Virus record (IMG/VR): IMGVR_UViG_3300025133_000019
Length of the DNA stretch: 64,000 bases
Origin: a virus
Lineage: Duplodnaviria; Heunggongvirae; Uroviricota; Caudoviricetes
Strand: one strand, 5' to 3'
Shown here: positions 1 to 64,000 of the stretch, one piece after another
Position numbering within the stretch: position 1 is the first letter of the stretch
How the letters are laid out: the number at the start of each line of letters is the position of its first letter
Translations under genes and position numbers: made by a program
The notes under the pieces: model-generated
Databases searched by the model: none
Seen by the model: the letters and a program-made list of their open reading frames with translations, nothing else
Told to the model about the DNA's origin: nothing

Positions 1-1056
1 GAGAAAGAGGGTATTTCAGATAAATCCAGGTATATAAACGTTAGTAACGGTATCTGGGGAAATGAAGATTCTGTTAAAAGTGTTGGTTATGGTACTCAAT
101 TTTTTTGGTACAAACGAGTACCTATGAAAATAAGAGTTGAGAAAGAGGATTCTGATAATAGCAGGCCAAAAGAATTCATGCACATAACTAAATTAGGTAG
201 GAGTCATACTTTATTTGATGATATATTGACCGCAATAAAATCTACTAAGAAAAAAGATGAGATGTATTGTTACCAATTTACTGAGCATAAAGAGTTCATC
301 ACAAAACAATATGCCAGACCACTGGAATCTGTTATTCTCACCGAAAAAACTAAGAAGATGCTATTAAGTTATTTAGACTCCTTTGTTAAAAAAGAGGATT
401 GGTATATTGAACACGGCATACCTTATCAATTGGGAATATTTTTGCATGGTCCTCCTGGGACAGGCAAGACAACATTGATAAAAGCCATTGCGACTTACTT
501 AGGTAAGGATATTTGCTTTGCTAACACATCAGAAGGATTGGCTAAGGCTTCTTTAAGAATTAATGATTGTGTTATTGTGGTCGAAGAGATTGATACTCTT
601 GGATTAGACAATAGATCCAATGAGTTAAAGCCTGACCGCCAGAACCAGGATATAGCAGAATCTAGTAATACGGTTACAGCCGTATTAGAAAAACCTAAAG
701 ACCCTATTATACAATCACTGGATAAAGTATACGGTAAATATGCCTTAGGAGCTATATTAACGGCTTTAGATGGAGTTATTAGTAATCATGGTAGAGTGAT
801 AGTAATTACTAGCAACAACGGGGAAGACCTAGATCCTGCGTTAATGAGGCCCGGAAGAATAGACTTAAAGATAGAGATAGGATACCTAACTATAGAAACT
901 TTTAAACAGACCTTGAAAAAATTCTTTCCTAAGTATAAAATGAGAAAGAAGCTTGTGTTAAAAGAAAAAGTGGCTCCAGTTGATATCCAAAATAGAATAG
1001 TCAGAGGAGACGGGCCAGAGGCTTTGATTAAGGAATTCTGTTGGAGGAGTAAATAA
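1..1056 (+). CDS. AAA+ ATPase (BCS1-like), 5'-partial; the frame is open from window position 1
   Basis: Walker A GPPGTGKT and Walker B VIVVEEID. No SD before the ATG at 124, and the frame is open to the window edge. Confidence 0.8.
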   Translation, partial: EKEGISDKSRYINVSNGIWGNEDSVKSVGYGTQFFWYKRVPMKIRVEKEDSDNSRPKEFMHITKLGRSHTLFDDILTAIKSTKKKDEMYCYQFTEHKEFITKQYARPLESVILTEKTKKMLLSYLDSFVKKEDWYIEHGIPYQLGIFLHGPPGTGKTTLIKAIATYLGKDICFANTSEGLAKASLRINDCVIVVEEIDTLGLDNRSNELKPDRQNQDIAESSNTVTAVLEKPKDPIIQSLDKVYGKYALGAILTALDGVISNHGRVIVITSNNGEDLDPALMRPGRIDLKIEIGYLTIETFKQTLKKFFPKYKMRKKLVLKEKVAPVDIQNRIVRGDGPEALIKEFCWRSK

Positions 1057-1370
1057 TGGATCAATGTTTTTATGTTTTGTTTGTCAAAGGTGTTAATGCT
1101 CTTTCCACGAGTTTATTCACAGGAGATTCTTTAAAAGAGGTTGTTCAAAAATTTGGAAAAACGGAGGGGATTACAAGTTTTGAGGATATCTTGGCAGTTT
1201 TGGGGGAGTATGATTCTGATGGAAAATCCTGTGTCCTTACCGAATACACAGTTTCCCACGGATTTTTATCGCACTCTCACTTAGAAGATATTGTTGAGAA
1301 AAAGTTTAGAATTACAGATTCTAAGATTATAGTTGAGAGAACCGGAGAAGTTGTTAATCCAGCGTATTAG
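1056..1370 (+). CDS. hypothetical protein
   Basis: 104-aa ORF whose ATG overlaps the upstream stop (ATGA). Confidence 0.4.
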   Translation: MDQCFYVLFVKGVNALSTSLFTGDSLKEVVQKFGKTEGITSFEDILAVLGEYDSDGKSCVLTEYTVSHGFLSHSHLEDIVEKKFRITDSKIIVERTGEVVNPAY

Positions 1371-1680
1371 TTTTAAACCAGATAGTAAAGAGGATATATG
1401 TCAGATTTGAAAGATAGAGCTTTAGGAGCTATGTTTGGGCTAGCAGACCCAAACCTCCTCCGTATTCTGAACTCTGGGGAGCTGTTATTACAAAAGCGGA
1501 TTTACCTGATAGGTGTTTTATACTTTCTGGGGAACCAGAGCACGAACCAAATAAAGATTTAAGATCTGTAAATCCAGATCGGAATGTGCCTCACATCTTC
1601 ATGAAAACTGATGCAGAGACTCAAGAAGAACTAGATAAGTTCATAAAGGAAGAGGCACATAATTTTATACCATAATAAAC

Positions 1681-2511
1681 TCAGGAGTCCGGGTAAAACT
1701 TTATCTCAGATTTCTTTTTACAAACGCCTTTTTTAGTAGGAAAAATAACCCCTAACCTACATTCGAATTCTGTTATGTAGTCTGATACATGAGTACAGGT
1801 TTTACATTCTAAGGGTAGACCGAATTTATCTGTTAACACAGAGTTTCCGTTCTCTCGGTATTCTAGTATTTCCTCAACTGTTTTACAGGATAACACGTTT
1901 TCTTTTCTGAGTTCAAAAAAGGTGGCTTGAATGTGAGGCTCTTTCTCCACACCAAAACCAGGATCATAAAAGTCTAATTCCAACAGTCTATCCCAGGAAC
2001 AAATAATTTCTGCCCAGCTTCTTTTTAGATATAAGAAGTCGCAATGATCGTCAATACACTTTTCCTCTTCTTCCTCTGTACTAGTCTCTTTTATTTTATT
2101 GTAATAGCTTATCTGCTCTTCTTTTGAAGGTATATATCCGGATTCCATTGAAGCGTTTAAGCTCATACAAAACACTTCCCATGTATCATGTCTAGTTAAC
2201 AGTACTTGGGAATCTGGAATATCTATTTTCATGAGCACGAGATCTAGACTAGGATTTGGGTAAGCCCTTACGAAGTCAAAGCTTTCTCGTTCTCCCAGAA
2301 AAGTGTGCCAAGCCCAGACCGGAAATGCCTCAGATTCATTAGTACCCAAGTGCTTGTTCATCAGTTCAACCATACCTACGTATAATAACGAGAAATGGTC
2401 ATCTGAGTTAGGGTCCATATAATCAGGGTAATTCTTGATATAAGCCTTGTAAACTCCCTTTTCATAAAGGATGTCAACTACTTCTTGAGATTGAAGTGTG
2501 TACAGTATCAT
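1681..2511 (-). CDS. hypothetical protein
   Basis: 276-aa ORF with no recognisable motifs. Confidence 0.5.
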   Translation of the reverse strand: MILYTLQSQEVVDILYEKGVYKAYIKNYPDYMDPNSDDHFSLLYVGMVELMNKHLGTNESEAFPVWAWHTFLGERESFDFVRAYPNPSLDLVLMKIDIPDSQVLLTRHDTWEVFCMSLNASMESGYIPSKEEQISYYNKIKETSTEEEEEKCIDDHCDFLYLKRSWAEIICSWDRLLELDFYDPGFGVEKEPHIQATFFELRKENVLSCKTVEEILEYRENGNSVLTDKFGLPLECKTCTHVSDYITEFECRLGVIFPTKKGVCKKKSEIKFYPDS

Positions 2512-2558
2512 AATTCTAGTATACCAAGATTACTAGGTAATGTAAACACTTTCTAGAA

Positions 2559-2587
2559 TTGACTTTATCTTCATAACCTAGTAAAAT
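2559..2587 (+). promoter_or_regulatory. sigma70-like promoter TTGACT-N17-TAAAAT
   Basis: -35 at 2559-2564, 17-nt spacer, -10 at 2582-2587. Followed by an AGGAG SD and the ATG at 2605. Confidence 0.45.
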
Positions 2588-2604
2588 ATAATAAAGGAGA
2601 AGTT

Positions 2605-3912
2605 ATGTTGACTTTAGATTCTGAACGTGACCTAAAAAAGAGGAATGCCGAACGAAAAGTACCTTTACCTGTAGAGGAGATTTCTGACCAAGTTCATGTG
2701 TGCGAGACGGAAGGTAAAGCTTTATACCAAGCTTTACTAGATAAAAGAGTATTTATCTCTGGTCATGCTGTTGAAAGATTTGGAGAGAGGTTTGGCCTTC
2801 CAGAAGCCACGGGTAAACAGATCCTGTATTTTTTGAGGTACTCTAAACACGACTTTTCGGTCACAGTTATGAGGCGACCCTCTAACCATAGATACAAGAC
2901 AGTGAGACTAGGATTAAGGAGCAAGAAACTTAACATGTTTTTTGTGGCTGAGCGGGATTGTCAAGAAGATAATTTTGATTTTGTAATTAAAACTGTTTTA
3001 TCAGTACAGCAAAACAGGAGAGCCCCGTTGTTTCTAACAGAAGAGTTTCAAAAAGAGATTATCCCGTTTTTTACTAGCTTAAAATACTTGCCTAGTTTTG
3101 ATGTAATGGACAATAGAATAGTGTTTTATCTTACTGGTACTAATGGAAGGGTGTACGGAAAGGAGTCTAGAGCTTTATCTTTAAACCCTTTTAAGTTAAA
3201 ACAAGATTTATTGGAAACAGGGTTCATCAAATTTTACGACTCTGTGGAATATTCGCTATACAATCCCTTTTTTAGAGATAGTGACTTAGAGGTTCATGCG
3301 GACAATCTTTATTATGACCAGGATAAATGGTTTAAAGAGAGCGGACTAGAGAGTTATTTGAACTCGGTAACAGAAAAAGAGGTTAAGAAACCTGTGAAAC
3401 CAGTAAAGCCAGCTAAACTCGAAGCGCCCGTGGTCATAAAGCCTGAGAGATTTAATGTCAACGGAATAGATTACCCGCTTAAACGAATAGCCAAATTATT
3501 CAGAGACCCCATAAAAAATAAGATATCAGGGTATAATGGAGAAGGAGTGGAGGGGAAGATTATAGCCGAGAGTTATTTCTTGGGTCCTTATTACTTGGAA
3601 ACGGTTTATTGGGCGGAGAAAAAGGAATTACGTATAGATGTTCTAAATAAGGACAAATCAGAAATACTAAGAACTTATTTGGTCACTGGGTATTGTGTTC
3701 CTCAAGATATAAAGGACTTGGCATTAGCTCTTAGTTATGGTGAATTAGAATACGCTGATAAAGCGGGGTACAAAGGTGTTAATGCTTTAGGTCAGGCAAC
3801 ACAAATTGATGGCCCGGTGTGTAGTTTACCACGCAGATTGTTAAAAACTGTGAATGCTTGGCTTGACACTAGAAGTGAGGACATGTATAATCTAGATAAT
3901 TCAAATTCATAA
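2605..3912 (+). CDS. hypothetical protein
   Basis: 435-aa ORF with a strong SD (AAAGGAGAAG). Confidence 0.55.
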   Translation: MLTLDSERDLKKRNAERKVPLPVEEISDQVHVCETEGKALYQALLDKRVFISGHAVERFGERFGLPEATGKQILYFLRYSKHDFSVTVMRRPSNHRYKTVRLGLRSKKLNMFFVAERDCQEDNFDFVIKTVLSVQQNRRAPLFLTEEFQKEIIPFFTSLKYLPSFDVMDNRIVFYLTGTNGRVYGKESRALSLNPFKLKQDLLETGFIKFYDSVEYSLYNPFFRDSDLEVHADNLYYDQDKWFKESGLESYLNSVTEKEVKKPVKPVKPAKLEAPVVIKPERFNVNGIDYPLKRIAKLFRDPIKNKISGYNGEGVEGKIIAESYFLGPYYLETVYWAEKKELRIDVLNKDKSEILRTYLVTGYCVPQDIKDLALALSYGELEYADKAGYKGVNALGQATQIDGPVCSLPRRLLKTVNAWLDTRSEDMYNLDNSNS

Positions 3913-4149
3913 CGACTTGAGTTTGAGCCGAATACAGAATAGCTTACGAGTTTGAATGTATTTGGAACCGGGATTTCCACCTTATCTAAACGGAAAAACA
4001 GGTACACATGAACTGGCATGTACGGTGCATAAATGGTTGTGTGCGTAACAGGAAGCTCCTCCTGGCCTGATGAAGCTTAGGTTAGAATAAGTCTGGTGGC
4101 ACACCCGTGTTGTGACAGACTTAATTTAGCCAGTAGTTTGCCAGGATCT

Positions 4150-5700
4150 ACTATATCAAAGTCCTGGCCTGAAAAATTCTTTTAGACCTCAGAGAAATCT
4201 GGGGTCTAATTTTGTGTCTGTGGCAGAATGGATATGGACCGGAATGCGAATCCGGGGGAATACCCAATGCAAGTTTAGGAGGTTCCTTTGAATTTAAAGT
4301 ACAAAAAGCGCTTCAACTTAAAAATCCTTGTCGCTTTTTAAATATTGGTTATACTAAAAATATGGAGGTAACGAAAACTTACCAGTTTCGAATTTATCCG
4401 AACAAAGGCCAAGTAGTTTTAATGGCCCGTCATTTTGGATCAACTCGGTTTGTTTGGAACTATTTTCTTGCGCAAAGAAAGGACACATACCTTAATAGTA
4501 AAGGGGCACTAAATTACCATACCAACTCTAAGGCACTAACGTCCTTAAAAAAAGAGCCTGATTTTGAATGGCTTAAAAAAGTAAATTCCCAATCATTACA
4601 AGCATCGCTAAAGGATTTAGACACAGCCTACGGTCGGTTTTTTAAAAAGCAATCTAAGTTCCCCAACTTTAAATCTAAACACCACTCAAAAAACAGTTTT
4701 AGATGCCCCCAATCAGTAACCATAATAGAGGGTAAGTTAAGCCTTCCTAAATTCAAAACAGGGATTAAAATAAAACTCCACCGTGAGATAATAGGAGAAA
4801 TTTTATATGCCACGGTGACACAGAGACGAGCGGGGAAAATTCTTTGTGTCAATTACTTGTCAAGAAAAGCACCAGTCTCTTCCAAAGACAAGTAAACAAG
4901 TCGGTATTGATCTTGGAATTAAAGACTTAGTGGTATGTTCTGATGGGGTTGTTTTTAAAAACCCAAGGATAACAAAGAAACACGCCAAAAAATTGTCATA
5001 TGAACAAAGACAGCTCTCTAAAAAGAAAAGGGGTTCCGGCAAACGAAATAAACAAAAAAGAAGAGTCTCCTTGGTTCACGAAAGAATAAGAAACACCAGG
5101 AAAGATTACTTGCACAAAACCTCCCACAAACTCATAAGCGAAAACCAAGCTGTTGTGATTGAAGATTTGAACGTCGTAGGTATGATTAAAAATCGTTATT
5201 TGTCAAAATCAATTGCAGACGCTAGTTGGGGTGAACTAACTCGTCAACTGGAATACAAGTCTGCATGGAATGGAAGGCAGTTTGTCAAAATTGACAGGTG
5301 GTTTCCCTCCTCAAAAACTTGTCATGTTTGTGATTTCATAAAACAGGATCTCATTTTAAATGATCGTGAGTGGCAATGTCCTTCATGCAATTCTTTGTTA
5401 GATAGAGATTTGAATGCTGCTAAAAATATCCTGAAACAAGGACTAAAGATACTGTCTGGTTCTGGAGTCAGACACAAAACAAAAACCCGTGGAGGCGTTT
5501 GCATGAGCAGAGTCTATGAAACGGGAAGCTCAAAAGCTTTAGCTTTGGGTAGCTCATGTGATGTCCATTTCACCAGAGGTCTATTTTTCTTTGTAAACTT
5601 ATATGTTTACAAACCTGTAAAAAGTAAACTTATAAGTTTACTTTTTATAAACAAGTTGATTAACAAAATGTGGTGTGATAACATTGTTTTATAACGCACA
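4150..5700 (+). mobile_element. IS200/IS605-family TnpB-only element, copy 1 (approximate boundaries)
   Basis: TnpB ORF plus an upstream hairpin (AGACCTCAGAGAAATCTGGGGTCT, ~4186-4209). A 3' palindrome GTAAAC-TTATAT-GTTTAC and AAAGTAAACTTATAAGTTTACTTT lie in the RE/omega-RNA region. Confidence 0.5.
4362..5694 (+). pseudogene. tnpB: TnpB (OrfB) RNA-guided nuclease, split by a +1 frameshift near 4845-4870
   Basis: N-term MEVTKTYQFRIYPNKGQ; RuvC-I GIDLGIKDLVV; RuvC-II VIEDLNV; zinc finger CHVCDF...CPSC; RuvC-III RDLNAAKNI. The frame switches in a G4A4T3 homopolymer region, so this is either a genuine pseudogene or a sequencing error. Confidence 0.75.
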
Positions 5701-5893
5701 AAAAGGGATGTCCCCTAATGGGTTTGGCTACTTTTCTCAGGACAGGGAAAAAAGTAGTTATAAACTTGGTGCGTATGGGCATGAGTACAACTCTTTAAGC
5801 CCTTCTGCCTGTTCTAAAGGACAGATAGTGCCTAATTCGTTATAAGTTGCTGGCGCTTGTAGAAAAGCCAGTGTAAAAAATTTTAGGACCCAA

Positions 5894-6616
5894 GTGAATT
5901 TAAAAGAAACGCAAGACCATAAAGATGCGGTAGCTTTCATTATAAACTTTTTGGCTGATGCTCTAGGGTCAACGGATCGAAGTTTACCTGATGATAAAGA
6001 CTTGGAGTCTATGTCAGGCTCATTTCAAGTTTCTGGCACTAGCATTAGTGTGGCAGAGCAGGATAACCACTACTTGATTATCGTGAATAACCAGTCTAAA
6101 CAGAAATACTGCATACCAAATCAGGTTTTTGGTAAAGCATACAATGAAGTAGAGAAAGTTCTCTTAGGAATTTCAGAGTCTATAAAGCCTGTTTTGGAGT
6201 ATGGAGATCCCGTAGAAAATTCTATTAGTAAAACTGAGATTATTGATTTGGACTCTTTGACCACGACACACGGCCCTTGGGAATGGAATAGGAGTTCTCA
6301 TCAGGATCTAGCCAATGCAACCGTCAATTATGTTTTTGACATTACCAACAGGGAAAACGGGATGTGGTTACATTTATTAACATTATCAAGCCCCTATTAT
6401 GGCAGAGGCTATTCCAGTGCTACAGTGTATGATTTCTCCAGGCCGGAATCCATGGCACCGAGTTTGTATAATTCGATATGCGCTTATATTGCCCAAGAGA
6501 TTAGTAATCCCGATGTTACTGTGGATGCAGTTGGGGATATGGATTTAAAAGGGCTGACTAACTATGAAATATCTCAAAAGTTTTTAGCAGATAGGCTAGA
6601 ATCTGTTAGTTGTTGA
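5894..6616 (+). CDS. hypothetical protein
   Basis: 240-aa ORF. Confidence 0.5.
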   Translation: MNLKETQDHKDAVAFIINFLADALGSTDRSLPDDKDLESMSGSFQVSGTSISVAEQDNHYLIIVNNQSKQKYCIPNQVFGKAYNEVEKVLLGISESIKPVLEYGDPVENSISKTEIIDLDSLTTTHGPWEWNRSSHQDLANATVNYVFDITNRENGMWLHLLTLSSPYYGRGYSSATVYDFSRPESMAPSLYNSICAYIAQEISNPDVTVDAVGDMDLKGLTNYEISQKFLADRLESVSC

Positions 6617-6641
6617 CACTAGAGTTATTTTGTTATACAAT
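6613..6641 (+). promoter_or_regulatory. sigma70-like promoter TTGACA-N17-TACAAT
   Basis: TTGACA 6613-6618 and TACAAT 6636-6641, with an extended TATACAAT. An SD and the ATG at 6669 follow. Confidence 0.5.
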
Positions 6642-6668
6642 ATCAAAAATTTTATTTAAAAGGAAATT

Positions 6669-8072
6669 ATGACCCGAAGTTTATCAGATATAAGAGAAAA
6701 AGCAGAGCGTATAGTAAAACACATCAAAATCGTGGAGCAAGATCTTAGTGATCTAACAGACCAGGAAAATCGTGAGGTAGATTCTTATAATCCTGACCCA
6801 GATATTCATGAAGAAACTCCCGAAGCTTTTGAATTAGATGACGAAGTCTCTGCTCAAGAAGAAACTGTAGAAGTTCCTCTTTCGAGAGAGAAGGAACTGG
6901 CCTCTTTTCAAAAGGATCTCAACATGTTGTGTGAACAAGGAGACACAGATGTTGTAGTTGTTAGGAATAGCGAAGTTTATACAGGAGCTGTCCATGCCAT
7001 AGATCCTTACCTTTCTTTTACAATTGAGTCTAGGAACAAGGAGTACAAGACCTTTAAATCGGATGACGTGATAGACGGTAAAGTATTAATCTTTTGTAAA
7101 GGGCCTCTTTTAACTAGCTTTGATTCCTTGAGTAGAGGAGATTTAGTACTAGAATCCAGGATAGACCAGCTATCTATGGAAAAGGTATTAGACGTTCATG
7201 AGGAAACGTTAGTTCTTGATAGATACCATGCGTCTATCCTAGAGATTGCCGATTTATACGAAATAGACTTATATAGATTATCAGCAGTGTATCAAAAGAC
7301 TTCTGAATCCGACCCCCAATCTTCTAAGGCAACTGTGTCTGATGGCATGGAACTTAAAGCTTTATTTGAGGATTCTGGAGAATCGGGGGAAGAGCATTAT
7401 GATTATTCCGTTTTTAGGCCAAGTCCTGATCCTAAACTAATTAGAGTTAGTTTTCCTTCTGATCCAGACCTCTTTTTAGATGTGGAAGTGGGGGATGTGA
7501 AATCTATAGGGGATTTAGCTAATATTTTAGAGGAATGCAGAAATACTGGAAAGGCTCCTGAACTTCAAGGGGACGGAGATCCCAAAGACCTATTTTCAGA
7601 CCCTTTAGAGGGAAATGAACTCCCAGTTTCTGCTGTATCTGATTGGAGAACGGGAAGGATGGTTAAGCATCTTAAAGTCGGGGACTTGGTGGCGGTTAAA
7701 TACAGAGTACATCCTTGGGCTAACGCTGGAGAAATAGAGGCTATTGAGGGCTCCGGAGTAATTACATTTTCTGAAAAAGCTTACGGAATATATACATTAG
7801 AAAGTCATCACATAAACTATGGTTACGAAATTAAAAAGATTGAGGATTACGAAGCATCTCAGTTTCCTGTTATTCCAGAACAGGTTAATCCAGTTCTGGA
7901 TGATAAAAGTATTGCTAAGACTTTGGAGACAGTAAGAGATAATATACCCGAAGACTCTGGACTTATAAAGGTTGCTCATGGTAAAGTTAGAGTGTCCGAG
8001 TCTCCTTATAAGAGTGTACCCAAGTCTGCTGTAATTAACATTAAAGATCTTGTAAGCAAAGATTCTGTGTAA
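6669..8072 (+). CDS. acidic hypothetical protein
   Basis: 467-aa ORF, Asp/Glu-rich, SD AAGGAA. Confidence 0.55.
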   Translation: MTRSLSDIREKAERIVKHIKIVEQDLSDLTDQENREVDSYNPDPDIHEETPEAFELDDEVSAQEETVEVPLSREKELASFQKDLNMLCEQGDTDVVVVRNSEVYTGAVHAIDPYLSFTIESRNKEYKTFKSDDVIDGKVLIFCKGPLLTSFDSLSRGDLVLESRIDQLSMEKVLDVHEETLVLDRYHASILEIADLYEIDLYRLSAVYQKTSESDPQSSKATVSDGMELKALFEDSGESGEEHYDYSVFRPSPDPKLIRVSFPSDPDLFLDVEVGDVKSIGDLANILEECRNTGKAPELQGDGDPKDLFSDPLEGNELPVSAVSDWRTGRMVKHLKVGDLVAVKYRVHPWANAGEIEAIEGSGVITFSEKAYGIYTLESHHINYGYEIKKIEDYEASQFPVIPEQVNPVLDDKSIAKTLETVRDNIPEDSGLIKVAHGKVRVSESPYKSVPKSAVINIKDLVSKDSV

Positions 8073-8095
8073 ACTAATAGTACCGAGAGGAAAAC

Positions 8096-8296
8096 ATGAA
8101 AAATTTTGAGGGAGTAATCACAGGAAACAGATATAAATTCGTGAACAAAAAAACTAAAGAAGTCTTGAGTTTTAAGGTCACAAGTCAAAAACCTTTGCAA
8201 AGGAAATTCGGTTTCATCACTGATTCAGGAGAAGAACGGGACATGGAATTACATGACCTCCTAAGTAATTATGAGAATGTAGAGGATTTTCAGTAA
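8096..8296 (+). CDS. hypothetical small protein
   Basis: 66-aa ORF with SD GAGAGG. Confidence 0.4.
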   Translation: MKNFEGVITGNRYKFVNKKTKEVLSFKVTSQKPLQRKFGFITDSGEERDMELHDLLSNYENVEDFQ

Positions 8297-8511
8297 TCAG
8301 GTGTGATAATAAGTTTGAATTTAGACGAGAAATATCTGGAGCTTCTTAGTTCGTTTGAGAAGTCTCATATGATTGAGGTAGAATCTGCGGATGCTCTGAA
8401 TTTTGATGTTTGTTTTTGTCCTTGCAATACATGTCAAACCTCTCCTCCTGTACACACTTTTTTTGATTCTCATAGGAATAATTGATAAAGTCTTAGAGCA
8501 AAGGAATTATA

Positions 8512-8988
8512 ATGACAAGAGATCTTGATTACGATTGTGGGTTAGAAAACGATGCATCAGCAAATGAATTTGGTAATTCTTGGTCTGTGTCACTAGATCC
8601 TAGTGGCGAATATCAAGGAGTGGTCCCCAGAAGATTCCGAGGTGTTCATGCTCTACTAAAAAAGAGGAGAAATTCTACCTTTTGGTAGAGGATGACGGTA
8701 ACTTCTCTACAACAGGCATTTTAACTCTGGAGGAAGTCAAAGAGCTTAGGGATGCAATTTCACTGGCTTCTAAGTACGTTATCCTGGGAGGGAAAACCCC
8801 CTTTTAGATCCAGGTTGACCGATAGAGATGTTTTAAAGACTGGAGTTGACCATGAAACCTTTCCAATAAGGTTTTATGAAAACAGAAAAGATGAACATTA
8901 CTGGATAAAATTTGTTTGTCCAGAGCACCTAGAAAACACATTTGACGTTTACTTTATAGATGATATTCTTTGGGTACTAGATATTTGA
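8512..8988 (+). pseudogene. hypothetical gene broken by two homopolymer frameshifts (A6 near 8655, C5 near 8805)
   Basis: An SD and the ATG at 8512 are present. Coherent protein text continues across three frames, with each frame switch falling in a homopolymer. Confidence 0.35.
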
Positions 8989-9037
8989 CACGTACCCCCT
9001 TCTTTATGTTATAGTAGTATAACTAAAGGAGAAATTG

Positions 9038-9479
9038 ATGGAACAAGGACTATGGTTAAAAGAAGTTGGAGAGGAAGATAATTACTATCCGTGTGGTACT
9101 TCATTAGGACTGGATGATGATTATGCTTTTTTTTGAGAACTTTATGCCAGAGCATTTTTTTGGGGTCCACGGGCTAGTAAAATTAGAGAAGGAATATCAT
9201 TTAATGGGTTCCGATGATGGGCACTATTGGACTAAAGCCATTCTAGACTTGGAAGAGGTTATAGGTTTGAGGATAGCCTTGAAGAATTTGAACTACCTCT
9301 TAGAGAAGAATCCGGAGAAATGGAGATTCTCAGGCACTCTCATAGAGTTTCCTTTCAAAGTCTATACTAAGTATGACAAAAAGAGTGCTCATCATATTAT
9401 GGCCATAGAGATAAACGATAAGAAAGTTTCTTTTAGTCAATACTGGTTAAAAGATTTGATTAAAGCCTTGGTATTTTAG
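9038..9479 (+). pseudogene. hypothetical gene with a frameshift in a T8 run (~9120)
   Basis: SD AAGGAG and the ATG at 9038. A 30-aa N-terminal piece is followed by the 9114-9479 ORF in another frame. Confidence 0.35.
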
Positions 9480-9482
9480 TTG

Positions 9483-9797
9483 CTATTCTGGCTTATCTCT
9501 TTCTAAAACTTCTTCCCATTTATCTAGCTTTTTATACATCATATCTTTGAATTCTGAATCACGGAATTCTAGTTGACATAATATAGAACTGGCAACAATA
9601 ATTACATCACAAGCTTCTTGAAGAATATCTTCTCTGCTTGTGGTTTTGTATGTGCAGCCAGGAGCTTTGTCTAGGGTTAGCAATTCTTGAGCTAGCTCAC
9701 CTGTTTCTTCTGTAAGTTTAGCTAATCTTTGCATAAGATTTTTATTGTCTTTAGAAGTGTTTAGCTTTATTTTATCAGCAATTCTTTTTAAACTCAT
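9483..9797 (-). CDS. MazG-like nucleotide pyrophosphohydrolase domain protein
   Basis: EExGE-type motif LTEETGELAQE in an all-helical ~100-aa protein. Confidence 0.55.
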   Translation of the reverse strand: MSLKRIADKIKLNTSKDNKNLMQRLAKLTEETGELAQELLTLDKAPGCTYKTTSREDILQEACDVIIVASSILCQLEFRDSEFKDMMYKKLDKWEEVLERDKPE

Positions 9798-9827
9798 ATC
9801 TTATTGTATGAATTTAGACCGTAAAAG

Positions 9828-10358
9828 TCAAGATATTTTAGAGAAGACGGACACCATATGTCTTCCTTCTTGCTTGGTTTCTTCTTGGACAGCAATATCA
9901 GAGGTTCTCTCTTTTATAGTATTTAGAAGCTCTGACCCTAAATCCTTATGAACAATACCTCTCCCTTTAAAAGTTATTACCACTTTGACTTTATTACCAC
10001 TCTGAATAAATTTTCTTAAATGATTGAGTTTAGTATCTAAATCGTGGCTACCAATATTAGGACCCATTTTGATCTCTTTGGTAACTAATTTAGGTTGAGG
10101 TTTGACTTTCTTTTTCTGATCGAATTTGAATTTTCCGTAGTCTATTATTTTAGCTACTGGGGGATTAGAGGATGTTGACACTAGAACTAGGTCTAGACCT
10201 CTGTCTCTAGCCATAGATAATGCTGTTTCTCTGTCTATAACTGAGTTTGTTCCTGATTCAGGGTCTACGACTCTGAGCTTTGTTTCCTTGATGTGTTCGT
10301 TAATATTAGCTTTCTCTTCTCGGGAGTTCTCGTTTTGAAGCCTTTTTCTTTTTATCAT
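9828..10358 (-). CDS. infC: translation initiation factor IF-3 (bacterial type)
   Basis: N-domain INEHIKETKLRVVD...SVIDRETALSMARDRGLDLVLV; C-domain KEIKMGPNIGSHDLDTKLNHLRKFIQSGNKVKVVITFKGR. Confidence 0.85.
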   Translation of the reverse strand: MIKRKRLQNENSREEKANINEHIKETKLRVVDPESGTNSVIDRETALSMARDRGLDLVLVSTSSNPPVAKIIDYGKFKFDQKKKVKPQPKLVTKEIKMGPNIGSHDLDTKLNHLRKFIQSGNKVKVVITFKGRGIVHKDLGSELLNTIKERTSDIAVQEETKQEGRHMVSVFSKIS

Positions 10359-10412
10359 GAATGTTAATTTTTCTCCTTGTATGTTATAATATGCAATAAT
10401 GAATCAAAACAA

Positions 10413-10451
10413 GCCGGATTAGCTTAGTTGGCTAGAGCGCACCGTTCAATA
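10413..10451 (+). tRNA. 5' half of a class II tRNA-Leu(CAA)-like gene: acceptor GCCGGAT, D-arm, anticodon stem CACCG and loop TTCAATA
   Basis: A canonical 5' half folded by hand. The remainder is displaced by an insertion, and the matching 3' half lies at 11868-11925. Confidence 0.5.
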
Positions 10452-11867
10452 AAATCATGACATTTCCTGACATCCCCTTTAGGCGGTGCAGGATAGTCTA
10501 GATTCTATTTCTTGTTTCATAGACGAGGCCATTGCCTCGTCTCCACAAGCGTTACTTCCCCCAGAACTTGAGGTAGGATCGCAATGATCAAGGTAATAAT
10601 TTCTTAGATTATAACTGGCGTTTAAGTCTCGACAGAGACTTAAACCACACTCAGTACAATTGTAAACTCTTTCACTTAATTTTAATTTATCCTTCTTGTT
10701 TCCACAAGAAGAGCAAGTTTTAGAGGAAGGAAACCATCGGTCCACGACCATAAGGTCTACTACAAACCATTTAGATTTGTACTCAAATTGTCTTCGTATT
10801 TCACCGAAACTAGTATCAGCTAAACACCTACTTAACCTACGATTCTTAATCATATTCTTGACTGCCAAATCCTCGATGACCAAAGACCTTGGTTTGGCTT
10901 TCGCCAAGGTCGTAGTCATCTTATGGATTGAGTCTTTTCTAATGTTTGAAATTTTGTAGTGAAGTTTAGCTAATTTAGATGCTGATTTCTTTTTACTGTT
11001 AGAATTTTTTTTCTTTCTAGAATGCTTCTTGGAAAGTCTTTTAAGACTTTCCAAGTTAGATTTTAAAGCTTTAGGGTTCTCAAACCTCATAGAGTTAGAA
11101 GCTACAGCCAGTTCTTTAATTCCTAAATCAATCCCAATTACTTCTGAAGAAATCCCAAACTTAGGAAGAAAAAGAATTTCTTCTTCAACTTGGATAGCAA
11201 CAAACCACCGTCCCGCACGACTAGAGACTGAAGCCGAGAGAATTTTGATTCCTCCTTCTGGGAAGTATCCTTTTTCTTTAAGCTTTAGCACTCCTAGTCT
11301 AGGAAGCTGAATGTAACCATTACTAAGGACCTTAATGGTCCCAGTAAGTCTGAAGCTTTTCTTAGAATCATGCTTAGATTTAAACTTAGGAAATCCAGGG
11401 GCTTCAACCTTGGATTTCGCCCTCCTGAAGAAGGATTGGTAAGCTTTGTCCAAGTCCCTAAGAGCCTCCTGCGGAGCACATTTAGAGACTTGATACATCC
11501 AAGGATAACAGACTTTCTTTAAAGAGTTAATCTTTCTGTGGAGAGAAATTGCATTTAGTTTCTCTCTGGCTTTTAGCTCTTTTTCAAGCTCTCCTCTTTC
11601 TTTTCCAGAAACTGAAGCTATTTTTTCTTTTAGGATTTTAATTTCTGAGTAGTCTTTAATTTTGAGGTTTAAACCCCAGTCATAAGTGAATCGAGTCGAG
11701 CCACAATGCTGTTCCAGCAGTTGTTTTTGGCTCTTGTTAACCTTTAATTCAGTTTTATAGCCCCGGTTTCTAGTTTTCACAAAAACTAGCTAAAATCAAC
11801 TGATTACGATAAAATTAGTAATTAGTTAGATTTATCACTATTTTGTATGAAAGGTCAAGATTACCAA
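10452..11867 (-). mobile_element. IS200/IS605-family TnpB-only element, copy 2, lying between the two tRNA halves (approximate boundaries)
   Basis: Intact tnpB runs 11780-10479. The RE side abuts the tRNA anticodon loop and the LE side abuts the tRNA variable arm. Confidence 0.55.
10479..11780 (-). CDS. tnpB: TnpB (OrfB) RNA-guided nuclease, intact
   Basis: N-term YKTELKVNKSQKQLLEQHCGSTRF; RuvC-I GIDLGIKELAV; RuvC-II VIEDLAV; zinc finger CSSCGN...CTECG; RuvC-III RDLNASYNL. Confidence 0.85.
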   Translation of the reverse strand: MKTRNRGYKTELKVNKSQKQLLEQHCGSTRFTYDWGLNLKIKDYSEIKILKEKIASVSGKERGELEKELKAREKLNAISLHRKINSLKKVCYPWMYQVSKCAPQEALRDLDKAYQSFFRRAKSKVEAPGFPKFKSKHDSKKSFRLTGTIKVLSNGYIQLPRLGVLKLKEKGYFPEGGIKILSASVSSRAGRWFVAIQVEEEILFLPKFGISSEVIGIDLGIKELAVASNSMRFENPKALKSNLESLKRLSKKHSRKKKNSNSKKKSASKLAKLHYKISNIRKDSIHKMTTTLAKAKPRSLVIEDLAVKNMIKNRRLSRCLADTSFGEIRRQFEYKSKWFVVDLMVVDRWFPSSKTCSSCGNKKDKLKLSERVYNCTECGLSLCRDLNASYNLRNYYLDHCDPTSSSGGSNACGDEAMASSMKQEIESRLSCTA

Positions 11868-11925
11868 TCAACTGTTACTAACCCTGGTAAGGGTGAGGGC
11901 AGCGGTTCGATCCCGTTATTCGGCA
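11868..11925 (+). tRNA. 3' half of the split class II tRNA: variable arm ACCCTGGTAAGGGT, T-arm AGCGG-TTCGATC-CCGTT, acceptor ATTCGGC plus A
   Basis: The acceptor 3' strand pairs 7 of 7 (one G-U) with GCCGGAT at 10413-10419. Confidence 0.5.
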
Positions 11926-11990
11926 TTTTACTTTTCTTATTCTCTTTCTAGAATTGCTTGTTGCGCCTTATACTTGAGATCTTCCAGTTT

Positions 11991-12663
11991 CTACTGAGCT
12001 TCTTCAATTATTTCTATAGCTTTCTCTGGATTTTCGTGTGTCATTCCTCTAGGAAGTTTTACGGTTACGTGAGACGTTTCTTCAGCCGTAAACGTAAGAT
12101 CTATTTCAACTGGGCTAACCCGTTCCTTATTAACAGGAAAAGCTAGATCCCTGAAGGCTTCAATAATTTCCTCAAAATTTTTCCTTTCAGAACTACCAGG
12201 ATTGTAAAGATTCAGAGGATTATAATAATGAGAAGAGCTAAGGAAGCCGTTGATATCCTCTTTTAGTTGGTCTATTCTTTCGTCCCTGAGATTTAGATTA
12301 TAGAATAGGGGATTAGAGAGGTCTTCCTTTTCTTGGTTGGGATAGACAATTTCAATATGAGCTATATCTTTGGGAGATACGGTAATAACAACCGGGTTGC
12401 TTGGAGGAGCTTCAAAATGAAATCCGTCGTCCCAATCGCCCATACTAACTCTTTTATAGGGTTCGTCGGAATTGTAGGTAACGTCCTCTAGTTTACAAGG
12501 ATTTTCAGCCCACAAGTGCATTTCTATTCAGCCATATAGACCGTAATCTCTAAAAGATTCCCTTGTTATCCAAAATTGTGTGGGGGTTTCGAGTTTTTCG
12601 GTAGTTATAAGTTTCCTTATAGCTTCTTCGATTATTTCTTGCTGATATCCTGTAAAGTTCATT
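11991..12663 (-). CDS. hypothetical protein with an in-frame TGA at 12528-12530
   Basis: SD AAGGAG precedes the ATG at 12663. A 44-codon segment, then TGA, then the 176-codon ORF (ATG at 12521, no SD), all in one frame. Confidence 0.4.
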
Positions 12664-12749
12664 TTTCGTCTCCTTCACCTTTATTCTATTCTAACATTAA
12701 CCCACTGTCAACCCTTGTTTTTGAAGGACCATAGTTTTTTATTTTTAAG

Positions 12750-15700
12750 GTGTTTTATATGGATTCTGGTTATTTGTATTTTAAAGTTGATATAGACAGT
12801 AATTTGTCGAGACTAAATTTCTTGGCAACAAGAGATATTCTTAATACAGACGATATTCAGGAGTTTATTGATTATTTAGTAAAAGAATTGAAGAACAATG
12901 CTAATGTAGATCAAGACGACAGAAAAAAGATTACTTTGTGGTTAAATCGAAAGAAGCAAGGTCTTAAAGATTATTTTAAAAAGAATATCAAGGGAGACAG
13001 CTCTGACTTTTACAAGAAAGTGGAGCGAGTAACTCATACCCCCAGTGATGCTCCAGAATGGTTGCTATCAAAAATAGAAGAAAATCCTAGGTATCTTCAA
13101 GAAGAGGAAGTTTATAAGGTAAGGGCTCCTCTGAAAGCTGATACCGCTTTAGTAAATAAAATTAAGCACATTATAGACTATTTAGTGTGGTATTTAGACA
13201 AAAATCCGACTAAATCTTTGTTAAACACAACTTGGAAACAAGTACACGAAGGCATTAAAAAGTGGGAGAAGAGTTTTGAAGGAGAAGAGACCAGTGAACT
13301 TCTTCCTGGAGAAAAGGTTATTCTTACTTTAGGAGAATACTTTTGGGTTGAGCTGACTGACAAGGATTCTCTTAAAAACGAAGGCTCTAGAATGGGTCAC
13401 TGTGTAGGGGGATATTGCAGCGCAGTTACCTCTGGCGACATGAAAATATACAGTCTAAGAGGGCAGGGCAATATTCCAATAGCTACTCTAGAATTAGATT
13501 ATCATAGGGACACTTTCAAGCAAGCTAAAGGCAAATATAATAAGCCGGTGAGCCATAAGTACTCCTCGCAGATCATGTCTTTACTTAATTTTTTGAGAAG
13601 AGACTTCGGGTTATCCGATGACTTTAAACATACTTCTATTTTTAAACACGAAAAAAAGTTCTATAGACTAGAAAATAAAGTTCCTCTTAATGGCCAGCTC
13701 ATCGAGCCAGAGGACGTGACTCCAGATCTTATTGAGGAGTCGTTGTCTAGAAATCCTCAGTTAGCTTATTTTATTGAGAGTGAAGAGCTTGTTGATAAAA
13801 TGTATAATCTTCCTTACGCTGCGGTATCCGATATGATACCTTACTTACATAAGGCTGATCCTAAGGACGTAGTGAAGTATGTGGATGCTGCGGTGTTTTC
13901 GGATTCTCACGAAGTTTATAGAAATGACCCTACTATTTATAAAAAAGTTTTAAAAAATATGGAAGAAGACGAGTTTCATTTAGTATTGCCTGGATTACCC
14001 GACCATGTCAGAAATGATCCTGCTGTATGGGGTCCTATGCTATTAAAAGAGGGTTTGCAGCCACTTCAATACGTGGGATCTAAGTCTATCATAAAGGGAT
14101 TTAAGTACATAGATAAGTTTATTGAAAAATACGAAATAGTAGAGCAAAAGAGTTGGTCTGAACTAAGGTGGTTAGCCGAGAATATAAAGCCTAAGGATGT
14201 AGATAGACTTATAACAGATACTAACTTTAAAAATTATTTTGACCCTTTAGATTTAGCACGGATATTTGATGACCAGCGAGATTTTGTAAGCGCCTTACTT
14301 TTAAATTCTTACTATATAAATGAGTTTAAAGATATAGTTAAAGTAGAGCCTCTTAGATTCTTGTTGAGGATGAGTGAATCTCAGATTTCATTGGATATAA
14401 AGGTCAGGAATTCTATTATAACCGAGATATTTCCGGTTTTAGACGATTCTCTGTCCAAAGATCCTCGCCCTCTATTTAAAAACTTTGCTTACAATAGAGA
14501 TTCTGTAGCAGCAAAGTATATGGATAGAATCATAGATTCTAAAGAATCCAGAGTGAGAGATAAAATAGTTTCCCTGATTGAAACAGGCCAAGAAAATTAT
14601 TTAGAATTAGGGAGTAATGCCCGAGAGCTGCTGGAGAAGAGTAATATCAGTTCTGACGCTGTAAAACGCTCTTTACTGGAGTATTCTGAAACCACCTCGG
14701 TTAACCAAGATACTCAGACTCTCAATTTTAATCTATTATCAGAAGCAATAGATTCGGAGGTTATAGATTATTTTAAAAAGATGTTTTTAGAAGGAGATCT
14801 CATAAAAGTCAGGAGTCTTGTTTATAACTTGCCTATAGTTATAATTACTTCTGTGTTTGATCAGGATAACGAAGTACTGGATCACATTGCCAACTCTATA
14901 AGCCAAGCATTTTATGATATAAACACATATCAGTTTGTATATATGATTACAAATTTACTGGAAGATCCTGCTAGAGAAAGGCGTTTTGTTTTAAAATCTG
15001 TTAAGCCCATACTTCTTAGAGAGGGTATTTCAGGACTAACAAATCCAGATCCTTCGGTATCTGAGAATTGGGAGCATCTTAAAGATGATCCTCAAATAAT
15101 AGAACTAGTTAAAAACAATCTTAAATCTTTGGAGGACAAAGACCTTTTTAAGGTTCTTTCTTCTTTTCAGGGCACACATAATTTCATAACTCCAGATACA
15201 CTGAAGGATTTGGAAAGAAGGTTTGAGGAAAACGAAGAATTTTGGCTTAGGCCATTCAGGGCAAATTCAGAAGTTCAGATTTTATATGCTGATCTTTTAA
15301 AAGAATCTCAAAAGATATCAGATCTCCTTGTAGCTACCTGGAGCAAGGGAAATTCCGATTTAGGGTTTTTACTGGAGTTTAATAAGGGGTATCCTGAAAA
15401 TGTGAGGGAAGTTATTATAAAGGATTTAAGTCTATGGGGTAGTTTGCCTGAGTACGAGCTAGAAAATTTTTATTACCGAGATATTTACATGGACGCTGTA
15501 AAATACGACAGTAATAATGTCATGAAAACTCCACTCGAATATAACAGCCGTTTCATGTTTCCTAGTGATTTAGATGATGAGTCTATTCAAATAACATATG
15601 ATGTATTCAAGACAGAAGTAGCCAAGAAAACTGGAAGCCTGTTTAGGTTTAAAAACTTGTTTTCCGCATTTAATGCTAAATATAGCGACTTCAAGAAGTA

Positions 15701-16106
15701 CGCAGCCACGTATTTAGCTGACATTGCCGTAACCTCTAGACTAGCTGATTTTAATCAGGATGTCGCTATAGAGTATCTATTGGACAAAGAGTTTTTGGTA
15801 TTAATGGAGTCTGTGTCTCCAGACTCTTCTTTTCTGCTTCTTGACAATTTTGATGGATACCAAAAGGAGGAGATCGCTTCGCTTTACCAGATGTCCTTTA
15901 TACTCAGTGTAAAAAATCATCTCACCGACGACTATACATTTGAGATTGAGTATGGGAGCCCTCTTTTAAAGTCTACTAAAATTAGTGAATTTACAAAGAA
16001 AGTTAATAGAGAGCATCCAGGAAAGATTGATGTAACATTAAACACAGATTGGGCAGCTCAAGCCTCTCTGTATAAAATAGGTAGGTTGAAGAGTGTATTT
16101 TGTTAG
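12750..16106 (+). CDS. giant paralog A (1118 aa): shared N-terminal ~270-aa module with an HCVGGYC motif and a unique C-terminus
   Basis: Shares LSRLNFLATRDILNTDDIQEF, KKQGLKDYFKKNIK, HIIDYLVWYL, WVELTD...NEGSRMGHCVGGYCS...KIYSLR with the next two genes. Confidence 0.7.
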   Translation: MFYMDSGYLYFKVDIDSNLSRLNFLATRDILNTDDIQEFIDYLVKELKNNANVDQDDRKKITLWLNRKKQGLKDYFKKNIKGDSSDFYKKVERVTHTPSDAPEWLLSKIEENPRYLQEEEVYKVRAPLKADTALVNKIKHIIDYLVWYLDKNPTKSLLNTTWKQVHEGIKKWEKSFEGEETSELLPGEKVILTLGEYFWVELTDKDSLKNEGSRMGHCVGGYCSAVTSGDMKIYSLRGQGNIPIATLELDYHRDTFKQAKGKYNKPVSHKYSSQIMSLLNFLRRDFGLSDDFKHTSIFKHEKKFYRLENKVPLNGQLIEPEDVTPDLIEESLSRNPQLAYFIESEELVDKMYNLPYAAVSDMIPYLHKADPKDVVKYVDAAVFSDSHEVYRNDPTIYKKVLKNMEEDEFHLVLPGLPDHVRNDPAVWGPMLLKEGLQPLQYVGSKSIIKGFKYIDKFIEKYEIVEQKSWSELRWLAENIKPKDVDRLITDTNFKNYFDPLDLARIFDDQRDFVSALLLNSYYINEFKDIVKVEPLRFLLRMSESQISLDIKVRNSIITEIFPVLDDSLSKDPRPLFKNFAYNRDSVAAKYMDRIIDSKESRVRDKIVSLIETGQENYLELGSNARELLEKSNISSDAVKRSLLEYSETTSVNQDTQTLNFNLLSEAIDSEVIDYFKKMFLEGDLIKVRSLVYNLPIVIITSVFDQDNEVLDHIANSISQAFYDINTYQFVYMITNLLEDPARERRFVLKSVKPILLREGISGLTNPDPSVSENWEHLKDDPQIIELVKNNLKSLEDKDLFKVLSSFQGTHNFITPDTLKDLERRFEENEEFWLRPFRANSEVQILYADLLKESQKISDLLVATWSKGNSDLGFLLEFNKGYPENVREVIIKDLSLWGSLPEYELENFYYRDIYMDAVKYDSNNVMKTPLEYNSRFMFPSDLDDESIQITYDVFKTEVAKKTGSLFRFKNLFSAFNAKYSDFKKYAATYLADIAVTSRLADFNQDVAIEYLLDKEFLVLMESVSPDSSFLLLDNFDGYQKEEIASLYQMSFILSVKNHLTDDYTFEIEYGSPLLKSTKISEFTKKVNREHPGKIDVTLNTDWAAQASLYKIGRLKSVFC

Positions 16107-19100
16107 GCAAAAAAATAGCTTATTATCTGGTCTACATTTCCTGGCTACCAGAGATATCCTTAATACAGATGATATCCAAGAGTTTCTGGATTGGTTTGAA
16201 CTTAAAATTAGGAAAAAAAGAACAGAGGATGAGGTTAAGCACAAGATAATAAAGTGGTTTAACAAGAAAAAACAAGGTCTTAAGGATTACTTCAAAAAGA
16301 ATATTAAAAACGATAGCGCAGAGTTTTACAAGAAAGTAGAACGAGTACTACATGAACCTAGCGATTCTCCTGAATGGTTAACCGAGAAACTAAAAGAAGA
16401 TCCTCATTACTTATCTAGGAATGAGGTCTACAAGATTAGAGCCCCTTTAAAATCGGATACCAAACTAGTAACAAAGTTAGATCATATTGTTGACTACTTA
16501 ATTTACTACCTTAAGAACAATAAGGGCAAAGCTCTTGATAGTGTTACTTGGACTCACGTTAAAAGAGGAATCGAAAAATGGGAGAAATCTTTTGCGCTTA
16601 AAAAAGAGATCAAAGAAGTCTTACCAGGAGAAAAGCTGGTATTAAAATCTTCAGATGGATTCAGTTGGTATGAGCTTACTGATTCCTTATCATTAGCTAA
16701 TGAGGGTTCTAGGATGGACCATTGTGTGGGAGGGGCTTGTAGTGCCGTTATATCCGGAGGCACGAAAATATTTAGTCTTAGGGATCAAGACAATCTCCCT
16801 CATGCTACATTAGAGTATGATGTTCCGGACCACTCCTTCAATCAATTAAAAGGTAAAAATAACTCAGCTATATCTAAAAAATATTCTAAATATTTAAAAG
16901 AATTCCTAGAAAATTTTAAGCAGGAAAATCCTGATACCGAGTTCTCTATTGAGGCCAACGATTTTGAAGCCTCAGGTATTTATGAATACAAAGGTCAGTT
17001 AGCAGATGTTCATGAATTAATTCCATTTGATCATGAATTAGTTGATCCTAAAAGTTTGAATGATAAAGATCTTAAGAGAGCTGTCACCAGTTTTCCAAGA
17101 GCTATTATTCACTCAAGAGATTTAGCTACAGTGAGATCTGTGTTAGGTTTAGATAGAAGTCAGTTAGTATACGTCACTCATCTTAGTTATGAGGATGCTA
17201 GATTAATAATTAGGGACCAACCCATTTTTTATAAGTATCTTAACCCAAAATATAAGACAGACCCCGAGACCTTAGAAATGGCTGAGACCTTCATGAAAGA
17301 AACTAGAAGGTATGCTTTTATGTATGATGCTTTTCCTAAATCATACCGAGATGATCCTGACAATTGGGAGCCTATTTTAGAAGAGGACACTGCTTACTCT
17401 AGTATAGTTTCGCATATCAGTCCCGATGTAAAAGAGAGATATATGTCAACCTTTTTGAGACTCTTGGAAGATGTTCGTAAAACTAGTTTGTTTTTTAAGA
17501 TGACCCCTGAGCATATAGATTCCTTGTATTCTAACGAAGATTTCGTGGAGTATCTAGAGAACAAAGAGCTTCTTAGCGGATATCCAGATGATCTAACTGT
17601 CCCTCAGGTTTTACATACTCAAGCAAGACCAGAAAGATTAAGTCAGTGGAAACAAGCTATAAAAGATAATAACGGTTTCATCTCTAAAAATGGATTTAAT
17701 GTGGCAAGGCTTCCTTTAAAACACGCTGAGTTAAGAGATAATAAGGATGCCAAAATTCTTACAAAAGAGCTGTTTCCAATTCTGTCAAATAAAATTATGG
17801 AGGATGCCAAATTCCTTAGGACCATACACACGGAATCCACAAACTATGTACTAGGGACCTCTTATATACAAACTCTAGGCTCGGTTTTTATGGAGGCCGT
17901 TAAACCTGGAACAGATATATTTAATAGACTGGAAACAGGTATTTTAAATGGAGAACTCAGTTATTTTGACATCCCTGTAGAAGTAAGTCGAAGATGGCCT
18001 GTCGGTGCAATGCACGAGGCTATAGAGAAAGAGATGCTTGGTTACACGGATTTATTTGAGGATACCGAAGATTTTATGTTCTCAAAGAATATCAAATCTT
18101 TACTTGAAAATAGCTCTAAAATAAGAAATCACATAGTGTCCCTTTTAAACGAAGACAATGTAAAAAGATTTATAGATAGTAGGGGATCTGATTCGTTACC
18201 TAGGAATATATCTGCCGTAATTTATAACAGTTCTAAAGCTAGAGATTTATGCGTAGAGTACTTGAAGAATAATTTTAATGGGGTGTACTGGAGACAATAT
18301 CAGAGAGATGAGATGTTTGTCCATTTTAGAGATTTCCCTGTGGAAGAAGTAGAACTAAGAGCTTTGCAAGATGACTTCAAGGGTTCGTATAGATACGTGA
18401 ATGTGCCTTCCTATATAAACAACGATTTTGTGAAACAAGGAATGGACAAGATTATACTACAATCGGAATCAATAGAAAGTCTTTTTGAGAATATACATCA
18501 CTCTCTTTATTCCCCTAAGGTTTTAAGGGAGGTAGAAGGTATAGAGGATAGTTTCTCTGCTCTCTTTTTAGAGGCCAGCCCATACGAACTAAACGATTAC
18601 TCTGATAGGATAGGGAATATTTTTGGAGACGTAGTTGCTTCTGACCCAAAAATTGCGGTACAGCTCAAAAAATCCGTCATACATAACAAAGTTGTTTATC
18701 CTGAAGCAATTCTTGAGATGTTAGATGATGACTATAGGGTTTGGATTATCGAAGCTTTAACCAAAGATTTTGATAGATTCAATGAGTATTTCAGGGAATA
18801 CGGGGTAGTCAGAGAAGCAGGAGAATTCAAGCTTTTTATTTTAGCATTGAAAAACAACTACGATAATATAAAGTATCTACCCGTATATGAAACAAACAGG
18901 TTTAATACCAATATTTATAATGCACACGGGTTAATAGAGGTAGACCCTGAAATAGATTCTATATTATATAAAAGGTTCAAAGAAATTAAACCCGGAGAAC
19001 CGGATACTCCCATGTCTTTTTACTACGTTTTGGACTTGTTCGAGAAGCAACCCGATTTTTACGAAGTCGTAATAGACTATTATAGCAGTGCTAACGCAGA

Positions 19101-19911
19101 CTTCTCTGGATTATCGTACTTTCTGAGTAAACTGAAAAATCCGCTGAAAATTTTAATAGGTTTAAGAGCTAAGGGAGGAAATCTTTACAAGTTGTTCACA
19201 CTTAAACTGGGAGACCCAGAAGATTTATTAGAATACCCTAACTCGGAAGAGTTTTTGGTTGCCTATTCAGAGGACTACAAAGAAATTGTCGATGACTACT
19301 TAGAACAAAAAGGAACTAGATTGCTAACTCCGTTTAGATTCTCATTAAAGTATACTGAACCAACATTTATAGAGTCGTATAAAAATAGAATTTTAAAGGT
19401 TAAGGATTCCGGGAATCTGTGGACTGAGAAGCCTTCTATAGTACTAAGCATCTTAGGGGATGCTGATATACAAGAGTTTTTATTAGAAGATATTGTTAAT
19501 AGGATTAAAGTCAGACGGATATCCAGGAAGAACGCAGAAGTTTTGTTTTCGTTTCCGGTATACCAAGAAAGTGTGATAAGCTATATAAAGTCGTCTGACC
19601 CTAAAGATAGGTGGAGGAGGTTTGGCCAGGAGTTAGTATTAGAGTTGGTTAAACTTTCTCCAGAGATTGCTAATTTGTTATACCTAGATCTACAGAACCC
19701 AGATTTAAATTTAGTAAGAACAACTAGTAATGCAGGCGAAACCGTGTATTTCAGATATCGAGAAGAAATATATGAGCTATTTTCCAAAGATCCTTTTAAT
19801 AGCTTACTGAAGAAGGAAGAGTTTGGTCCTCTAGTAAATATAGTAAACCCAGAAGTGGAAATAAATTCTTCTTTACTAAAGAAATTGGCAGGCTTACATG
19901 ACGTACTTTGA
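16093..19911 (+). CDS. giant paralog B (1272 aa)
   Basis: Same N-terminal module (NEGSRMDHCVGGACS...KIFSLR). The 14-nt overlap with the upstream gene suggests translational coupling. Confidence 0.7.
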   Translation: MYFVRQKNSLLSGLHFLATRDILNTDDIQEFLDWFELKIRKKRTEDEVKHKIIKWFNKKKQGLKDYFKKNIKNDSAEFYKKVERVLHEPSDSPEWLTEKLKEDPHYLSRNEVYKIRAPLKSDTKLVTKLDHIVDYLIYYLKNNKGKALDSVTWTHVKRGIEKWEKSFALKKEIKEVLPGEKLVLKSSDGFSWYELTDSLSLANEGSRMDHCVGGACSAVISGGTKIFSLRDQDNLPHATLEYDVPDHSFNQLKGKNNSAISKKYSKYLKEFLENFKQENPDTEFSIEANDFEASGIYEYKGQLADVHELIPFDHELVDPKSLNDKDLKRAVTSFPRAIIHSRDLATVRSVLGLDRSQLVYVTHLSYEDARLIIRDQPIFYKYLNPKYKTDPETLEMAETFMKETRRYAFMYDAFPKSYRDDPDNWEPILEEDTAYSSIVSHISPDVKERYMSTFLRLLEDVRKTSLFFKMTPEHIDSLYSNEDFVEYLENKELLSGYPDDLTVPQVLHTQARPERLSQWKQAIKDNNGFISKNGFNVARLPLKHAELRDNKDAKILTKELFPILSNKIMEDAKFLRTIHTESTNYVLGTSYIQTLGSVFMEAVKPGTDIFNRLETGILNGELSYFDIPVEVSRRWPVGAMHEAIEKEMLGYTDLFEDTEDFMFSKNIKSLLENSSKIRNHIVSLLNEDNVKRFIDSRGSDSLPRNISAVIYNSSKARDLCVEYLKNNFNGVYWRQYQRDEMFVHFRDFPVEEVELRALQDDFKGSYRYVNVPSYINNDFVKQGMDKIILQSESIESLFENIHHSLYSPKVLREVEGIEDSFSALFLEASPYELNDYSDRIGNIFGDVVASDPKIAVQLKKSVIHNKVVYPEAILEMLDDDYRVWIIEALTKDFDRFNEYFREYGVVREAGEFKLFILALKNNYDNIKYLPVYETNRFNTNIYNAHGLIEVDPEIDSILYKRFKEIKPGEPDTPMSFYYVLDLFEKQPDFYEVVIDYYSSANADFSGLSYFLSKLKNPLKILIGLRAKGGNLYKLFTLKLGDPEDLLEYPNSEEFLVAYSEDYKEIVDDYLEQKGTRLLTPFRFSLKYTEPTFIESYKNRILKVKDSGNLWTEKPSIVLSILGDADIQEFLLEDIVNRIKVRRISRKNAEVLFSFPVYQESVISYIKSSDPKDRWRRFGQELVLELVKLSPEIANLLYLDLQNPDLNLVRTTSNAGETVYFRYREEIYELFSKDPFNSLLKKEEFGPLVNIVNPEVEINSSLLKKLAGLHDVL

Positions 19912-22585
19912 AGTAAACCCTGGATTACTGTCCAGATTAAATTTTATTGCTACCAGAGACATTCTTAATATGGACGCTGTAGACGAGTTTCTAGAGTTCT
20001 ATAGCGAAAAAATAAGCCATAAAGAGGGAATGTCTTCACGAGCTAAGAAAGAGATTAAGAATTGGTTACATAGAAAGAAACAGGGCTTTAAAGACTTCAT
20101 CAAAAAGAATATAAAGGGGGCACCCTCAGAATACTATAAGAAAGTTAAGAGAGTTACGGTTATCACAGATCCTAGAGGGCTTCCAGAGTGGTTGAGTAAG
20201 AAGCTAGATGATAATCCTAATTATCTTCATGAGAATGAGGTGTATGAAGTAAACGACCCACTAAAAAGTGACCAACAACTAATTGGTAAGATAGATCACA
20301 TCATAGATTATTTAGTTTGGTATTTAAAACAGAACCCCACAAAATCTCTGAAGAACACAACTTGGATTCAGGTTAAACAGGGGATAGAAGACTGGGAAGA
20401 ATACTTAGCTAATAAAAAAGGAACGGATGAAGTTTTAGATGGGGAAGATAAGGTTTTGTCTTTGTCGGGAGGGTATCATTGGGTTGAACTGACTGACCAG
20501 GAATCCTTGGATAACGAAGGTGCTAGAATGGGCCAGTGTGTAGGCGATTATTGTGACTACGTGTTATCAGGAACCACTAAAATTTATAGCTTAAGAGACG
20601 AGGTCAACAAGTCGTATTTAACAGTAGAGATAGATATCTCTGAGGACGGGCATTCTTTAAACCAAGTCAAAAAGAAATTTAATAAGCTACCCTCCACAGA
20701 AAACAAAACTCATATTCTAGCTCTTATTAAATGGTACTCAGATCATTATGATGTAAATTTGGACAATGAGACCGATGACCTTGAGTCTTCTGGAGTATTC
20801 CATCATAACGAGGAATTTCATAGTGTGGACGATGCTGTTTTGGTATACGATGAGCTTGTACACCCTGATACCCTGAGTCAAGAGGAGATATTCGGTCTTA
20901 CAGAGACATTTCCAATGGCACTGACTCACCTGACAGATATGAAATTAGTTAGGAATATTTTAAATAGTCCTGGTGTTAGTTACCATAACACATTTAGATA
21001 TATGACTGGATTAAGTGAAGATCAAATTTTAGAGCTGATTAAAGAAGATCCTCCCTTGTTTAGGAGTATGCCAGAGAAATTTGATGGGTCTAGAAAAATA
21101 ATAGGTTTTATTAAGAATTATATGATTAGCTCTGGTAAATTTAGTTTGTTTTACGGACTTTCTAAACAAGACCAAAAGGACATACCTTTTTTAGTAGATA
21201 TACTAAAAAACGGCAAGGGTATTGGTGACCACCCTCTTTATGATGATGTATTTAAAACGTCTGGAAGCAGTCTTTTGGCACGTAATTTTGATAGCTTTTT
21301 TCCGGTATTTAAGGGCGACCCGTCAAAAGCAGGATCGTATTTCAGCTACATTAAGACAGAGCACTATCATCTGTTTTCAGAATCCCCGGAATTTAAGAAT
21401 TTTGTTATTAATACAGTAACTGCTATAGGGGTTCCTTTGTATTTTGGTAAGGATACCGGAACATTTATACTAACTCATGATTATGTTACCGATAACATAC
21501 TTACTATCTTAAAAAGTTCCGGTCGCATAGATTTCATGAAAAGGTTTTTAAAGATGGAGGTTAATACTAAACCTAATACTAGATCTTATGATATCTTTTC
21601 AAAGAATATTTTTCCTGCTATGTCTGAGATAGTGTCTGTTAATCCTGGTCTATTTGGTATTCATGGAGTTATGAATAATAACTCTATAATATCTGGGTTG
21701 ATAGCGTATATGAAGGAGCACAGTGAGTTTGATGAATTAGTATTAGATGCGGTGAGAACAGAAAAACTCTCTCCTCTCAGTGTAACTCCTAGCGTAGTTA
21801 GTAACGATCTTATATTAGGTAATCCGGATATAAAAGAGAGATTCATAAAAGACATGATGGACAATTCTGATAACCTTCTCTCGGCCTTAGGTTTCCCTTA
21901 TAACAACAAGAGACTTGTTCTAATAGAAACTCATGCAGAAATACAACAAGAGTTTATTCGCAGTATTAGTTTTAAGGATATTGGATACCTGATATCCAAC
22001 TCTATAGAGCTTTCCGGATTACTAAGGGTTTTATCTGGCAACCCTCTTTTCCAGAAAAAGTTGTCTAAGATCTTTTCAGAGCACTTTAACGAGTCTATGT
22101 TTTATAAATTTTATGGGAACCTAAAAGGTGACATGAACCAGTTACCTCCTAAATATTCCTTTGTATACGATATTCTATTTGACTACTTGAACACGGATAC
22201 AACTTTGAAAATATCGGCTCTTTCCTCCGGGTTTTTTAAGAAGACTCTTGCACATATACTTTATGTCACTGAAAAAGAGGAAGAGATAGCTAATAAAATA
22301 GATGATTTTTGGGTGTTTTCCAGTTTATTTTTATCTGATTTTCACCGAGAATCCGATCCTGCTATAACAGAACTGGCTGTTAAGAAGTTTTTGCAATTAG
22401 ACTCGGAGGACTTGACGAGTAGCAACAGGTTCTACCAAAGCTCAGGTTATTTTGCTGGGATTATTTTGGAATCTCATAGAATTCAGGACTTTTTAAACGG
22501 CTTAGTTAAAAAGGGTGAACTAGAGGTAACTGGTAGGAACTACAGGCTATTTCGAGATATTGACAGAAGTAAGTTTATAGAGTAA
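19898..22585 (+). CDS. giant paralog C (895 aa)
   Basis: Same N-terminal module with an H-to-Q variant (NEGARMGQCVGDYC...KIYSLR). It again overlaps the upstream gene by 14 nt. Confidence 0.7.
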   Translation: MTYFEVNPGLLSRLNFIATRDILNMDAVDEFLEFYSEKISHKEGMSSRAKKEIKNWLHRKKQGFKDFIKKNIKGAPSEYYKKVKRVTVITDPRGLPEWLSKKLDDNPNYLHENEVYEVNDPLKSDQQLIGKIDHIIDYLVWYLKQNPTKSLKNTTWIQVKQGIEDWEEYLANKKGTDEVLDGEDKVLSLSGGYHWVELTDQESLDNEGARMGQCVGDYCDYVLSGTTKIYSLRDEVNKSYLTVEIDISEDGHSLNQVKKKFNKLPSTENKTHILALIKWYSDHYDVNLDNETDDLESSGVFHHNEEFHSVDDAVLVYDELVHPDTLSQEEIFGLTETFPMALTHLTDMKLVRNILNSPGVSYHNTFRYMTGLSEDQILELIKEDPPLFRSMPEKFDGSRKIIGFIKNYMISSGKFSLFYGLSKQDQKDIPFLVDILKNGKGIGDHPLYDDVFKTSGSSLLARNFDSFFPVFKGDPSKAGSYFSYIKTEHYHLFSESPEFKNFVINTVTAIGVPLYFGKDTGTFILTHDYVTDNILTILKSSGRIDFMKRFLKMEVNTKPNTRSYDIFSKNIFPAMSEIVSVNPGLFGIHGVMNNNSIISGLIAYMKEHSEFDELVLDAVRTEKLSPLSVTPSVVSNDLILGNPDIKERFIKDMMDNSDNLLSALGFPYNNKRLVLIETHAEIQQEFIRSISFKDIGYLISNSIELSGLLRVLSGNPLFQKKLSKIFSEHFNESMFYKFYGNLKGDMNQLPPKYSFVYDILFDYLNTDTTLKISALSSGFFKKTLAHILYVTEKEEEIANKIDDFWVFSSLFLSDFHRESDPAITELAVKKFLQLDSEDLTSSNRFYQSSGYFAGIILESHRIQDFLNGLVKKGELEVTGRNYRLFRDIDRSKFIE

Positions 22586-22594
22586 GCTTACTGT

Positions 22595-23218
22595 ATGCCC
22601 CAAAAAGTTAAGTACCCTAGAACGTACCACTTACCTTGGTCTCCAGGTCTTCAGAACGATGACAAGAAAATGGAAACCACGTCTTACCTAGAAGGTCAGA
22701 ATATAGTGGTAACCGAGAAATCAGACGGGGAAAATACTTCAATGTACCGAGACCACATACATGCCAGAAGTCTAGATAGCGGTTACCATGAATCCAGGGA
22801 CGCAGTAAAAAAGATTTGGGGAGACATAAAGCATAATATTCCCGAGAATTTCAGGGTCTGTGGCGAAAACATGTATGCAAAGCACTCCATTTTTTATGAT
22901 AACCTGGAATCTTATTTTCTTGTTTTCTCGGTATGGGACGGCTTGACCTGTTTGTCCTGGGAAGATACGTTAGAATGGATTGAATTACTGGGCCTTAGTA
23001 GTGTTACCGTTTTATACCAAGGAATATATGACGAAAATGTGTTACAAGGTCTATACAAGGACAGTATGGAGGGTTATGTGGTAAGGGTTACTGATTCCTT
23101 TGAGCACAGCGAATTCCCCGTTAAAGCGGGTAAATTCGTGCGAAAAGGTCATGTCCAGACTTCAGAGCATTGGATGTCCCAAGCAATTGTTAAAAATGAG
23201 GTAAAAAATGAAACTTAA
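22595..23218 (+). CDS. small ATP-dependent RNA-ligase-like nucleotidyltransferase
   Basis: Motif I EKSDGEN (KxDGxN), motif IV EGYVVRV, motif V KAGKFVRK, and an N-terminal YPRTYHL. Confidence 0.5.
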   Translation: MPQKVKYPRTYHLPWSPGLQNDDKKMETTSYLEGQNIVVTEKSDGENTSMYRDHIHARSLDSGYHESRDAVKKIWGDIKHNIPENFRVCGENMYAKHSIFYDNLESYFLVFSVWDGLTCLSWEDTLEWIELLGLSSVTVLYQGIYDENVLQGLYKDSMEGYVVRVTDSFEHSEFPVKAGKFVRKGHVQTSEHWMSQAIVKNEVKNET

Positions 23219-23711
23219 AGCTATGTTAATACTGTTTTTCGTAACTGGATTACTAGGAGGAGTTCCGGGTTCTTTAGTAGAAATCAAAACTACTTATTGG
23301 GATGTTTTCACACTAGACGTTTCTATTTATATTGAAGATATAGCTTCTTATAAAAGAAAAGATAAGGCATGGGTGGTTACTGAGTCGGGGGACTACGTTT
23401 TAAAAACTAAGTTTTTGTACGAGATTAATGGGAATCCTGTTACCCATTTAGGTGTTAAAATGGCTAGATCTTATGGGTCGGTTATTACTAAAGAATATCC
23501 GCATCTATCTTTATACGAAGAGAGTACTCAGTTTTACCAGGATAACTTAGGATTGAGAACAAACTCATTTTGCGGTATCCTAGTACACAGTAAGCCCCAC
23601 TTCATAAATTGCGAGACTTATCCAGCTTTTAAAGTTTTACGAGAGAGTAACAAAAAATTGAGAGTTGTGTATCACTATAACAGCATAAAAACTGTAGAAC
23701 CAGCGGAATGA
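23208..23711 (+). CDS. secreted or membrane-anchored hypothetical protein
   Basis: N-terminal hydrophobic signal-like segment MKLKAMLILFFVTGLLGG. Confidence 0.5.
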   Translation: MKLKAMLILFFVTGLLGGVPGSLVEIKTTYWDVFTLDVSIYIEDIASYKRKDKAWVVTESGDYVLKTKFLYEINGNPVTHLGVKMARSYGSVITKEYPHLSLYEESTQFYQDNLGLRTNSFCGILVHSKPHFINCETYPAFKVLRESNKKLRVVYHYNSIKTVEPAE

Positions 23712-24111
23712 CTGCGTTTAATTGGGTTATCCAAGAGCCAGTTTTTGATAAAAGGCTCTACGAAGCCAAAGACACTTTAGAGTCTTGTGGTGACCAAGTA
23801 TTTGTTTATCCAACAGGTTCCGCAGGATTTGATTTAGTTCCTATTCCTTTTGTTCACTCGTCTAATCCTACTATAGTAATGGGCTCCATATTTTTGTGTT
23901 CATTACTTATTTGGCTAACAAGATAGCTGGGTTGAACAGGGATTATTTTCCTGATACTTGTTTCACTTTGGATCTGTGTTTAAGTGACAACAAACCTTAT
24001 GTGGTGGAACTGAATTCACTTAGCGCTAGCGGAGTCTATTTGTGTGATTTGAACACTCTTTTTGAAGACTTGAGAATTAACCACTTGAAAGAGCTATTTG
24101 GTTCTTTCTAA
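23708..24111 (+). CDS. hypothetical protein, probably one gene split by a T5-run frameshift (~23885)
   Basis: ORFs 23708-23926 and 23896-24111 are adjacent in different frames. Confidence 0.3.
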
Positions 24112-24327
24112 GCGTTTTTCAGTTTCTTTAAGTATTTTCTTCTTACATTCCTCGTCGCTATCTGATTCACTGCACTCTTGGCCCGGAAAAGGCCCTGGAA
24201 CAGGTCCTGGGAACACAGCTCCTCGTGGCGGTGGATTAACAGCAACTGGAATTTCTGTGGCTAAAACCTTTGATTTTATGCTATCAAGGAAGATAAATTG
24301 TTGGATTAATTTTTCGGTTTTGTCCAT
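24094..24327 (-). CDS. hypothetical charged Pro/Gly-rich small protein
   Basis: 77-aa ORF. The alternative plus-strand ORF 24098-24337 is less protein-like. Confidence 0.3.
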   Translation of the reverse strand: MDKTEKLIQQFIFLDSIKSKVLATEIPVAVNPPPRGAVFPGPVPGPFPGQECSESDSDEECKKKILKETEKRLERTK

Positions 24328-24547
24328 CTTGTTTTAACCATTTAATAAATTGTTATTACGTGCGAAAAGAGATTAAAGTCAGTAGTTTAATTAAAACATG
24401 TCTATCAACAGATCTCAGCCCTTTTTTATCTCCTCCAAATTTTAGCTCCAGTTTGAAGTGCGGTGTTATTCTAGATTCGGCACTCCTCTTCTATTGGTTA
24501 CTAGGTTTGAAAGCGTTGAAATAATCTGAGCTGGCTATATATCTTTC

Positions 24548-24576
24548 TTGACACATCTTCCAGAACATGATAAGAT
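24548..24576 (+). promoter_or_regulatory. sigma70-like promoter TTGACA-N17-TAAGAT
   Basis: Lies immediately upstream of the ATG at 24586. Confidence 0.45.
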
Positions 24577-24585
24577 GTTCTGATT

Positions 24586-25272
24586 ATGAAATTAAAGATC
24601 AAGAAGTCCTTTCTTGAAGTTCGTAACGGAAGAAGGTACGTAGCTATATCCTCTGACGAGTGGTTTTTGTTCGTCAAGTCTTTACGAAGAGCCCGTGAAC
24701 TCCTGAGGTATATCAGTAAATTTACTCGTGTTAGGAGTAGATCGAGAAGAACTCAAAACAATAATGAATACAAAATTATTGCGGAGAGTGAGTTTAATAT
24801 TATTAAGAGACTCCTGCAAAATCCTATTGGAAGATCTGGTATAGAAGACGTAGATTTTCTAGGTTTTTATCACGCCATAAGAGACAGAGACACTCAGCTA
24901 CCCCCCAGCCTAAAGAATTTAGGAGAAAAAGTAGGAGTTTCTGAGGCCATGGCTTATCAGTGGTACATCGGAAAGAAAAGTCCAAGTCTTCGAGTAATAA
25001 AATGCTTTTATGAGCTTTATCCTAAAATAGCTCCCAAATTTTTTGTAGATCCTGATATTCCAAGAGATCCAGATATAAAAGCTTTCATGGCTGCTATAGA
25101 CGATACTCCTTATAGAGTTTCCAAGAGAATAAAAGTTACTCCTGCTACCGTGTATTCTTGGCTTAACAATGGAAGAACGCCACATATAACGCAGCTCAGA
25201 AAATTAATTAAGGTATACGGAGAAGAATACAAGGAAATACTCTTACCCTATACAAAGGAGAAACTGGAATGA
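24586..25272 (+). CDS. putative DNA-binding protein with two HTH-like segments
   Basis: GVSEAMAYQWYIGKK and VTPATVYSWLNNGRTPHITQLRKL. Confidence 0.45.
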   Translation: MKLKIKKSFLEVRNGRRYVAISSDEWFLFVKSLRRARELLRYISKFTRVRSRSRRTQNNNEYKIIAESEFNIIKRLLQNPIGRSGIEDVDFLGFYHAIRDRDTQLPPSLKNLGEKVGVSEAMAYQWYIGKKSPSLRVIKCFYELYPKIAPKFFVDPDIPRDPDIKAFMAAIDDTPYRVSKRIKVTPATVYSWLNNGRTPHITQLRKLIKVYGEEYKEILLPYTKEKLE

Positions 25273-25375
25273 CAGTATTATTTATTATATCCATACTAGG
25301 ATTAATAGTAGCTGACCAGATTACCATAAGGTATTTAAAAGGAGTGTTTGCCTCTTTGATAGCAGCTTTATAAGC

Positions 25376-25777
25376 ATGGATTTAATAACTGTATTCCTTA
25401 TTTCTTTGTCAATGTCTTTAATAGGGACGATCACTCTTTGTGCTTCTGATAATAGGGACGATGCGTTTTTCTTTATGGACTACCATCCTGTTTTATTTCT
25501 ATTTCTTTTAACTTTATCTCATAGTATAGGGGCTACAGCCCTTTCTCAATGGTCCGCAGTCTATAGTTCTTTGGGATCAGCGATCTATTTTTTTCCGTTT
25601 CTAGCGGTATTCCCAGGAAGTGCTGGGACACACTTTATATCCTCCTCTCTAGTAGGAAGAAATTCTATTTTTAGATCACTATTTTTTGCGTTTGCATTGT
25701 CTAGCACAGTGAATTTAGGGGTCTGCACGATCTTTTTAACTGAGATACTTAGAATACCTGTTGTTGGCGTGGGCTAA
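25376..25777 (+). CDS. polytopic membrane protein
   Basis: Multiple hydrophobic helices. Confidence 0.45.
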   Translation: MDLITVFLISLSMSLIGTITLCASDNRDDAFFFMDYHPVLFLFLLTLSHSIGATALSQWSAVYSSLGSAIYFFPFLAVFPGSAGTHFISSSLVGRNSIFRSLFFAFALSSTVNLGVCTIFLTEILRIPVVGVG

Positions 25778-25826
25778 ACTGCAAATTTCTGTTGATTTCG
25801 TGGTTTAAAAGGTTTATCATAGAAAC

Positions 25827-26036
25827 ATGAAATCATCCAAAGAAGCAACTATTGAGTACTGTAGAGTAAGTGAGTGTTCTGTCCAAGCAACTATAGATAG
25901 ACACATGGAGAATGACGGTTCTATCGAAGAATTAAAAATGATCAAGGATTCCCATTGTACTAGATGCAATGTGTATAAGCTCAGAAAGTATTTTGAATCC
26001 AGGGGATATGAAATACATGATCCCAAAGAGGAATAA
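25827..26036 (+). CDS. hypothetical small Cys/His-containing protein
   Basis: 69-aa ORF. Confidence 0.35.
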   Translation: MKSSKEATIEYCRVSECSVQATIDRHMENDGSIEELKMIKDSHCTRCNVYKLRKYFESRGYEIHDPKEE

Positions 26037-26038
26037 TT

Positions 26039-26455
26039 ATGTTAGCTGTTTACTTACTTTTAAGTTTTTCGTTAGTTTCTATATTTGGGTATTGGTACTA
26101 TAGAATGGACCAAGGAATAAGGCTAAATGTCTATTACAGTTTATTACGAGAATCTTTAGTGTATTTTTTATATGTAATAGCATTTGCATGTGGAATCTTT
26201 GCGTTAAACTCTTTTAACACGAGTGTTTATGATGTAACAGCATTTTGTAGTCCGTATATAGCGTCTTCCATGCTTGAGAATATCGCAGCAATTGCAGGAG
26301 TCTTTTTGGCGTGTTGTATGAACGGGCTAGTATTTTTCAGGGAGAGACCTGTAACAACTATGCTGGTGGAAGCTGGATTCGTGGGGGTACTCGTATCAAC
26401 ATTACTCTCTTTGTACAGATTATCTGGAGAGCTGTTACCGTTGATAATAAAATAA
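26039..26455 (+). CDS. membrane protein
   Basis: Four predicted TM helices. Confidence 0.45.
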   Translation: MLAVYLLLSFSLVSIFGYWYYRMDQGIRLNVYYSLLRESLVYFLYVIAFACGIFALNSFNTSVYDVTAFCSPYIASSMLENIAAIAGVFLACCMNGLVFFRERPVTTMLVEAGFVGVLVSTLLSLYRLSGELLPLIIK

Positions 26456-26681
26456 GGATAACAAATGAATTATATAAGCAAAGCCAAAGCTGTTAATTAT
26501 AGAGATTATGTTGACCTTGTTTATATGAACGGCACAACTGCTCTTCATATGCTCGGTGATATTTCCAGGGATGAAGGTGATTTATTTACTGCATCAGGAG
26601 TAATACTCAGGCAACATAATTGTACTTAGGTATCTTCAAAGGTGTTTATAATACTCACTCCAGATAAAAACACTATAAATA

Positions 26682-26710
26682 TTGACAAGCCCAAGAATTT
26701 AGTGTAAACT
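26682..26710 (+). promoter_or_regulatory. sigma70-like promoter TTGACA-N17-TAAACT
   Basis: No ORF with a start codon follows. The downstream hairpin is at ~26775-26790. Confidence 0.4.
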
Positions 26711-26716
26711 AAGAAG

Positions 26717-26797
26717 TCTTTTAAGTGACGAGAACCAAGTTATCTTAGAAAACTGCAAAAAATAAGTGTAAATACCGCAGGCCCTGCGGGATTTTAA
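26717..26797 (+). ncRNA. candidate small RNA (~80 nt), promoter to hairpin
   Basis: Promoter, no start codon, then the CCGCAGG-CC-CTGCGG hairpin followed by ATTTTAA. Confidence 0.25.
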
Positions 26798-26931
26798 GCT
26801 CGTGGAGAAATCAGCTCTGGTTTTGAATGGTTAATTTTAAACGAAACTGCTTCTGTGAAGCGAGAATCTAAAGCATACTATTAAGTACACTTTGAAAGGC
26901 AGAATCAGAAGATTCATATTATGGGGCATGG

Positions 26932-27153
26932 GTGACTGGACAAGGTTTTATTCATGTAATGTTTCCTAAGAACTCAGCCAGAAATCTTAGTGTTGAAGAG
27001 ATTGATAGATACATTGGGATGCAGGTTTCTATTAATAATAATGCGCCACTCCCTCCTATAGAGAAAGAAAGGTTGGAAAGGACTGCTGAGTTCAGCGAAG
27101 AGGCTCCTGTGCTAGAAGTTTCTGAGAGATCTGAGATTGAGTTTGAAGATTAA
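26932..27153 (+). CDS. hypothetical small protein
   Basis: 73-aa ORF. Confidence 0.35.
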   Translation: MTGQGFIHVMFPKNSARNLSVEEIDRYIGMQVSINNNAPLPPIEKERLERTAEFSEEAPVLEVSERSEIEFED

Positions 27154-27177
27154 GAGAGTTTTATTTTTATAAAGTTC

Positions 27178-27206
27178 TTGACACTAATAATTTTTTGATA
27201 TACAAT
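27178..27206 (+). promoter_or_regulatory. sigma70-like promoter TTGACA-N17-TACAAT (extended TATACAAT)
   Basis: Identical in architecture to the promoter at 6613. Confidence 0.5.
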
Positions 27207-27215
27207 AAGTACATA

Positions 27216-27260
27216 ATGAAAAAAGTAATTTTTAGAAATAGTTCATCCTCCTCGTCCTAA
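27216..27260 (+). CDS. 14-codon leader-like mini-ORF MKKVIFRNSSSSSS
   Basis: ATG ~10 nt after the -10, so it is near-leaderless. Six consecutive Ser codons, with the stop inside the hairpin 27248-27267. Confidence 0.25.
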   Translation: MKKVIFRNSSSSSS

Positions 27261-27286
27261 CGAGGGGTTTGTTCTATTCTTTTAAA

Positions 27287-27322
27287 GATCCCCCTCCTGC
27301 TATCGGAGGGGGATCTTTTTTT
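27287..27322 (+). terminator. rho-independent terminator
   Basis: AGATCCCCCTCC-TGCTATC-GGAGGGGGATC followed by T7. Confidence 0.75.
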
Positions 27323-27457
27323 ATTGGTAGCGTACACTAATTGGTAAGTGAACAGTCTGGAAAACTGTGGACGGTAAAGCTTTGGAATACCACACCTTCG
27401 GGATGAGGTTTTAAAGTGATAAGTCTTAGAAGTTCAAGTCTTCTCGCTACCGTATAT

Positions 27458-27545
27458 GGAGGGTTGTCCGAGTGGATTAAGGAGCCAGCCCTGAAACCTG
27501 GAGATCGTGAGTATAAGATCCATCAGTTCGAATCTGATACCCTCC
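27458..27545 (+). tRNA. class II tRNA, probably Ser(UGA), with an irregular anticodon loop
   Basis: Acceptor GGAGGGT/ACCCTCC, T-arm ATCAG-TTCGAAT-CTGAT, 3-bp D stem, long variable arm. The anticodon stem closes only as 4 bp (CCAG/CTGG), leaving an 8-9-nt loop containing TGA. Confidence 0.55.
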
Positions 27546-27555
27546 TTTACAAAAT

Positions 27556-27641
27556 GGAAAGTTGAATGAGTCTGGCTTAAATTGCTTCGCTGCTATCGAA
27601 GATGCTCGCAAGGAACGGGGGTTCGAATCCCCCACTTTCCT
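27556..27641 (+). tRNA. tRNA-Ser(GCU)
   Basis: Acceptor GGAAAGT/ACTTTCC, anticodon stem CTTCG/CGAAG with loop CTGCTAT, T-arm GGGGG-TTCGAAT-CCCCC, long variable arm. Confidence 0.75.
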
Positions 27642-27690
27642 CTAATTCGAGTCTTTTATACTTCTTTTAAGTAGAACCTTACTAAGGAGT

Positions 27691-28467
27691 ATGATGTCTA
27701 CAAGAAAAATAAGTATAGAAGAGTTAAGGGATATAGTGGCCAACTCCACTGGAGTTAAAAATTTAATTCAGAATTTAGGTTTGTCTTATTCTATGAGGTA
27801 TAGGAAAAGGTTACATCTTTGGCTAAGAGATTTTCAAATAGATATATCCCATTTTCTTCCTGACGAAGATTTTAAGTCTGTCTATTCATTACAAGAGATT
27901 TTAGTAAAAAATAGTACCTATACAGATTCCACTCTTTTGAAGAAGAGACTAATAAAAGAAGACATTCTGGAAAACAAGTGCTATATCTGCAATATCGACA
28001 GCATGTGGCAGGGTAAGACTATGGTCATGATTTTAGATCATATAAATGGAGACCATTTCGATAATAGACTGGAAAACTTGAGAATAGTTTGCAGGAATTG
28101 CGACGGTCAGCTAGATACTTTTTGTAGGGGAAAACCGATTCCTATTAAAAAGACTAAAAGGATTTCAAAAGCTAGACTAGTGTGTCTTAAAAAAGGTTGT
28201 AACAATTTGATTCTTTCCTACACCGTTATATATTGTTCTAAGGAGTGTTTTCCTAATAGATCTATGGTCAGACCCTCCCAAGAACAGCTTCAAGAAGACC
28301 TTAACACATTATCTTGGACAGCCGTAGGTAAAAAATATGATGTCAGCGATAACGCAGTTCGAAAATGGGCAAAGTCGTATGGAATAACACCGCCAGAAAA
28401 CCATACTAAAATAGTCTATCAAAACACTTCAGAGGAAGTAAGAGAGATCAATTCAAAGATTGAGTGA
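27691..28467 (+). CDS. HNH homing endonuclease
   Basis: HNH motif LDHINGDHFDNRLENLRIVCRNC and a C-terminal HTH. It sits immediately downstream of the tRNA genes. Confidence 0.7.
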   Translation: MMSTRKISIEELRDIVANSTGVKNLIQNLGLSYSMRYRKRLHLWLRDFQIDISHFLPDEDFKSVYSLQEILVKNSTYTDSTLLKKRLIKEDILENKCYICNIDSMWQGKTMVMILDHINGDHFDNRLENLRIVCRNCDGQLDTFCRGKPIPIKKTKRISKARLVCLKKGCNNLILSYTVIYCSKECFPNRSMVRPSQEQLQEDLNTLSWTAVGKKYDVSDNAVRKWAKSYGITPPENHTKIVYQNTSEEVREINSKIE

Positions 28468-28645
28468 AGTTAGAAAGCATGGTTCGGATTCTTCTAATTC
28501 TAAAATAACTGAGAAGGACGTAATAGAAATCCGTAAAAGATATGAAGAGGGAGAGAAATCTCCTAGAATTGCTTATGACTACAATATAACTCCCAGAAAC
28601 ACAAGAAAAGCGGTTTTTTGGCTTGACAAAATCAGTCTTCTCTGA
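28460..28645 (+). CDS. small putative HTH protein
   Basis: 61-aa ORF, basic. Confidence 0.3.
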   Translation: MSEVRKHGSDSSNSKITEKDVIEIRKRYEEGEKSPRIAYDYNITPRNTRKAVFWLDKISLL

Positions 28646-28651
28646 TAACAT
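28623..28651 (+). promoter_or_regulatory. sigma70-like promoter TTGACA-N17-TAACAT
   Basis: Upstream of the gene starting at 28780. Confidence 0.35.
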
Positions 28652-28779
28652 GGTAGTATAAAAGACTATATTGACCCGGACTACGAAGATATAACAGTAG
28701 TTAGTATGAATGAAATAAACACCGTAATATGGGAGATGGAGACTGTTGCAACAATCACTATTCCCAAAAGAGAGAAACA

Positions 28780-29190
28780 ATGATTACTGTATTTTTAGGC
28801 GGAACTTTAGGCGATGACTGGAGATCCGAGTTTGTAGAAAGTCTTGGTAGTAATGTAAACCCGTTCAATCCTATTGTAGAAGATTGGAATGAAGGGGCAC
28901 AAAAAATAGAAGAGCAAAAGAAAGCTACCTCCGATTATAATTTATACGTAATAACTCCTAGTATGAAAGGGGTTTTTTCGATTTGTGAAGTTGTTGATGA
29001 TTCTAACAAGAAACCCGAGCAAACAATTTTTGTACCTCTCTTTGAATACAACAACAAAAAGTTTCTAAAAGATGAGTGGAAGTCTCTAGTAGCTGTAGCT
29101 AAAGTAGTGGATAAAAATGGAGCTTATGTGTTTTCGACACTGGAAAAGGCATCTACCGCTTTAAATGGCTTAGGTAAATTAGCAAAGTAA
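28780..29190 (+). CDS. hypothetical protein (possibly nucleoside 2-deoxyribosyltransferase-like)
   Basis: Starts MITVFLGGTLGDDW. The family call rests only on this weak N-terminal resemblance. Confidence 0.4.
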   Translation: MITVFLGGTLGDDWRSEFVESLGSNVNPFNPIVEDWNEGAQKIEEQKKATSDYNLYVITPSMKGVFSICEVVDDSNKKPEQTIFVPLFEYNNKKFLKDEWKSLVAVAKVVDKNGAYVFSTLEKASTALNGLGKLAK

Positions 29191-29197
29191 CTTTGTA

Positions 29198-29911
29198 ATG
29201 CATAAAGCATTAATTCAAACGAATAAGCTGGGATTCCCGGTTAACTCGTCCGTATATAACGCTTATCAAGGACTTGATTCCTTGGGCTATGAAATAAACC
29301 CTGTTAAACGTGTGTTAAGCAAGCACAAAGGTCCAGTTATAGCTTCTGGAACAATAGAGTTCATAGACAAACTCCTGGGTATCAATGAAGTTAAGTTATC
29401 AGAGTTTAACCAGTTAACCCGGTATACCCCATTTTTAAAAAGGCAGGTTTTTAAATCTACTTTAGAAAAAGCGTTTTCTCTAGCCCATGAGGGTAATAAG
29501 TTTTCCGTTAAACCTGTGGGACATAAAATTTTTAATGGTACAGTAGTTCTTGAGGAAAAGGACTTACTTTGTTTAGCAGGAATTCCTGTAGAAACAGAGG
29601 TACTTATCTCTGAATATCTGGATATAACTTCAGAGTTTAGAGTCTATATAAGTGATTCGGAAATATTAGGGACCAAGTCCTACCGAGGCAGCTCCATTTT
29701 TTCTCCCAGCGGTTCCTTCATAAGGGATGTCATGGATTACCAGGATAACATGCCTAGATCCTATGCTCTAGACATTGGAATATGTCGTAATTCCCAAGAG
29801 GTTCTTATCGAAGTCACAGAAGCTGTGTACGCAGGTAATTACGGCTTACCAAGCATGTTGTACGCACAATTCTTGGAAACCCGCTACCAAGAACTTTTCA
29901 ATATTTCTTAG
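29198..29911 (+). CDS. hypothetical protein
   Basis: 237-aa ORF. Confidence 0.5.
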   Translation: MHKALIQTNKLGFPVNSSVYNAYQGLDSLGYEINPVKRVLSKHKGPVIASGTIEFIDKLLGINEVKLSEFNQLTRYTPFLKRQVFKSTLEKAFSLAHEGNKFSVKPVGHKIFNGTVVLEEKDLLCLAGIPVETEVLISEYLDITSEFRVYISDSEILGTKSYRGSSIFSPSGSFIRDVMDYQDNMPRSYALDIGICRNSQEVLIEVTEAVYAGNYGLPSMLYAQFLETRYQELFNIS

Positions 29912-30033
29912 AAAAACGCAAAAAGTTCTTGGAATTTCCTTTTCCGTAGTGGTAAACTAATACAAAGGCATTAGAGTATTGATCTAGAGATTATGTAATT
30001 CTTGTATAATCGAAGTACATTGTTAAGGAAGGT

Positions 30034-31503
30034 ATGAATATGGGATCTAAACTACCCGCACTAATTGGATTTTTGTATAGTATAAGTGGAACGCTGACTA
30101 GCTTGATGTCCAATTTAGCCACTATTTTTGTAGAGACTTTCGTAGTAGACAACAAGCTAAGACAGCCTATTGATTACTTTTTATGGCATAATTGTAAACG
30201 CTCTAAAGTAGGGATTAAACAGTATTACGGGATGTATCTTTACGTTAAAAAGATGAAAGAATTTCAGTTAAGCGCTTTAGAAGACAGCAGTAATGATGTA
30301 CACAACCTTTTCTGGTTTGGTTTAATTCCTATTATCTTGGTCAAAGACGCTGATAAAAGTTTTACTAGGATCTTATTCATTAAGGGGTCTATAAAGATAG
30401 ATGACTTCCTGTGGAATTGTCTAGAAAACTTTAATGAAAAAAGAACTGAGAAAAAATCTCAGATGAGTAATAACCGTTCCAGGTTTAAGATTCAATATAT
30501 CTTAGGATCTAATGTATCCAGATCTCTTAAAGTGGAAGCACAAAAGAATGAGAAAGAGCTAAATTCCGGTGGGGGTTACTCGGACAGTGAGCACCTCGAA
30601 GATTTTAACCTCTTTATGCACAGGGTTGTCGGGTGGAATCCGGAAGAAATCGGGCTCGAAGATGTGGTAGCCAAAAAATCTTTAGACACCCTTTATATTA
30701 ACAATACAGCCCAAGAGTTTATTGATGATGTAAACAATTGGATTGAGCACCGAGAATGGCATATAGAAAAAGATATACCTTGGAAACGGGGCTATCTACT
30801 TTACGGAAGACCCGGTACTGGAAAGACTTGTATCGTAAGAGCTTTGGGACAAGACCTGGATTTACCTATCTATGCCTTTGATCTAGGAAGTCTTACTAAC
30901 GAAGAGCTGTTTAATCACTGGATTAACATGGATGAAGATACTCCTTGTATAGCGCTGTTTGAGGATATTGACACTGTTTTTAAAGGCAGAGAGAATATCA
31001 GCAGAGGAAACGCAGCAGAATCAGTTACTTTCGACATATTTTTGCAGTGTTTAGACGGAATTAAAGAGTGTTCTGGTTTACTAGTGTTTTTGACCACAAA
31101 TAACATCGAGTCCGTTGACTTAGCCTTAGGTGCTGGGGAAGAAGCTATTAAGACAGGTGTTAGCTCCCGTCCAGGTCGTATTGACAGGCTATATGATTTC
31201 GGACTTCTGGATGAGACTGGCAAAGACTTTTTGGCTAGAAGGTTCCTTGAAGATGAGGAAGCTATTCAGGAAGTTATTAGTACTAGTGGCGACATGACTC
31301 CAGTGCAATTCAGAGAGCTTTGTAGGTCAAAAGTAGCGTGGGATAATAACCCTCTCGGTGATAGAGCTGACTTAAATGCCGACTACTCTGAGGATTACGC
31401 TAAAGAAGAGGAATCTACTGAAGAATCAGTTGAAAGTAGTTCTAATGAAGAGGATGTTCCTCTTGATGATGATTACGACGATTCCAACGATTTGATAACA
31501 TAG
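30034..31503 (+). CDS. AAA+ ATPase with an acidic C-terminal tail
   Basis: Walker A YGRPGTGKT and Walker B IALFEDID. A paralog of the ATPase at 1-1056. Confidence 0.8.
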   Translation: MNMGSKLPALIGFLYSISGTLTSLMSNLATIFVETFVVDNKLRQPIDYFLWHNCKRSKVGIKQYYGMYLYVKKMKEFQLSALEDSSNDVHNLFWFGLIPIILVKDADKSFTRILFIKGSIKIDDFLWNCLENFNEKRTEKKSQMSNNRSRFKIQYILGSNVSRSLKVEAQKNEKELNSGGGYSDSEHLEDFNLFMHRVVGWNPEEIGLEDVVAKKSLDTLYINNTAQEFIDDVNNWIEHREWHIEKDIPWKRGYLLYGRPGTGKTCIVRALGQDLDLPIYAFDLGSLTNEELFNHWINMDEDTPCIALFEDIDTVFKGRENISRGNAAESVTFDIFLQCLDGIKECSGLLVFLTTNNIESVDLALGAGEEAIKTGVSSRPGRIDRLYDFGLLDETGKDFLARRFLEDEEAIQEVISTSGDMTPVQFRELCRSKVAWDNNPLGDRADLNADYSEDYAKEEESTEESVESSSNEEDVPLDDDYDDSNDLIT

Positions 31504-31507
31504 GAGA

Positions 31508-32506
31508 GTGGGGATGAAACAGTTATTAATTGGATTAGCAATAGTGGCAGGTCTTTTACTACTGTTTGTAGGAATAGAAGGTTATGTCCAGGTTGAAGAC
31601 GGTACAGTAGTAGTGGTGAAACGGTTAGGAAGGTATTCTGAGACCGTTTTAGAGCCAGGACCTAATTGGAAGATTCCTATGCTAGATACGGCGGTTATTT
31701 TATCCACCAAAATCCAGAGGGTTGATTACTCCAGTTCTAACAAGGTAAATCAAGATCGACCACTAGAGTTCTTGAGACCTAGTATTATCGCTAACGATAA
31801 GAGATCTTTAGAAGTTGGGGTGGACGTTACGGTTCAGTTCTTCATTGATAAAGAACGTGCTTATCTCATTTTTAGGAAGCAGGGCGAAGACTTTTTTGAG
31901 AAGTTGAATCCTATTTTTAGGGAAGAGATTAGAAATTCGTTTTCTGCCTATAATGCGGAAAATATAGCGGATAAAAGGTCTGATATCAGTACGTCTATTT
32001 TAACTTCTTTGGAGTTAAAGATGAAGGCAGACGATCTTCCTTTCGTCATTAAGAGTGTACAACTAAGGAAGTTTGACCTTCCTGATTCAGTAACAGTCAA
32101 TGTCGAAAGGGTTCAGAAGGCTTCTCAAGAAGAGCAGAAGCTGGTAATTGATAAAGAGCAAGAGAAGTTGAAGCTTGATATCGAGAAGACTAAGCTTGAG
32201 AGAATCACTGCTGAAAAGGGTCAGCAAGCTAGCGGTATGAAGTTGTTAGAGCAAGTACACTCCTCAGTCCTGGTTTTCCAGTTAATGGAAACTGCGTTGG
32301 CTAAATGGGATGGTAAGCTGCCTAAGGTGCTAGTAACCTCTGGTTCAGACGAAGAAAATCCCATGTCAGCAGTAATTAGTGCTCTCTTGATGGACAGAGT
32401 TTCTGAAGATCCAGTGAGCAAAGATTTACCAGTTGTTTCTGTGGTAAACACAGAAACTTCATCTAGTGAGGTGTCAGTAGCACGAGAAGCTGTGACCACT
32501 AACTAG
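31508..32506 (+). CDS. SPFH/band-7 (stomatin/prohibitin-like) membrane protein
   Basis: N-terminal TM helix, then VVVVKRLGRYSETVLEPGPNWKIPMLDT and a coiled-coil region. Confidence 0.7.
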   Translation: MGMKQLLIGLAIVAGLLLLFVGIEGYVQVEDGTVVVVKRLGRYSETVLEPGPNWKIPMLDTAVILSTKIQRVDYSSSNKVNQDRPLEFLRPSIIANDKRSLEVGVDVTVQFFIDKERAYLIFRKQGEDFFEKLNPIFREEIRNSFSAYNAENIADKRSDISTSILTSLELKMKADDLPFVIKSVQLRKFDLPDSVTVNVERVQKASQEEQKLVIDKEQEKLKLDIEKTKLERITAEKGQQASGMKLLEQVHSSVLVFQLMETALAKWDGKLPKVLVTSGSDEENPMSAVISALLMDRVSEDPVSKDLPVVSVVNTETSSSEVSVAREAVTTN

Positions 32507-32532
32507 ACTCCAGTCACTTTGTTGTTGAGTTT

Positions 32533-32564
32533 TAAGGGCCATAAATTATGGCCCTTATTTTTTA
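32533..32564. terminator. bidirectional rho-independent terminator
   Basis: Palindrome AAGGGCCATAAATTATGGCCCTT plus ATTTTTT, between convergent genes. Confidence 0.65.
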
Positions 32565-33617
32565 TAGAAAATTATAATATCGACTTTTTCTAAACCTTTT
32601 TGGCGGTTTGAAGTTGTCTAGATCATCAAGCTTAATATCCATATAGATAACTCGGTTCTTTCTATAAACTTTAAGTTTGATTTTTGTTCCAATAGGATAC
32701 TCTTGTAAGTAACCTCGTAGTATTTTAGAATTGTACACTGTTCTTCCATTTACAGCCACAATTCTGTCGTGCCTACGTAACCCGCTCTCTTTACCAGGAA
32801 GTCCTGCGTGGGCATGGGTGACTAATACACCGAATCTGTTTGCATAACCATACTTTCTTGCGTATAGCTCAGTCATTAGCTTCACCTCTATCCCTAGAAT
32901 GCTTAGTTTGGACTCTTTATACGTATCGTAGTCGTGTAAACATCGTTTTAGTATGTTAGAGGGTATGGCTAAGTCGATCTGCCCACCAACAAGCGGATTT
33001 GAGATCAAGAGAGTGTTTATTCCTATTATTTCACCTTCTATATTTAGCATGGGACTTCCGCTTACTCCAGGAGCATAATTTAAATTGCTTTGTATCATGT
33101 TTTCGTATATAACGTTACCTTCAGCAGTTGAGGCTCTGTTGAGCCCAGATACTACTCCACTGTGAAAGGAGTTGAAGTAGCCCCCAGGACTTCCCACAAA
33201 GAATACAGGATCTCCAACACTTATTTTAGAGGAATCACCTATATCAAGGACTCTAGAACTAGGGAACCCCTTAAATATTTTATCTTCAATTTTTAGGAAG
33301 GCTATGTCTTTTAGACTGTATTCAAAAACTAGTTTAGCATTAAATCTAGTTCCAGTGTAGTCTCCCACTTTAAAAATGGCATCCTTAAATTCTTTTTTAG
33401 CTGCTCTGATAACATGATTATTAGTAGCTATTAGCCCGTCTGCTCTTATGATAAAGCCACTACCGTATGAGAGTTCTCGGTTAGACCTTATAGTGCTCTT
33501 ATGTTCGGGGTCTTCCGCCATTATCAGCACAACTTGTTTTTGAGCTGTTGCAAAAAGAGCTTGTATGTCTTGCGAAAAACTGTTGATGCATAGTACTAAA
33601 AAAATTATGTATTTCAT
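32562..33617 (-). CDS. HtrA/DegP-like trypsin-fold serine protease with a C-terminal PDZ domain
   Basis: GSGFIIRADGLIATNNHVI (His), DIAFLKI (Asp), GVSGSP (Ser), and an N-terminal signal. Confidence 0.75.
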   Translation of the reverse strand: MKYIIFLVLCINSFSQDIQALFATAQKQVVLIMAEDPEHKSTIRSNRELSYGSGFIIRADGLIATNNHVIRAAKKEFKDAIFKVGDYTGTRFNAKLVFEYSLKDIAFLKIEDKIFKGFPSSRVLDIGDSSKISVGDPVFFVGSPGGYFNSFHSGVVSGLNRASTAEGNVIYENMIQSNLNYAPGVSGSPMLNIEGEIIGINTLLISNPLVGGQIDLAIPSNILKRCLHDYDTYKESKLSILGIEVKLMTELYARKYGYANRFGVLVTHAHAGLPGKESGLRRHDRIVAVNGRTVYNSKILRGYLQEYPIGTKIKLKVYRKNRVIYMDIKLDDLDNFKPPKRFRKSRYYNFL

Positions 33618-33625
33618 AAAAATCC

Positions 33626-34876
33626 TTATTCTGTATAAAATTCAAAGATGTAGGGTGAGCCCCGGAATCCGGGAGGTAGCAGAAAAGGAGGCAAATAAAC
33701 AGGAGCAGATTTTAAACCTACTATATAAAGTTCTTGCTTCTCAGCCTCCTTTTTTGTAATTAATTTAATTTTGTAAGTCTTTTTCTTGGAGTCTCGTAGA
33801 ATCTCTAGTTCTACTTCCCCGTTTTTTTCTATCTCCATTACCAGCCCTCTGGCAGTGGTAGGATTGTAAGGCTTTTCACCGTTGATAGAGAGTATTATAT
33901 CGCCCATTTTAATCTTGCTTTTATCAGCGGGGCTGTTCTCTCCGATTTGTCCTACTGCAACATATTCTCCGGAATCTAGGCCATATCCCCATACCTCATC
34001 GTCAAACAAGGCTCTAAACCTTATTCCCAAGTAATTAAAATATGGAGTTATTTTACTTTTATAGTCCTTTAGAACTCGTTTAGCCAAGTTTACGGGAATA
34101 GCGAATCCCAGATTATTTCCATTCATTTTAAGCGATACAACTCCTATCACATTACCTTCTATAGAAATTACAGGGCCACCGCTATTTCCTGGGTTTACCG
34201 GAGCAGATATCTGGATTAAGTTGTCGTAATACTTATTCCACGGAAGTGGTTCCATGTGTCTATGTAAACCAGATATTGATCCTGAAGCTATAGTATGTTT
34301 TAATCCGTTCCCAGAGCCAACAACAATCACGGGCTGTGCTAAACTGAGTTTATTAGAATCCCCTAACCTAGAAATGTAGCTAGATCTAAATCTCTTAAAG
34401 TTTTTGTCCTTTATCTTCAAGATAGCTAAGTCTAGCTTTGGTCTTATGTATACTGTAGATGTTTTGTACCTTCTCCCATTATAAAGAGAGACGTATGTAG
34501 TTTCTGTTGACCCGAATCCTTTGATCACATGGTAGTTGGTTATTATAAGACCATGTTTGTCTACTATGAACCCTGTTCCCACTGATTGAGCGTTTTCTAT
34601 TTCAACCGATACGACTGGTTTTATATAAGATATTGACTCTTTCGGTTGCCTTGGGTATAATGAAGATGATACAGTAAAACAAGATAAGAATAACAAAGTT
34701 TTCAGGACAAAGGAAGACACAAATAGATTATATAACAAAAAAGTATGGAAGTCAACATGTTTATTACTATTTTTCATTTTATTTTTTTGGTGTGTGTAAT
34801 CACAGGCATGATTCATCTGGAAAGATACCTTTTTTATGAACGTGCTTTTTCCGACAACACCAAAGCTAAGTGTCAT
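33626..34876 (-). CDS. HtrA/DegP-like serine protease with a PDZ domain
   Basis: GTGFIVDKHGLIITNYHVI, DLAILKI, GNSGGPV; a PDZ segment follows. Confidence 0.8.
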   Translation of the reverse strand: MTLSFGVVGKSTFIKKVSFQMNHACDYTHQKNKMKNSNKHVDFHTFLLYNLFVSSFVLKTLLFLSCFTVSSSLYPRQPKESISYIKPVVSVEIENAQSVGTGFIVDKHGLIITNYHVIKGFGSTETTYVSLYNGRRYKTSTVYIRPKLDLAILKIKDKNFKRFRSSYISRLGDSNKLSLAQPVIVVGSGNGLKHTIASGSISGLHRHMEPLPWNKYYDNLIQISAPVNPGNSGGPVISIEGNVIGVVSLKMNGNNLGFAIPVNLAKRVLKDYKSKITPYFNYLGIRFRALFDDEVWGYGLDSGEYVAVGQIGENSPADKSKIKMGDIILSINGEKPYNPTTARGLVMEIEKNGEVELEILRDSKKKTYKIKLITKKEAEKQELYIVGLKSAPVYLPPFLLPPGFRGSPYIFEFYTE

Positions 34877-35070
34877 AGATATCTCAAAGCTTGGATATTT
34901 TTTGTAAATTACTGGGCAGAATCCGCTATGAGAAAGATCTTGATAACTCTTTTGGGGTGGCCTCTTCTACCTTTCCTTTTTGCTTATATGGAAGCTAGCG
35001 TTCTTCTTATTAACAAGGTACACGGCGACAAGAAAGATTAGGTAAAACTCCGGCTTGGTTAAGGGATCTT

Positions 35071-35250
35071 ATGAGTACAAAAGAAATAGACGGACAGACC
35101 TATGACACCGAAGATCTCGATTGTAATGGAAATCTTTATGTTGATGCTATTCCTTATTATACGCATCAGGAGATAGTAAACTGGTTCGACGGTTTAGTAA
35201 AAAAGGTGCAAGAGATTTCGCAAAGCAGTCCCAAGAATAATGGCAAGTAA
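35071..35250 (+). CDS. short DLDCNGNPY-family member
   Basis: MSTKEIDGQTYDTEDLDCNGNLYVDAIP. Confidence 0.4.
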   Translation: MSTKEIDGQTYDTEDLDCNGNLYVDAIPYYTHQEIVNWFDGLVKKVQEISQSSPKNNGK

Positions 35251-35962
35251 TATATGGTTCATAAGTGATACTCATTTTTGGCATCACAAAGTAATTCAGT
35301 ACCAAAGACCGTGTTTCAAAAATGTTGTCGAAATGAATGAGACAATAATTTCGAATTGGAATAGCGTAGTAAAGCCTAGTGACTTAGTTTACTTTTTAGG
35401 GGATTTTAGTTTTTGTGGCACCAATAGATCTTTGGATATTCTTAATGTTTTAAACGGTAAAATCCACTTGATAAAGGGTAATCATGACAGAAAGATGTCA
35501 GCCAACCTTCGTGACCGATTCGAATGGGTCAAGGATATTTATCCGCTAAGAATAGACCATGATTTATACAAGGGATATATCGAGCTGTGTCATTTTCCTT
35601 TTTTAAGTTGGGCAGCGAGTGGTAGAGGCAGATATCATTTATTTGGTCATGCTCACGGTAAACTGGAAACAGATATGTTATCATTAGATGTTAGTGTTGA
35701 AAGGTGGAATTACTTTCCGGTTAACTTAGATACCGTGTTAGCAGAGCTTGAAAAGAAGAAAGAGAGGTTTGAGATGGAAAAGAAGAAAGAGAGGTTTGAG
35801 ATGGAAAAGAGTATAGAAACCACTGGATACGAACCCGTAGGCCCTAATGATGACCCTGGAACAGTGGCTCTCAAAAAGGTCAGAGACAAGCTTCTTAAGA
35901 TGACCCCAACAGAATATGAAGAGCTCTGCGAACGAGCTAAACGAGAGGGATTTACAGGATGA
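35240..35962 (+). CDS. calcineurin-like metallophosphoesterase
   Basis: ISDTHF, GDFSF and GNHD motifs. Contains a tandem EKKKERFEM duplication. Confidence 0.75.
   Translation: MASNIWFISDTHFWHHKVIQYQRPCFKNVVEMNETIISNWNSVVKPSDLVYFLGDFSFCGTNRSLDILNVLNGKIHLIKGNHDRKMSANLRDRFEWVKDIYPLRIDHDLYKGYIELCHFPFLSWAASGRGRYHLFGHAHGKLETDMLSLDVSVERWNYFPVNLDTVLAELEKKKERFEMEKKKERFEMEKSIETTGYEPVGPNDDPGTVALKKVRDKLLKMTPTEYEELCERAKREGFTG
35750..35803 (+). repeat. perfect 27-bp tandem duplication inside a CDS
   Basis: gaaaagaagaaagagaggtttgagatg, two copies. Confidence 0.85.
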
Positions 35963-36639
35963 TTGAAAAGCTCTTTTTTATCGGGGGGAAAGATCTGTGT
36001 GATGACGGGTTAGTACGTAGGGCTAATTGCGTAGGGTTTAGCTTAGAATCTTTGACTTTCTCTAGATTTTATATAACCCATTCCGAGACTAGTTCAGTCT
36101 TTTATACTTATTCTCCCGAGTTTATGGATAAGAATAATCCAAATCATCAATTAGTAAGACCTTTTATAACGTATCCTGCTATATCTTTATATGAAGCCTT
36201 CGTAAATCAGTATAACAAATTCTCTAAAAAGGTTAGTACTGAAGTTCATAATACCCTTGTACTTCCAGAGGCTGTTAAAAATCTGTGGGACCAAGAATCA
36301 GTATCACTAGATAAAGCCTACCAGAAATACGAGGTGAGCGCCGTACCCCTTCTTTTTGGACCTATGATTTTAGTGTGGATTCATGGTGATTTTGTTTACA
36401 TAAAATGGGACCCTACTTCTTACCATGGACAACGAGCTGAAGATTGGTGGATGAGCCATGAGATACTTGAGATACCTTTATCAGACTATGAGGTATGTTT
36501 ACAAAGATTTAGAGATGATGTTGCTAGTTTAGCAGAAATCAAAATTAAGGCTCTGTGTGCCGTGAATCCAGAGTTTGGCAAACTTTCTAAGGAAGTTAAT
36601 AAGCTTCCTGGGGTTAAGAGTAAAAAGGATTTGGCGTAG
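35959..36639 (+). CDS. hypothetical protein
   Basis: 226-aa ORF. Confidence 0.5.
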   Translation: MIEKLFFIGGKDLCDDGLVRRANCVGFSLESLTFSRFYITHSETSSVFYTYSPEFMDKNNPNHQLVRPFITYPAISLYEAFVNQYNKFSKKVSTEVHNTLVLPEAVKNLWDQESVSLDKAYQKYEVSAVPLLFGPMILVWIHGDFVYIKWDPTSYHGQRAEDWWMSHEILEIPLSDYEVCLQRFRDDVASLAEIKIKALCAVNPEFGKLSKEVNKLPGVKSKKDLA

Positions 36640-36640
36640 C

Positions 36641-38713
36641 CTATTCGAACGTGTAACCGTAATCTAGGTTACTATATTTCTTTTTGGCTAAAACCCAAAC
36701 TGAGTTTCCGTTAACCTTATCATGGAAATCATTTAATTCTGTTTTCTTAAACCTTAATTTTTGAGGCACAGAAGTATAAGGCGGAGAATAAGTTTGACCT
36801 CTGGAATACAAGTGGGACGCTAGTCCTAGAGTAGGGAGATAGATTTTCTCAAATCCTTTAGCTCTTATAAATTTAATGGATTTTTTAAGGAGTAAATAGG
36901 AAATCTTGTCAACAGGAAAAACTTGCTTCATATTTTCTTTTCCGAATACAGAGGAGAAATCTGTTTGAACTTCGTCGATCCAAACATCTTCATTGTCCTT
37001 ATCCCCAGTAATATCTTTTCCTAGTGTGTATCTGATCCATCCAATTGTTAGATTTCCTTTTATAAACGGATGGCTTGATTGAGAAGTCATGGCATTTATT
37101 TTCTTTCTATTAAGATCGTACAATATTGGAGGAATAATATCTTTAGGGATAACAAGCATCATAACGTGATTTGTGCTAGGAAATATTTTTTGAGCCCCAG
37201 TCCAAGTTTTATGCTTTATCACACTTTTATTCAGAATTATGTTTCTAAATTCTTTTATAGCTTCACTTATTTCTGGATCACTGATGTCTAGAGTTTTTAT
37301 TTCCAATTGTTCTTCTGTCTTGGATATCTCGCTTTTAGGTTGTTTCAAACCTTCTGGGCCAAGTTTCTCTGAGTGAAAACTTCGAGATTCAACTATAAAC
37401 TCCACAGGAATTTTGAATTCAGAATTTAATTTTCCACGGTATTCCTTGATTTTTTGTTGCTGTTCTTGCTTTGATAATTTAGGATCTAGGTTTTGAACAA
37501 ATTTCTTAACAAGAGGAGATACATGAGTTTGATTATATTCCCGGATTAAATTATTTGTGTGTTTGTCTTCTGTTAAATCAAGCTTTTCTATAGTTTCCCA
37601 GCTTACCTCTTCCAATCCACTTTTTTCAAGGTGTCTTACCAAATTGTAAAGAGAAAAAGGTGTGTTTTTTGATATTTCTATTTGCTCAGGGGACTTATGA
37701 GGATCATGAAAGGAAGTTTCAGATAGTTTGTTTTGTAGTTCCTCGGAAATGTATTTTAGATTTCCAGGATCTTTCTCAACAGCTAGCCGAGCCAGTTCTA
37801 AATTATTTTTTAATTCATCAGAAACATATTCTAAATTCCTAGGATCTTCCTCAACCGCAATTTTCGCTAGTTCTAAGTTCCCTTTTAATTCCTCAGAAAC
37901 ATAAAAGAAATTATAAGGCTCTTCCCCAACCGCATACTTAGCTAGCTCTAAATTATTTTTTAATTCATCAGAAACATATTCTAAATTCCTAGGATCTTCC
38001 TCAACCGCAATTTTCGCTAGTTCTAAGTTCCCTTTTAATTCCTCAGAAACATATTCGAAATAGTAAGGACTTTTCCCAACAGCTAGCCGAGCCAGTTCTA
38101 AATTATTTTTTAATTCATCAGAAACATATTCTAAATTCCTAGGATCTTCCTCAACCGCAATTTTCGCTAGTTCTAAGTTCCCTTTTAATTCATCAGAAAC
38201 CTGTCCGAAATTGTCAGGATGTTTGCCAACCGCTAGTTTAGCTAGTTCTAAACTATTTTTCAATTCATCAGAAACATACTGGAAATTCTCAGGGCCTTTC
38301 TCAATCACCCACTTAGTAAACTCTAAATCGTTTCTTAATTCATCAGAAGCATATCCGAAATTTCCAGGGTATGCCTCAACCGCTAGTTTAGCAAATTCTA
38401 AATTGTTTTTTAATTCCTTGGAAACGGACTCGAAAAGATGCGGGTATGCTTTCACTGCCCATGTAGCAAACTCTAAATCGTTTTTTAATTCCTTAGAAAC
38501 ATGTTCGAAATTATAAGGACTCAGCTTAACCGCAATTTTAGCCAGTTCTAAGTCATTTTTTAATTCCTCAGAGACATATCTGAAATTATAAGGATCTTTC
38601 TCAATCATTAATTTAGCTTGTTCTATTTCCTCAGAACTAGCCGAGAATTTTAGTTCTTCTTGAATTAATCTAGATATTTCTTGGTCTATTAATTTCATCT
38701 TAATTCCAATCAA
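36641..38713 (-). CDS. DUF4116-like ~37-aa tandem-repeat protein with a conserved ~330-aa C-terminal domain (690 aa)
   Basis: Repeats of NFxYVSDELKNNLELAKLAV. The C-terminal domain is near-identical to that of the next gene. Confidence 0.65.
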   Translation of the reverse strand: MIGIKMKLIDQEISRLIQEELKFSASSEEIEQAKLMIEKDPYNFRYVSEELKNDLELAKIAVKLSPYNFEHVSKELKNDLEFATWAVKAYPHLFESVSKELKNNLEFAKLAVEAYPGNFGYASDELRNDLEFTKWVIEKGPENFQYVSDELKNSLELAKLAVGKHPDNFGQVSDELKGNLELAKIAVEEDPRNLEYVSDELKNNLELARLAVGKSPYYFEYVSEELKGNLELAKIAVEEDPRNLEYVSDELKNNLELAKYAVGEEPYNFFYVSEELKGNLELAKIAVEEDPRNLEYVSDELKNNLELARLAVEKDPGNLKYISEELQNKLSETSFHDPHKSPEQIEISKNTPFSLYNLVRHLEKSGLEEVSWETIEKLDLTEDKHTNNLIREYNQTHVSPLVKKFVQNLDPKLSKQEQQQKIKEYRGKLNSEFKIPVEFIVESRSFHSEKLGPEGLKQPKSEISKTEEQLEIKTLDISDPEISEAIKEFRNIILNKSVIKHKTWTGAQKIFPSTNHVMMLVIPKDIIPPILYDLNRKKINAMTSQSSHPFIKGNLTIGWIRYTLGKDITGDKDNEDVWIDEVQTDFSSVFGKENMKQVFPVDKISYLLLKKSIKFIRAKGFEKIYLPTLGLASHLYSRGQTYSPPYTSVPQKLRFKKTELNDFHDKVNGNSVWVLAKKKYSNLDYGYTFE
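37690..38640 (-). repeat. tandem ~111-bp coding repeats, several near-identical
   Basis: ttcatcagaaacatattctaaattcctaggatcttcctcaaccgcaattttcgctagttctaagttccc recurs at ~37780, ~37960 and ~38110. Confidence 0.7.
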
Positions 38714-41708
38714 AAATATATCCTGTATCCAGTTTTTTCTTGGCTAAAACCCAAACTTGATTTCCGTCAACTTTTTTGTGAAAACCATTTAATCCCTCTT
38801 TCTTAAACCTCAGTTTTTGTGGGATAGATGTATAAGGAGGAGAATAAGTTTGACCTCTATTATATAAATTAGACGCTAGACTCAGAGTGGGTAAATAAAT
38901 CTTTTCAAATCCTTTAGCCCTTATAAATTTAATGAAGTTTTTCAGGAGTAAGTAAGAGATTTTTTCTATCGGAAAAACTTGTTTCATATTCTCTTTTCCA
39001 AATATATGAGAAAAATCTGTTTGAATCTCGTCAATCCAAACAGACTCATTATCCTTATCCCCAGTAATATCTTTTCCTAGCGAATAACGCACCCATCCTA
39101 TTGTTAAGTTTCCTTTTACGAATGGATGACTGGATTGATTTACCATAGCGTCTATTTTCTTTTCGTTCAATTTGTGTAATTTTGGTGGGATTAGACTTCT
39201 GGGGATTACAAGCATCATAGCGTGGTTCGTGGTAGGAAATATTTTTTGCATCCCAGACCATATAACATGCTTTATCACTCCTTTGTTTAGTATTAAGTTT
39301 CTTAATTCTTTTATTTCCGAGGCTATCTCAGGGTCGCTTATATCTAGAGTTTTGGTCCCTAGGTCTTGTTCATTTCTAGATAAATCTGGTTTAGGCTGTT
39401 TTAAACCTTCGGGCTCAAGTTTCTCGGAGTGAAAGCTACGAGATTCAACTATAAACTCCACAGGAATTTTGAATTCAGAATTTAATTTTCCACGGTATTC
39501 CTTGATTTTTTGTTGTTGCTCGTTTTTTGGTAGACTCTTGTCTAAGTTTTGAACAAATTTCTTAACAAGAGGAGATACATGGGTTTGGTTGTACTCTCTG
39601 ATTAAATTATTTGTGTGCTTGTCTTCTGTTAAATCAAGCTTTTCTATAGTAACCCAATCCACAAACCCAAGATTGTTTTTCTTTAGATATCGTACTAAAT
39701 CATATAAAGAAGCCGGAGTGTTTTTCGAGATTTCTACTTGTTCAGGGGATTTGTGCGGTTTATGGAGAGGATTTTCGGCAAGTTTGTTTAGAATTTCATC
39801 AGAAACAAACTTAAGGTTTTCGTGGCTCTTTTCCACTGCAAATCTAGCCAGTTCTAAGTTCTCTTTCAGTTCATCGGAGGCATACTGGAAGTTAGTATGA
39901 AATTTTTCAATCGCATGCTTAGCGAGGTCGAAATTATTTTTCAATTCATCTGAAACGTACTCAAAATTATAAGGATTTCTATTAATCGCCCGCCAAGCCA
40001 GTTCAAAGTTCCCTCTTAATTCATCGGAAGTATATCGGAAATTGTGAGACCTTTCTTTAACTGCCCATGTAGCAAATGCTAAATTATTTTTTAATTCATC
40101 AGAAACAAATTCGAAATTGCTGGGTTCTAGTTGAATAGCCCATGTAGCCAGATTTACGTCCCCTTTCAATTCATCAGAAACATGCTGGAAATTGTATGGA
40201 TAGTCTTTAATCGCCAGTTTAGCAATCTCTAAGTTATTTTTTAATTCCTCAGAAATAAATTGTAAACTATAAGGATCTTTTTCAATTGCCCACTTAACCA
40301 GTTCGAAATTATTTTTCAACTCATCGGAAATGTTATTGAAATTATAAGAATTTTTTCCAATCGCTAGTTTAGCCAGTTCAAAGTTTCCTTTTAACTCCTC
40401 AGACACATACTGGAAGTTCTTAAAATTTCTTTCAACTGCGTATACAGCCAATGCTAAATTATTCTTCAACTCATTAGAGACTTGCTCGTAATTATAAGAA
40501 CTCTCTCCAACCGCTAGTTTAGCTAGTTCTAAATTATTTTTCAACTCATCGGAAACATACTGGAAGTTATGGGGATTTCTGGTAACAGCGAATTTAGAGA
40601 ACTCTAGGTGCCCTTTCAATTCATCAGAAACGGACTCAAAATTGTGGGGGTCTAATCTAATAGCTATTGTAGCAAGTTCTAGGTTCCCTTTCAACTCATC
40701 AGAAACAGTGCGGAAATTACCGGAAGACTGACTAACCGAAATTCTAGCAAGTTCTAGGTTCCCTTTCAACTCATCAGAAACATTCCAGAAATTAGAAGGA
40801 CTTTTCCCAATCGCATACTTAGCTAGCTCCAGATCCCCTTTCAACTCATCGGAAACATACAAGAAATTCTCAGGATCTTTCCCAACCGCCCACGTAGCAA
40901 ATTCTAAATTTCCTCTCAATTCATCAGAAACAAATTGGAAACTATCAGGATCTTTTCCAATCGCTAGTTTAGCCAGTTCTATATTCCCTCTTAATTCCTC
41001 AGAAACGTATTCAAAATTCTTAGGGCTTTTTTTAACCGCAAGTGTAGCGAGTTCTAGGTTCCCTCTCGATTCCAGGGGGACAAGACGGAAATTGTAAGCG
41101 TATTTTTCGGTTGCGTACTTGGCTAGCTCTATGTTTCCTCTGGCTTCCTCAGAGACGTGCTCAAAATTACCATAATAATAACTAACCGCAAATTTAGCCA
41201 GTTCTAAGTTGCCTTTCAATTTATCGGAAACATGTTGGAAGTTCTTAGGGCTCTTTTCAATCGCTAACTTAGCCAGCTCTAAATTGTTCTTTAACTCATA
41301 GGATACATACCAGTAGTTCTTAGGGCTCTTTTCAATCGAATATTTAGCCAGCTCTAAATTATCCCTCAATTCCTCAGAAACGTGTTGGTAATTATGATAA
41401 TTCTCTGTAATCGCTACTTTAGCCAGTTCTAAGTTATTCTTCAACTCGTCGGACACATACTGAAAATTATAAGTGTTTTCCCCAATCGCAAATTTAGCCA
41501 GTTCTAAATTATTCCTAAGTCTCTCAGAAACATGCTGGAAATTGAAAGTCCCCATTTTAATAGCTAGTTTAGCCAGTTCTAGATTATCTTTATATTCTTC
41601 GGGGAACTTTCCAAAAGAGCGTGAGTCTTTGTTCAGTTCTTTTTTATAGTGATCCAGGCTTTCAGCCAGTCTTACTAATCTAGATATTTCTTGTTCAATG
41701 GATTTCAC
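38700..41708 (-). CDS. DUF4116-like tandem-repeat protein, larger paralog (1002 aa)
   Basis: About 17 repeat units plus the same C-terminal domain (HKSPEQ(I/V)EISKNTP...GQTYSPPYTS). Confidence 0.65.
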   Translation of the reverse strand: MKSIEQEISRLVRLAESLDHYKKELNKDSRSFGKFPEEYKDNLELAKLAIKMGTFNFQHVSERLRNNLELAKFAIGENTYNFQYVSDELKNNLELAKVAITENYHNYQHVSEELRDNLELAKYSIEKSPKNYWYVSYELKNNLELAKLAIEKSPKNFQHVSDKLKGNLELAKFAVSYYYGNFEHVSEEARGNIELAKYATEKYAYNFRLVPLESRGNLELATLAVKKSPKNFEYVSEELRGNIELAKLAIGKDPDSFQFVSDELRGNLEFATWAVGKDPENFLYVSDELKGDLELAKYAIGKSPSNFWNVSDELKGNLELARISVSQSSGNFRTVSDELKGNLELATIAIRLDPHNFESVSDELKGHLEFSKFAVTRNPHNFQYVSDELKNNLELAKLAVGESSYNYEQVSNELKNNLALAVYAVERNFKNFQYVSEELKGNFELAKLAIGKNSYNFNNISDELKNNFELVKWAIEKDPYSLQFISEELKNNLEIAKLAIKDYPYNFQHVSDELKGDVNLATWAIQLEPSNFEFVSDELKNNLAFATWAVKERSHNFRYTSDELRGNFELAWRAINRNPYNFEYVSDELKNNFDLAKHAIEKFHTNFQYASDELKENLELARFAVEKSHENLKFVSDEILNKLAENPLHKPHKSPEQVEISKNTPASLYDLVRYLKKNNLGFVDWVTIEKLDLTEDKHTNNLIREYNQTHVSPLVKKFVQNLDKSLPKNEQQQKIKEYRGKLNSEFKIPVEFIVESRSFHSEKLEPEGLKQPKPDLSRNEQDLGTKTLDISDPEIASEIKELRNLILNKGVIKHVIWSGMQKIFPTTNHAMMLVIPRSLIPPKLHKLNEKKIDAMVNQSSHPFVKGNLTIGWVRYSLGKDITGDKDNESVWIDEIQTDFSHIFGKENMKQVFPIEKISYLLLKNFIKFIRAKGFEKIYLPTLSLASNLYNRGQTYSPPYTSIPQKLRFKKEGLNGFHKKVDGNQVWVLAKKKLDTGYIFDWN

Positions 41709-42217
41709 TCAGTCAATTCCCCTATCGCTTCAACAAGGTCTTTAGGCAAGGTTCTGGTGCTGACCGCCTTAAGGTCCATTAGTCTGATGAAAATCCCTGT
41801 AATCTCGGGGTCATTATATAATACCTCTCTTATTTCCTTAGGAGTATTGTATATATCATTCCAATGCTTTTTTACAGCTTCCCTGAAGATTTCTATTATA
41901 TCTGGGTCCTTGCTCAGTTGTTGCGTTAATTCTTCAGACATATAGGTTATAACGTACCAGTTAGCCAGTACACATTTCTTAGCCATCAAGTATAAATCAG
42001 GCTCTTTATATATCTGTTCTTTAAACTTTGGGGGTATGTAATCTATGTTTCTCCAGTGGTTTTCTACGCATTTCTTAGCTATAAGGCATACTTCAGGACT
42101 TTTTTCTAACTCTTCTCTTATATTATCTGGGATATAGTGTATTCTCGACCAATTATTCTGTACAGCCCTAATAGCAAGTGCGTACTCTCTTTGGGAGTTA
42201 GTTTTTAGTTCTGTCAT
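41705..42217 (-). CDS. repeat protein with four ~32-aa units (NHWRNIDYIP...LYLMAKKCV)
   Basis: Internal repeats visible in the translation. Confidence 0.5.
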   Translation of the reverse strand: MTELKTNSQREYALAIRAVQNNWSRIHYIPDNIREELEKSPEVCLIAKKCVENHWRNIDYIPPKFKEQIYKEPDLYLMAKKCVLANWYVITYMSEELTQQLSKDPDIIEIFREAVKKHWNDIYNTPKEIREVLYNDPEITGIFIRLMDLKAVSTRTLPKDLVEAIGELTE

Positions 42218-42283
42218 TTTTCTAGCCTTAATGAAGTTTATACACTATATTCTTACTGCATATAAAAAAATTACTCGAAGTTC

Positions 42284-42312
42284 TTGACAAAACCTAGATA
42301 CTAGTTTATTAT
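42284..42312 (+). promoter_or_regulatory. sigma70-like promoter TTGACA-N17-TATTAT
   Basis: Upstream of the first family gene in the 42.4-55.6 kb island. Confidence 0.35.
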
Positions 42313-42458
42313 TGTTATAAGATTAGAAAAAAGGATATACCATGATTTCAGTAACACTATATAACGAACTTGAGGAAGGCGGATTGTAACGATCTCTTAC
42401 ATATCATCGTTTGAGATCCGTTTGGTATTACCAACGGATTTTTTTATGCCTATAAAAA

Positions 42459-42713
42459 TTGGGGGACAAAACATATAACACCGAAGACCTGGATTGCCAC
42501 GGTAAACCTTATGACGATGCAGTAGCACTAGAGGATAAAGTAGAAGACCTAAGAGGATCACTAGAACACATGATTCTTTTGGACGATTGCTGGGGGTGGG
42601 ACGACTATAGCTATATGGTAAGATCGCCAGGAGTAGAATTATATGTTGGTTCTGAGGTGTCGTCTAAATACATTATGGGTTTTATCAACAAAACAGCAAA
42701 GGAAGTTGTATAA
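42459..42713 (+). CDS. DLDCNGNPY-family small protein (divergent)
   Basis: TEDLDCHGKPYDDAVAL. Confidence 0.5.
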   Translation: MGDKTYNTEDLDCHGKPYDDAVALEDKVEDLRGSLEHMILLDDCWGWDDYSYMVRSPGVELYVGSEVSSKYIMGFINKTAKEVV

Positions 42714-42865
42714 AAAATATGCCGAGGTCGTATAATTAGGAGAGGTTAACCTCTCAGGACACTATCTGGATTATAGAGGTGGCGGTGGGACCCCGTTCCT
42801 TGGCTCTAAAAAATAGGAAAACGTAGTAAACAGAAGTAAACGCTAGTAATAGCGACGTAATTCGG

Positions 42866-42951
42866 TGCAGGATAGAGAAGTCTGGTATCTCGGGTGTCTC
42901 ATAAGCACTTTACTTGTAGTGAGTACGAAGGTTCGAATCCTCCTCCTGCCT
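42866..42951 (+). tRNA. class II tRNA-like gene with a CAU anticodon (Met-type loop CTCATAA)
   Basis: D-arm GAGA/TCTC, anticodon stem GGTGT/GCACT, variable arm TACT-TGTAGTG-AGTA, T-arm GAAGG-TTCGAAT-CCTCC (one A-C mismatch), acceptor TGCAGGA/TCCTGCC (T-C at positions 1-72). Confidence 0.45.
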
Positions 42952-42954
42952 TAG

Positions 42955-42990
42955 AAAAACCCTGTGATAGACTCGTATCACAGGGTTTTT
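42955..42990. terminator. bidirectional rho-independent terminator
   Basis: AAAAA-CCCTGTGATA-GACTCG-TATCACAGGG-TTTTT. Confidence 0.7.
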
Positions 42991-43060
42991 CTCTTCCTAT
43001 AAGTTTGATAGTTATTTAGTAACCCGTTGGTTCGAATCCGGACCCTGCAAGGAATATTAA

Positions 43061-43912
43061 ATGACACAAGAAAGAGAGACTCTGGACGAGTACAAAGAAA
43101 ATCCCAATCACTGCGAAGAGTGCGCAAAACCCATACTTTTAGAAGAAACCTCTATTTATTACCTGAGAGCAACAAGATTTTGTAGTAATAAGTGTATAAG
43201 CGACTTTGTTTTAAAAGAAAACAGAGCTGGGAGCACCAATGGCGGGAGGGTCATGGCGATAAGATCACGCCAAGAAGCTTTATTTAAGTATTACGAGAAT
43301 CCTAAAGAATGCAAACACTGTGGCTCTGTTATTCAGGTTAAGGGGAATCAGAAACTGGGTGAGGTTAGGGCTAAGAAATTTTGCTGCAAATCTTGCGCAG
43401 CTAAATTTAATAATAGAGCTTATCCAAAAAGGAGGGGTATTTTTAGTGGCTTCTGTAGGGAATGCGGAGATTCTGTTTCTTACACGTATAATCTTAAAAG
43501 TAAAAGTTACAGCAAAAGAAAGTATTGTATAAAATGCCTCTCGGAAGTAAGATCTAAGTTGGCCCGAGCGAACCAGTCGGTGAGGTATTCTAAGCCTGAG
43601 TTACCTAAAAGAACCAAGGGAAGTCTGAAGGTTAACTCCAAATATTGGGTTCAATACAGGTCTAAAATACAGAAACATGCTAAACAATCTCTTTTAAAAG
43701 CAAACCTCCCAAAAGTTTGTGCTTATTGTGGATATTCCTTACATGTTGACACCTGCCACATTAAAGATGTAAAAGATTTTCCTGATACAGCTACAGTAGA
43801 GGAAATCAATTCCATGGATAATTTAGTTTACCTGTGCAAGAACCATCAGTGGGAGTTTGATAATGGGTATATAACCAAGGAAGATATTTCCCGAGATCTT
43901 GACACCCCTTAA
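43061..43912 (+). CDS. zinc-ribbon-rich HNH endonuclease
   Basis: Multiple CxxC pairs. C-terminal HNH motif DTCHIKD...NLVYLCKNHQWEFDNG. Confidence 0.6.
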   Translation: MTQERETLDEYKENPNHCEECAKPILLEETSIYYLRATRFCSNKCISDFVLKENRAGSTNGGRVMAIRSRQEALFKYYENPKECKHCGSVIQVKGNQKLGEVRAKKFCCKSCAAKFNNRAYPKRRGIFSGFCRECGDSVSYTYNLKSKSYSKRKYCIKCLSEVRSKLARANQSVRYSKPELPKRTKGSLKVNSKYWVQYRSKIQKHAKQSLLKANLPKVCAYCGYSLHVDTCHIKDVKDFPDTATVEEINSMDNLVYLCKNHQWEFDNGYITKEDISRDLDTP

Positions 43913-44381
43913 ATCCCTAGTTAAACTTATTGGTAACAAGGCGGAATTTATGAAACTCTGTAACGAAATTTTGGAGTCTGTATGGTTTCCAAGGGGCAAT
44001 GACTGGTTTATAAAAAATGGATTGCTAGGGATACCTCTTGATCTGATAGACAAAATAGAAGGTGACTACGAGGGACATATAGATTATTTGAAAATGGAGA
44101 TTGAGGGTAAAACCTTTGACGAGCACGGAAACCTTAGAAAGTGGCGCAAAGGCCCAGAAGGATTCCCTAGCGAGGAGACCTACGACGAACACGGAAACAT
44201 CACAAGGTATAGATCTTCTTTGGGCATGAATTATGACAAGGTTTATGATGAACACAGAAATCTAACATACTATAAAGACTATAATACCTCAGAAGAGTGG
44301 GAAAGAGACTATGACGAACTGGGGAATATCTTGGTTCACCGAGATTCTGATGGTAACTGTGATAACTATGAATACAAATAA
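43899..44381 (+). CDS. repeat protein (YDEHGN-type short repeats)
   Basis: DEHGNLRKW, YDEHGNITRY, YDEHRNLTYY, YDELGNILVH. Confidence 0.45.
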   Translation: MTPLKSLVKLIGNKAEFMKLCNEILESVWFPRGNDWFIKNGLLGIPLDLIDKIEGDYEGHIDYLKMEIEGKTFDEHGNLRKWRKGPEGFPSEETYDEHGNITRYRSSLGMNYDKVYDEHRNLTYYKDYNTSEEWERDYDELGNILVHRDSDGNCDNYEYK

Positions 44382-44488
44382 ACTGAGAAAAACAAGGATA
44401 GCTAACTTCTACATAAAACAAAGAGATAACTTTGAAAATTCCGGAGTTTAGTTTACAATAGAAATAACAGTAAATTTTAGGAGGACAC

Positions 44489-45313
44489 ATGAGTCACTTT
44501 GTATTATTAGTAGTAGGCGATAATATAGACAAACAATTAGAGCCTTATAACCAAGATGTTAGCGGAACAGAACCGTGGGCTGAATTCTTAGATCAAAGAG
44601 CAGATCCGGATACCCAAGAAGACTATAAATCAGGGTCTGCCCAATTTTATTATTGTTCGTTACGTGAGAAATGGATTTCCAAATACCGCCTTGCAGATGA
44701 ACGTATACCCAAAGATTCGGTTACTTTAGAAGAAAAGTTTTATAGAGATGTAATGACTTTTACTGAATATTTGGAAAATTGGTGTGGGTTTTCCTTTCAC
44801 GAAAACCTGGATACGTATGGTTACCACAGAAATCCTAATGCTCAATGGGATTGGTACGAAGTAGGAGGAAGATGGGACGGAACTTTACTTTTGAAGGAGG
44901 GTTTAAAAGGAACCCTTGGAGTGGTAGGAAGACACGGAAGAGATGAGAACCTTACGGAACGTCGTACATCTATAGCAAGAGTAGGAGACGTGGATTGGGC
45001 GGGAATGGCTCAAGAAGGGCTAGATCAAGGCGAGAAATCTTGGAGTGAAGCAGCCGGGGAAGATCCGGGAACACGTTATTTTAGGTATGGGATAGACCAA
45101 GACGATACCAAAGAATCTTACCTAAAAAAATGCTCTGGCCCTTCGTTTTTCGCTTACCTAAAAGATGGAAAATGGTTTAGCAAAGGTGACATGGGCTGGT
45201 TTGGAATCAGTTATAATGAGTGCGATCCTGATGTATGGAGAGGTGACTTAACAGGGATGCTAGAATCTTTAGACCCTGATACCACAATCACAGTAGTAGA
45301 TTGTCATATATAA
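44489..45313 (+). CDS. hypothetical protein
   Basis: 274-aa ORF with a strong SD (AGGAGG) and a WDWYEVGGRW motif. Confidence 0.55.
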   Translation: MSHFVLLVVGDNIDKQLEPYNQDVSGTEPWAEFLDQRADPDTQEDYKSGSAQFYYCSLREKWISKYRLADERIPKDSVTLEEKFYRDVMTFTEYLENWCGFSFHENLDTYGYHRNPNAQWDWYEVGGRWDGTLLLKEGLKGTLGVVGRHGRDENLTERRTSIARVGDVDWAGMAQEGLDQGEKSWSEAAGEDPGTRYFRYGIDQDDTKESYLKKCSGPSFFAYLKDGKWFSKGDMGWFGISYNECDPDVWRGDLTGMLESLDPDTTITVVDCHI

Positions 45314-45329
45314 CGGAAGAAAAAAGGTT

Positions 45330-45614
45330 TTGATAACACAAGGAGATATGATGAGTACACAAAAGTTAAAAGAACTAGAACAACTAGAACCAAGATTAAT
45401 AGAGTTGATAAATCAAGTTGGAGCTGGACGAGCCATGAAGCTAGCGCAGCAACAATGGAAGAAGCTTTTGGAGACTTACGGAGGGGAACTTTCGATAGGC
45501 CCTTGTGTGTCTATGCTAGTTCCTTGTGAATGTGAAGTGAGTCCCTATAATTGTGACTGGTGCTGTGGTTCACAACAGGTGACCAGAAAAGTCAAGGAAG
45601 CCAAAAGCAAATAA
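45330..45614 (+). CDS. hypothetical small Cys-rich protein
   Basis: 94-aa ORF with SD AAGGAG. Confidence 0.4.
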   Translation: MITQGDMMSTQKLKELEQLEPRLIELINQVGAGRAMKLAQQQWKKLLETYGGELSIGPCVSMLVPCECEVSPYNCDWCCGSQQVTRKVKEAKSK

Positions 45615-45676
45615 ACCGGGATTACAAAGAGTTAAATTCTTGTTAATACAAAGAAACCGGGATTAAGAAAGGTATT

Positions 45677-46054
45677 ATGCAAAGAAAAGTAATATTAGCA
45701 GAACAGCCTAAGGACTCTATTAATATAAATGATCCAGAAATAGATTACCGTTTACTAGTAGCCTTTCGAACCGGAGAGTACCCCACTTTTTTCACGTTTT
45801 CCTTTGGTGGTTATGAAGAAGAGGAGTGGCATTGGATTGCCACTAGTTTTGAGGGTAACTCTACAGGATTCCCTAGTCTACCAGACAAAAAATCGGAGAA
45901 CGGAGGATTAAAGGAAGCTGTCAGAACAGTGACTGAAGAAGACCCTGAGGATTGGGAAGTTGTTCTTTATGATACCATGGAACTAAAGCACCAAGCGCTA
46001 ATAGAGTTTATACAATCCAAAGGACCTTACATTATAAAACTTTTCTCGGAGTAA
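45677..46054 (+). CDS. small acidic protein, full-length member of 'family E'
   Basis: Homologous fragments lie at 48147-48300 (N-terminal) and 50033-50268 (C-terminal). Confidence 0.5.
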   Translation: MQRKVILAEQPKDSININDPEIDYRLLVAFRTGEYPTFFTFSFGGYEEEEWHWIATSFEGNSTGFPSLPDKKSENGGLKEAVRTVTEEDPEDWEVVLYDTMELKHQALIEFIQSKGPYIIKLFSE

Positions 46055-46056
46055 CT

Positions 46057-46377
46057 ATGGAATATAATCTAGAAGACCTAGACTGCAACGGAAATCCTTA
46101 TGCTGATGCTATACCGCTAGGAGAGCAGGCCAGTAAAGTTTCTGGTTTTAATAAACCTGTTCACTGGCCTTTTATGCCTGTAATAGGGGAGCGAATTATA
46201 ATAGAATCTGTGAGAGGCCGTTATTCCGAAGAAGTTGTTAAAATAGACTTGGTTAATGAATGGATTCATACTACTCATGAACCTCACAGACATTGGACTT
46301 TTTGTTCTCGTTCGTGGAGTCCTGATAATAGGTTTTCTAGAGACACTTATCAACTCGGAGTAATGGTAAGACCGTGA
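46057..46377 (+). CDS. DLDCNGNPY-family small protein
   Basis: EDLDCNGNPYADAIPLG...KPVHWPFMPVIGERIIIE. Confidence 0.6.
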   Translation: MEYNLEDLDCNGNPYADAIPLGEQASKVSGFNKPVHWPFMPVIGERIIIESVRGRYSEEVVKIDLVNEWIHTTHEPHRHWTFCSRSWSPDNRFSRDTYQLGVMVRP

Positions 46378-47036
46378 GAACAGAGATAGACTTTACACTT
46401 CAAAAGCAGTCAATTCTAGGGGAGTCTCCTTTGGACCCCAATCTTATGTTAGCTGCTAGCAAAGATAGCAAGTTTGTATGGGTGTTCGCACAACCAGGAC
46501 CCAAAAGTTCTATTGTAGCTGAGAAGTTATCCACAACTTTAGAGGTATTGGAATCTGTTTGTCTAGAAGATAAGTATGAAATGCAAGAAATGTTGAAAAT
46601 TTCTCATAAAGAACTTACCATATTGCAATATTCGTTATACCCTATGAAACGTAACGCACTAAAGGATTTTGGAGAGAACAGGGAAGTAAGTGCTCGGTGC
46701 AGCGAACAGGTGCTTGTCAGACGCTCAGATGTCTTATACCATGATGATCCAAGCATAAATCCCTGTAGAGTTCTTATTTATACCAGAGAACTTGCTCCGT
46801 GTACACTTAAATTACCTGGAGCAGAATCTTTAAATTCTCAGGTTCATTTAGTTGACATAAATGGAAATTTGAATTCTCGTATGTATTGGGTGGGGTTTAA
46901 AGAAGAAGGAAGGTTGTCAACTTATTCTTTTTTAGATATACTGGCTGGAATAGGTTATATTAGAAAAGCCTATTTGTATAGTTCTCAAAAAAATATGAAC
47001 AAAGAGATAAAAGTTATAAAACAGGAGTTGAAGTGA
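46374..47036 (+). CDS. hypothetical protein
   Basis: 220-aa ORF. Confidence 0.5.
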   Translation: MRTEIDFTLQKQSILGESPLDPNLMLAASKDSKFVWVFAQPGPKSSIVAEKLSTTLEVLESVCLEDKYEMQEMLKISHKELTILQYSLYPMKRNALKDFGENREVSARCSEQVLVRRSDVLYHDDPSINPCRVLIYTRELAPCTLKLPGAESLNSQVHLVDINGNLNSRMYWVGFKEEGRLSTYSFLDILAGIGYIRKAYLYSSQKNMNKEIKVIKQELK

Positions 47037-47356
47037 GAGATCAAAAGTATAAACTAGAAGACCTGGATTGCAATGGTAACCCTTATCCAGATGCTATACC
47101 ACTGGGCTTGAGTTGTAGAGTTAAACCAGCTCATTGGCCTTTTGTTCCTGGGGAGAGGATTATAATAGAAGTTCCAGATTATAGGAACATAATTAATTAT
47201 TTCTCCGAAGAGGTTATTAAAGTTGATTTATCGCAAATGCGTGTATACACCACTTATGGTGATACTGGAAATTATTGGGGATATACTTTGGATTATTGGG
47301 GTATAGGATATAAATTCTCAAAAGATACAGGACAACCAGGAGTAACAAAGAGATGA
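47033..47356 (+). CDS. DLDCNGNPY-family small protein
   Basis: EDLDCNGNPYPDAIPLG...KPAHWPFVPGERIIIE. Its C-terminal 20 aa are identical to those of the next gene. Confidence 0.6.
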   Translation: MRDQKYKLEDLDCNGNPYPDAIPLGLSCRVKPAHWPFVPGERIIIEVPDYRNIINYFSEEVIKVDLSQMRVYTTYGDTGNYWGYTLDYWGIGYKFSKDTGQPGVTKR

Positions 47357-47688
47357 AATTAGAATATAAACTGGAAGACTTAGACGCTAACGGAACTCCT
47401 TATAGCGATGCGGTTCCTATTGGATCAGAACCTGTAGCTTCAGGGCAAAAACCTGCTCATTGGCCTTTTGTTCCTGTTCCTGGGGAGAGAATTGTAATAG
47501 AACTTCCTAGGAGTTCTGGAACCCTTTATTACTCGGAAGAAGTTGTTAGGGTTGATTTATCACTGAATCATTATAGTGTATATACTACTTATAATCCAGA
47601 AAGTTATTGGGATTATAGCTTGACTTATTGGGGTATAGGATATAAATTCTCAAAAGATACAGGACAACCAGGAGTAACAAAGAGATGA
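47353..47688 (+). CDS. DLDCNGNPY-family small protein
   Basis: EDLDANGTPYSDAVPIG...KPAHWPFVPVPGERIVIE. Confidence 0.6.
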   Translation: MKLEYKLEDLDANGTPYSDAVPIGSEPVASGQKPAHWPFVPVPGERIVIELPRSSGTLYYSEEVVRVDLSLNHYSVYTTYNPESYWDYSLTYWGIGYKFSKDTGQPGVTKR

Positions 47689-47697
47689 AACTAGTAG

Positions 47698-47853
47698 ATA
47701 TGACTAGTGATGATATAAAGTACAATCCAGAAGACTTAGATTGCCTTATAAAGATGCTGTACCTATTTTTATGACATGGCCTTTAAAAGTGGTTATAGGG
47801 GATATAATTGTGAATCCTAAGGGAATAGCTAGTATAAAATTGGAGGGAGAAGA
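47698..47853 (+). pseudogene. decayed DLDCNGNPY-family copy (internal deletion and frameshift)
   Basis: Reads YNPEDLDC in one frame and PYKDAVPI in another. Confidence 0.4.
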
Positions 47854-48105
47854 ATGAGCGCAACTTTTTTAGGTATATACGGATACTTTCTTTCAAGCTT
47901 GTTTTTTATTTCAGTATGCGCTTTTTTTGACAAAAAGTGGCCCATAGAGTCCAGGAAGGACTTGGCGATTCTCACCTTAGCGGGTGGGATTGCCCTTTGT
48001 CTTTTGCCAATAACGTGTATTCCTGGGATTAGCGATGAAACCTTTTCATTCCAGGAATCAGTTGAATATTGGGTTTATGAATTTCCGTGGGAACAAGAAA
48101 GTTGA
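47854..48105 (+). CDS. small membrane protein, YWFxEYP-family
   Basis: Two TM helices and a C-terminal EYWVYEFPW. Confidence 0.5.
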   Translation: MSATFLGIYGYFLSSLFFISVCAFFDKKWPIESRKDLAILTLAGGIALCLLPITCIPGISDETFSFQESVEYWVYEFPWEQES

Positions 48106-48146
48106 CTCGTACTGGTTACTGTGCCATAATACAAATAAGGAGTAAT

Positions 48147-48300
48147 AATGCCTAGAAAAATATTTTTTCCAGAAACACCTGATAATTCTGTTAGTATAGA
48201 GAGTCCAGAGATGGACTTTAGACTAATAGTAGCGTATCGTAGGGGAAAGTTCCCCACTTTTAACACTGTTGTTTATAGTGGGTTCACAACAGCTAACTAA
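48147..48300 (+). CDS. family E N-terminal fragment (51 aa)
   Basis: SD AAGGAG. Sequence PEMDFRLIVAYRRGKFPTF is homologous to the N-terminus of the 45677 gene. Confidence 0.4.
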
Positions 48301-50030
48301 AAATCTTGATATTTACAGACAAATCCTGTAAAATCAATTTCAATTGAAACACCTGACAATTTAATTATATAAATCGCTTTAAACATTCAAATGAATAAAG
48401 ATCTAACACTAACCCTAGAATCCAAGATCCCAAATCTTGGAGACACATATCAAAAACTGGAGTCATACTCCAGTTTTTACGGTCATCTGGAAAGAATTCT
48501 TTTTCAAATTCTAGTAAAAACCCCTGTAATTGATTCTGAGTTCAGAAAAAACTTGAAAAAAAAGTTTCACTCGTAAATATAATATTCAAGCAAGAATTTT
48601 TAATGCGCTTTGGATTCAAGTTAAAGGTAAATTAGATTCTTTTAAAGAGAGCAAGAAAAGGGAAGAAAAACAACTAAAATCTAAAATAAAAAATTTAAAA
48701 TCTGGCATCAAAAAAGTTAGTAAAGAGCTTGATAACAAGAAAAGAAAACATGGTAAAGGATTCATTAAGCTAAAACCTCATGAAATTAAGCTCAAAAGAC
48801 AAAAGCTTCATTTCCAGAACTCAAAACTAAACAAACTAGAAAATTTTGTTAAAAACAAGAATCTAACATTTGGCGGTTATTCCTTTTTCTTAAAACAGTA
48901 TACTAACCCGGAATATATAGAAAATCATGATTCCTGGTTAACCGAGTGGAAAAGACGGAGAAACAACCACTTTTACTTCATAGGAAGTAAAGACGAGGTC
49001 AGCCAAAATCAACATTCCCAATATAATTTAGATGAAACTGGATTAGAAACACTTAGATTAACTCTTCCTTATCACGTAGAAAAAGAGTTAGGAAAACATC
49101 TTGTTATCCCGGTTAAATTCAGTTCTCACCTGGAAAAGAAAAACGAAAGATACTACAATTACTTTCAGGAAGCAAGAAATCAAAAAGTAGCTTTAAGTTA
49201 TAATTTTTTAAAAAGAGAAAACGGAGTTTGGTATGTTCAAGTAACTTTTAGTATAAAAAAGAAAGTTTATGAAAATAAAAATGGATTTATAGGAATAGAT
49301 TTAAACTACGATCTCATAGCTACTGCTAGTAGCAATAGCTCCGGGAATTACGTTGGATTTAAAAACTACAATTTTAATTCAGAAAACAAAACTGCTGGTC
49401 AAACCAAAAATGAACTTTCCCTTATAATTAACGAAATAGTTAAACTAGCAAAACAAGAGAGCCGGGGAATAGTTATAGAAAAACTGGATTTCAGTAATTT
49501 GAAATTAAAACCGAGATCCAAAACTACTAACAGGAAATTAAACCTGATTCAATATTCAGTTTTCAGAGTTTTATTGGAATCTAGATGCCTAAAACAAGGT
49601 GTACAATTAAAGTTAGTGAATCCAGCTTACACCTCGGTCATAGGAAAATATAAATATGCTAAAAGGTATGGGATAAATTCTCATACCTCAGCAGCATTAG
49701 TAATAGCCCGAAGGGGCTTTTACTCGGCTAAAGAGAGATTACCTGTTCAGTTGACCGATATCCTCCGCAGAGGAGAAGAACAAAAATTTGAAAAAATTTT
49801 TAGATATCGACACCACTGGAGCGCTTGGAATTATCTCTCTAAAAATCTTGAAAAATGTTTGAAGTATGTTATAATGATATACGGAGATTCTTTTAATACT
49901 GGAAATAATTTTAGAATTACGGAAGGAATTAACATGAACTATCTAACCTCAAGATTTAATCCTGAGAAGAAGTCGTTCCTTCTTAGGTATCACGGATTTT
50001 CTGCGAATCAGGAAACGCCATGATTTTTTT
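48301..50030 (+). mobile_element. TnpB-like insertion element, copy 3 (approximate), splitting a family E gene
   Basis: Flanked by the N- and C-terminal family E fragments. The TnpB stop lies within ~8 nt of the right boundary. Confidence 0.5.
48391..50023 (+). pseudogene. divergent TnpB-like protein lacking the zinc finger, frameshifted in an A8 run (48555-48562)
   Basis: Frame 1 runs 48391-48576 and frame 2 runs 48557-50023 with no ATG. RuvC-I IGIDLNYDLIA; RuvC-II IVIEKLD; VNPAYTSVIG without Cys; RuvC-III-like INSHTSAALVIARRG with the Asp replaced. Confidence 0.55.
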
Positions 50031-50032
50031 GA

Positions 50033-50268
50033 ACGGTTTGGTTTACGCCTGATTTTAAGAGTTGTTCTGACGGTTTCAATGAGCAGGAGTACTATGAACA
50101 CAGCTCCGAATCAACGGGCAGAGAAGGTTTAAAAGAGACTATTCAACATCTTACCAGAATAGACCCTAGTGAATGGGAAGTCGTGTTACACGACAATTTA
50201 GTAGAGAAGTACGAAACTATGTTGAAATTTATAAAAGACCATAATTTATCAGTAAATTCAAATCATTA
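50033..50268 (+). pseudogene. family E C-terminal remnant without a start codon
   Basis: EWEVVLHDNLVEKYETMLKFIKDHN aligns with DWEVVLYDTMELKHQALIEFIQSKG of the 45677 gene. Confidence 0.4.
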
Positions 50269-50279
50269 AGGGAGATGTA

Positions 50280-50576
50280 ATGTTGGAGGAAGTTTACAAT
50301 TTAGTAAAAGAAAATCGTATTGATGCAGCTATAGATGTAGCCTTTGAAGGTGTAGATAACTTATGTTCTGCTGAAGACTTTGGAGAAGTAGATAAAGTTT
50401 TAAAAAGTTTGGACCTAGTTAAACTAGATATAAATTTAACTGTCGCTTTTTTATCTATAACTCTAGCAGCAAAAGACGAGTTAAAATACAGAGAAACCTT
50501 TTACGAAAGATGCCGAGAAAGACTGTTAGTTTTATGTCCGGAAAGGTTAGATAAGGTTTTGGGTGGATTGAGGTAA
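50280..50576 (+). CDS. hypothetical protein
   Basis: 98-aa ORF. Confidence 0.4.
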   Translation: MLEEVYNLVKENRIDAAIDVAFEGVDNLCSAEDFGEVDKVLKSLDLVKLDINLTVAFLSITLAAKDELKYRETFYERCRERLLVLCPERLDKVLGGLR

Positions 50577-50854
50577 TGGATATTATAATTACTATTTTGG
50601 GTTGGTATCTTTTTGGCCATTTGATAATAGGATTTTTGACTTTGCTCTCGGTGCTTTTCTTAAATGCGGACGGCGGTTTTGGTGCAAAGGAATTTTCTTG
50701 CGTTTTCGGGACCTGCGTTATATTAGGGCCTATTTCTACTATACTTACTACTCTAGCTATTCTTGATGAAGAGGGTTTGCTCACTAGACAGTTTAAAGTA
50801 GCTTTAAATTATTGGTTTTTTAGGTTACCTAAAAAATATTTGTTTAGAGGTTGA
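50576..50854 (+). CDS. small membrane protein, YWFxEYP-family
   Basis: TM helices and a C-terminal NYWFFRLPKKY. Confidence 0.5.
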   Translation: MDIIITILGWYLFGHLIIGFLTLLSVLFLNADGGFGAKEFSCVFGTCVILGPISTILTTLAILDEEGLLTRQFKVALNYWFFRLPKKYLFRG

Positions 50855-50867
50855 AGAAGGAGTTTTA

Positions 50868-51236
50868 ATGGGCAATCATCCAAGTTTTGTTTTATATTAC
50901 GGAGTTACAGCAGGGGAATTAGTTTCTGAATACGACAGTGACTTAGAAGAAATAGTATTCGAGTTTGACGGGAAACCAGTCGTGTATGATGAGGGGAATG
51001 GAACAGGTTTACCAGAGGAATTATCCGATTTATGTATTACCTGTCCTATAAGGTTTTGTGATGATCCTGGTGAAGAAACAGTTGTTGGATTCAGGGTATT
51101 TGGAGTTGACGGGTCTTGTGAATTAGTTAGTGATGTCACTATAGATCAAGAAAAATTAATGGAGTTTGAAGAGCTGTTTAGTAGGATTAACACAGAGCTT
51201 AGCCCTAGGCTTATTGGGATGGTGGATGTGTCATGA
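50868..51236 (+). CDS. acidic hypothetical protein
   Basis: 122-aa ORF. Confidence 0.4.
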   Translation: MGNHPSFVLYYGVTAGELVSEYDSDLEEIVFEFDGKPVVYDEGNGTGLPEELSDLCITCPIRFCDDPGEETVVGFRVFGVDGSCELVSDVTIDQEKLMEFEELFSRINTELSPRLIGMVDVS

Positions 51237-51442
51237 GTAGAGGCATCCCAACAAAGATGACACTACGAGAGTTTATTATCAAAATAATGACTAAATATCC
51301 TGATTACTTAGAGGATGAATTAAGCTTCAGTACTTATGTAAAGAACGGTGATTCAGTTGACTCGGAGTTCAGAGAAATAAGTGAGTGTGGAATGGGATTT
51401 TGCACTATTGTTTTAGATCAGAAAGAAGAAGAGGAAGAGTGA
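51233..51442 (+). CDS. hypothetical small protein
   Basis: 69-aa ORF with overlapping start and stop. Confidence 0.35.
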   Translation: MSRGIPTKMTLREFIIKIMTKYPDYLEDELSFSTYVKNGDSVDSEFREISECGMGFCTIVLDQKEEEEE

Positions 51443-51766
51443 GTGGGAATCTATAACGAGTTTTCTGTTATAATAGGGGTTTGTTCTGGTGAAGTCATTC
51501 AAGAGACAAAAACTGTGCTAACAGTTTTTGGGAATAAAGTTGAGTACCCCGAAGATTATTTAGAAGAAAAAGGATTAGAGGCAGTCACTTCTTATAACGG
51601 GGAGTATCTTTATGTGGGCCACATGATTAAAAGGCTAACTGAAGAGGACTCTGGAACATTAACCAGAGATGAATTAGATGAAGTTTTTTCATTAGCTCAA
51701 TCTAAATTCGAGTCAGAAGGATACACCGGGCCACTGCGATTGATATATTGTTGGGAGCAGCATTAA
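51443..51766 (+). CDS. hypothetical protein
   Basis: 107-aa ORF. Confidence 0.4.
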   Translation: MGIYNEFSVIIGVCSGEVIQETKTVLTVFGNKVEYPEDYLEEKGLEAVTSYNGEYLYVGHMIKRLTEEDSGTLTRDELDEVFSLAQSKFESEGYTGPLRLIYCWEQH

Positions 51767-51787
51767 TTTGAGGGTATAGTTTAGGTT

Positions 51788-52009
51788 GTGAGCATAAAAG
51801 TTATAGACGGCAAAGAATATCACATCGAAGATTTAGATCCCTACGGAAATCCCTATGAAAATATGTTACCAACAGAAGAAAGCACCGCTGAGTCCATGAG
51901 CTACATGATATCCGATAATATAGTAACTAACTTTTATACCGGAGAAAAGTGGTTTTTAACCAAAAAAGATGATGTTTATAGTTACATTAGTGAAAAGAAT
52001 CTGGTTTAG
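51788..52009 (+). CDS. divergent DLDCNGNPY-family member
   Basis: IEDLDPYGNPYENMLP. Confidence 0.4.
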   Translation: MSIKVIDGKEYHIEDLDPYGNPYENMLPTEESTAESMSYMISDNIVTNFYTGEKWFLTKKDDVYSYISEKNLV

Positions 52010-52047
52010 TTTTAATACTTGGTTTAATACTTGGTTTAATACTAAAC
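52000..52047 (+). repeat. 12-nt tandem repeat (TTAATACTTGGT, ~3 copies)
   Basis: Direct repeats spanning a gene boundary. Confidence 0.7.
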
Positions 52048-52058
52048 AGGAGATCTTT

Positions 52059-52328
52059 ATGGAAACCTCAAGAAAAGTTGTAATAACAAATCGAAATAAA
52101 TTGGGAATAGATTCTGAATACCTAGACTTAACTTTATCCCTAGCCTTTAGTCCAGACCACCACTACAAAGAATTTTCTTGTGCCCACCACAATAACACTT
52201 TTTCAATATTTAGCTCAGAAGATGGCTCTTCTGTTGATATAGTAGGGGAAGAGGCTATATACAAAGAAATAAAAAATTACTTGACCAAAACTGGCTTATA
52301 CATCAATATGATACTAGAGGAGACCTAG
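52059..52328 (+). CDS. hypothetical protein
   Basis: SD AGGAG and ATG at 52059 (METSRKVV...). Confidence 0.4.
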   Translation: METSRKVVITNRNKLGIDSEYLDLTLSLAFSPDHHYKEFSCAHHNNTFSIFSSEDGSSVDIVGEEAIYKEIKNYLTKTGLYINMILEET

Positions 52329-52665
52329 TTAATACCCTAGATATCTTTGATGATACATATTATTCTAGTGTCCCTGATAAAGGAAAATTTAGGTCTATAA
52401 TAAATATTGGTTCCAAGGAAATTAGCTCCTACGGTGTTGGCAAGTTCGATCTTTGTCAGGTAGTATTATATACTTCTAAAGAGGCATTTTTGTTCTTTAA
52501 GGTTGAAAACAATTCTAGAGTAAGCTGGTACGTTGTGAACGGAACCGGGGCTTTTTCTGACGTTTTAGACAGGATATCTACTCAATTAGGAGATGTTCAA
52601 GAAATTGTTCAGTATAGCGATCATCATAAAAAGTATAAGGAGCTTGCTAACTTTTTAAAGTAGGT

Positions 52666-53040
52666 TTGATGGATATGGAAGAGAAAAAATACAGCCCATG
52701 TGACCTAGACGTTAACGGGAATCCCTATTCCGATGCTATACCACTAGGGGACCAAGAGTTTTCAGCCGAAGAGGATTTTGCTAAAGCGAAAGCAACTACG
52801 GTATCCATATATAAACCAGCTCATTGGCCTTTTATTCCTTCGCCAGGAGAAACTATTGTTATTCAAAGCAGCAGTTCAATGTCTAGTGCAGTAGAGAAAG
52901 TAGTTAAAGTAGATTTAGCTGGAGAGCGTATCTTCACTACTTATACTGGGGTATTGTCATGGCTTTTCGATACCAGATTTTGGAACTCTGGGTTCCAATT
53001 CTCCAGGTATTCCGGCCAAAAAAATATATTAGTAAGGTAA
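52666..53040 (+). CDS. DLDCNGNPY-family small protein
   Basis: CDLDVNGNPYSDAIPLG...KPAHWPFIPSPGETIVIQ. Confidence 0.6.
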   Translation: MMDMEEKKYSPCDLDVNGNPYSDAIPLGDQEFSAEEDFAKAKATTVSIYKPAHWPFIPSPGETIVIQSSSSMSSAVEKVVKVDLAGERIFTTYTGVLSWLFDTRFWNSGFQFSRYSGQKNILVR

Positions 53041-53041
53041 T

Positions 53042-53329
53042 ATGCTGAGTCCTATAGTATCGGTCTTAGAACTATTTCTCGCAGCACATACTGTACTAGG
53101 TCTGCTAGGATTTTTAACAGGCATCTTGGCAGGCAGAGACTATGCACTATCTAGGTCCTTGTTTCAAACGTTCTATCTGTGCATGTTTTTAGGTCCTTTA
53201 GCATTCTTTATTTTCCTCCAGTCGGATAAAAATACTGGCTATAGAGATACTATTTGTGATACTATTAAAGCAGGGCTAGATAAAGTAAGGTATTGGCCTC
53301 TCCAAGAAAAAGTAGAGCTTTATGTCTGA
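53042..53329 (+). CDS. small membrane protein
   Basis: Two or three TM helices. Confidence 0.45.
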   Translation: MLSPIVSVLELFLAAHTVLGLLGFLTGILAGRDYALSRSLFQTFYLCMFLGPLAFFIFLQSDKNTGYRDTICDTIKAGLDKVRYWPLQEKVELYV

Positions 53330-53621
53330 ACATATTTTTTATTATATAGGAAGCTTTGTTACCTATTATTCAATGTTTTCTTTACTAACCGGATTTCTTT
53401 ATGTTTTTTGGGAAGGCCCTTATTTGAAGATACTAGGGAGTATAGAGGAACTGGTTATGAGAATGGTTCTCTGGCCTGTGGCATGGATCACCGCTGTTAT
53501 AAGCATATTCCGGCACGGAATAACTCTTGATTCAGTTAAAATAGTTTTTTCATTCTGGTTTTTGACTGTGCATGAAGCAATCACGGCAAAGAGCAAAAGT
53601 GTTCAAAAAGATAAGAAGTAA
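53322..53621 (+). CDS. small membrane protein
   Basis: TM helices and a C-terminal FSFWFLTVHE. Confidence 0.45.
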   Translation: MSEHIFYYIGSFVTYYSMFSLLTGFLYVFWEGPYLKILGSIEELVMRMVLWPVAWITAVISIFRHGITLDSVKIVFSFWFLTVHEAITAKSKSVQKDKK

Positions 53622-53696
53622 ATTTAAAGAGTTTAAATTCTGGTTATCAGAGTTATTCTTTGATATAATTTACTACCGTTTTAATAAGTAGGTGTA

Positions 53697-53999
53697 ATGA
53701 TTGATACAGCGATTTGGTGGGTAGGAGTTCTCGGGATTCTCCATTTCACAACAGGATTTCTATTGTATGGCGTTATTCTTTTTCTGGATAAGCACACAAT
53801 CTTTTCCCATACCATAGGACACCACTTGCTAGCCTTTGTTGGCTCTGTTCTATTGGGGTTCTTCTGCGTACTCGTTATAGCGGAGCATGTGGTCGAATCC
53901 GAAGAACCCTTAAAAGTTCATTTACAAAAAAGCTTTAAATTCTGGTTTTCAGAGTTCCCTAAGTATTTTATTATGAGGATAAAAGAAAAATGGCTGTAG
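53697..53999 (+). CDS. small membrane protein, YWFxEYP-family
   Basis: C-terminal SFKFWFSEFPKYF. Confidence 0.5.
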   Translation: MIDTAIWWVGVLGILHFTTGFLLYGVILFLDKHTIFSHTIGHHLLAFVGSVLLGFFCVLVIAEHVVESEEPLKVHLQKSFKFWFSEFPKYFIMRIKEKWL

Positions 54000-54226
54000 A
54001 AACCCTATTAATAGCGTGGGGATACGTACTTTCAGGGGTGTTTTCTGTTATCATAATTTATTTCCTCTCCGAAGGTTTCCCAGAAACGAGTAGTTTCGAG
54101 TGGTCAGTTTGTTTTGTGTTGGGTCCTTTTATATTAGCGTTATTTTTTGGATTCTTGGTTTTTGAGCACAGCAACTGTAAACAAGCCTTTGATTACTGGT
54201 TTTATGAGTATCCTATTCATGTTTAG
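53990..54226 (+). CDS. small membrane protein, YWFxEYP-family
   Basis: C-terminal FDYWFYEYPIHV. Confidence 0.5.
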   Translation: MAVETLLIAWGYVLSGVFSVIIIYFLSEGFPETSSFEWSVCFVLGPFILALFFGFLVFEHSNCKQAFDYWFYEYPIHV

Positions 54227-54232
54227 AAAGGT

Positions 54233-54514
54233 ATGATTATGTTAATATATTCTTTGGCAGGAATTGCGGTGTGGATACTGAGCCTGATTTTGTGTAACGA
54301 CGAAGATCTTGATACCCCCTTTTTATGGTTAAGTCCTGGATGGTTTTTTACGGTAGTGGTGTTCTGGCCTATTCATATATTAATGGTTTCTATAGAATTT
54401 ATTAAGAAAAAGTATTACCTTGTTCCCAAGGAAGTTTTGGGGTATCATTGGAAGTCTGCTAATCTTTTTATTACTAGGTTTATTAGGGATATCAAGAGTA
54501 TTTTAGTGTCTTAG
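54233..54514 (+). CDS. small membrane protein
   Basis: Two TM helices. Confidence 0.45.
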   Translation: MIMLIYSLAGIAVWILSLILCNDEDLDTPFLWLSPGWFFTVVVFWPIHILMVSIEFIKKKYYLVPKEVLGYHWKSANLFITRFIRDIKSILVS

Positions 54515-54524
54515 AGAGAAAAAA

Positions 54525-54875
54525 ATGAAAGAGATAGAGGTAAATGGGGAACGCTATAGTCCAGAAGACTTAGATTGCAACGGTAATCCTTACTCGGATG
54601 CGAGACCAGCTAACCAAAGCTCTGTTCTTTCTACTCCCAACTCCCACTGGCCTTTCACGCCAGCTCCGGGTGATATAATCACGATAAGCTCTTATAACAA
54701 TCCAGCCACGTTTGCTGAAGAGGTTTTATCGGTGGATACAGCTAGGTTTGAAATACAGCCCTCAAGGTTTTTAGGGACCTCTAGTTACTGGTGCTTTTGT
54801 TTGACATGCTGGACTAATGGTAGCACTTTTGAAAAGTATGACCCTAACAGTGGGGTAAGAGTTTTAAAATCTTAG
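54525..54875 (+). CDS. DLDCNGNPY-family small protein
   Basis: EDLDCNGNPYSDARP...NSHWPFTPAPGDIITIS. Confidence 0.6.
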   Translation: MKEIEVNGERYSPEDLDCNGNPYSDARPANQSSVLSTPNSHWPFTPAPGDIITISSYNNPATFAEEVLSVDTARFEIQPSRFLGTSSYWCFCLTCWTNGSTFEKYDPNSGVRVLKS

Positions 54876-54883
54876 GAAAAGCT

Positions 54884-55333
54884 ATGGAAATTATTTGTAA
54901 ATTCTGTGTCTCTAGTGATTTACATTGTGCGGTATGCAATAACAAGGGAACTGTTTTACTGCATAAGTTATCAGAACCTTTATCTCTACGGACTATTCTT
55001 GATAATTATGAGCTAGTCCATTTTTTAGATATTGACAAAGAGTATAATGTTAAGTGTGGAAAACCGTGTTCTGAATGCGGAGGAAGTGGTACTACTTTTG
55101 AGAACAGTGGTCTTGGTATAACTGAAGAAAAATGTTTTAGCTGCGGTGGCTACGGATCAGTCGCTATGGAGTTAGGAAATCTTGAAATCGTGTGCGTTGA
55201 GAAGAGACTTCGAAAAACAATAATGGGTCTCTTAGACGAGCTTCAGCACACTCCTTTGGACAGACCAGAAGACAGGTGCAAGCTAAAATTAAAGGTTGAT
55301 TTGTTGGGTGAGATAATGGAGAGCTTTCATTAA
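54884..55333 (+). CDS. DnaJ-type zinc-finger (CxxCxGxG, two copies) small protein
   Basis: CSECGGSG and CFSCGGYG, plus an N-terminal CKFC...CAVC. Confidence 0.5.
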   Translation: MEIICKFCVSSDLHCAVCNNKGTVLLHKLSEPLSLRTILDNYELVHFLDIDKEYNVKCGKPCSECGGSGTTFENSGLGITEEKCFSCGGYGSVAMELGNLEIVCVEKRLRKTIMGLLDELQHTPLDRPEDRCKLKLKVDLLGEIMESFH

Positions 55334-55573
55334 ATGGAATACCTAGGGATTACGAGTTTAGTATTAGTTTCCTGTATATTCCCCAGATTCTCTCTTTTGT
55401 TTTTGGGTCCTGGCGTAGGTATTCTTAGTTTTTTTAGTTTGCTTGTCCTGCCTTATACTACGGTAGCTATAACTGTCAGTCTGGTTTCGTGGTTAAATCA
55501 TCCTGCGATAGTTATAATGTTTTGGACTTTAGCTGTAGCAGAAATTTTAACTCTTCTAGAACTTTTAGATTGA
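55334..55573 (+). CDS. small membrane protein
   Basis: Three hydrophobic helices. Confidence 0.4.
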   Translation: MEYLGITSLVLVSCIFPRFSLLFLGPGVGILSFFSLLVLPYTTVAITVSLVSWLNHPAIVIMFWTLAVAEILTLLELLD

Positions 55574-55615
55574 GATCTATTTACACTACCCACATTTTAT
55601 GTCATACTCATTAAT

Positions 55616-56638
55616 ATGAGTGGATTCCGAAAATTTAATTCTATAAAAGAAGTTGTCCTCCAAAAATACCTTGATCGAGTCTACAGAGAAGGTTATGGAG
55701 ACGAGGTTTTTGTGGTTCTCGAAAAATACCACGGAGCCAACTTCGGTGTAATTGTAGACGACCAAGGGGTCAGGTGTCAATCCAGAGAGCTGTTGTTGGA
55801 AGAGGATGCCAGCTTCTATGATTACGAGCACATACTAGAAAGAGACCGTGAAAAATTCAAACAGGTATTCGATTTCTTTAAATCTTCTTTTCAAGGAGTA
55901 AACTCTATAATTTTATACGGGGAATTAGTAGGCGGGGTCTATGACCATCCCGAGTATAACAAAAAAATAAGGGACAACATAATTCAGCACGAAGTCCACT
56001 ATGCTCCTGACACGGATTGTGTATTCTTTGACATTTTTATTAGAGGGGATAGAGAACACTATCTAAATCACCTTGACGTAGTTACTATGATAAATTCTTA
56101 TGAGCTTAAATACTCAGAAGTTCTGTTTGAGGGAAGTCTTAAGGATTGCTTGGAATTCTCAGCTAAAACTAATGGAGACCCTTCTCTTGGGTTCAAGAAG
56201 TGGGGTTTACCCGAGATAGCTGACAACATCAGAGAGGGTAATGTAATAAAACCATTGAAATCCCTATTTTTCAAAGACGGTAGAAGGATCATTTTTAAGG
56301 ATAAAAATGATAAATTCAGAGAGACCTTGGCAAGAAAGAAGCCGGATCTGGGGGCCACTGAGAGATCAAAGGAAGCCAGAGAACTGATAAAGGACTTTGT
56401 CACGGAAGCTAGGCTCAAAAGTGTTTTAAGCAAGCATTCCAGGTTTAGTCAAAAGGATTTTGGAAAGCTAATGGGACTTTATATGAAAGACGTGATTGAA
56501 GATTTTAGAGATCATTATCCCGATGTTTTTTCTGATACCTCTAAAAAAGAAAGAAGCTCTATCACAAAACATGCTACAGGGTTAGCACAGCGTCTTATAA
56601 TGAGCAGTTTTGCAAAAATTGTAGACGGAACTTACTAA
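55616..56638 (+). CDS. Rnl2-family ATP-dependent RNA ligase
   Basis: Motif I EKYHGANFG (KxHGxN) and motif III ILYGELVGG. About 340 aa, matching the T4 Rnl2 layout. Confidence 0.8.
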   Translation: MSGFRKFNSIKEVVLQKYLDRVYREGYGDEVFVVLEKYHGANFGVIVDDQGVRCQSRELLLEEDASFYDYEHILERDREKFKQVFDFFKSSFQGVNSIILYGELVGGVYDHPEYNKKIRDNIIQHEVHYAPDTDCVFFDIFIRGDREHYLNHLDVVTMINSYELKYSEVLFEGSLKDCLEFSAKTNGDPSLGFKKWGLPEIADNIREGNVIKPLKSLFFKDGRRIIFKDKNDKFRETLARKKPDLGATERSKEARELIKDFVTEARLKSVLSKHSRFSQKDFGKLMGLYMKDVIEDFRDHYPDVFSDTSKKERSSITKHATGLAQRLIMSSFAKIVDGTY

Positions 56639-56646
56639 GGGGGACT

Positions 56647-56892
56647 ATGACTTTTTATAGATCGTATATAAAAGTTTTACATGATTGGATGCAGGTTAAC
56701 GGAATTGAGTCTATTCCTTTGCCTTATAGAGACGGAGCTTCCATCAAAGCCAGGAGAACAGCTTTAGCAGAGATGCTAGAGATGACTTGTCCCGAAAGAG
56801 ACAAGGAAATTCCTGCATTATGCGTAATAGGCTTTGCCTCTATTACAGAAGAAGATATAACATGGGCAAAAAAGGCTTTGAGAAATGAGTAA
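56647..56892 (+). CDS. hypothetical small protein
   Basis: 81-aa ORF. Confidence 0.35.
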   Translation: MTFYRSYIKVLHDWMQVNGIESIPLPYRDGASIKARRTALAEMLEMTCPERDKEIPALCVIGFASITEEDITWAKKALRNE

Positions 56893-57097
56893 AACCAAAA
56901 AAGATTGTACATACGATATTAATGTAGATGATTTTTTCGACGCTGTCTCAGAATTTACGGCGGGTGTGAAATCTGCTTTAGAATCTAATACTTTGAAAGT
57001 CATTGTAGACAGAGAAGAAGATTCTGTTCAAGTAATAAGAGAGCTGGAAACCCTGGAAATAATTCCTCCAGAAAGTTTAGAATCAATGTTTCTTTAA
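56885..57097 (+). CDS. hypothetical small acidic protein
   Basis: 70-aa ORF. Confidence 0.35.
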   Translation: MSKTKKDCTYDINVDDFFDAVSEFTAGVKSALESNTLKVIVDREEDSVQVIRELETLEIIPPESLESMFL

Positions 57098-57252
57098 AAA
57101 GTGGAGTTAGATGAGGTTTCCGGGCAATTCGTGTTCCATTTATTAGGAGGATTCGAGGAGGTGGATTCTGATGATAGTAGCTAGTTCAAAAAAATCAGGA
57201 CTTGGACCTATTTTAGGTTGACATACTTTAAATTTTGTATTAACATAAAACT

Positions 57253-57642
57253 ATGGAAAACAAAAACGAGTATATAGTTGTGGCCAGGAGAAACAAATTT
57301 AAAGAGTCTCTTGATGCTAGACTTGTAGACGGGTTTGTTGTAGGTAATGCTAGAAAGTTTGCTAGTGTGATAGGAGATGAGACCACTTTGATAAGCCAAG
57401 CAGGAAAAGAAGAGGAAGATATACTTCATCTTATTGACCTAGGGTTTACAGATGACTTTAATCACAATATAAAAGTTATTCTAGAAGAGCGTATGAAATC
57501 TTTTAGAACTGGCAAGGCAAACCGAAAATATGAGCCCTTTATAGCTAGACGTTCTGCGAGTAGTTCAGATGTCATAAAGTTCTCCAGGAAATTAAGAAAA
57601 CAAGGACTTTTAACCAAAGTAGTAGAATTAACTCTTGAATAG
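57253..57642 (+). CDS. hypothetical protein
   Basis: 129-aa ORF. Confidence 0.4.
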   Translation: MENKNEYIVVARRNKFKESLDARLVDGFVVGNARKFASVIGDETTLISQAGKEEEDILHLIDLGFTDDFNHNIKVILEERMKSFRTGKANRKYEPFIARRSASSSDVIKFSRKLRKQGLLTKVVELTLE

Positions 57643-57682
57643 GTATAAGAGTTAGTGCTATCCTAATATAGGAGGAGAAAAC

Positions 57683-58621
57683 ATGGACACAGATATTTTA
57701 CAAGATATTGACGAGCTAGCTGAGTATAATTGGACTGATAAACTGGATGACCACAAAAAAGAGATTGTGGAGAAGCACAACTCTCAAATCAAGAGAGAGC
57801 TTATGGGGGTTGATAAGCAAAGAATGTTTTCCAACCTGTTCGCTAGTGGATACGGGCTAGGTGCAATTAGCTTGTCTACATTAATGATCTATTTCTTTAT
57901 AGCCGGAAGTGTTCCATGGGGACTGGGAGTGGCAACTGCTTTTGCTTTTTATAGCCTTTCCTTTGGGGGCCTTTGCAAATTTTCGAAGGCTAAATTTCAA
58001 AATTTTGTTTATAGCACCCATGCCAAAGAGTTCTTGAATATCAGTGAGTATGATCTCACTCCTCAGGATCTTATCGGGTTTTATGACAGTCAAGTAACTG
58101 ATACTCTCAGGGAAAAAACTGATAAACTGAAGACCTACAGAGAAGATATAGCTACTAATATCAGTGAGTGTGAAGAAGCAATTCGACAATGCACCGAGAT
58201 TTCGGACTCCACTATAGATAAAAGTGTGATTTACGATCTTGAAGCTCGAAAAAATGAGCTTAAAGTAGCCGAAGAAGAGTTGGGCTCCTATAGAACAGTG
58301 ATGAGGAAGCTGGAAGTTAGCTTTGAGAACAAAGTAGAAGATCTCAAAGGGATCATGAACAGAGAAAAAGAGCTTGAGAAGAAATACGAAGAGTACGAGA
58401 ACCTTAGCAATAAGGTGTCTCACCTGCTTGGTAAGTCTAAAGTTTCCTTGGTGAAGTGGGAAGAAGAAAAAGAAAAGCTTCAAACCGAAATTGCTGAAAT
58501 GGTCGGAGGATTTCAACAGCAGCTTTCATATGCGGGTCAAACCGTTAAAGAGTCTTTGTTAATAGATTGTTCCGTGGAAGTAGAAGTCGAGGCCGAGCTA
58601 GAGAGGAGTGCGGGGGCATGA
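57683..58621 (+). CDS. membrane-anchored coiled-coil protein
   Basis: Two TM helices followed by a long charged helical region. Confidence 0.5.
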   Translation: MDTDILQDIDELAEYNWTDKLDDHKKEIVEKHNSQIKRELMGVDKQRMFSNLFASGYGLGAISLSTLMIYFFIAGSVPWGLGVATAFAFYSLSFGGLCKFSKAKFQNFVYSTHAKEFLNISEYDLTPQDLIGFYDSQVTDTLREKTDKLKTYREDIATNISECEEAIRQCTEISDSTIDKSVIYDLEARKNELKVAEEELGSYRTVMRKLEVSFENKVEDLKGIMNREKELEKKYEEYENLSNKVSHLLGKSKVSLVKWEEEKEKLQTEIAEMVGGFQQQLSYAGQTVKESLLIDCSVEVEVEAELERSAGA

Positions 58622-58872
58622 TAATATTCGCAATACTCGGCATCGCTGTAGCCATGGTAGCAACAGTCGATTATATTAATCTGTTTTGTAAGAGAAGCTC
58701 ATTAACATCTCCAGAACTGTTTGTTCTGGAGCACCGAGATGACAGAGGAAGGGTCTATTTTCACAGGGACGAGATTATAGCGAAACTTCCCGATCTTCAG
58801 GATAACGAGGGCAACAGACTTTTTTATACCGAGGATCAGTTAATAAACCAGCTATTAGAAGAGAACAAGTAA
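58567..58872 (+). CDS. small single-pass membrane protein
   Basis: 101-aa ORF with an N-terminal TM helix. Confidence 0.35.
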   Translation: MFRGSRSRGRAREECGGMIIFAILGIAVAMVATVDYINLFCKRSSLTSPELFVLEHRDDRGRVYFHRDEIIAKLPDLQDNEGNRLFYTEDQLINQLLEENK

Positions 58873-58881
58873 AGCATTGAA

Positions 58882-58916
58882 CAGGACTCCTAATGAGGAG
58901 TCCTGTATTATTATTT
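58882..58916 (+). terminator. rho-independent terminator
   Basis: CAGGACTCCT-AATG-AGGAGTCCTG followed by TATTATTATTT. Confidence 0.65.
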
Positions 58917-59279
58917 AAGGAATTAGTTATGGAAAAGCCTAGAGTATTAGGTTCTAATTTATCAGTAAGTTTTGGATTTGGGTACGGGTACGGTGGATGT
59001 GTCCAATCTCCTACAACTATTACCATCGAAATAAAGAGCACAGCAGAATTGTACTTGATTAATTTATATTTTAATTTAGATAGCAAGCCCTTTCATGTAT
59101 TAGGAATGGGGAAAATAAGTGAAAACCAATCTTTATTGTGTAAACAAGCCTTAGATTCAGGTTCTAGCGAGGTAATGTTAGACTTGCTAAGGACAGTTGG
59201 TTCTCTACAAGAACTAGAGATTCTGAAAGAATCTAAAGATTCGGGAGTAAGCGTAAGAAATGTACACGTCATTGAATGA
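58893..59279 (+). CDS. hypothetical protein
   Basis: 128-aa ORF. Confidence 0.4.
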   Translation: MRSPVLLFKELVMEKPRVLGSNLSVSFGFGYGYGGCVQSPTTITIEIKSTAELYLINLYFNLDSKPFHVLGMGKISENQSLLCKQALDSGSSEVMLDLLRTVGSLQELEILKESKDSGVSVRNVHVIE

Positions 59280-59862
59280 TATACACGGTGTTTTTTGGTC
59301 TGGCACAGTTGCAGCAGTGTTAGGACCTAGTGATTCAGGAAAAACAGAGCTGTCCGTATTAGAAGCAGTTAAACTAGCTAATGAAAGAATGAGTGTTGCT
59401 TATATAAGTTTTGACACTGTTCAAGATAAGCTGGAAACCTTATCCAATAGGTTCTTTGACCTCAAGACTGATACAAAAGTTCCTATATATCTTAAATTGG
59501 TCTCTCAGTTTGATTGCTATTCTTTAGATGAATGTTTCTCCCATAATTCAAGTCTTGTAATATTAGATCCGATAGATAAATTGGCTGAGTACCTAAGGAT
59601 AGATGAAAACACTTTGTTTAAGAGTTTGAAGGAGAAAGTGAGGCAGAAGAGAGTCGCTGTTCTGGCTGTTAAACAAGTGTCTTCCTCTTTAGATATTTCC
59701 CAGGAGTTTGATAAATTGGGTTTGGAACCTGGACTGTCTTTGCATGTGGATAATATTTTCAATTGTGACAAAAGAAATATGTCTTGCAATCTACAAGTCC
59801 TAAAGTCAAATGCTCATGGAGCAGGGTTTAATTTTAACGTTCATTTAGTCCCGATAAAATGA
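59260..59862 (+). CDS. RecA-superfamily P-loop ATPase (Sak4-like or KaiC-like)
   Basis: Walker A GPSDSGKT and Walker B-like LVILDPID. Confidence 0.5.
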   Translation: MYTSLNDIHGVFWSGTVAAVLGPSDSGKTELSVLEAVKLANERMSVAYISFDTVQDKLETLSNRFFDLKTDTKVPIYLKLVSQFDCYSLDECFSHNSSLVILDPIDKLAEYLRIDENTLFKSLKEKVRQKRVAVLAVKQVSSSLDISQEFDKLGLEPGLSLHVDNIFNCDKRNMSCNLQVLKSNAHGAGFNFNVHLVPIK

Positions 59863-60317
59863 GTAAGAAGTTTAGCCAGAAGCTTTACGATCAAAACGAT
59901 CTAAAAACTAAAGAACTGGTTTATAAGTTCTTGTCTCTTTACTTTCCTTGCTATAAACTAATTCCCATAGCAGACCAGGAAGAGTGCTATAAATCCCATG
60001 ACTTAGTTATTATAGATACTCGTACTAACAAGCAGGTTCTTTTAGAAGTGGAACGGAAAGCAGTTTGGTATAAAAGAGGGGAGTGGCAGGGCTGGGATAC
60101 AGTTGACATTCCTTACAGAAAAAAAGACTCTAAAGCCAAGTACTTCTTTATGGTCAACAAGTGGTTTGATACCTTGCTGGTTATAAAAATGTCTAAAATT
60201 TTAGAGTCTTCTGTTATTACAAAATCAACTATATATACTCAGGAAGAGAAATTCTTTAGAATCCCGGTTTCAGAGTTTAAACTTGTTTGCTTACCTTCCG
60301 AACTTCATGGTTCCTAA
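59859..60317 (+). CDS. hypothetical protein
   Basis: 152-aa ORF whose stop lies in the first iteron unit. Confidence 0.45.
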   Translation: MSKKFSQKLYDQNDLKTKELVYKFLSLYFPCYKLIPIADQEECYKSHDLVIIDTRTNKQVLLEVERKAVWYKRGEWQGWDTVDIPYRKKDSKAKYFFMVNKWFDTLLVIKMSKILESSVITKSTIYTQEEKFFRIPVSEFKLVCLPSELHGS

Positions 60318-60407
60318 AAAAGGAACTTCATGGTTCCTAAAAAAGGAACTTCATGGTTCCTAAAAAAGGAACTTCATGGTTCCTAAAAAAGGAACTTCGT
60401 AAAACGG
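60298..60407. repeat. array of four and a half 23-bp direct repeats, each holding the palindrome GGAAC-TTCATG-GTTCC plus A6
   Basis: aaaaaaggaacttcatggttcct repeated. It lies between convergent genes. Confidence 0.85.
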
Positions 60408-61262
60408 AGCCTCGTAGTTAAAAGCTGTTCCTAGTAACGGTTGATTCCCATAAAGATTTCCGAAAAGGTATTGGTCAAACTGAAGATCGAAAAGCTCCTG
60501 GGAAAAATAAGGTCTGGGAGTACCGTACAAATTGTATTCCGTGCTATTATACCTTGAGCTATATTCTTGGTTATTTTCAAAATTGAAATTGAATTCAAAA
60601 TTTAAGGAAGGACTATCAGCAGGTTCTCTGTCGTTAAGCAACTCCTGTATCATATCCTTCAATTCGCCTAACGAACTGTCAGGAAGGTTATTGAGAGAAT
60701 CCTTCAATTCTGACAGGGTATTGTTGAATTCCTCTAGGATACCTTCGAAAAGACCAGGAAGACCTGCCATACCATCTGAAATGCCTCCTAAAGAGTCTTG
60801 TAGCCCATCAAGAGAGTCATTGATCCCTCCCAAGGAATCTCCGAGACCTCCTACAGTGTTTTCAAGACCATCAAGAGAGTCGGTAATCCCTCCTAAAGAG
60901 TCTCCAAGATCTCCTACGGTATCGTTAAGATCCTCGACTGAGTCTTCTAACTCATCAAGAGTCTCGCTTATATCGTCAAGAGCAGGTATATCTATAGTTC
61001 CTCCAGACCCACCTTTTTTACTGGGTGAGGCATTGATTTCTAGATCTGGTTGACCTAGATCTTCTATTGGAGTAGTAGAAGGCGTTGGCTGCTGAGTCCT
61101 GGGGTCTTTATAAGTGACACCTTGATCCACATTTGTTTTGGGTTGACTAGGAGCTTTGGGCTGCTCGGTTTGCTTGGGCTGTTTTGGGGTAGAGGACTTA
61201 CCGCTTCCCTTGGTTCCTGGTATATTTAATGAGCTGTCAATTTTCATCTTTACTTCTTTCAA
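60360..61262 (-). CDS. low-complexity Gly/Asp/Leu-repeat protein (DSLGG(I)xDSLDGL repeats)
   Basis: 300-aa ORF with a Pro/Lys/Gln-rich N-terminal region. Confidence 0.5.
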   Translation of the reverse strand: MKEVKMKIDSSLNIPGTKGSGKSSTPKQPKQTEQPKAPSQPKTNVDQGVTYKDPRTQQPTPSTTPIEDLGQPDLEINASPSKKGGSGGTIDIPALDDISETLDELEDSVEDLNDTVGDLGDSLGGITDSLDGLENTVGGLGDSLGGINDSLDGLQDSLGGISDGMAGLPGLFEGILEEFNNTLSELKDSLNNLPDSSLGELKDMIQELLNDREPADSPSLNFEFNFNFENNQEYSSRYNSTEYNLYGTPRPYFSQELFDLQFDQYLFGNLYGNQPLLGTAFNYEAPFYEVPFLGTMKFLF

Positions 61263-61343
61263 AAAGTTATAATATAGTTATCGGCATTTCTTCGGTTTTT
61301 CTTTAGCATTGATTTTTTATCTTTTACATGCTATAATGAAAGT

Positions 61344-62120
61344 ATGATAGAAAAACTAACAGCGAAACAAATAAAGAACAGACTAGAAAGATACCAACAA
61401 AGCCCGTATACACACTCTTTTACCTGTAGAGTAGAGTCCTGCCCAACTGATTTAACTCCTATTATAAAGCATAACAAAGTTTTTTTAAAGTGCGGGGTTT
61501 GTGGGCATACTCAAAACGATTTCACGGTTCCGGAAATCTCTGCTTTAGACAGTCTAGAATTAGCAGTCACAAAACTAGATCCTAAAAAAACAAAAAAGAT
61601 AAGCAAATATCTAAGCAAGGTTCTTAGGCACAAACCGGATTCTATAGAGCTAAAACTTGATTCTCAAGGGTGGGCTTGTGTAAACGAACTAATCAAAAAG
61701 TCTGGCGTGTTTATGACACCAGAGATTATTAACTGGGTCGTTCAGAATAATGATAAGCAAAGATTCGCTTTGAGTAAAGACGGCAGGAAGATAAGAGCTA
61801 ACCAAGGCCACACGATAAAAGTGGATTTAGGGTTGGAACCTAGTATTCCTCCCTCAATTTTATATCACGGGACAGCCACTAAGAATTTGGAGCAAATTTT
61901 CAAATATGGATTGCAGCCTTGCCAAAGAACCCATGTCCATTTAACCGAGAATTACGAAACCGCTGTTAACACAGGAAAACGACACGGAACCCCTATAGTA
62001 TTATTGATAGACGCTGAGTCAATGGTAAAAGAAATAGAATCTTCTTTCTTTTTAACAGAAAATAATGTATGGTTAACTGAAACCGTTTTGCCAAAGTATT
62101 TAAAGATTGAGGGGGAGTAA
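61344..62120 (+). CDS. Tpt1/KptA RNA 2'-phosphotransferase with an N-terminal zinc-ribbon extension
   Basis: LSKVLRHKPDSIELKLDSQGWACVNELI, the HGT motif (LYHGTATKNLEQI) and RTHVHLTE. The N-terminal extension has CRVESC...CGVCGH. Confidence 0.8.
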   Translation: MIEKLTAKQIKNRLERYQQSPYTHSFTCRVESCPTDLTPIIKHNKVFLKCGVCGHTQNDFTVPEISALDSLELAVTKLDPKKTKKISKYLSKVLRHKPDSIELKLDSQGWACVNELIKKSGVFMTPEIINWVVQNNDKQRFALSKDGRKIRANQGHTIKVDLGLEPSIPPSILYHGTATKNLEQIFKYGLQPCQRTHVHLTENYETAVNTGKRHGTPIVLLIDAESMVKEIESSFFLTENNVWLTETVLPKYLKIEGE

Positions 62121-62467
62121 TGAACTTAGCAGAGGTTAAAAGAGAGCTTAAGAAAAAAGGGTTTATACTCAATAGAGATAAATCTAAGGGATCTTCATCG
62201 GTGTTTATGAAGTTGAAAGAAGATGTTAACAAGGAAGTAGAGATTCGCCCTACTAAGATAAGGGGAAGGTTTCAGATCCTATGTCTTCTTGATGACCAAA
62301 CTATTTCGTGTGATAGAAATGAACGAGGTCTAGACTCTGTTAAAGCTTTAGTAGAGCATACTAAACCGGGAATTTCGTTAATTGAGGTTATCACGGAAAT
62401 AGACGATTCCATTAAAAGATTGAATTCTCTTAAAAAAATTCTTAAGTCAGAAGGAATAAAAGGTTGA
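62120..62467 (+). CDS. hypothetical protein
   Basis: 115-aa ORF with overlapping stop and start. Confidence 0.4.
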   Translation: MNLAEVKRELKKKGFILNRDKSKGSSSVFMKLKEDVNKEVEIRPTKIRGRFQILCLLDDQTISCDRNERGLDSVKALVEHTKPGISLIEVITEIDDSIKRLNSLKKILKSEGIKG

Positions 62468-62489
62468 CTTTCATTCCCGAGGTAGTGTA

Positions 62490-62630
62490 GTATAGTAATT
62501 GGTACGGTAGTTCAGCGGTAGAACATCTGGCACAGAGTTCTCGGTTCGATTTTTTGGCCAATTAGACTGTAGGATTGAGGTTATCGGATACAAACCCGAA
62601 AGAGAAAGTTCGAATCTTTCCGGCCCTCTT
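62490..62630 (+). ncRNA. intergenic tRNA-like region with two T-arm-like hairpins (noncanonical)
   Basis: D-arm-like GTTC-AGCGGTA-GAAC, then CTCGG-TTCGAT and GAAAG-TTCGAAT-CTTTC. No full cloverleaf could be folded by hand. Confidence 0.25.
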
Positions 62631-62639
62631 TTAATTATT

Positions 62640-63011
62640 ATGGCAGAATTTAATTTAGTTTTAGGATTACCGCTTAAACAGGTAGCCAGTTTTAATTTGA
62701 GCAGCTCGGGTGTTTTAATTGAATTGTTCAATAAAACTTTCGATCCTAACAGTTTAACAAATCCCAAAGTCAATTCATTTGGTATATTCATGGATTCAGA
62801 TTCTCACAAGAGTTTAGAAACCAAAGTAGTGAATTCGATATTAGGAATACGGGTTGACCATTTAACTATAGACAGTATAGGTGGCAGTAGTTTCGATAAA
62901 CTGGACCTCACCCAACTTAATTCTAAGATATCCAGAGCTAAAAAAGAATTTGCTAAGAAAAACATAGATTTACAAGAATTGCAGGTTTACAAATATCTAA
63001 AGAACTGTTAA
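62640..63011 (+). CDS. hypothetical protein
   Basis: 123-aa ORF. Confidence 0.4.
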   Translation: MAEFNLVLGLPLKQVASFNLSSSGVLIELFNKTFDPNSLTNPKVNSFGIFMDSDSHKSLETKVVNSILGIRVDHLTIDSIGGSSFDKLDLTQLNSKISRAKKEFAKKNIDLQELQVYKYLKNC

Positions 63012-63020
63012 TATAGTTAC

Positions 63021-63356
63021 ATGGATATTGGAAGTAACCCGGTCTATGATCTAATCATAGACTTGTGTAGAACACCTAATGAACGGGATATTGAAGCTAT
63101 CCACAGATTAAAGTTCGATAAAAAAACCCCTAGAGAAACAGTGCGTGAAGTGCAGAACGCATTACCAGAATTCTTTGACGCAGTTGTTCCTGATAAGAAA
63201 TACAGACGGAGCACCGAGGACCAAGAAGAAGGTATTCTAGTAGAAGTAGCTAGATACGGGGATACTAACGACGAACTATACGTGGCGGTTGCCATTTTGT
63301 GTGGTCAAAAAAGGAGTAATAGTGAAAACAACTATAGAAAAAACAGGATTACCTAA
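63021..63356 (+). CDS. hypothetical protein, paralog of the 63289-63672 gene
   Basis: Shared NPNERD(I/R)EA(I/F)xRL...LP(E/D)FFD(A/D)VVP. Confidence 0.4.
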   Translation: MDIGSNPVYDLIIDLCRTPNERDIEAIHRLKFDKKTPRETVREVQNALPEFFDAVVPDKKYRRSTEDQEEGILVEVARYGDTNDELYVAVAILCGQKRSNSENNYRKNRIT

Positions 63357-63672
63357 ATTAAGGTCTGGAGTTATGGGAAGCGATGAGATTAGAGGGAATA
63401 AAATCGCTGCCATTAAAGCTGGCCTTAGCAGGAATCCCAATGAGCGAGACCGAGAAGCATTTAACAGGTTAGTATATGATGAAAATGGGAGAATGGTACG
63501 ATTAGTGGGAGATCTGTTGGATAAGCTCCCCGATTTCTTTGACGATGTTGTGCCCAAGCCTTACGAAAGGCTAGAAGAAGATCAGGATGACTCTACCCAT
63601 ATTCAAGCTGCTGTTCATGACGACAGACAAGATAAGTCTTATGCGGTAGTAATGATTGAGCACCGACCTTAA
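63289..63672 (+). CDS. hypothetical protein, paralog of the upstream gene
   Basis: Overlaps the upstream paralog by 68 nt in another frame. Confidence 0.4.
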   Translation: MPFCVVKKGVIVKTTIEKTGLPKLRSGVMGSDEIRGNKIAAIKAGLSRNPNERDREAFNRLVYDENGRMVRLVGDLLDKLPDFFDDVVPKPYERLEEDQDDSTHIQAAVHDDRQDKSYAVVMIEHRP

Positions 63673-63681
63673 GGATTTTTT

Positions 63682-63999
63682 ATGGCCTCAACCCTTATAA
63701 TTTTTACAGGCAAGAGCTACAGTGACGGTGAGGCTGGTGATATTGATGCTGACACTGTAGTACTAGGGGTTATTAGAGACAATATTGTTGGGTATGCTTG
63801 TGAAAACGACGGTTTAACCGTGTACTTTACAGGTGGATCTCACTGTTTTTCTTTGCCCATAGAGTTTGACTCCAATCAGGATGCTAGGGTATCTTTGATA
63901 ACTCATCTTCACGAGGTATCTGACCTTAGAGTGTCTTCAGGCATGGAGAGCATTGAGATAGATATAACAGGAATTGCCACGGAGATTTTACAATATTAG
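63682..63999 (+). CDS. hypothetical protein
   Basis: 105-aa ORF. Confidence 0.4.
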   Translation: MASTLIIFTGKSYSDGEAGDIDADTVVLGVIRDNIVGYACENDGLTVYFTGGSHCFSLPIEFDSNQDARVSLITHLHEVSDLRVSSGMESIEIDITGIATEILQY

Positions 64000-64000
64000 G

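Follow-up and report, generated by a model that had tools for sequence, protein, structure and literature searches.

The accessory genes of an uncultured virus, most likely a huge phage with a very large genome, include three genuine RNA-end-processing enzymes, two RNA ligases and a Tpt1/KptA RNA 2'-phosphotransferase, which may serve in RNA repair as proposed for jumbo phages, a reading whose chances seem to us evenly balanced. The two ligases and Tpt1, all three apparently active enzymes, are encoded singly at scattered positions, and jumbo phages were already known to have genes of this kind. The window, i.e., the whole stretch of 64,000 nucleotides analysed here, was examined together with about 18 kb of flanking DNA, which gives about 82 kb in all; the genome measures at least 374 kb. 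The features on which the analysis rests are the following.

22595..23218, + strand: nucleotidyltransferase-only RNA-ligase-like enzyme, stand-alone, 207 aa (Pfam, PHROGs, AF2)
27458..27642, + strand: two adjacent tRNA-Ser genes, anticodons TGA and GCT (ARAGORN; Rfam RF00005, 43 and 49.9 bits)
35240..35962, + strand: calcineurin-type metallophosphoesterase, 240 aa (Pfam, PHROGs, motifs)
42865..42952, + strand: 88-nt tRNA with CAT anticodon (ARAGORN; Rfam RF00005, 39 bits)
55616..56638, + strand: T4 Rnl2-type ATP-dependent RNA ligase, two-domain, 340 aa (Pfam, PHROGs, PDB match)
61344..61586, + strand: N-terminal extension of Tpt1, aa 1-81, zinc-ribbon-like (Cys positions, AF2)
61587..62120, + strand: Tpt1/KptA RNA 2'-phosphotransferase catalytic domain, aa 82-258 (Pfam, PHROGs, PDB, Foldseek)

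A preliminary description of this DNA had described the four ORFs of this list, all on the + strand, as an RNA-repair toolkit that suggests a healing-and-sealing pathway against host anticodon nucleases, possibly running through a 2'-phosphate. The ORFs lie exactly where it had placed them and its enzyme identities hold, while its interpretation as one pathway is only partly supported.

The two RNA ligases

The protein at 55616-56638, described as an Rnl2-family ligase with a KYHGAN motif, is one: its nucleotidyltransferase domain (Pfam RNA_ligase PF09414, 1.3e-21) is followed by an Rnl2 C-terminal domain (T4_Rnl2_C PF18043, 2.8e-14), EKYHGAN starts at aa 36, and phrog_548 is matched over the full length (1e-57). 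Among PDB structures T4 Rnl2 (2hvq) matches it best, and motifs I, III, IV and V align. The architecture is that of T4 Rnl2 (gp24.1; PDB 2hvq/1s68), whose residues K35, E99, E204/K209 and K225/K227 correspond to K37 (motif I), E103 (motif III), E207/K212 (motif IV) and K228/K230 (motif V) of the window ligase. However, identity to T4-like Rnl2 proteins is only 25-32%, and the full-length match to TIGR02307 (4.7e-42) scores 144.7 bits, below the NCBIfam equivalog cut-off of 197. T4 Rnl2-type ligases seal 3'-OH/5'-PO4 nicks in structured RNA. In contrast to T4, a T4-type Pnkp is not recognisable near the window ligase.

The small protein at 22595-23218 had been recognised as a minimal KxDG nucleotidyltransferase, and both motifs on which this was based are confirmed (EKSDGEN at aa 41 and EGYVVRV at aa 159). 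PF09414 is its only Pfam match (3.3e-28), with phrog_34045 (3e-80) and phrog_24030 "RNA ligase" (4e-72) among the PHROGs, and it carries neither an N-terminal nor a C-terminal accessory domain. The key residues are K42-S-D44-G45 (motif I), E91-N92, E159-G160 and K180/R183, and K42, D44, G45, E91, E159, G160, K180 and R183 are invariant across 31 sequences of the family; proper alignment shows the motif I lysine in both ligase-like ORFs. Homologs number more than 3,900, at 55-67% identity and either stand-alone or, often, fused to an HNH domain, and 33 phage records contain the family, all with genomes of 144-735 kb. The ligase parts of Caulobacter phage CcrSC gp219, Acinetobacter phage ME3 gp200 (HNH form) and XacN1 ORF260 (stand-alone) are 48-56% identical to the window protein and have the K-x-D-G, E-N, E-G and K-x-V-R motifs in common with it, invariant; unlike the HNH-fused jumbo-phage ligases, the window protein is a bare nucleotidyltransferase domain.

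No member of the small ligase's family has a solved structure, and we know of none with an assayed activity. In Foldseek comparisons of its AF2 model (pLDDT 88), Rnl3 and Rnl5 (NgrRnl) come first, followed by Rnl2 and then by Trl1 and Rnl1, with TM of about 0.5; the Trl1 structures 6n0t, 8rbj and 9qw7 rank below Rnl3, Rnl5 and Rnl2. Judged by fold, Rnl2 is no closer to the protein than Rnl3 or Rnl5 are; jumbo-phage ligases with an N-terminal HNH domain have been assigned to the Rnl2 family (Iyer et al., 2021; PMC7824862). Three giant PcfJ-like genes, not genes of RNA repair, precede the small ligase in the window. No annotated RNA-repair genes lie beside its relatives in CcrSC, XacN1 and ME3, and the ORF downstream of it has no counterpart in these three phages.

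Tpt1 and its zinc ribbon

Profile searches assign the protein at 61344-62120 to Tpt1/KptA, as proposed, and all four catalytic residues are kept (R95, H96, R151 and R195). R95, H96 and R195 are invariant in the Tpt1 alignment; at R151, 26 of 29 sequences have Arg and three have Lys. Pfam PTS_2-RNA (PF01885, 4.9e-47) covers aa 82-246 and leaves about 80 additional N-terminal residues outside; phrog_5470 is matched at 2.7e-60, and the three motifs first noted are present (LRHKP at aa 94, HGT at aa 175, and HVHL within QRTHVHL at aa 194). By sequence the nearest solved relative is Runella slithyformis Tpt1 (7kw8, 1.4e-45). This enzyme, C. thermocellum Tpt1 (6e3a) and T. kodakarensis KptA (9ld*) have the fold and the tetrad of the window protein, whose AF2 model (pLDDT 89) superposes on the latter two with a target-normalised TM of 0.85-0.90 and an rmsd of 1.6-2.3 A. 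The catalytic core shows about 50-57% identity to KptA of metagenomic and bacterial origin and 36-46% to the copies in phages; kptA genes are known, for example, from phiCD211, Erwinia Y3 and Bacillus phage G.

What sets the protein apart from known KptA/Tpt1 is the N-terminal module of about 80 residues, which had been described as an extra zinc ribbon. It consists of a helix (7-19), a zinc-ribbon-like beta-hairpin with Cys28, Cys33, Cys50 and Cys53 (strands 36-42 and 45-50, pLDDT 73-88 in the AF2 model) and a linker helix, and in P0121, a 47%-identical homolog, four Cys align with all four of these. Neither Pfam nor PHROGs has a family that matches the module. A search of 1.8 billion proteins gave weak homologs (E 1e-6 to 1e-3), for the most part 70-100 aa long and stand-alone, in which Q18, H24, T27, C28, C50, C53 and Q57 are invariant. 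Among the 120 best of 2,800 Tpt1 matches only two other protein clusters have the extension, and none of the phage Tpt1 records covers it.

The statement that Tpt1 is rarely reported in phages is only half right. Homologs occur in 98 of 50,697 phage records, many of these are annotated as RNA 2'-phosphotransferase or kptA, a PHROG exists for them (phrog_5470), and two surveys treat KptA/Tpt1 as a component of jumbo-phage RNA repair, together with Rnl1/Rnl2 ligases (some of them HNH-fused) and occasional calcineurin-like phosphatases (PMC7824862, PMC9503650).

The metallophosphoesterase

The fourth member of the proposed toolkit is indeed a calcineurin-type phosphoesterase (Pfam Metallophos PF00149, 1.8e-7; phrog_547, 1.1e-54), with the motifs D10-x-H12, G54-D55, G80-N-H-D83 and G136-H-A-H139. 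The corresponding DxH, GD, GNHD and GHxH motifs are common to the phrog_547 phosphoesterases and to the Aquifex aeolicus hypothetical protein aq_1665 (1xm7), its best PDB match (1.2e-12), whereas neither C. thermocellum Pnkp, with its RNA end-healing phosphoesterase, nor lambda phosphatase showed any similarity at E <=0.1. The family occurs in 1,608 records from phages of all kinds, and the window gene lies next to HtrA-like proteases and an ORF with a weak DUF5984-like match. Because the family is ubiquitous in phages and the nearest solved relative is an uncharacterised protein and not an end-healing phosphatase, a link to RNA repair is unsupported; the gene is best regarded as one of those common in phages and unrelated to the RNA enzymes.

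Arrangement and retention of the RNA enzymes

The four genes had been presented as one set under the span 55616-62120, yet only the Rnl2-type ligase and Tpt1 lie within it and the other two are outside. Together the four extend across 40 kb (22.6-62.1 kb), interleaved with unrelated genes; the three RNA enzymes, at 22.6, 55.6 and 61.3 kb, are separate genes and form no operon. A polynucleotide kinase or cyclic phosphodiesterase was not found in the window or its flanks of about 18 kb, and neither were 2H, cREC, RtcB, Macro, NADAR or Nudix proteins. ATP-dependent ligases cannot seal ribotoxin-cut RNA without a 5'-kinase. Across phages, essentially one record, LR756500.1, is common to the 33 with the small ligase and the 98 with Tpt1. 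The one-pathway reading is weakened by the unclustered genes, by the healing enzymes not found in the 82 kb, by the ubiquity of the phosphoesterase family, by the weak co-occurrence and because neither ligase is of the Trl1 type, which needs a 2'-PO4 or leaves one at the junction.

In a diverged sister genome the Rnl2-type ligase is retained at 50% identity with intact motifs I, III, IV and V, as are the zinc-ribbon Tpt1 at 47% and the small ligase at 67%; for genes nearby, identity is down to 29-45%. A cREC_REC gene lies 6.5 kb from the small ligase of the sister genome; this domain is predicted to open cyclic phosphates and is reported to have operonic links to RNA ligases (PMC7824862, PMC9503650). 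Gene order is conserved between the two genomes throughout the block, not for the RNA enzymes in particular, which counts against reading it as support for repair. A role in repair is supported because the sister genome keeps all three RNA enzymes and has the cREC gene, and because the surveys place KptA in repair.

Alternative explanations

The three enzymes may be real but independent, each ligase having its own unrelated substrates and Tpt1 standing apart from ligation-coupled repair, with NAD+ put to another use and the zinc ribbon serving for targeting; we regard this as possible, if on balance doubtful. Tpt1 could then cap or mark RNA or DNA by ADP-ribosylating 5'-phosphate ends, or it could erase regulatory internal 2'-phosphates of tRNA. 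Archaeal KptA acts on tRNA 2'-phosphouridine, which would suit the latter, and the scattering of the genes, the missing healing enzymes and the near absence of co-occurrence across phages all agree with independence. The kptA genes of phiCD211 and Erwinia Y3 are each surrounded by hypothetical genes, with no RNA ligase, kinase or cyclic phosphodiesterase adjoining them. Moreover, 5'-end ADP-ribosylation by bacterial and mammalian Tpt1 is described in PMC12678800, and the role of Tpt1 in taxa that do not have a fungal-type ligase has been termed obscure (PMC6573784). However, two ligases, tRNA genes and Tpt1 are kept together both here and in the sister genome, with its cREC gene, and comparative genomics favours RNA repair for phage KptA (PMC7824862, PMC9503650).

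A strict fungal/plant-type pathway, in which the cyclic phosphate is opened to 3'-OH/2'-PO4, a 2'-PO4-requiring ligase seals the break and Tpt1 clears the 2'-PO4 from the junction, appears unlikely. The logic of the preliminary description was modelled on the yeast and plant Trl1 and Tpt1 tRNA-splicing pathway, in which Tpt1 removes the 2'-phosphate with NAD+, as the window Tpt1 would. Its catalytic residues and fold are intact, and the small ligase, a predicted enzyme, might accept such ends. [quoted passage not shown] Against this, the 2'-PO4-dependent ligase, 2H cyclic phosphodiesterase and polynucleotide kinase of the Trl1 pathway were not found in the 82 kb: one ligase is Rnl2-type and the other is by fold nearer to Rnl3 and Rnl5 than to Trl1, and the window phosphoesterase shows no similarity to CthPnkp or lambda phosphatase at E <=0.1.

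Source of the DNA

The exact small-ligase protein is found on a contig of 374,268 bp, from which the minimum genome size follows, and the exact Tpt1 on a contig of the 0.2-1 Mb size class. The 82 kb examined are dense in short, mostly one-directional ORFs, most of them without family matches, and window ORFs match phage-specific PHROGs. In agreement with the description of a genome with its own tRNAs, the window has three solitary-type ones (Ser-TGA, Ser-GCT and the CAT-anticodon tRNA); it also contains HNH endonuclease and TnpB genes, HtrA-like proteases, an SPFH protein and an isolated IF3 gene without its usual cellular neighbours. The phage matches of this IF3 include the huge phages LR756500.1, LR756501/3 and Atu_ph07, the first of which has IF3, the small ligase and Tpt1 in one record. 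The one-way orphan ORFs, solitary tRNAs, HNH and TnpB genes, isolated IF3, distribution of the small ligase and the LR756500.1 combination together make a huge phage the most likely source. A cellular genome or other large mobile element, with the enzymes in housekeeping or stress RNA repair rather than counter-defence, is very improbable: although no capsid, portal, terminase or tail genes are recognised in the 82 kb, no phage record matches the window at the nucleotide level, IMG/VR gave no match, and IF3, HtrA-like and SPFH genes are present, ribosomal-protein or other housekeeping genes are likewise unrecognised in the 82 kb save for that IF3, the ORFs and PHROG matches are phage-like, and the combination with IF3 recurs, among phages, in huge ones.

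Implications for the proposed RNA repair in huge phages

The occurrence of Tpt1 in phages is already known and thus not new; the zinc-ribbon fusion is the sole novelty here, and a modest one. For the three RNA enzymes of this probable huge phage, the most plausible role is the anti-ribotoxin RNA repair already proposed for jumbo phages. The T4 anti-PrrC system of Pnkp and Rnl1/Rnl2 likewise joins phage ATP-dependent RNA ligases with phage tRNAs, whereas its Pnkp (kinase and HAD phosphatase) has no counterpart in the 82 kb examined. The T4 route produces 2'-OH/3'-OH ends, for which Tpt1 is not needed. The T4 and yeast routes have been contrasted elsewhere (PMC1920235). Terminal 2'- and 3'-phosphates are substrates of some Tpt1 enzymes, which would thereby be end-healers, but Runella Tpt1, the nearest solved relative, is reported to be inept at removing terminal phosphates (PMC6573784). 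In the proposed scheme, the enzymes would share substrates and host nucleases would be the source of damage; the cyclic phosphate at an RNA break would be opened, leaving a 2'-phosphate, this step and 5' phosphorylation presumably falling to enzymes of which none lies in the 82 kb. Tpt1 would remove the 2'-phosphate, either from the end nucleotide prior to ligation or from the junction once formed, and a ligase would seal the break, with the phage-encoded tRNAs as a parallel safeguard.

A dispersed set of four enzymes

The preliminary description had united four genes of the window in one healing-and-sealing RNA-repair toolkit, possibly acting through a 2'-phosphate intermediate. All four ORFs lie exactly where it had placed them, on the plus strand, and because profile searches also recover the expected families the observation itself is confirmed:

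22595-23218, plus strand: nucleotidyltransferase-only RNA-ligase-like protein, 207 aa (PF09414 alone, 3.3e-28)
35240-35962, plus strand: calcineurin-like phosphoesterase (PF00149, 1.8e-7)
55616-56638, plus strand: Rnl2-type RNA ligase (PF09414, 1.3e-21, then PF18043 T4_Rnl2_C, 2.8e-14, aa 248-321)
61344-62120, plus strand: Tpt1/KptA RNA 2'-phosphotransferase (PF01885, 4.9e-47, residues 82-246)

Their grouping within the span 55616-62120 has to be abandoned, as the genes are actually spread from 22.6 to 62.1 kb, and the RNA-repair candidates are not adjacent in the window.

An Rnl2-type ligase and a bare nucleotidyltransferase

The product of 55616-56638 corresponds to the PHROGs RNA ligase family phrog_548, and its nearest solved structure is T4 Rnl2 (2hvq), with an alignment that takes in both domains and includes the C-terminal Rnl2 domain against 2hvq residues 204-298. 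Its motif I, KYHGAN, had been read correctly: K37 (in EKYHGAN), E103, E207/K212 and K228/K230 correspond to K35, E99, E204/K209 and K225/K227 of the T4 enzyme. Identity to T4-like Rnl2 proteins is 25-32%, and the NCBIfam Rnl2 model TIGR02307 aligns over the full length with 144.7 bits, below the equivalog cut-off of 197.15. The protein is therefore judged from its sequence to be a divergent but complete Rnl2-type ligase, and no equivalog by the TIGR02307 rule. With Rnl2 homologs in 1,405 phage records, the gene as such is ordinary.

The second, small ligase matches phrog_24030/34045 in PHROGs and nothing in NCBIfam. The description of this protein as a minimal KxDG nucleotidyltransferase is borne out by PF09414 and by the invariance of K42-x-D44-G45, together with E91-N92, E159-G160 and K180/R183, in 31 family members. 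Sequence and family-profile searches of the PDB gave nothing significant (best profile match 3qwu, E = 0.018, plus spurious matches to fatty-acid-binding proteins), and the protein was therefore classified through structure prediction. The AlphaFold (AF2) model (pLDDT 88) consists of one nucleotidyltransferase domain, for which Foldseek ranks archaeal Rnl3, Naegleria Rnl5, T4 Rnl2 and then Trl1/Rnl1, all at TM ~0.5 and with E values of 7e-7 to 1e-3 for RNA ligases of classes 3, 5, 2 and 1. These classes are defined by accessory domains that are C-terminal in Rnl1 and Rnl2, N-terminal plus dimerisation in Rnl3, and N-terminal and OB-like in Rnl5. Because every one of them is absent, the predicted structure makes the small ligase a ligase-type nucleotidyltransferase that fits no numbered class. 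Classification thus succeeds for the ligase at 55616-56638, which is Rnl2-type, but not for that at 22595-23218.

The small ligase belongs to a tightly conserved family of great size: there are more than 3,900 homologs, many with 55-67% identity, and two forms occur, stand-alone (~210 aa) or with an N-terminal HNH-type domain (~340 aa). To our knowledge, these bare nucleotidyltransferase ligases are biochemically untouched. In the collection of 50,697 phage records the small ligase is found in 33 records only, all from genomes of 144-735 kb, with carriers including the Caulobacter CcrSC group, XacN1, SCTP-2, Atu_ph07 and uncultured huge phages. Jumbo-phage Rnl2-family ligases with N-terminal HNH domains have already been noted (Iyer et al. 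2021; PMC7824862); these HNH-fused ligases, apparently of the small-ligase family, were grouped there with Rnl2 in the broad sense. A comparison of CcrSC, XacN1 and ME3 revealed no conserved partner gene beside the small ligase. The ORF that overlaps it downstream (23208-23711) was considered as a trans-acting ligase partner and rejected, since its N-terminus resembles a signal peptide and none of these three phages has a homolog of it next to the ligase.

A Tpt1/KptA enzyme with an N-terminal zinc-ribbon module

The Tpt1/KptA identity of 61344-62120 is supported by PF01885 (160.7 bits against a cut-off of 26) and by the PHROGs RNA 2'-phosphotransferase family phrog_5470, and the best NCBIfam model, NF002014, falls just short of its equivalog cut-off (219.4 versus 239 bits). 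The core shares 45% identity with Runella Tpt1 (7kw8, E 1.4e-45) and ~50-57% with metagenomic and bacterial KptA proteins. A check of the catalytic residues found the tetrad R95-H96-R151-R195 intact; it corresponds to R16, H17, R64 and R119 of the Runella enzyme and is invariant or nearly so among 29 homologs. In the full-length AlphaFold model (pLDDT 89) the protein is predicted to adopt the two-lobed fold, with a winged-helix RNA lobe and an ADP-ribosyltransferase NAD+ lobe, and Foldseek matches this model to TkoKptA and C. thermocellum Tpt1 (target-normalised TM 0.85-0.90, rmsd 1.6-2.3 A, E ~1e-17).

The extra N-terminal zinc ribbon of the preliminary description does exist at the level of sequence. 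In sequence and AlphaFold model, residues 1-81 comprise a helix, a beta-hairpin with C28/C33 on one side and C50/C53 on the other, and a linker helix; the four cysteines align with four cysteines of P0121, a 47%-identical homolog. The module presumably binds zinc. No named family matched it, generic zinc-ribbon models giving sub-threshold matches only. Relatives found with the module alone are weak and mostly stand-alone proteins of 70-100 aa, which have Q18, H24, T27, C28, C50, C53 and Q57 in common and carry at the second ligand position either Cys or, one residue later, His. Fusion of the module to Tpt1 was encountered in only three protein clusters among the best 120 of 2,800 Tpt1 matches, and in no deposited phage.

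Between the Rnl2 and Tpt1 genes there is a sole minus-strand gene (60360-61262), the low-complexity product of which contains DSLGGI/DSLDGL repeats and gives a faint Baculo_PEP_C-like hit. This gene is kept, at the same position and in the same orientation, in a diverged relative (hereafter, the sister genome).

A phosphoesterase of general type

The metallophosphoesterase carries the metal-binding motifs DxH (aa 10-12), GD (54-55), GNHD (80-83) and GHAH (136-139) and matches phrog_547 (phosphoesterase). While these motifs and PF00149 uphold its family, its membership of the toolkit finds no such backing, either by relatedness or by linkage to an RNA-repair kinase or ligase. The closest solved protein is aq_1665 of Aquifex, itself uncharacterised; neither CthPnkp, lambda phosphatase nor any other RNA end-healing phosphoesterase appeared among solved structures at E <=0.1. 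The adjoining genes encode HtrA-like proteases and a DUF5984-like product, and the family occurs in 1,608 records from every kind of phage. Its only tie to RNA repair is a general one, the precedent of calcineurin-type enzymes that can heal 3' ends of RNA (PMC1920235, PMC7824862). In the C-terminal part of the phosphoesterase the nonapeptide EKKKERFEM is present in two exact tandem copies.

Conservation in a sister genome

The sister genome is collinear with the window across both the Rnl2-Tpt1 and the small-ligase regions. It keeps all three RNA enzymes: its Rnl2 shares 50% identity and has unaltered motifs I, III, IV and V, its small ligase is 67% identical and its zinc-ribbon Tpt1 47%, while the neighbouring genes have diverged to 29-45%. 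Because synteny spans the whole block, the RNA enzymes are not singled out by it. In addition, the sister genome encodes a cREC_REC domain protein (PF20274, 107 aa, 17116-17439 of locus L017) 6.5 kb downstream of its small ligase, between this gene and AAA/SPFH genes. The cREC domain is predicted to open cyclic phosphates and has been reported in operons with RNA ligases (PMC7824862, PMC9503650). The syntenic slot of the window (26.4-28.7 kb) holds two tRNA-Ser genes and an HNH endonuclease (27691-28467), and no homolog of this cREC protein was found in the window and its flanks, even at E = 10.

Other differences and likenesses between the two genomes lie nearby. In the sister genome the small ligase is followed by an intact 278-aa R2K ATP-grasp gene, to which two short fragments at 23708-24075 (plus) of the window are 45-50% identical; from their sequence these look like a decayed copy, and the window has an R2K ATP-grasp gene that is intact at 29198-29911. 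Just before it, 28729-29190 (plus) encodes a small protein, 59% identical to its sister counterpart, with a sub-threshold nucleoside 2-deoxyribosyltransferase-like match (PF15891, 28 bits against a cut-off of 30).

Genome identity and gene content

The exact small-ligase protein is carried by a 374,268-bp contig. Eight metagenomic contigs carry the exact Tpt1, and one of these falls in the 0.2-1 Mb class; the window shares 99.99% identity with one contig that overlaps it. A nucleotide search of the phage collection with the Rnl2-Tpt1 block gave no match, and an IMG/VR scan with Tpt1 no close relative. Besides many orphan ORFs on one strand, the window carries a solitary IF3 gene, a pair of TnpB elements, three giant PcfJ-like genes in tandem, genes for DUF4116-repeat, SPFH and AAA proteins and for HNH endonucleases, and two genes for HtrA-like proteases. 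It also has three tRNA genes, as anticipated for a genome said to carry its own tRNAs. No capsid or terminase gene was seen in the examined ~82 kb (window plus ~18 kb flanks). IF3 matches among phage records include the huge phages LR756500.1, LR756501/3 and Atu_ph07, and LR756500.1 combines IF3, Tpt1 and small ligase in one record. On the best reading, the genome is very probably that of a huge phage.

Several of these genes deserve individual mention. The complete bacterial-type IF3 gene (IF3_N plus IF3_C; 9828-10358, minus) stands alone beside a TnpB gene, without its usual cellular neighbours. The IS605-family TnpB (OrfB) genes are located at 10479-11780 (minus) and 4212-5694 (plus); one is intact (433 aa), and the second consists of two overlapping ORFs (227 and 282 aa), a hint of frameshift or decay, and its HTH part has no gene call in two other contigs. 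A stretch of ~630 bp (48766-49399) contains no ORF of at least 35 aa, and the ORF that follows (49499-50023) matches the Cas12f/TnpB TNB domain below threshold; judged by this sequence likeness, the region is possibly the remnant of a TnpB element. An Rfam scan around 48766-50023 found no family at threshold. The giant PcfJ-like paralogs (12750-22585, plus; 1118, 1272 and 895 aa) lie directly upstream of the small ligase, each with its PcfJ-like domain near residue 200, and the arrangement is kept in the sister genome, where a fourth such gene further upstream is cut by the locus end.

Encoded one after another at 36641-42217 (minus) are three DUF4116-repeat proteins (690, 1002 and 170 aa). 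In the sister genome (locus L015, 15649-15852), a 1001-aa protein with faint DUF4116 matches has a PARP catalytic domain (PF00644), and no PARP match was seen in the window proteins. Two adjoining HtrA-like serine proteases (Trypsin_2 plus PDZ; 32562-34876, minus) have an AAA ATPase and an SPFH/Band-7 protein (30034-32506) upstream of them; together these form a set that is protein-quality-control-like and unusual for a phage. The CAT-anticodon tRNA at 42865-42952 (plus) has an uninformative single-sequence folding z of ~0, and its length of 88 nt points to a long variable arm, a feature not usual in Met or Ile2-type tRNAs. Near the window start are a DUF3841 protein (1681-2511, minus) and an ORF (124-1056) whose true gene start lies outside the window.

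One pathway or separate enzymes

The search for healing enzymes applied Pfam, PHROGs and NCBIfam to essentially all plausible ORFs of at least 83 aa, supplemented by a rough scan for P-loops and for HxT/S motifs in pairs, and by precomputed Pfam matches for the flanks. Neither a polynucleotide kinase nor a cyclic phosphodiesterase, the partners that had been called for, was found, and PNK, 2H, cREC, RtcB, Macro and Nudix domains were all absent from these ~82 kb of a genome of at least 374 kb. The P-loop protein at 59260-59862, considered as a polynucleotide kinase, was rejected, as it resembles RadB/DnaB-type ATPases.

For the three RNA enzymes, identity and catalytic integrity are demonstrated; every step that would couple them we infer. 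The mechanism considered most likely, with about an even chance of being correct, is a repair pathway with Tpt1 and the ligase(s). In this pathway the cyclic phosphate would be opened by another enzyme, cREC-like in the sister genome, and the 5' end phosphorylated by a separate kinase. Tpt1 would remove the resulting 2'-phosphate with NAD+, before or after sealing, and Rnl2, perhaps also the bare ligase, would seal the break. The healing-and-sealing proposal is thus upheld in part: the enzymes are retained in the sister genome and an RNA-repair role for KptA in a few jumbo phages has already been proposed (PMC7824862, PMC9503650), but the genes are unclustered and a kinase and a 2H enzyme are absent from the ~82 kb.

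The main rival, less probable yet a serious contender, is that Tpt1 acts independently, for example in 5'-phosphate ADP-ribosylation or in erasing internal 2'-phosphates. Small ligase and Tpt1 occur together in essentially one phage record (33 versus 98 records), and kptA stands alone in phiCD211 and Erwinia Y3. Against one pathway it also counts that the closest characterised Tpt1, that of Runella, is poor at removing terminal phosphates (PMC6573784). In a further reading, rather unlikely, the zinc-ribbon Tpt1 is the 3'-end healer of a kinase-poor, NAD+-driven route or, alternatively, the bare ligase accepts 2'-PO4 ends. Tpt1 would then strip the 2'- or 3'-phosphate left by host ribotoxins, replacing the Pnkp phosphatase, the zinc ribbon would direct it to tRNA or to the ligase, and the bare ligase or Rnl2 would seal. 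If true, a bare ligase accepting 2'-PO4 ends would give bacterial viruses their first yeast-like pathway with 2'-phosphate junctions. A strict yeast-like route is quite unlikely: the fungal/plant-type set suggested earlier lacks, in the ~82 kb, its Trl1-type ligase, 2H cyclic phosphodiesterase and P-loop kinase, and neither window ligase resembles the 2'-PO4-dependent Trl1 type, Rnl2 being T4-type and the small ligase ranking Trl1 below Rnl3, Rnl5 and Rnl2.

Significance

The RNA-repair equipment already catalogued in jumbo phages includes KptA, multiple Rnl2-family and HNH-fused ligases, tRNAs and occasional calcineurin-type phosphatases (PMC7824862, PMC9503650). The finding is mainly one more huge-phage example of this repertoire and reveals no new system; what is new is modest, namely that Tpt1 carries a fused zinc-ribbon module and that the ligase family exists as a nucleotidyltransferase domain on its own. 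We know of no fungal-type tRNA ligase in bacteria or their viruses. If the three enzymes cooperate, they would provide a natural test case for the long-standing puzzle of what Tpt1/KptA does in these organisms, testable through the large bare-ligase family, the targeting-like zinc ribbon on Tpt1 and the cREC domain of the sister genome.
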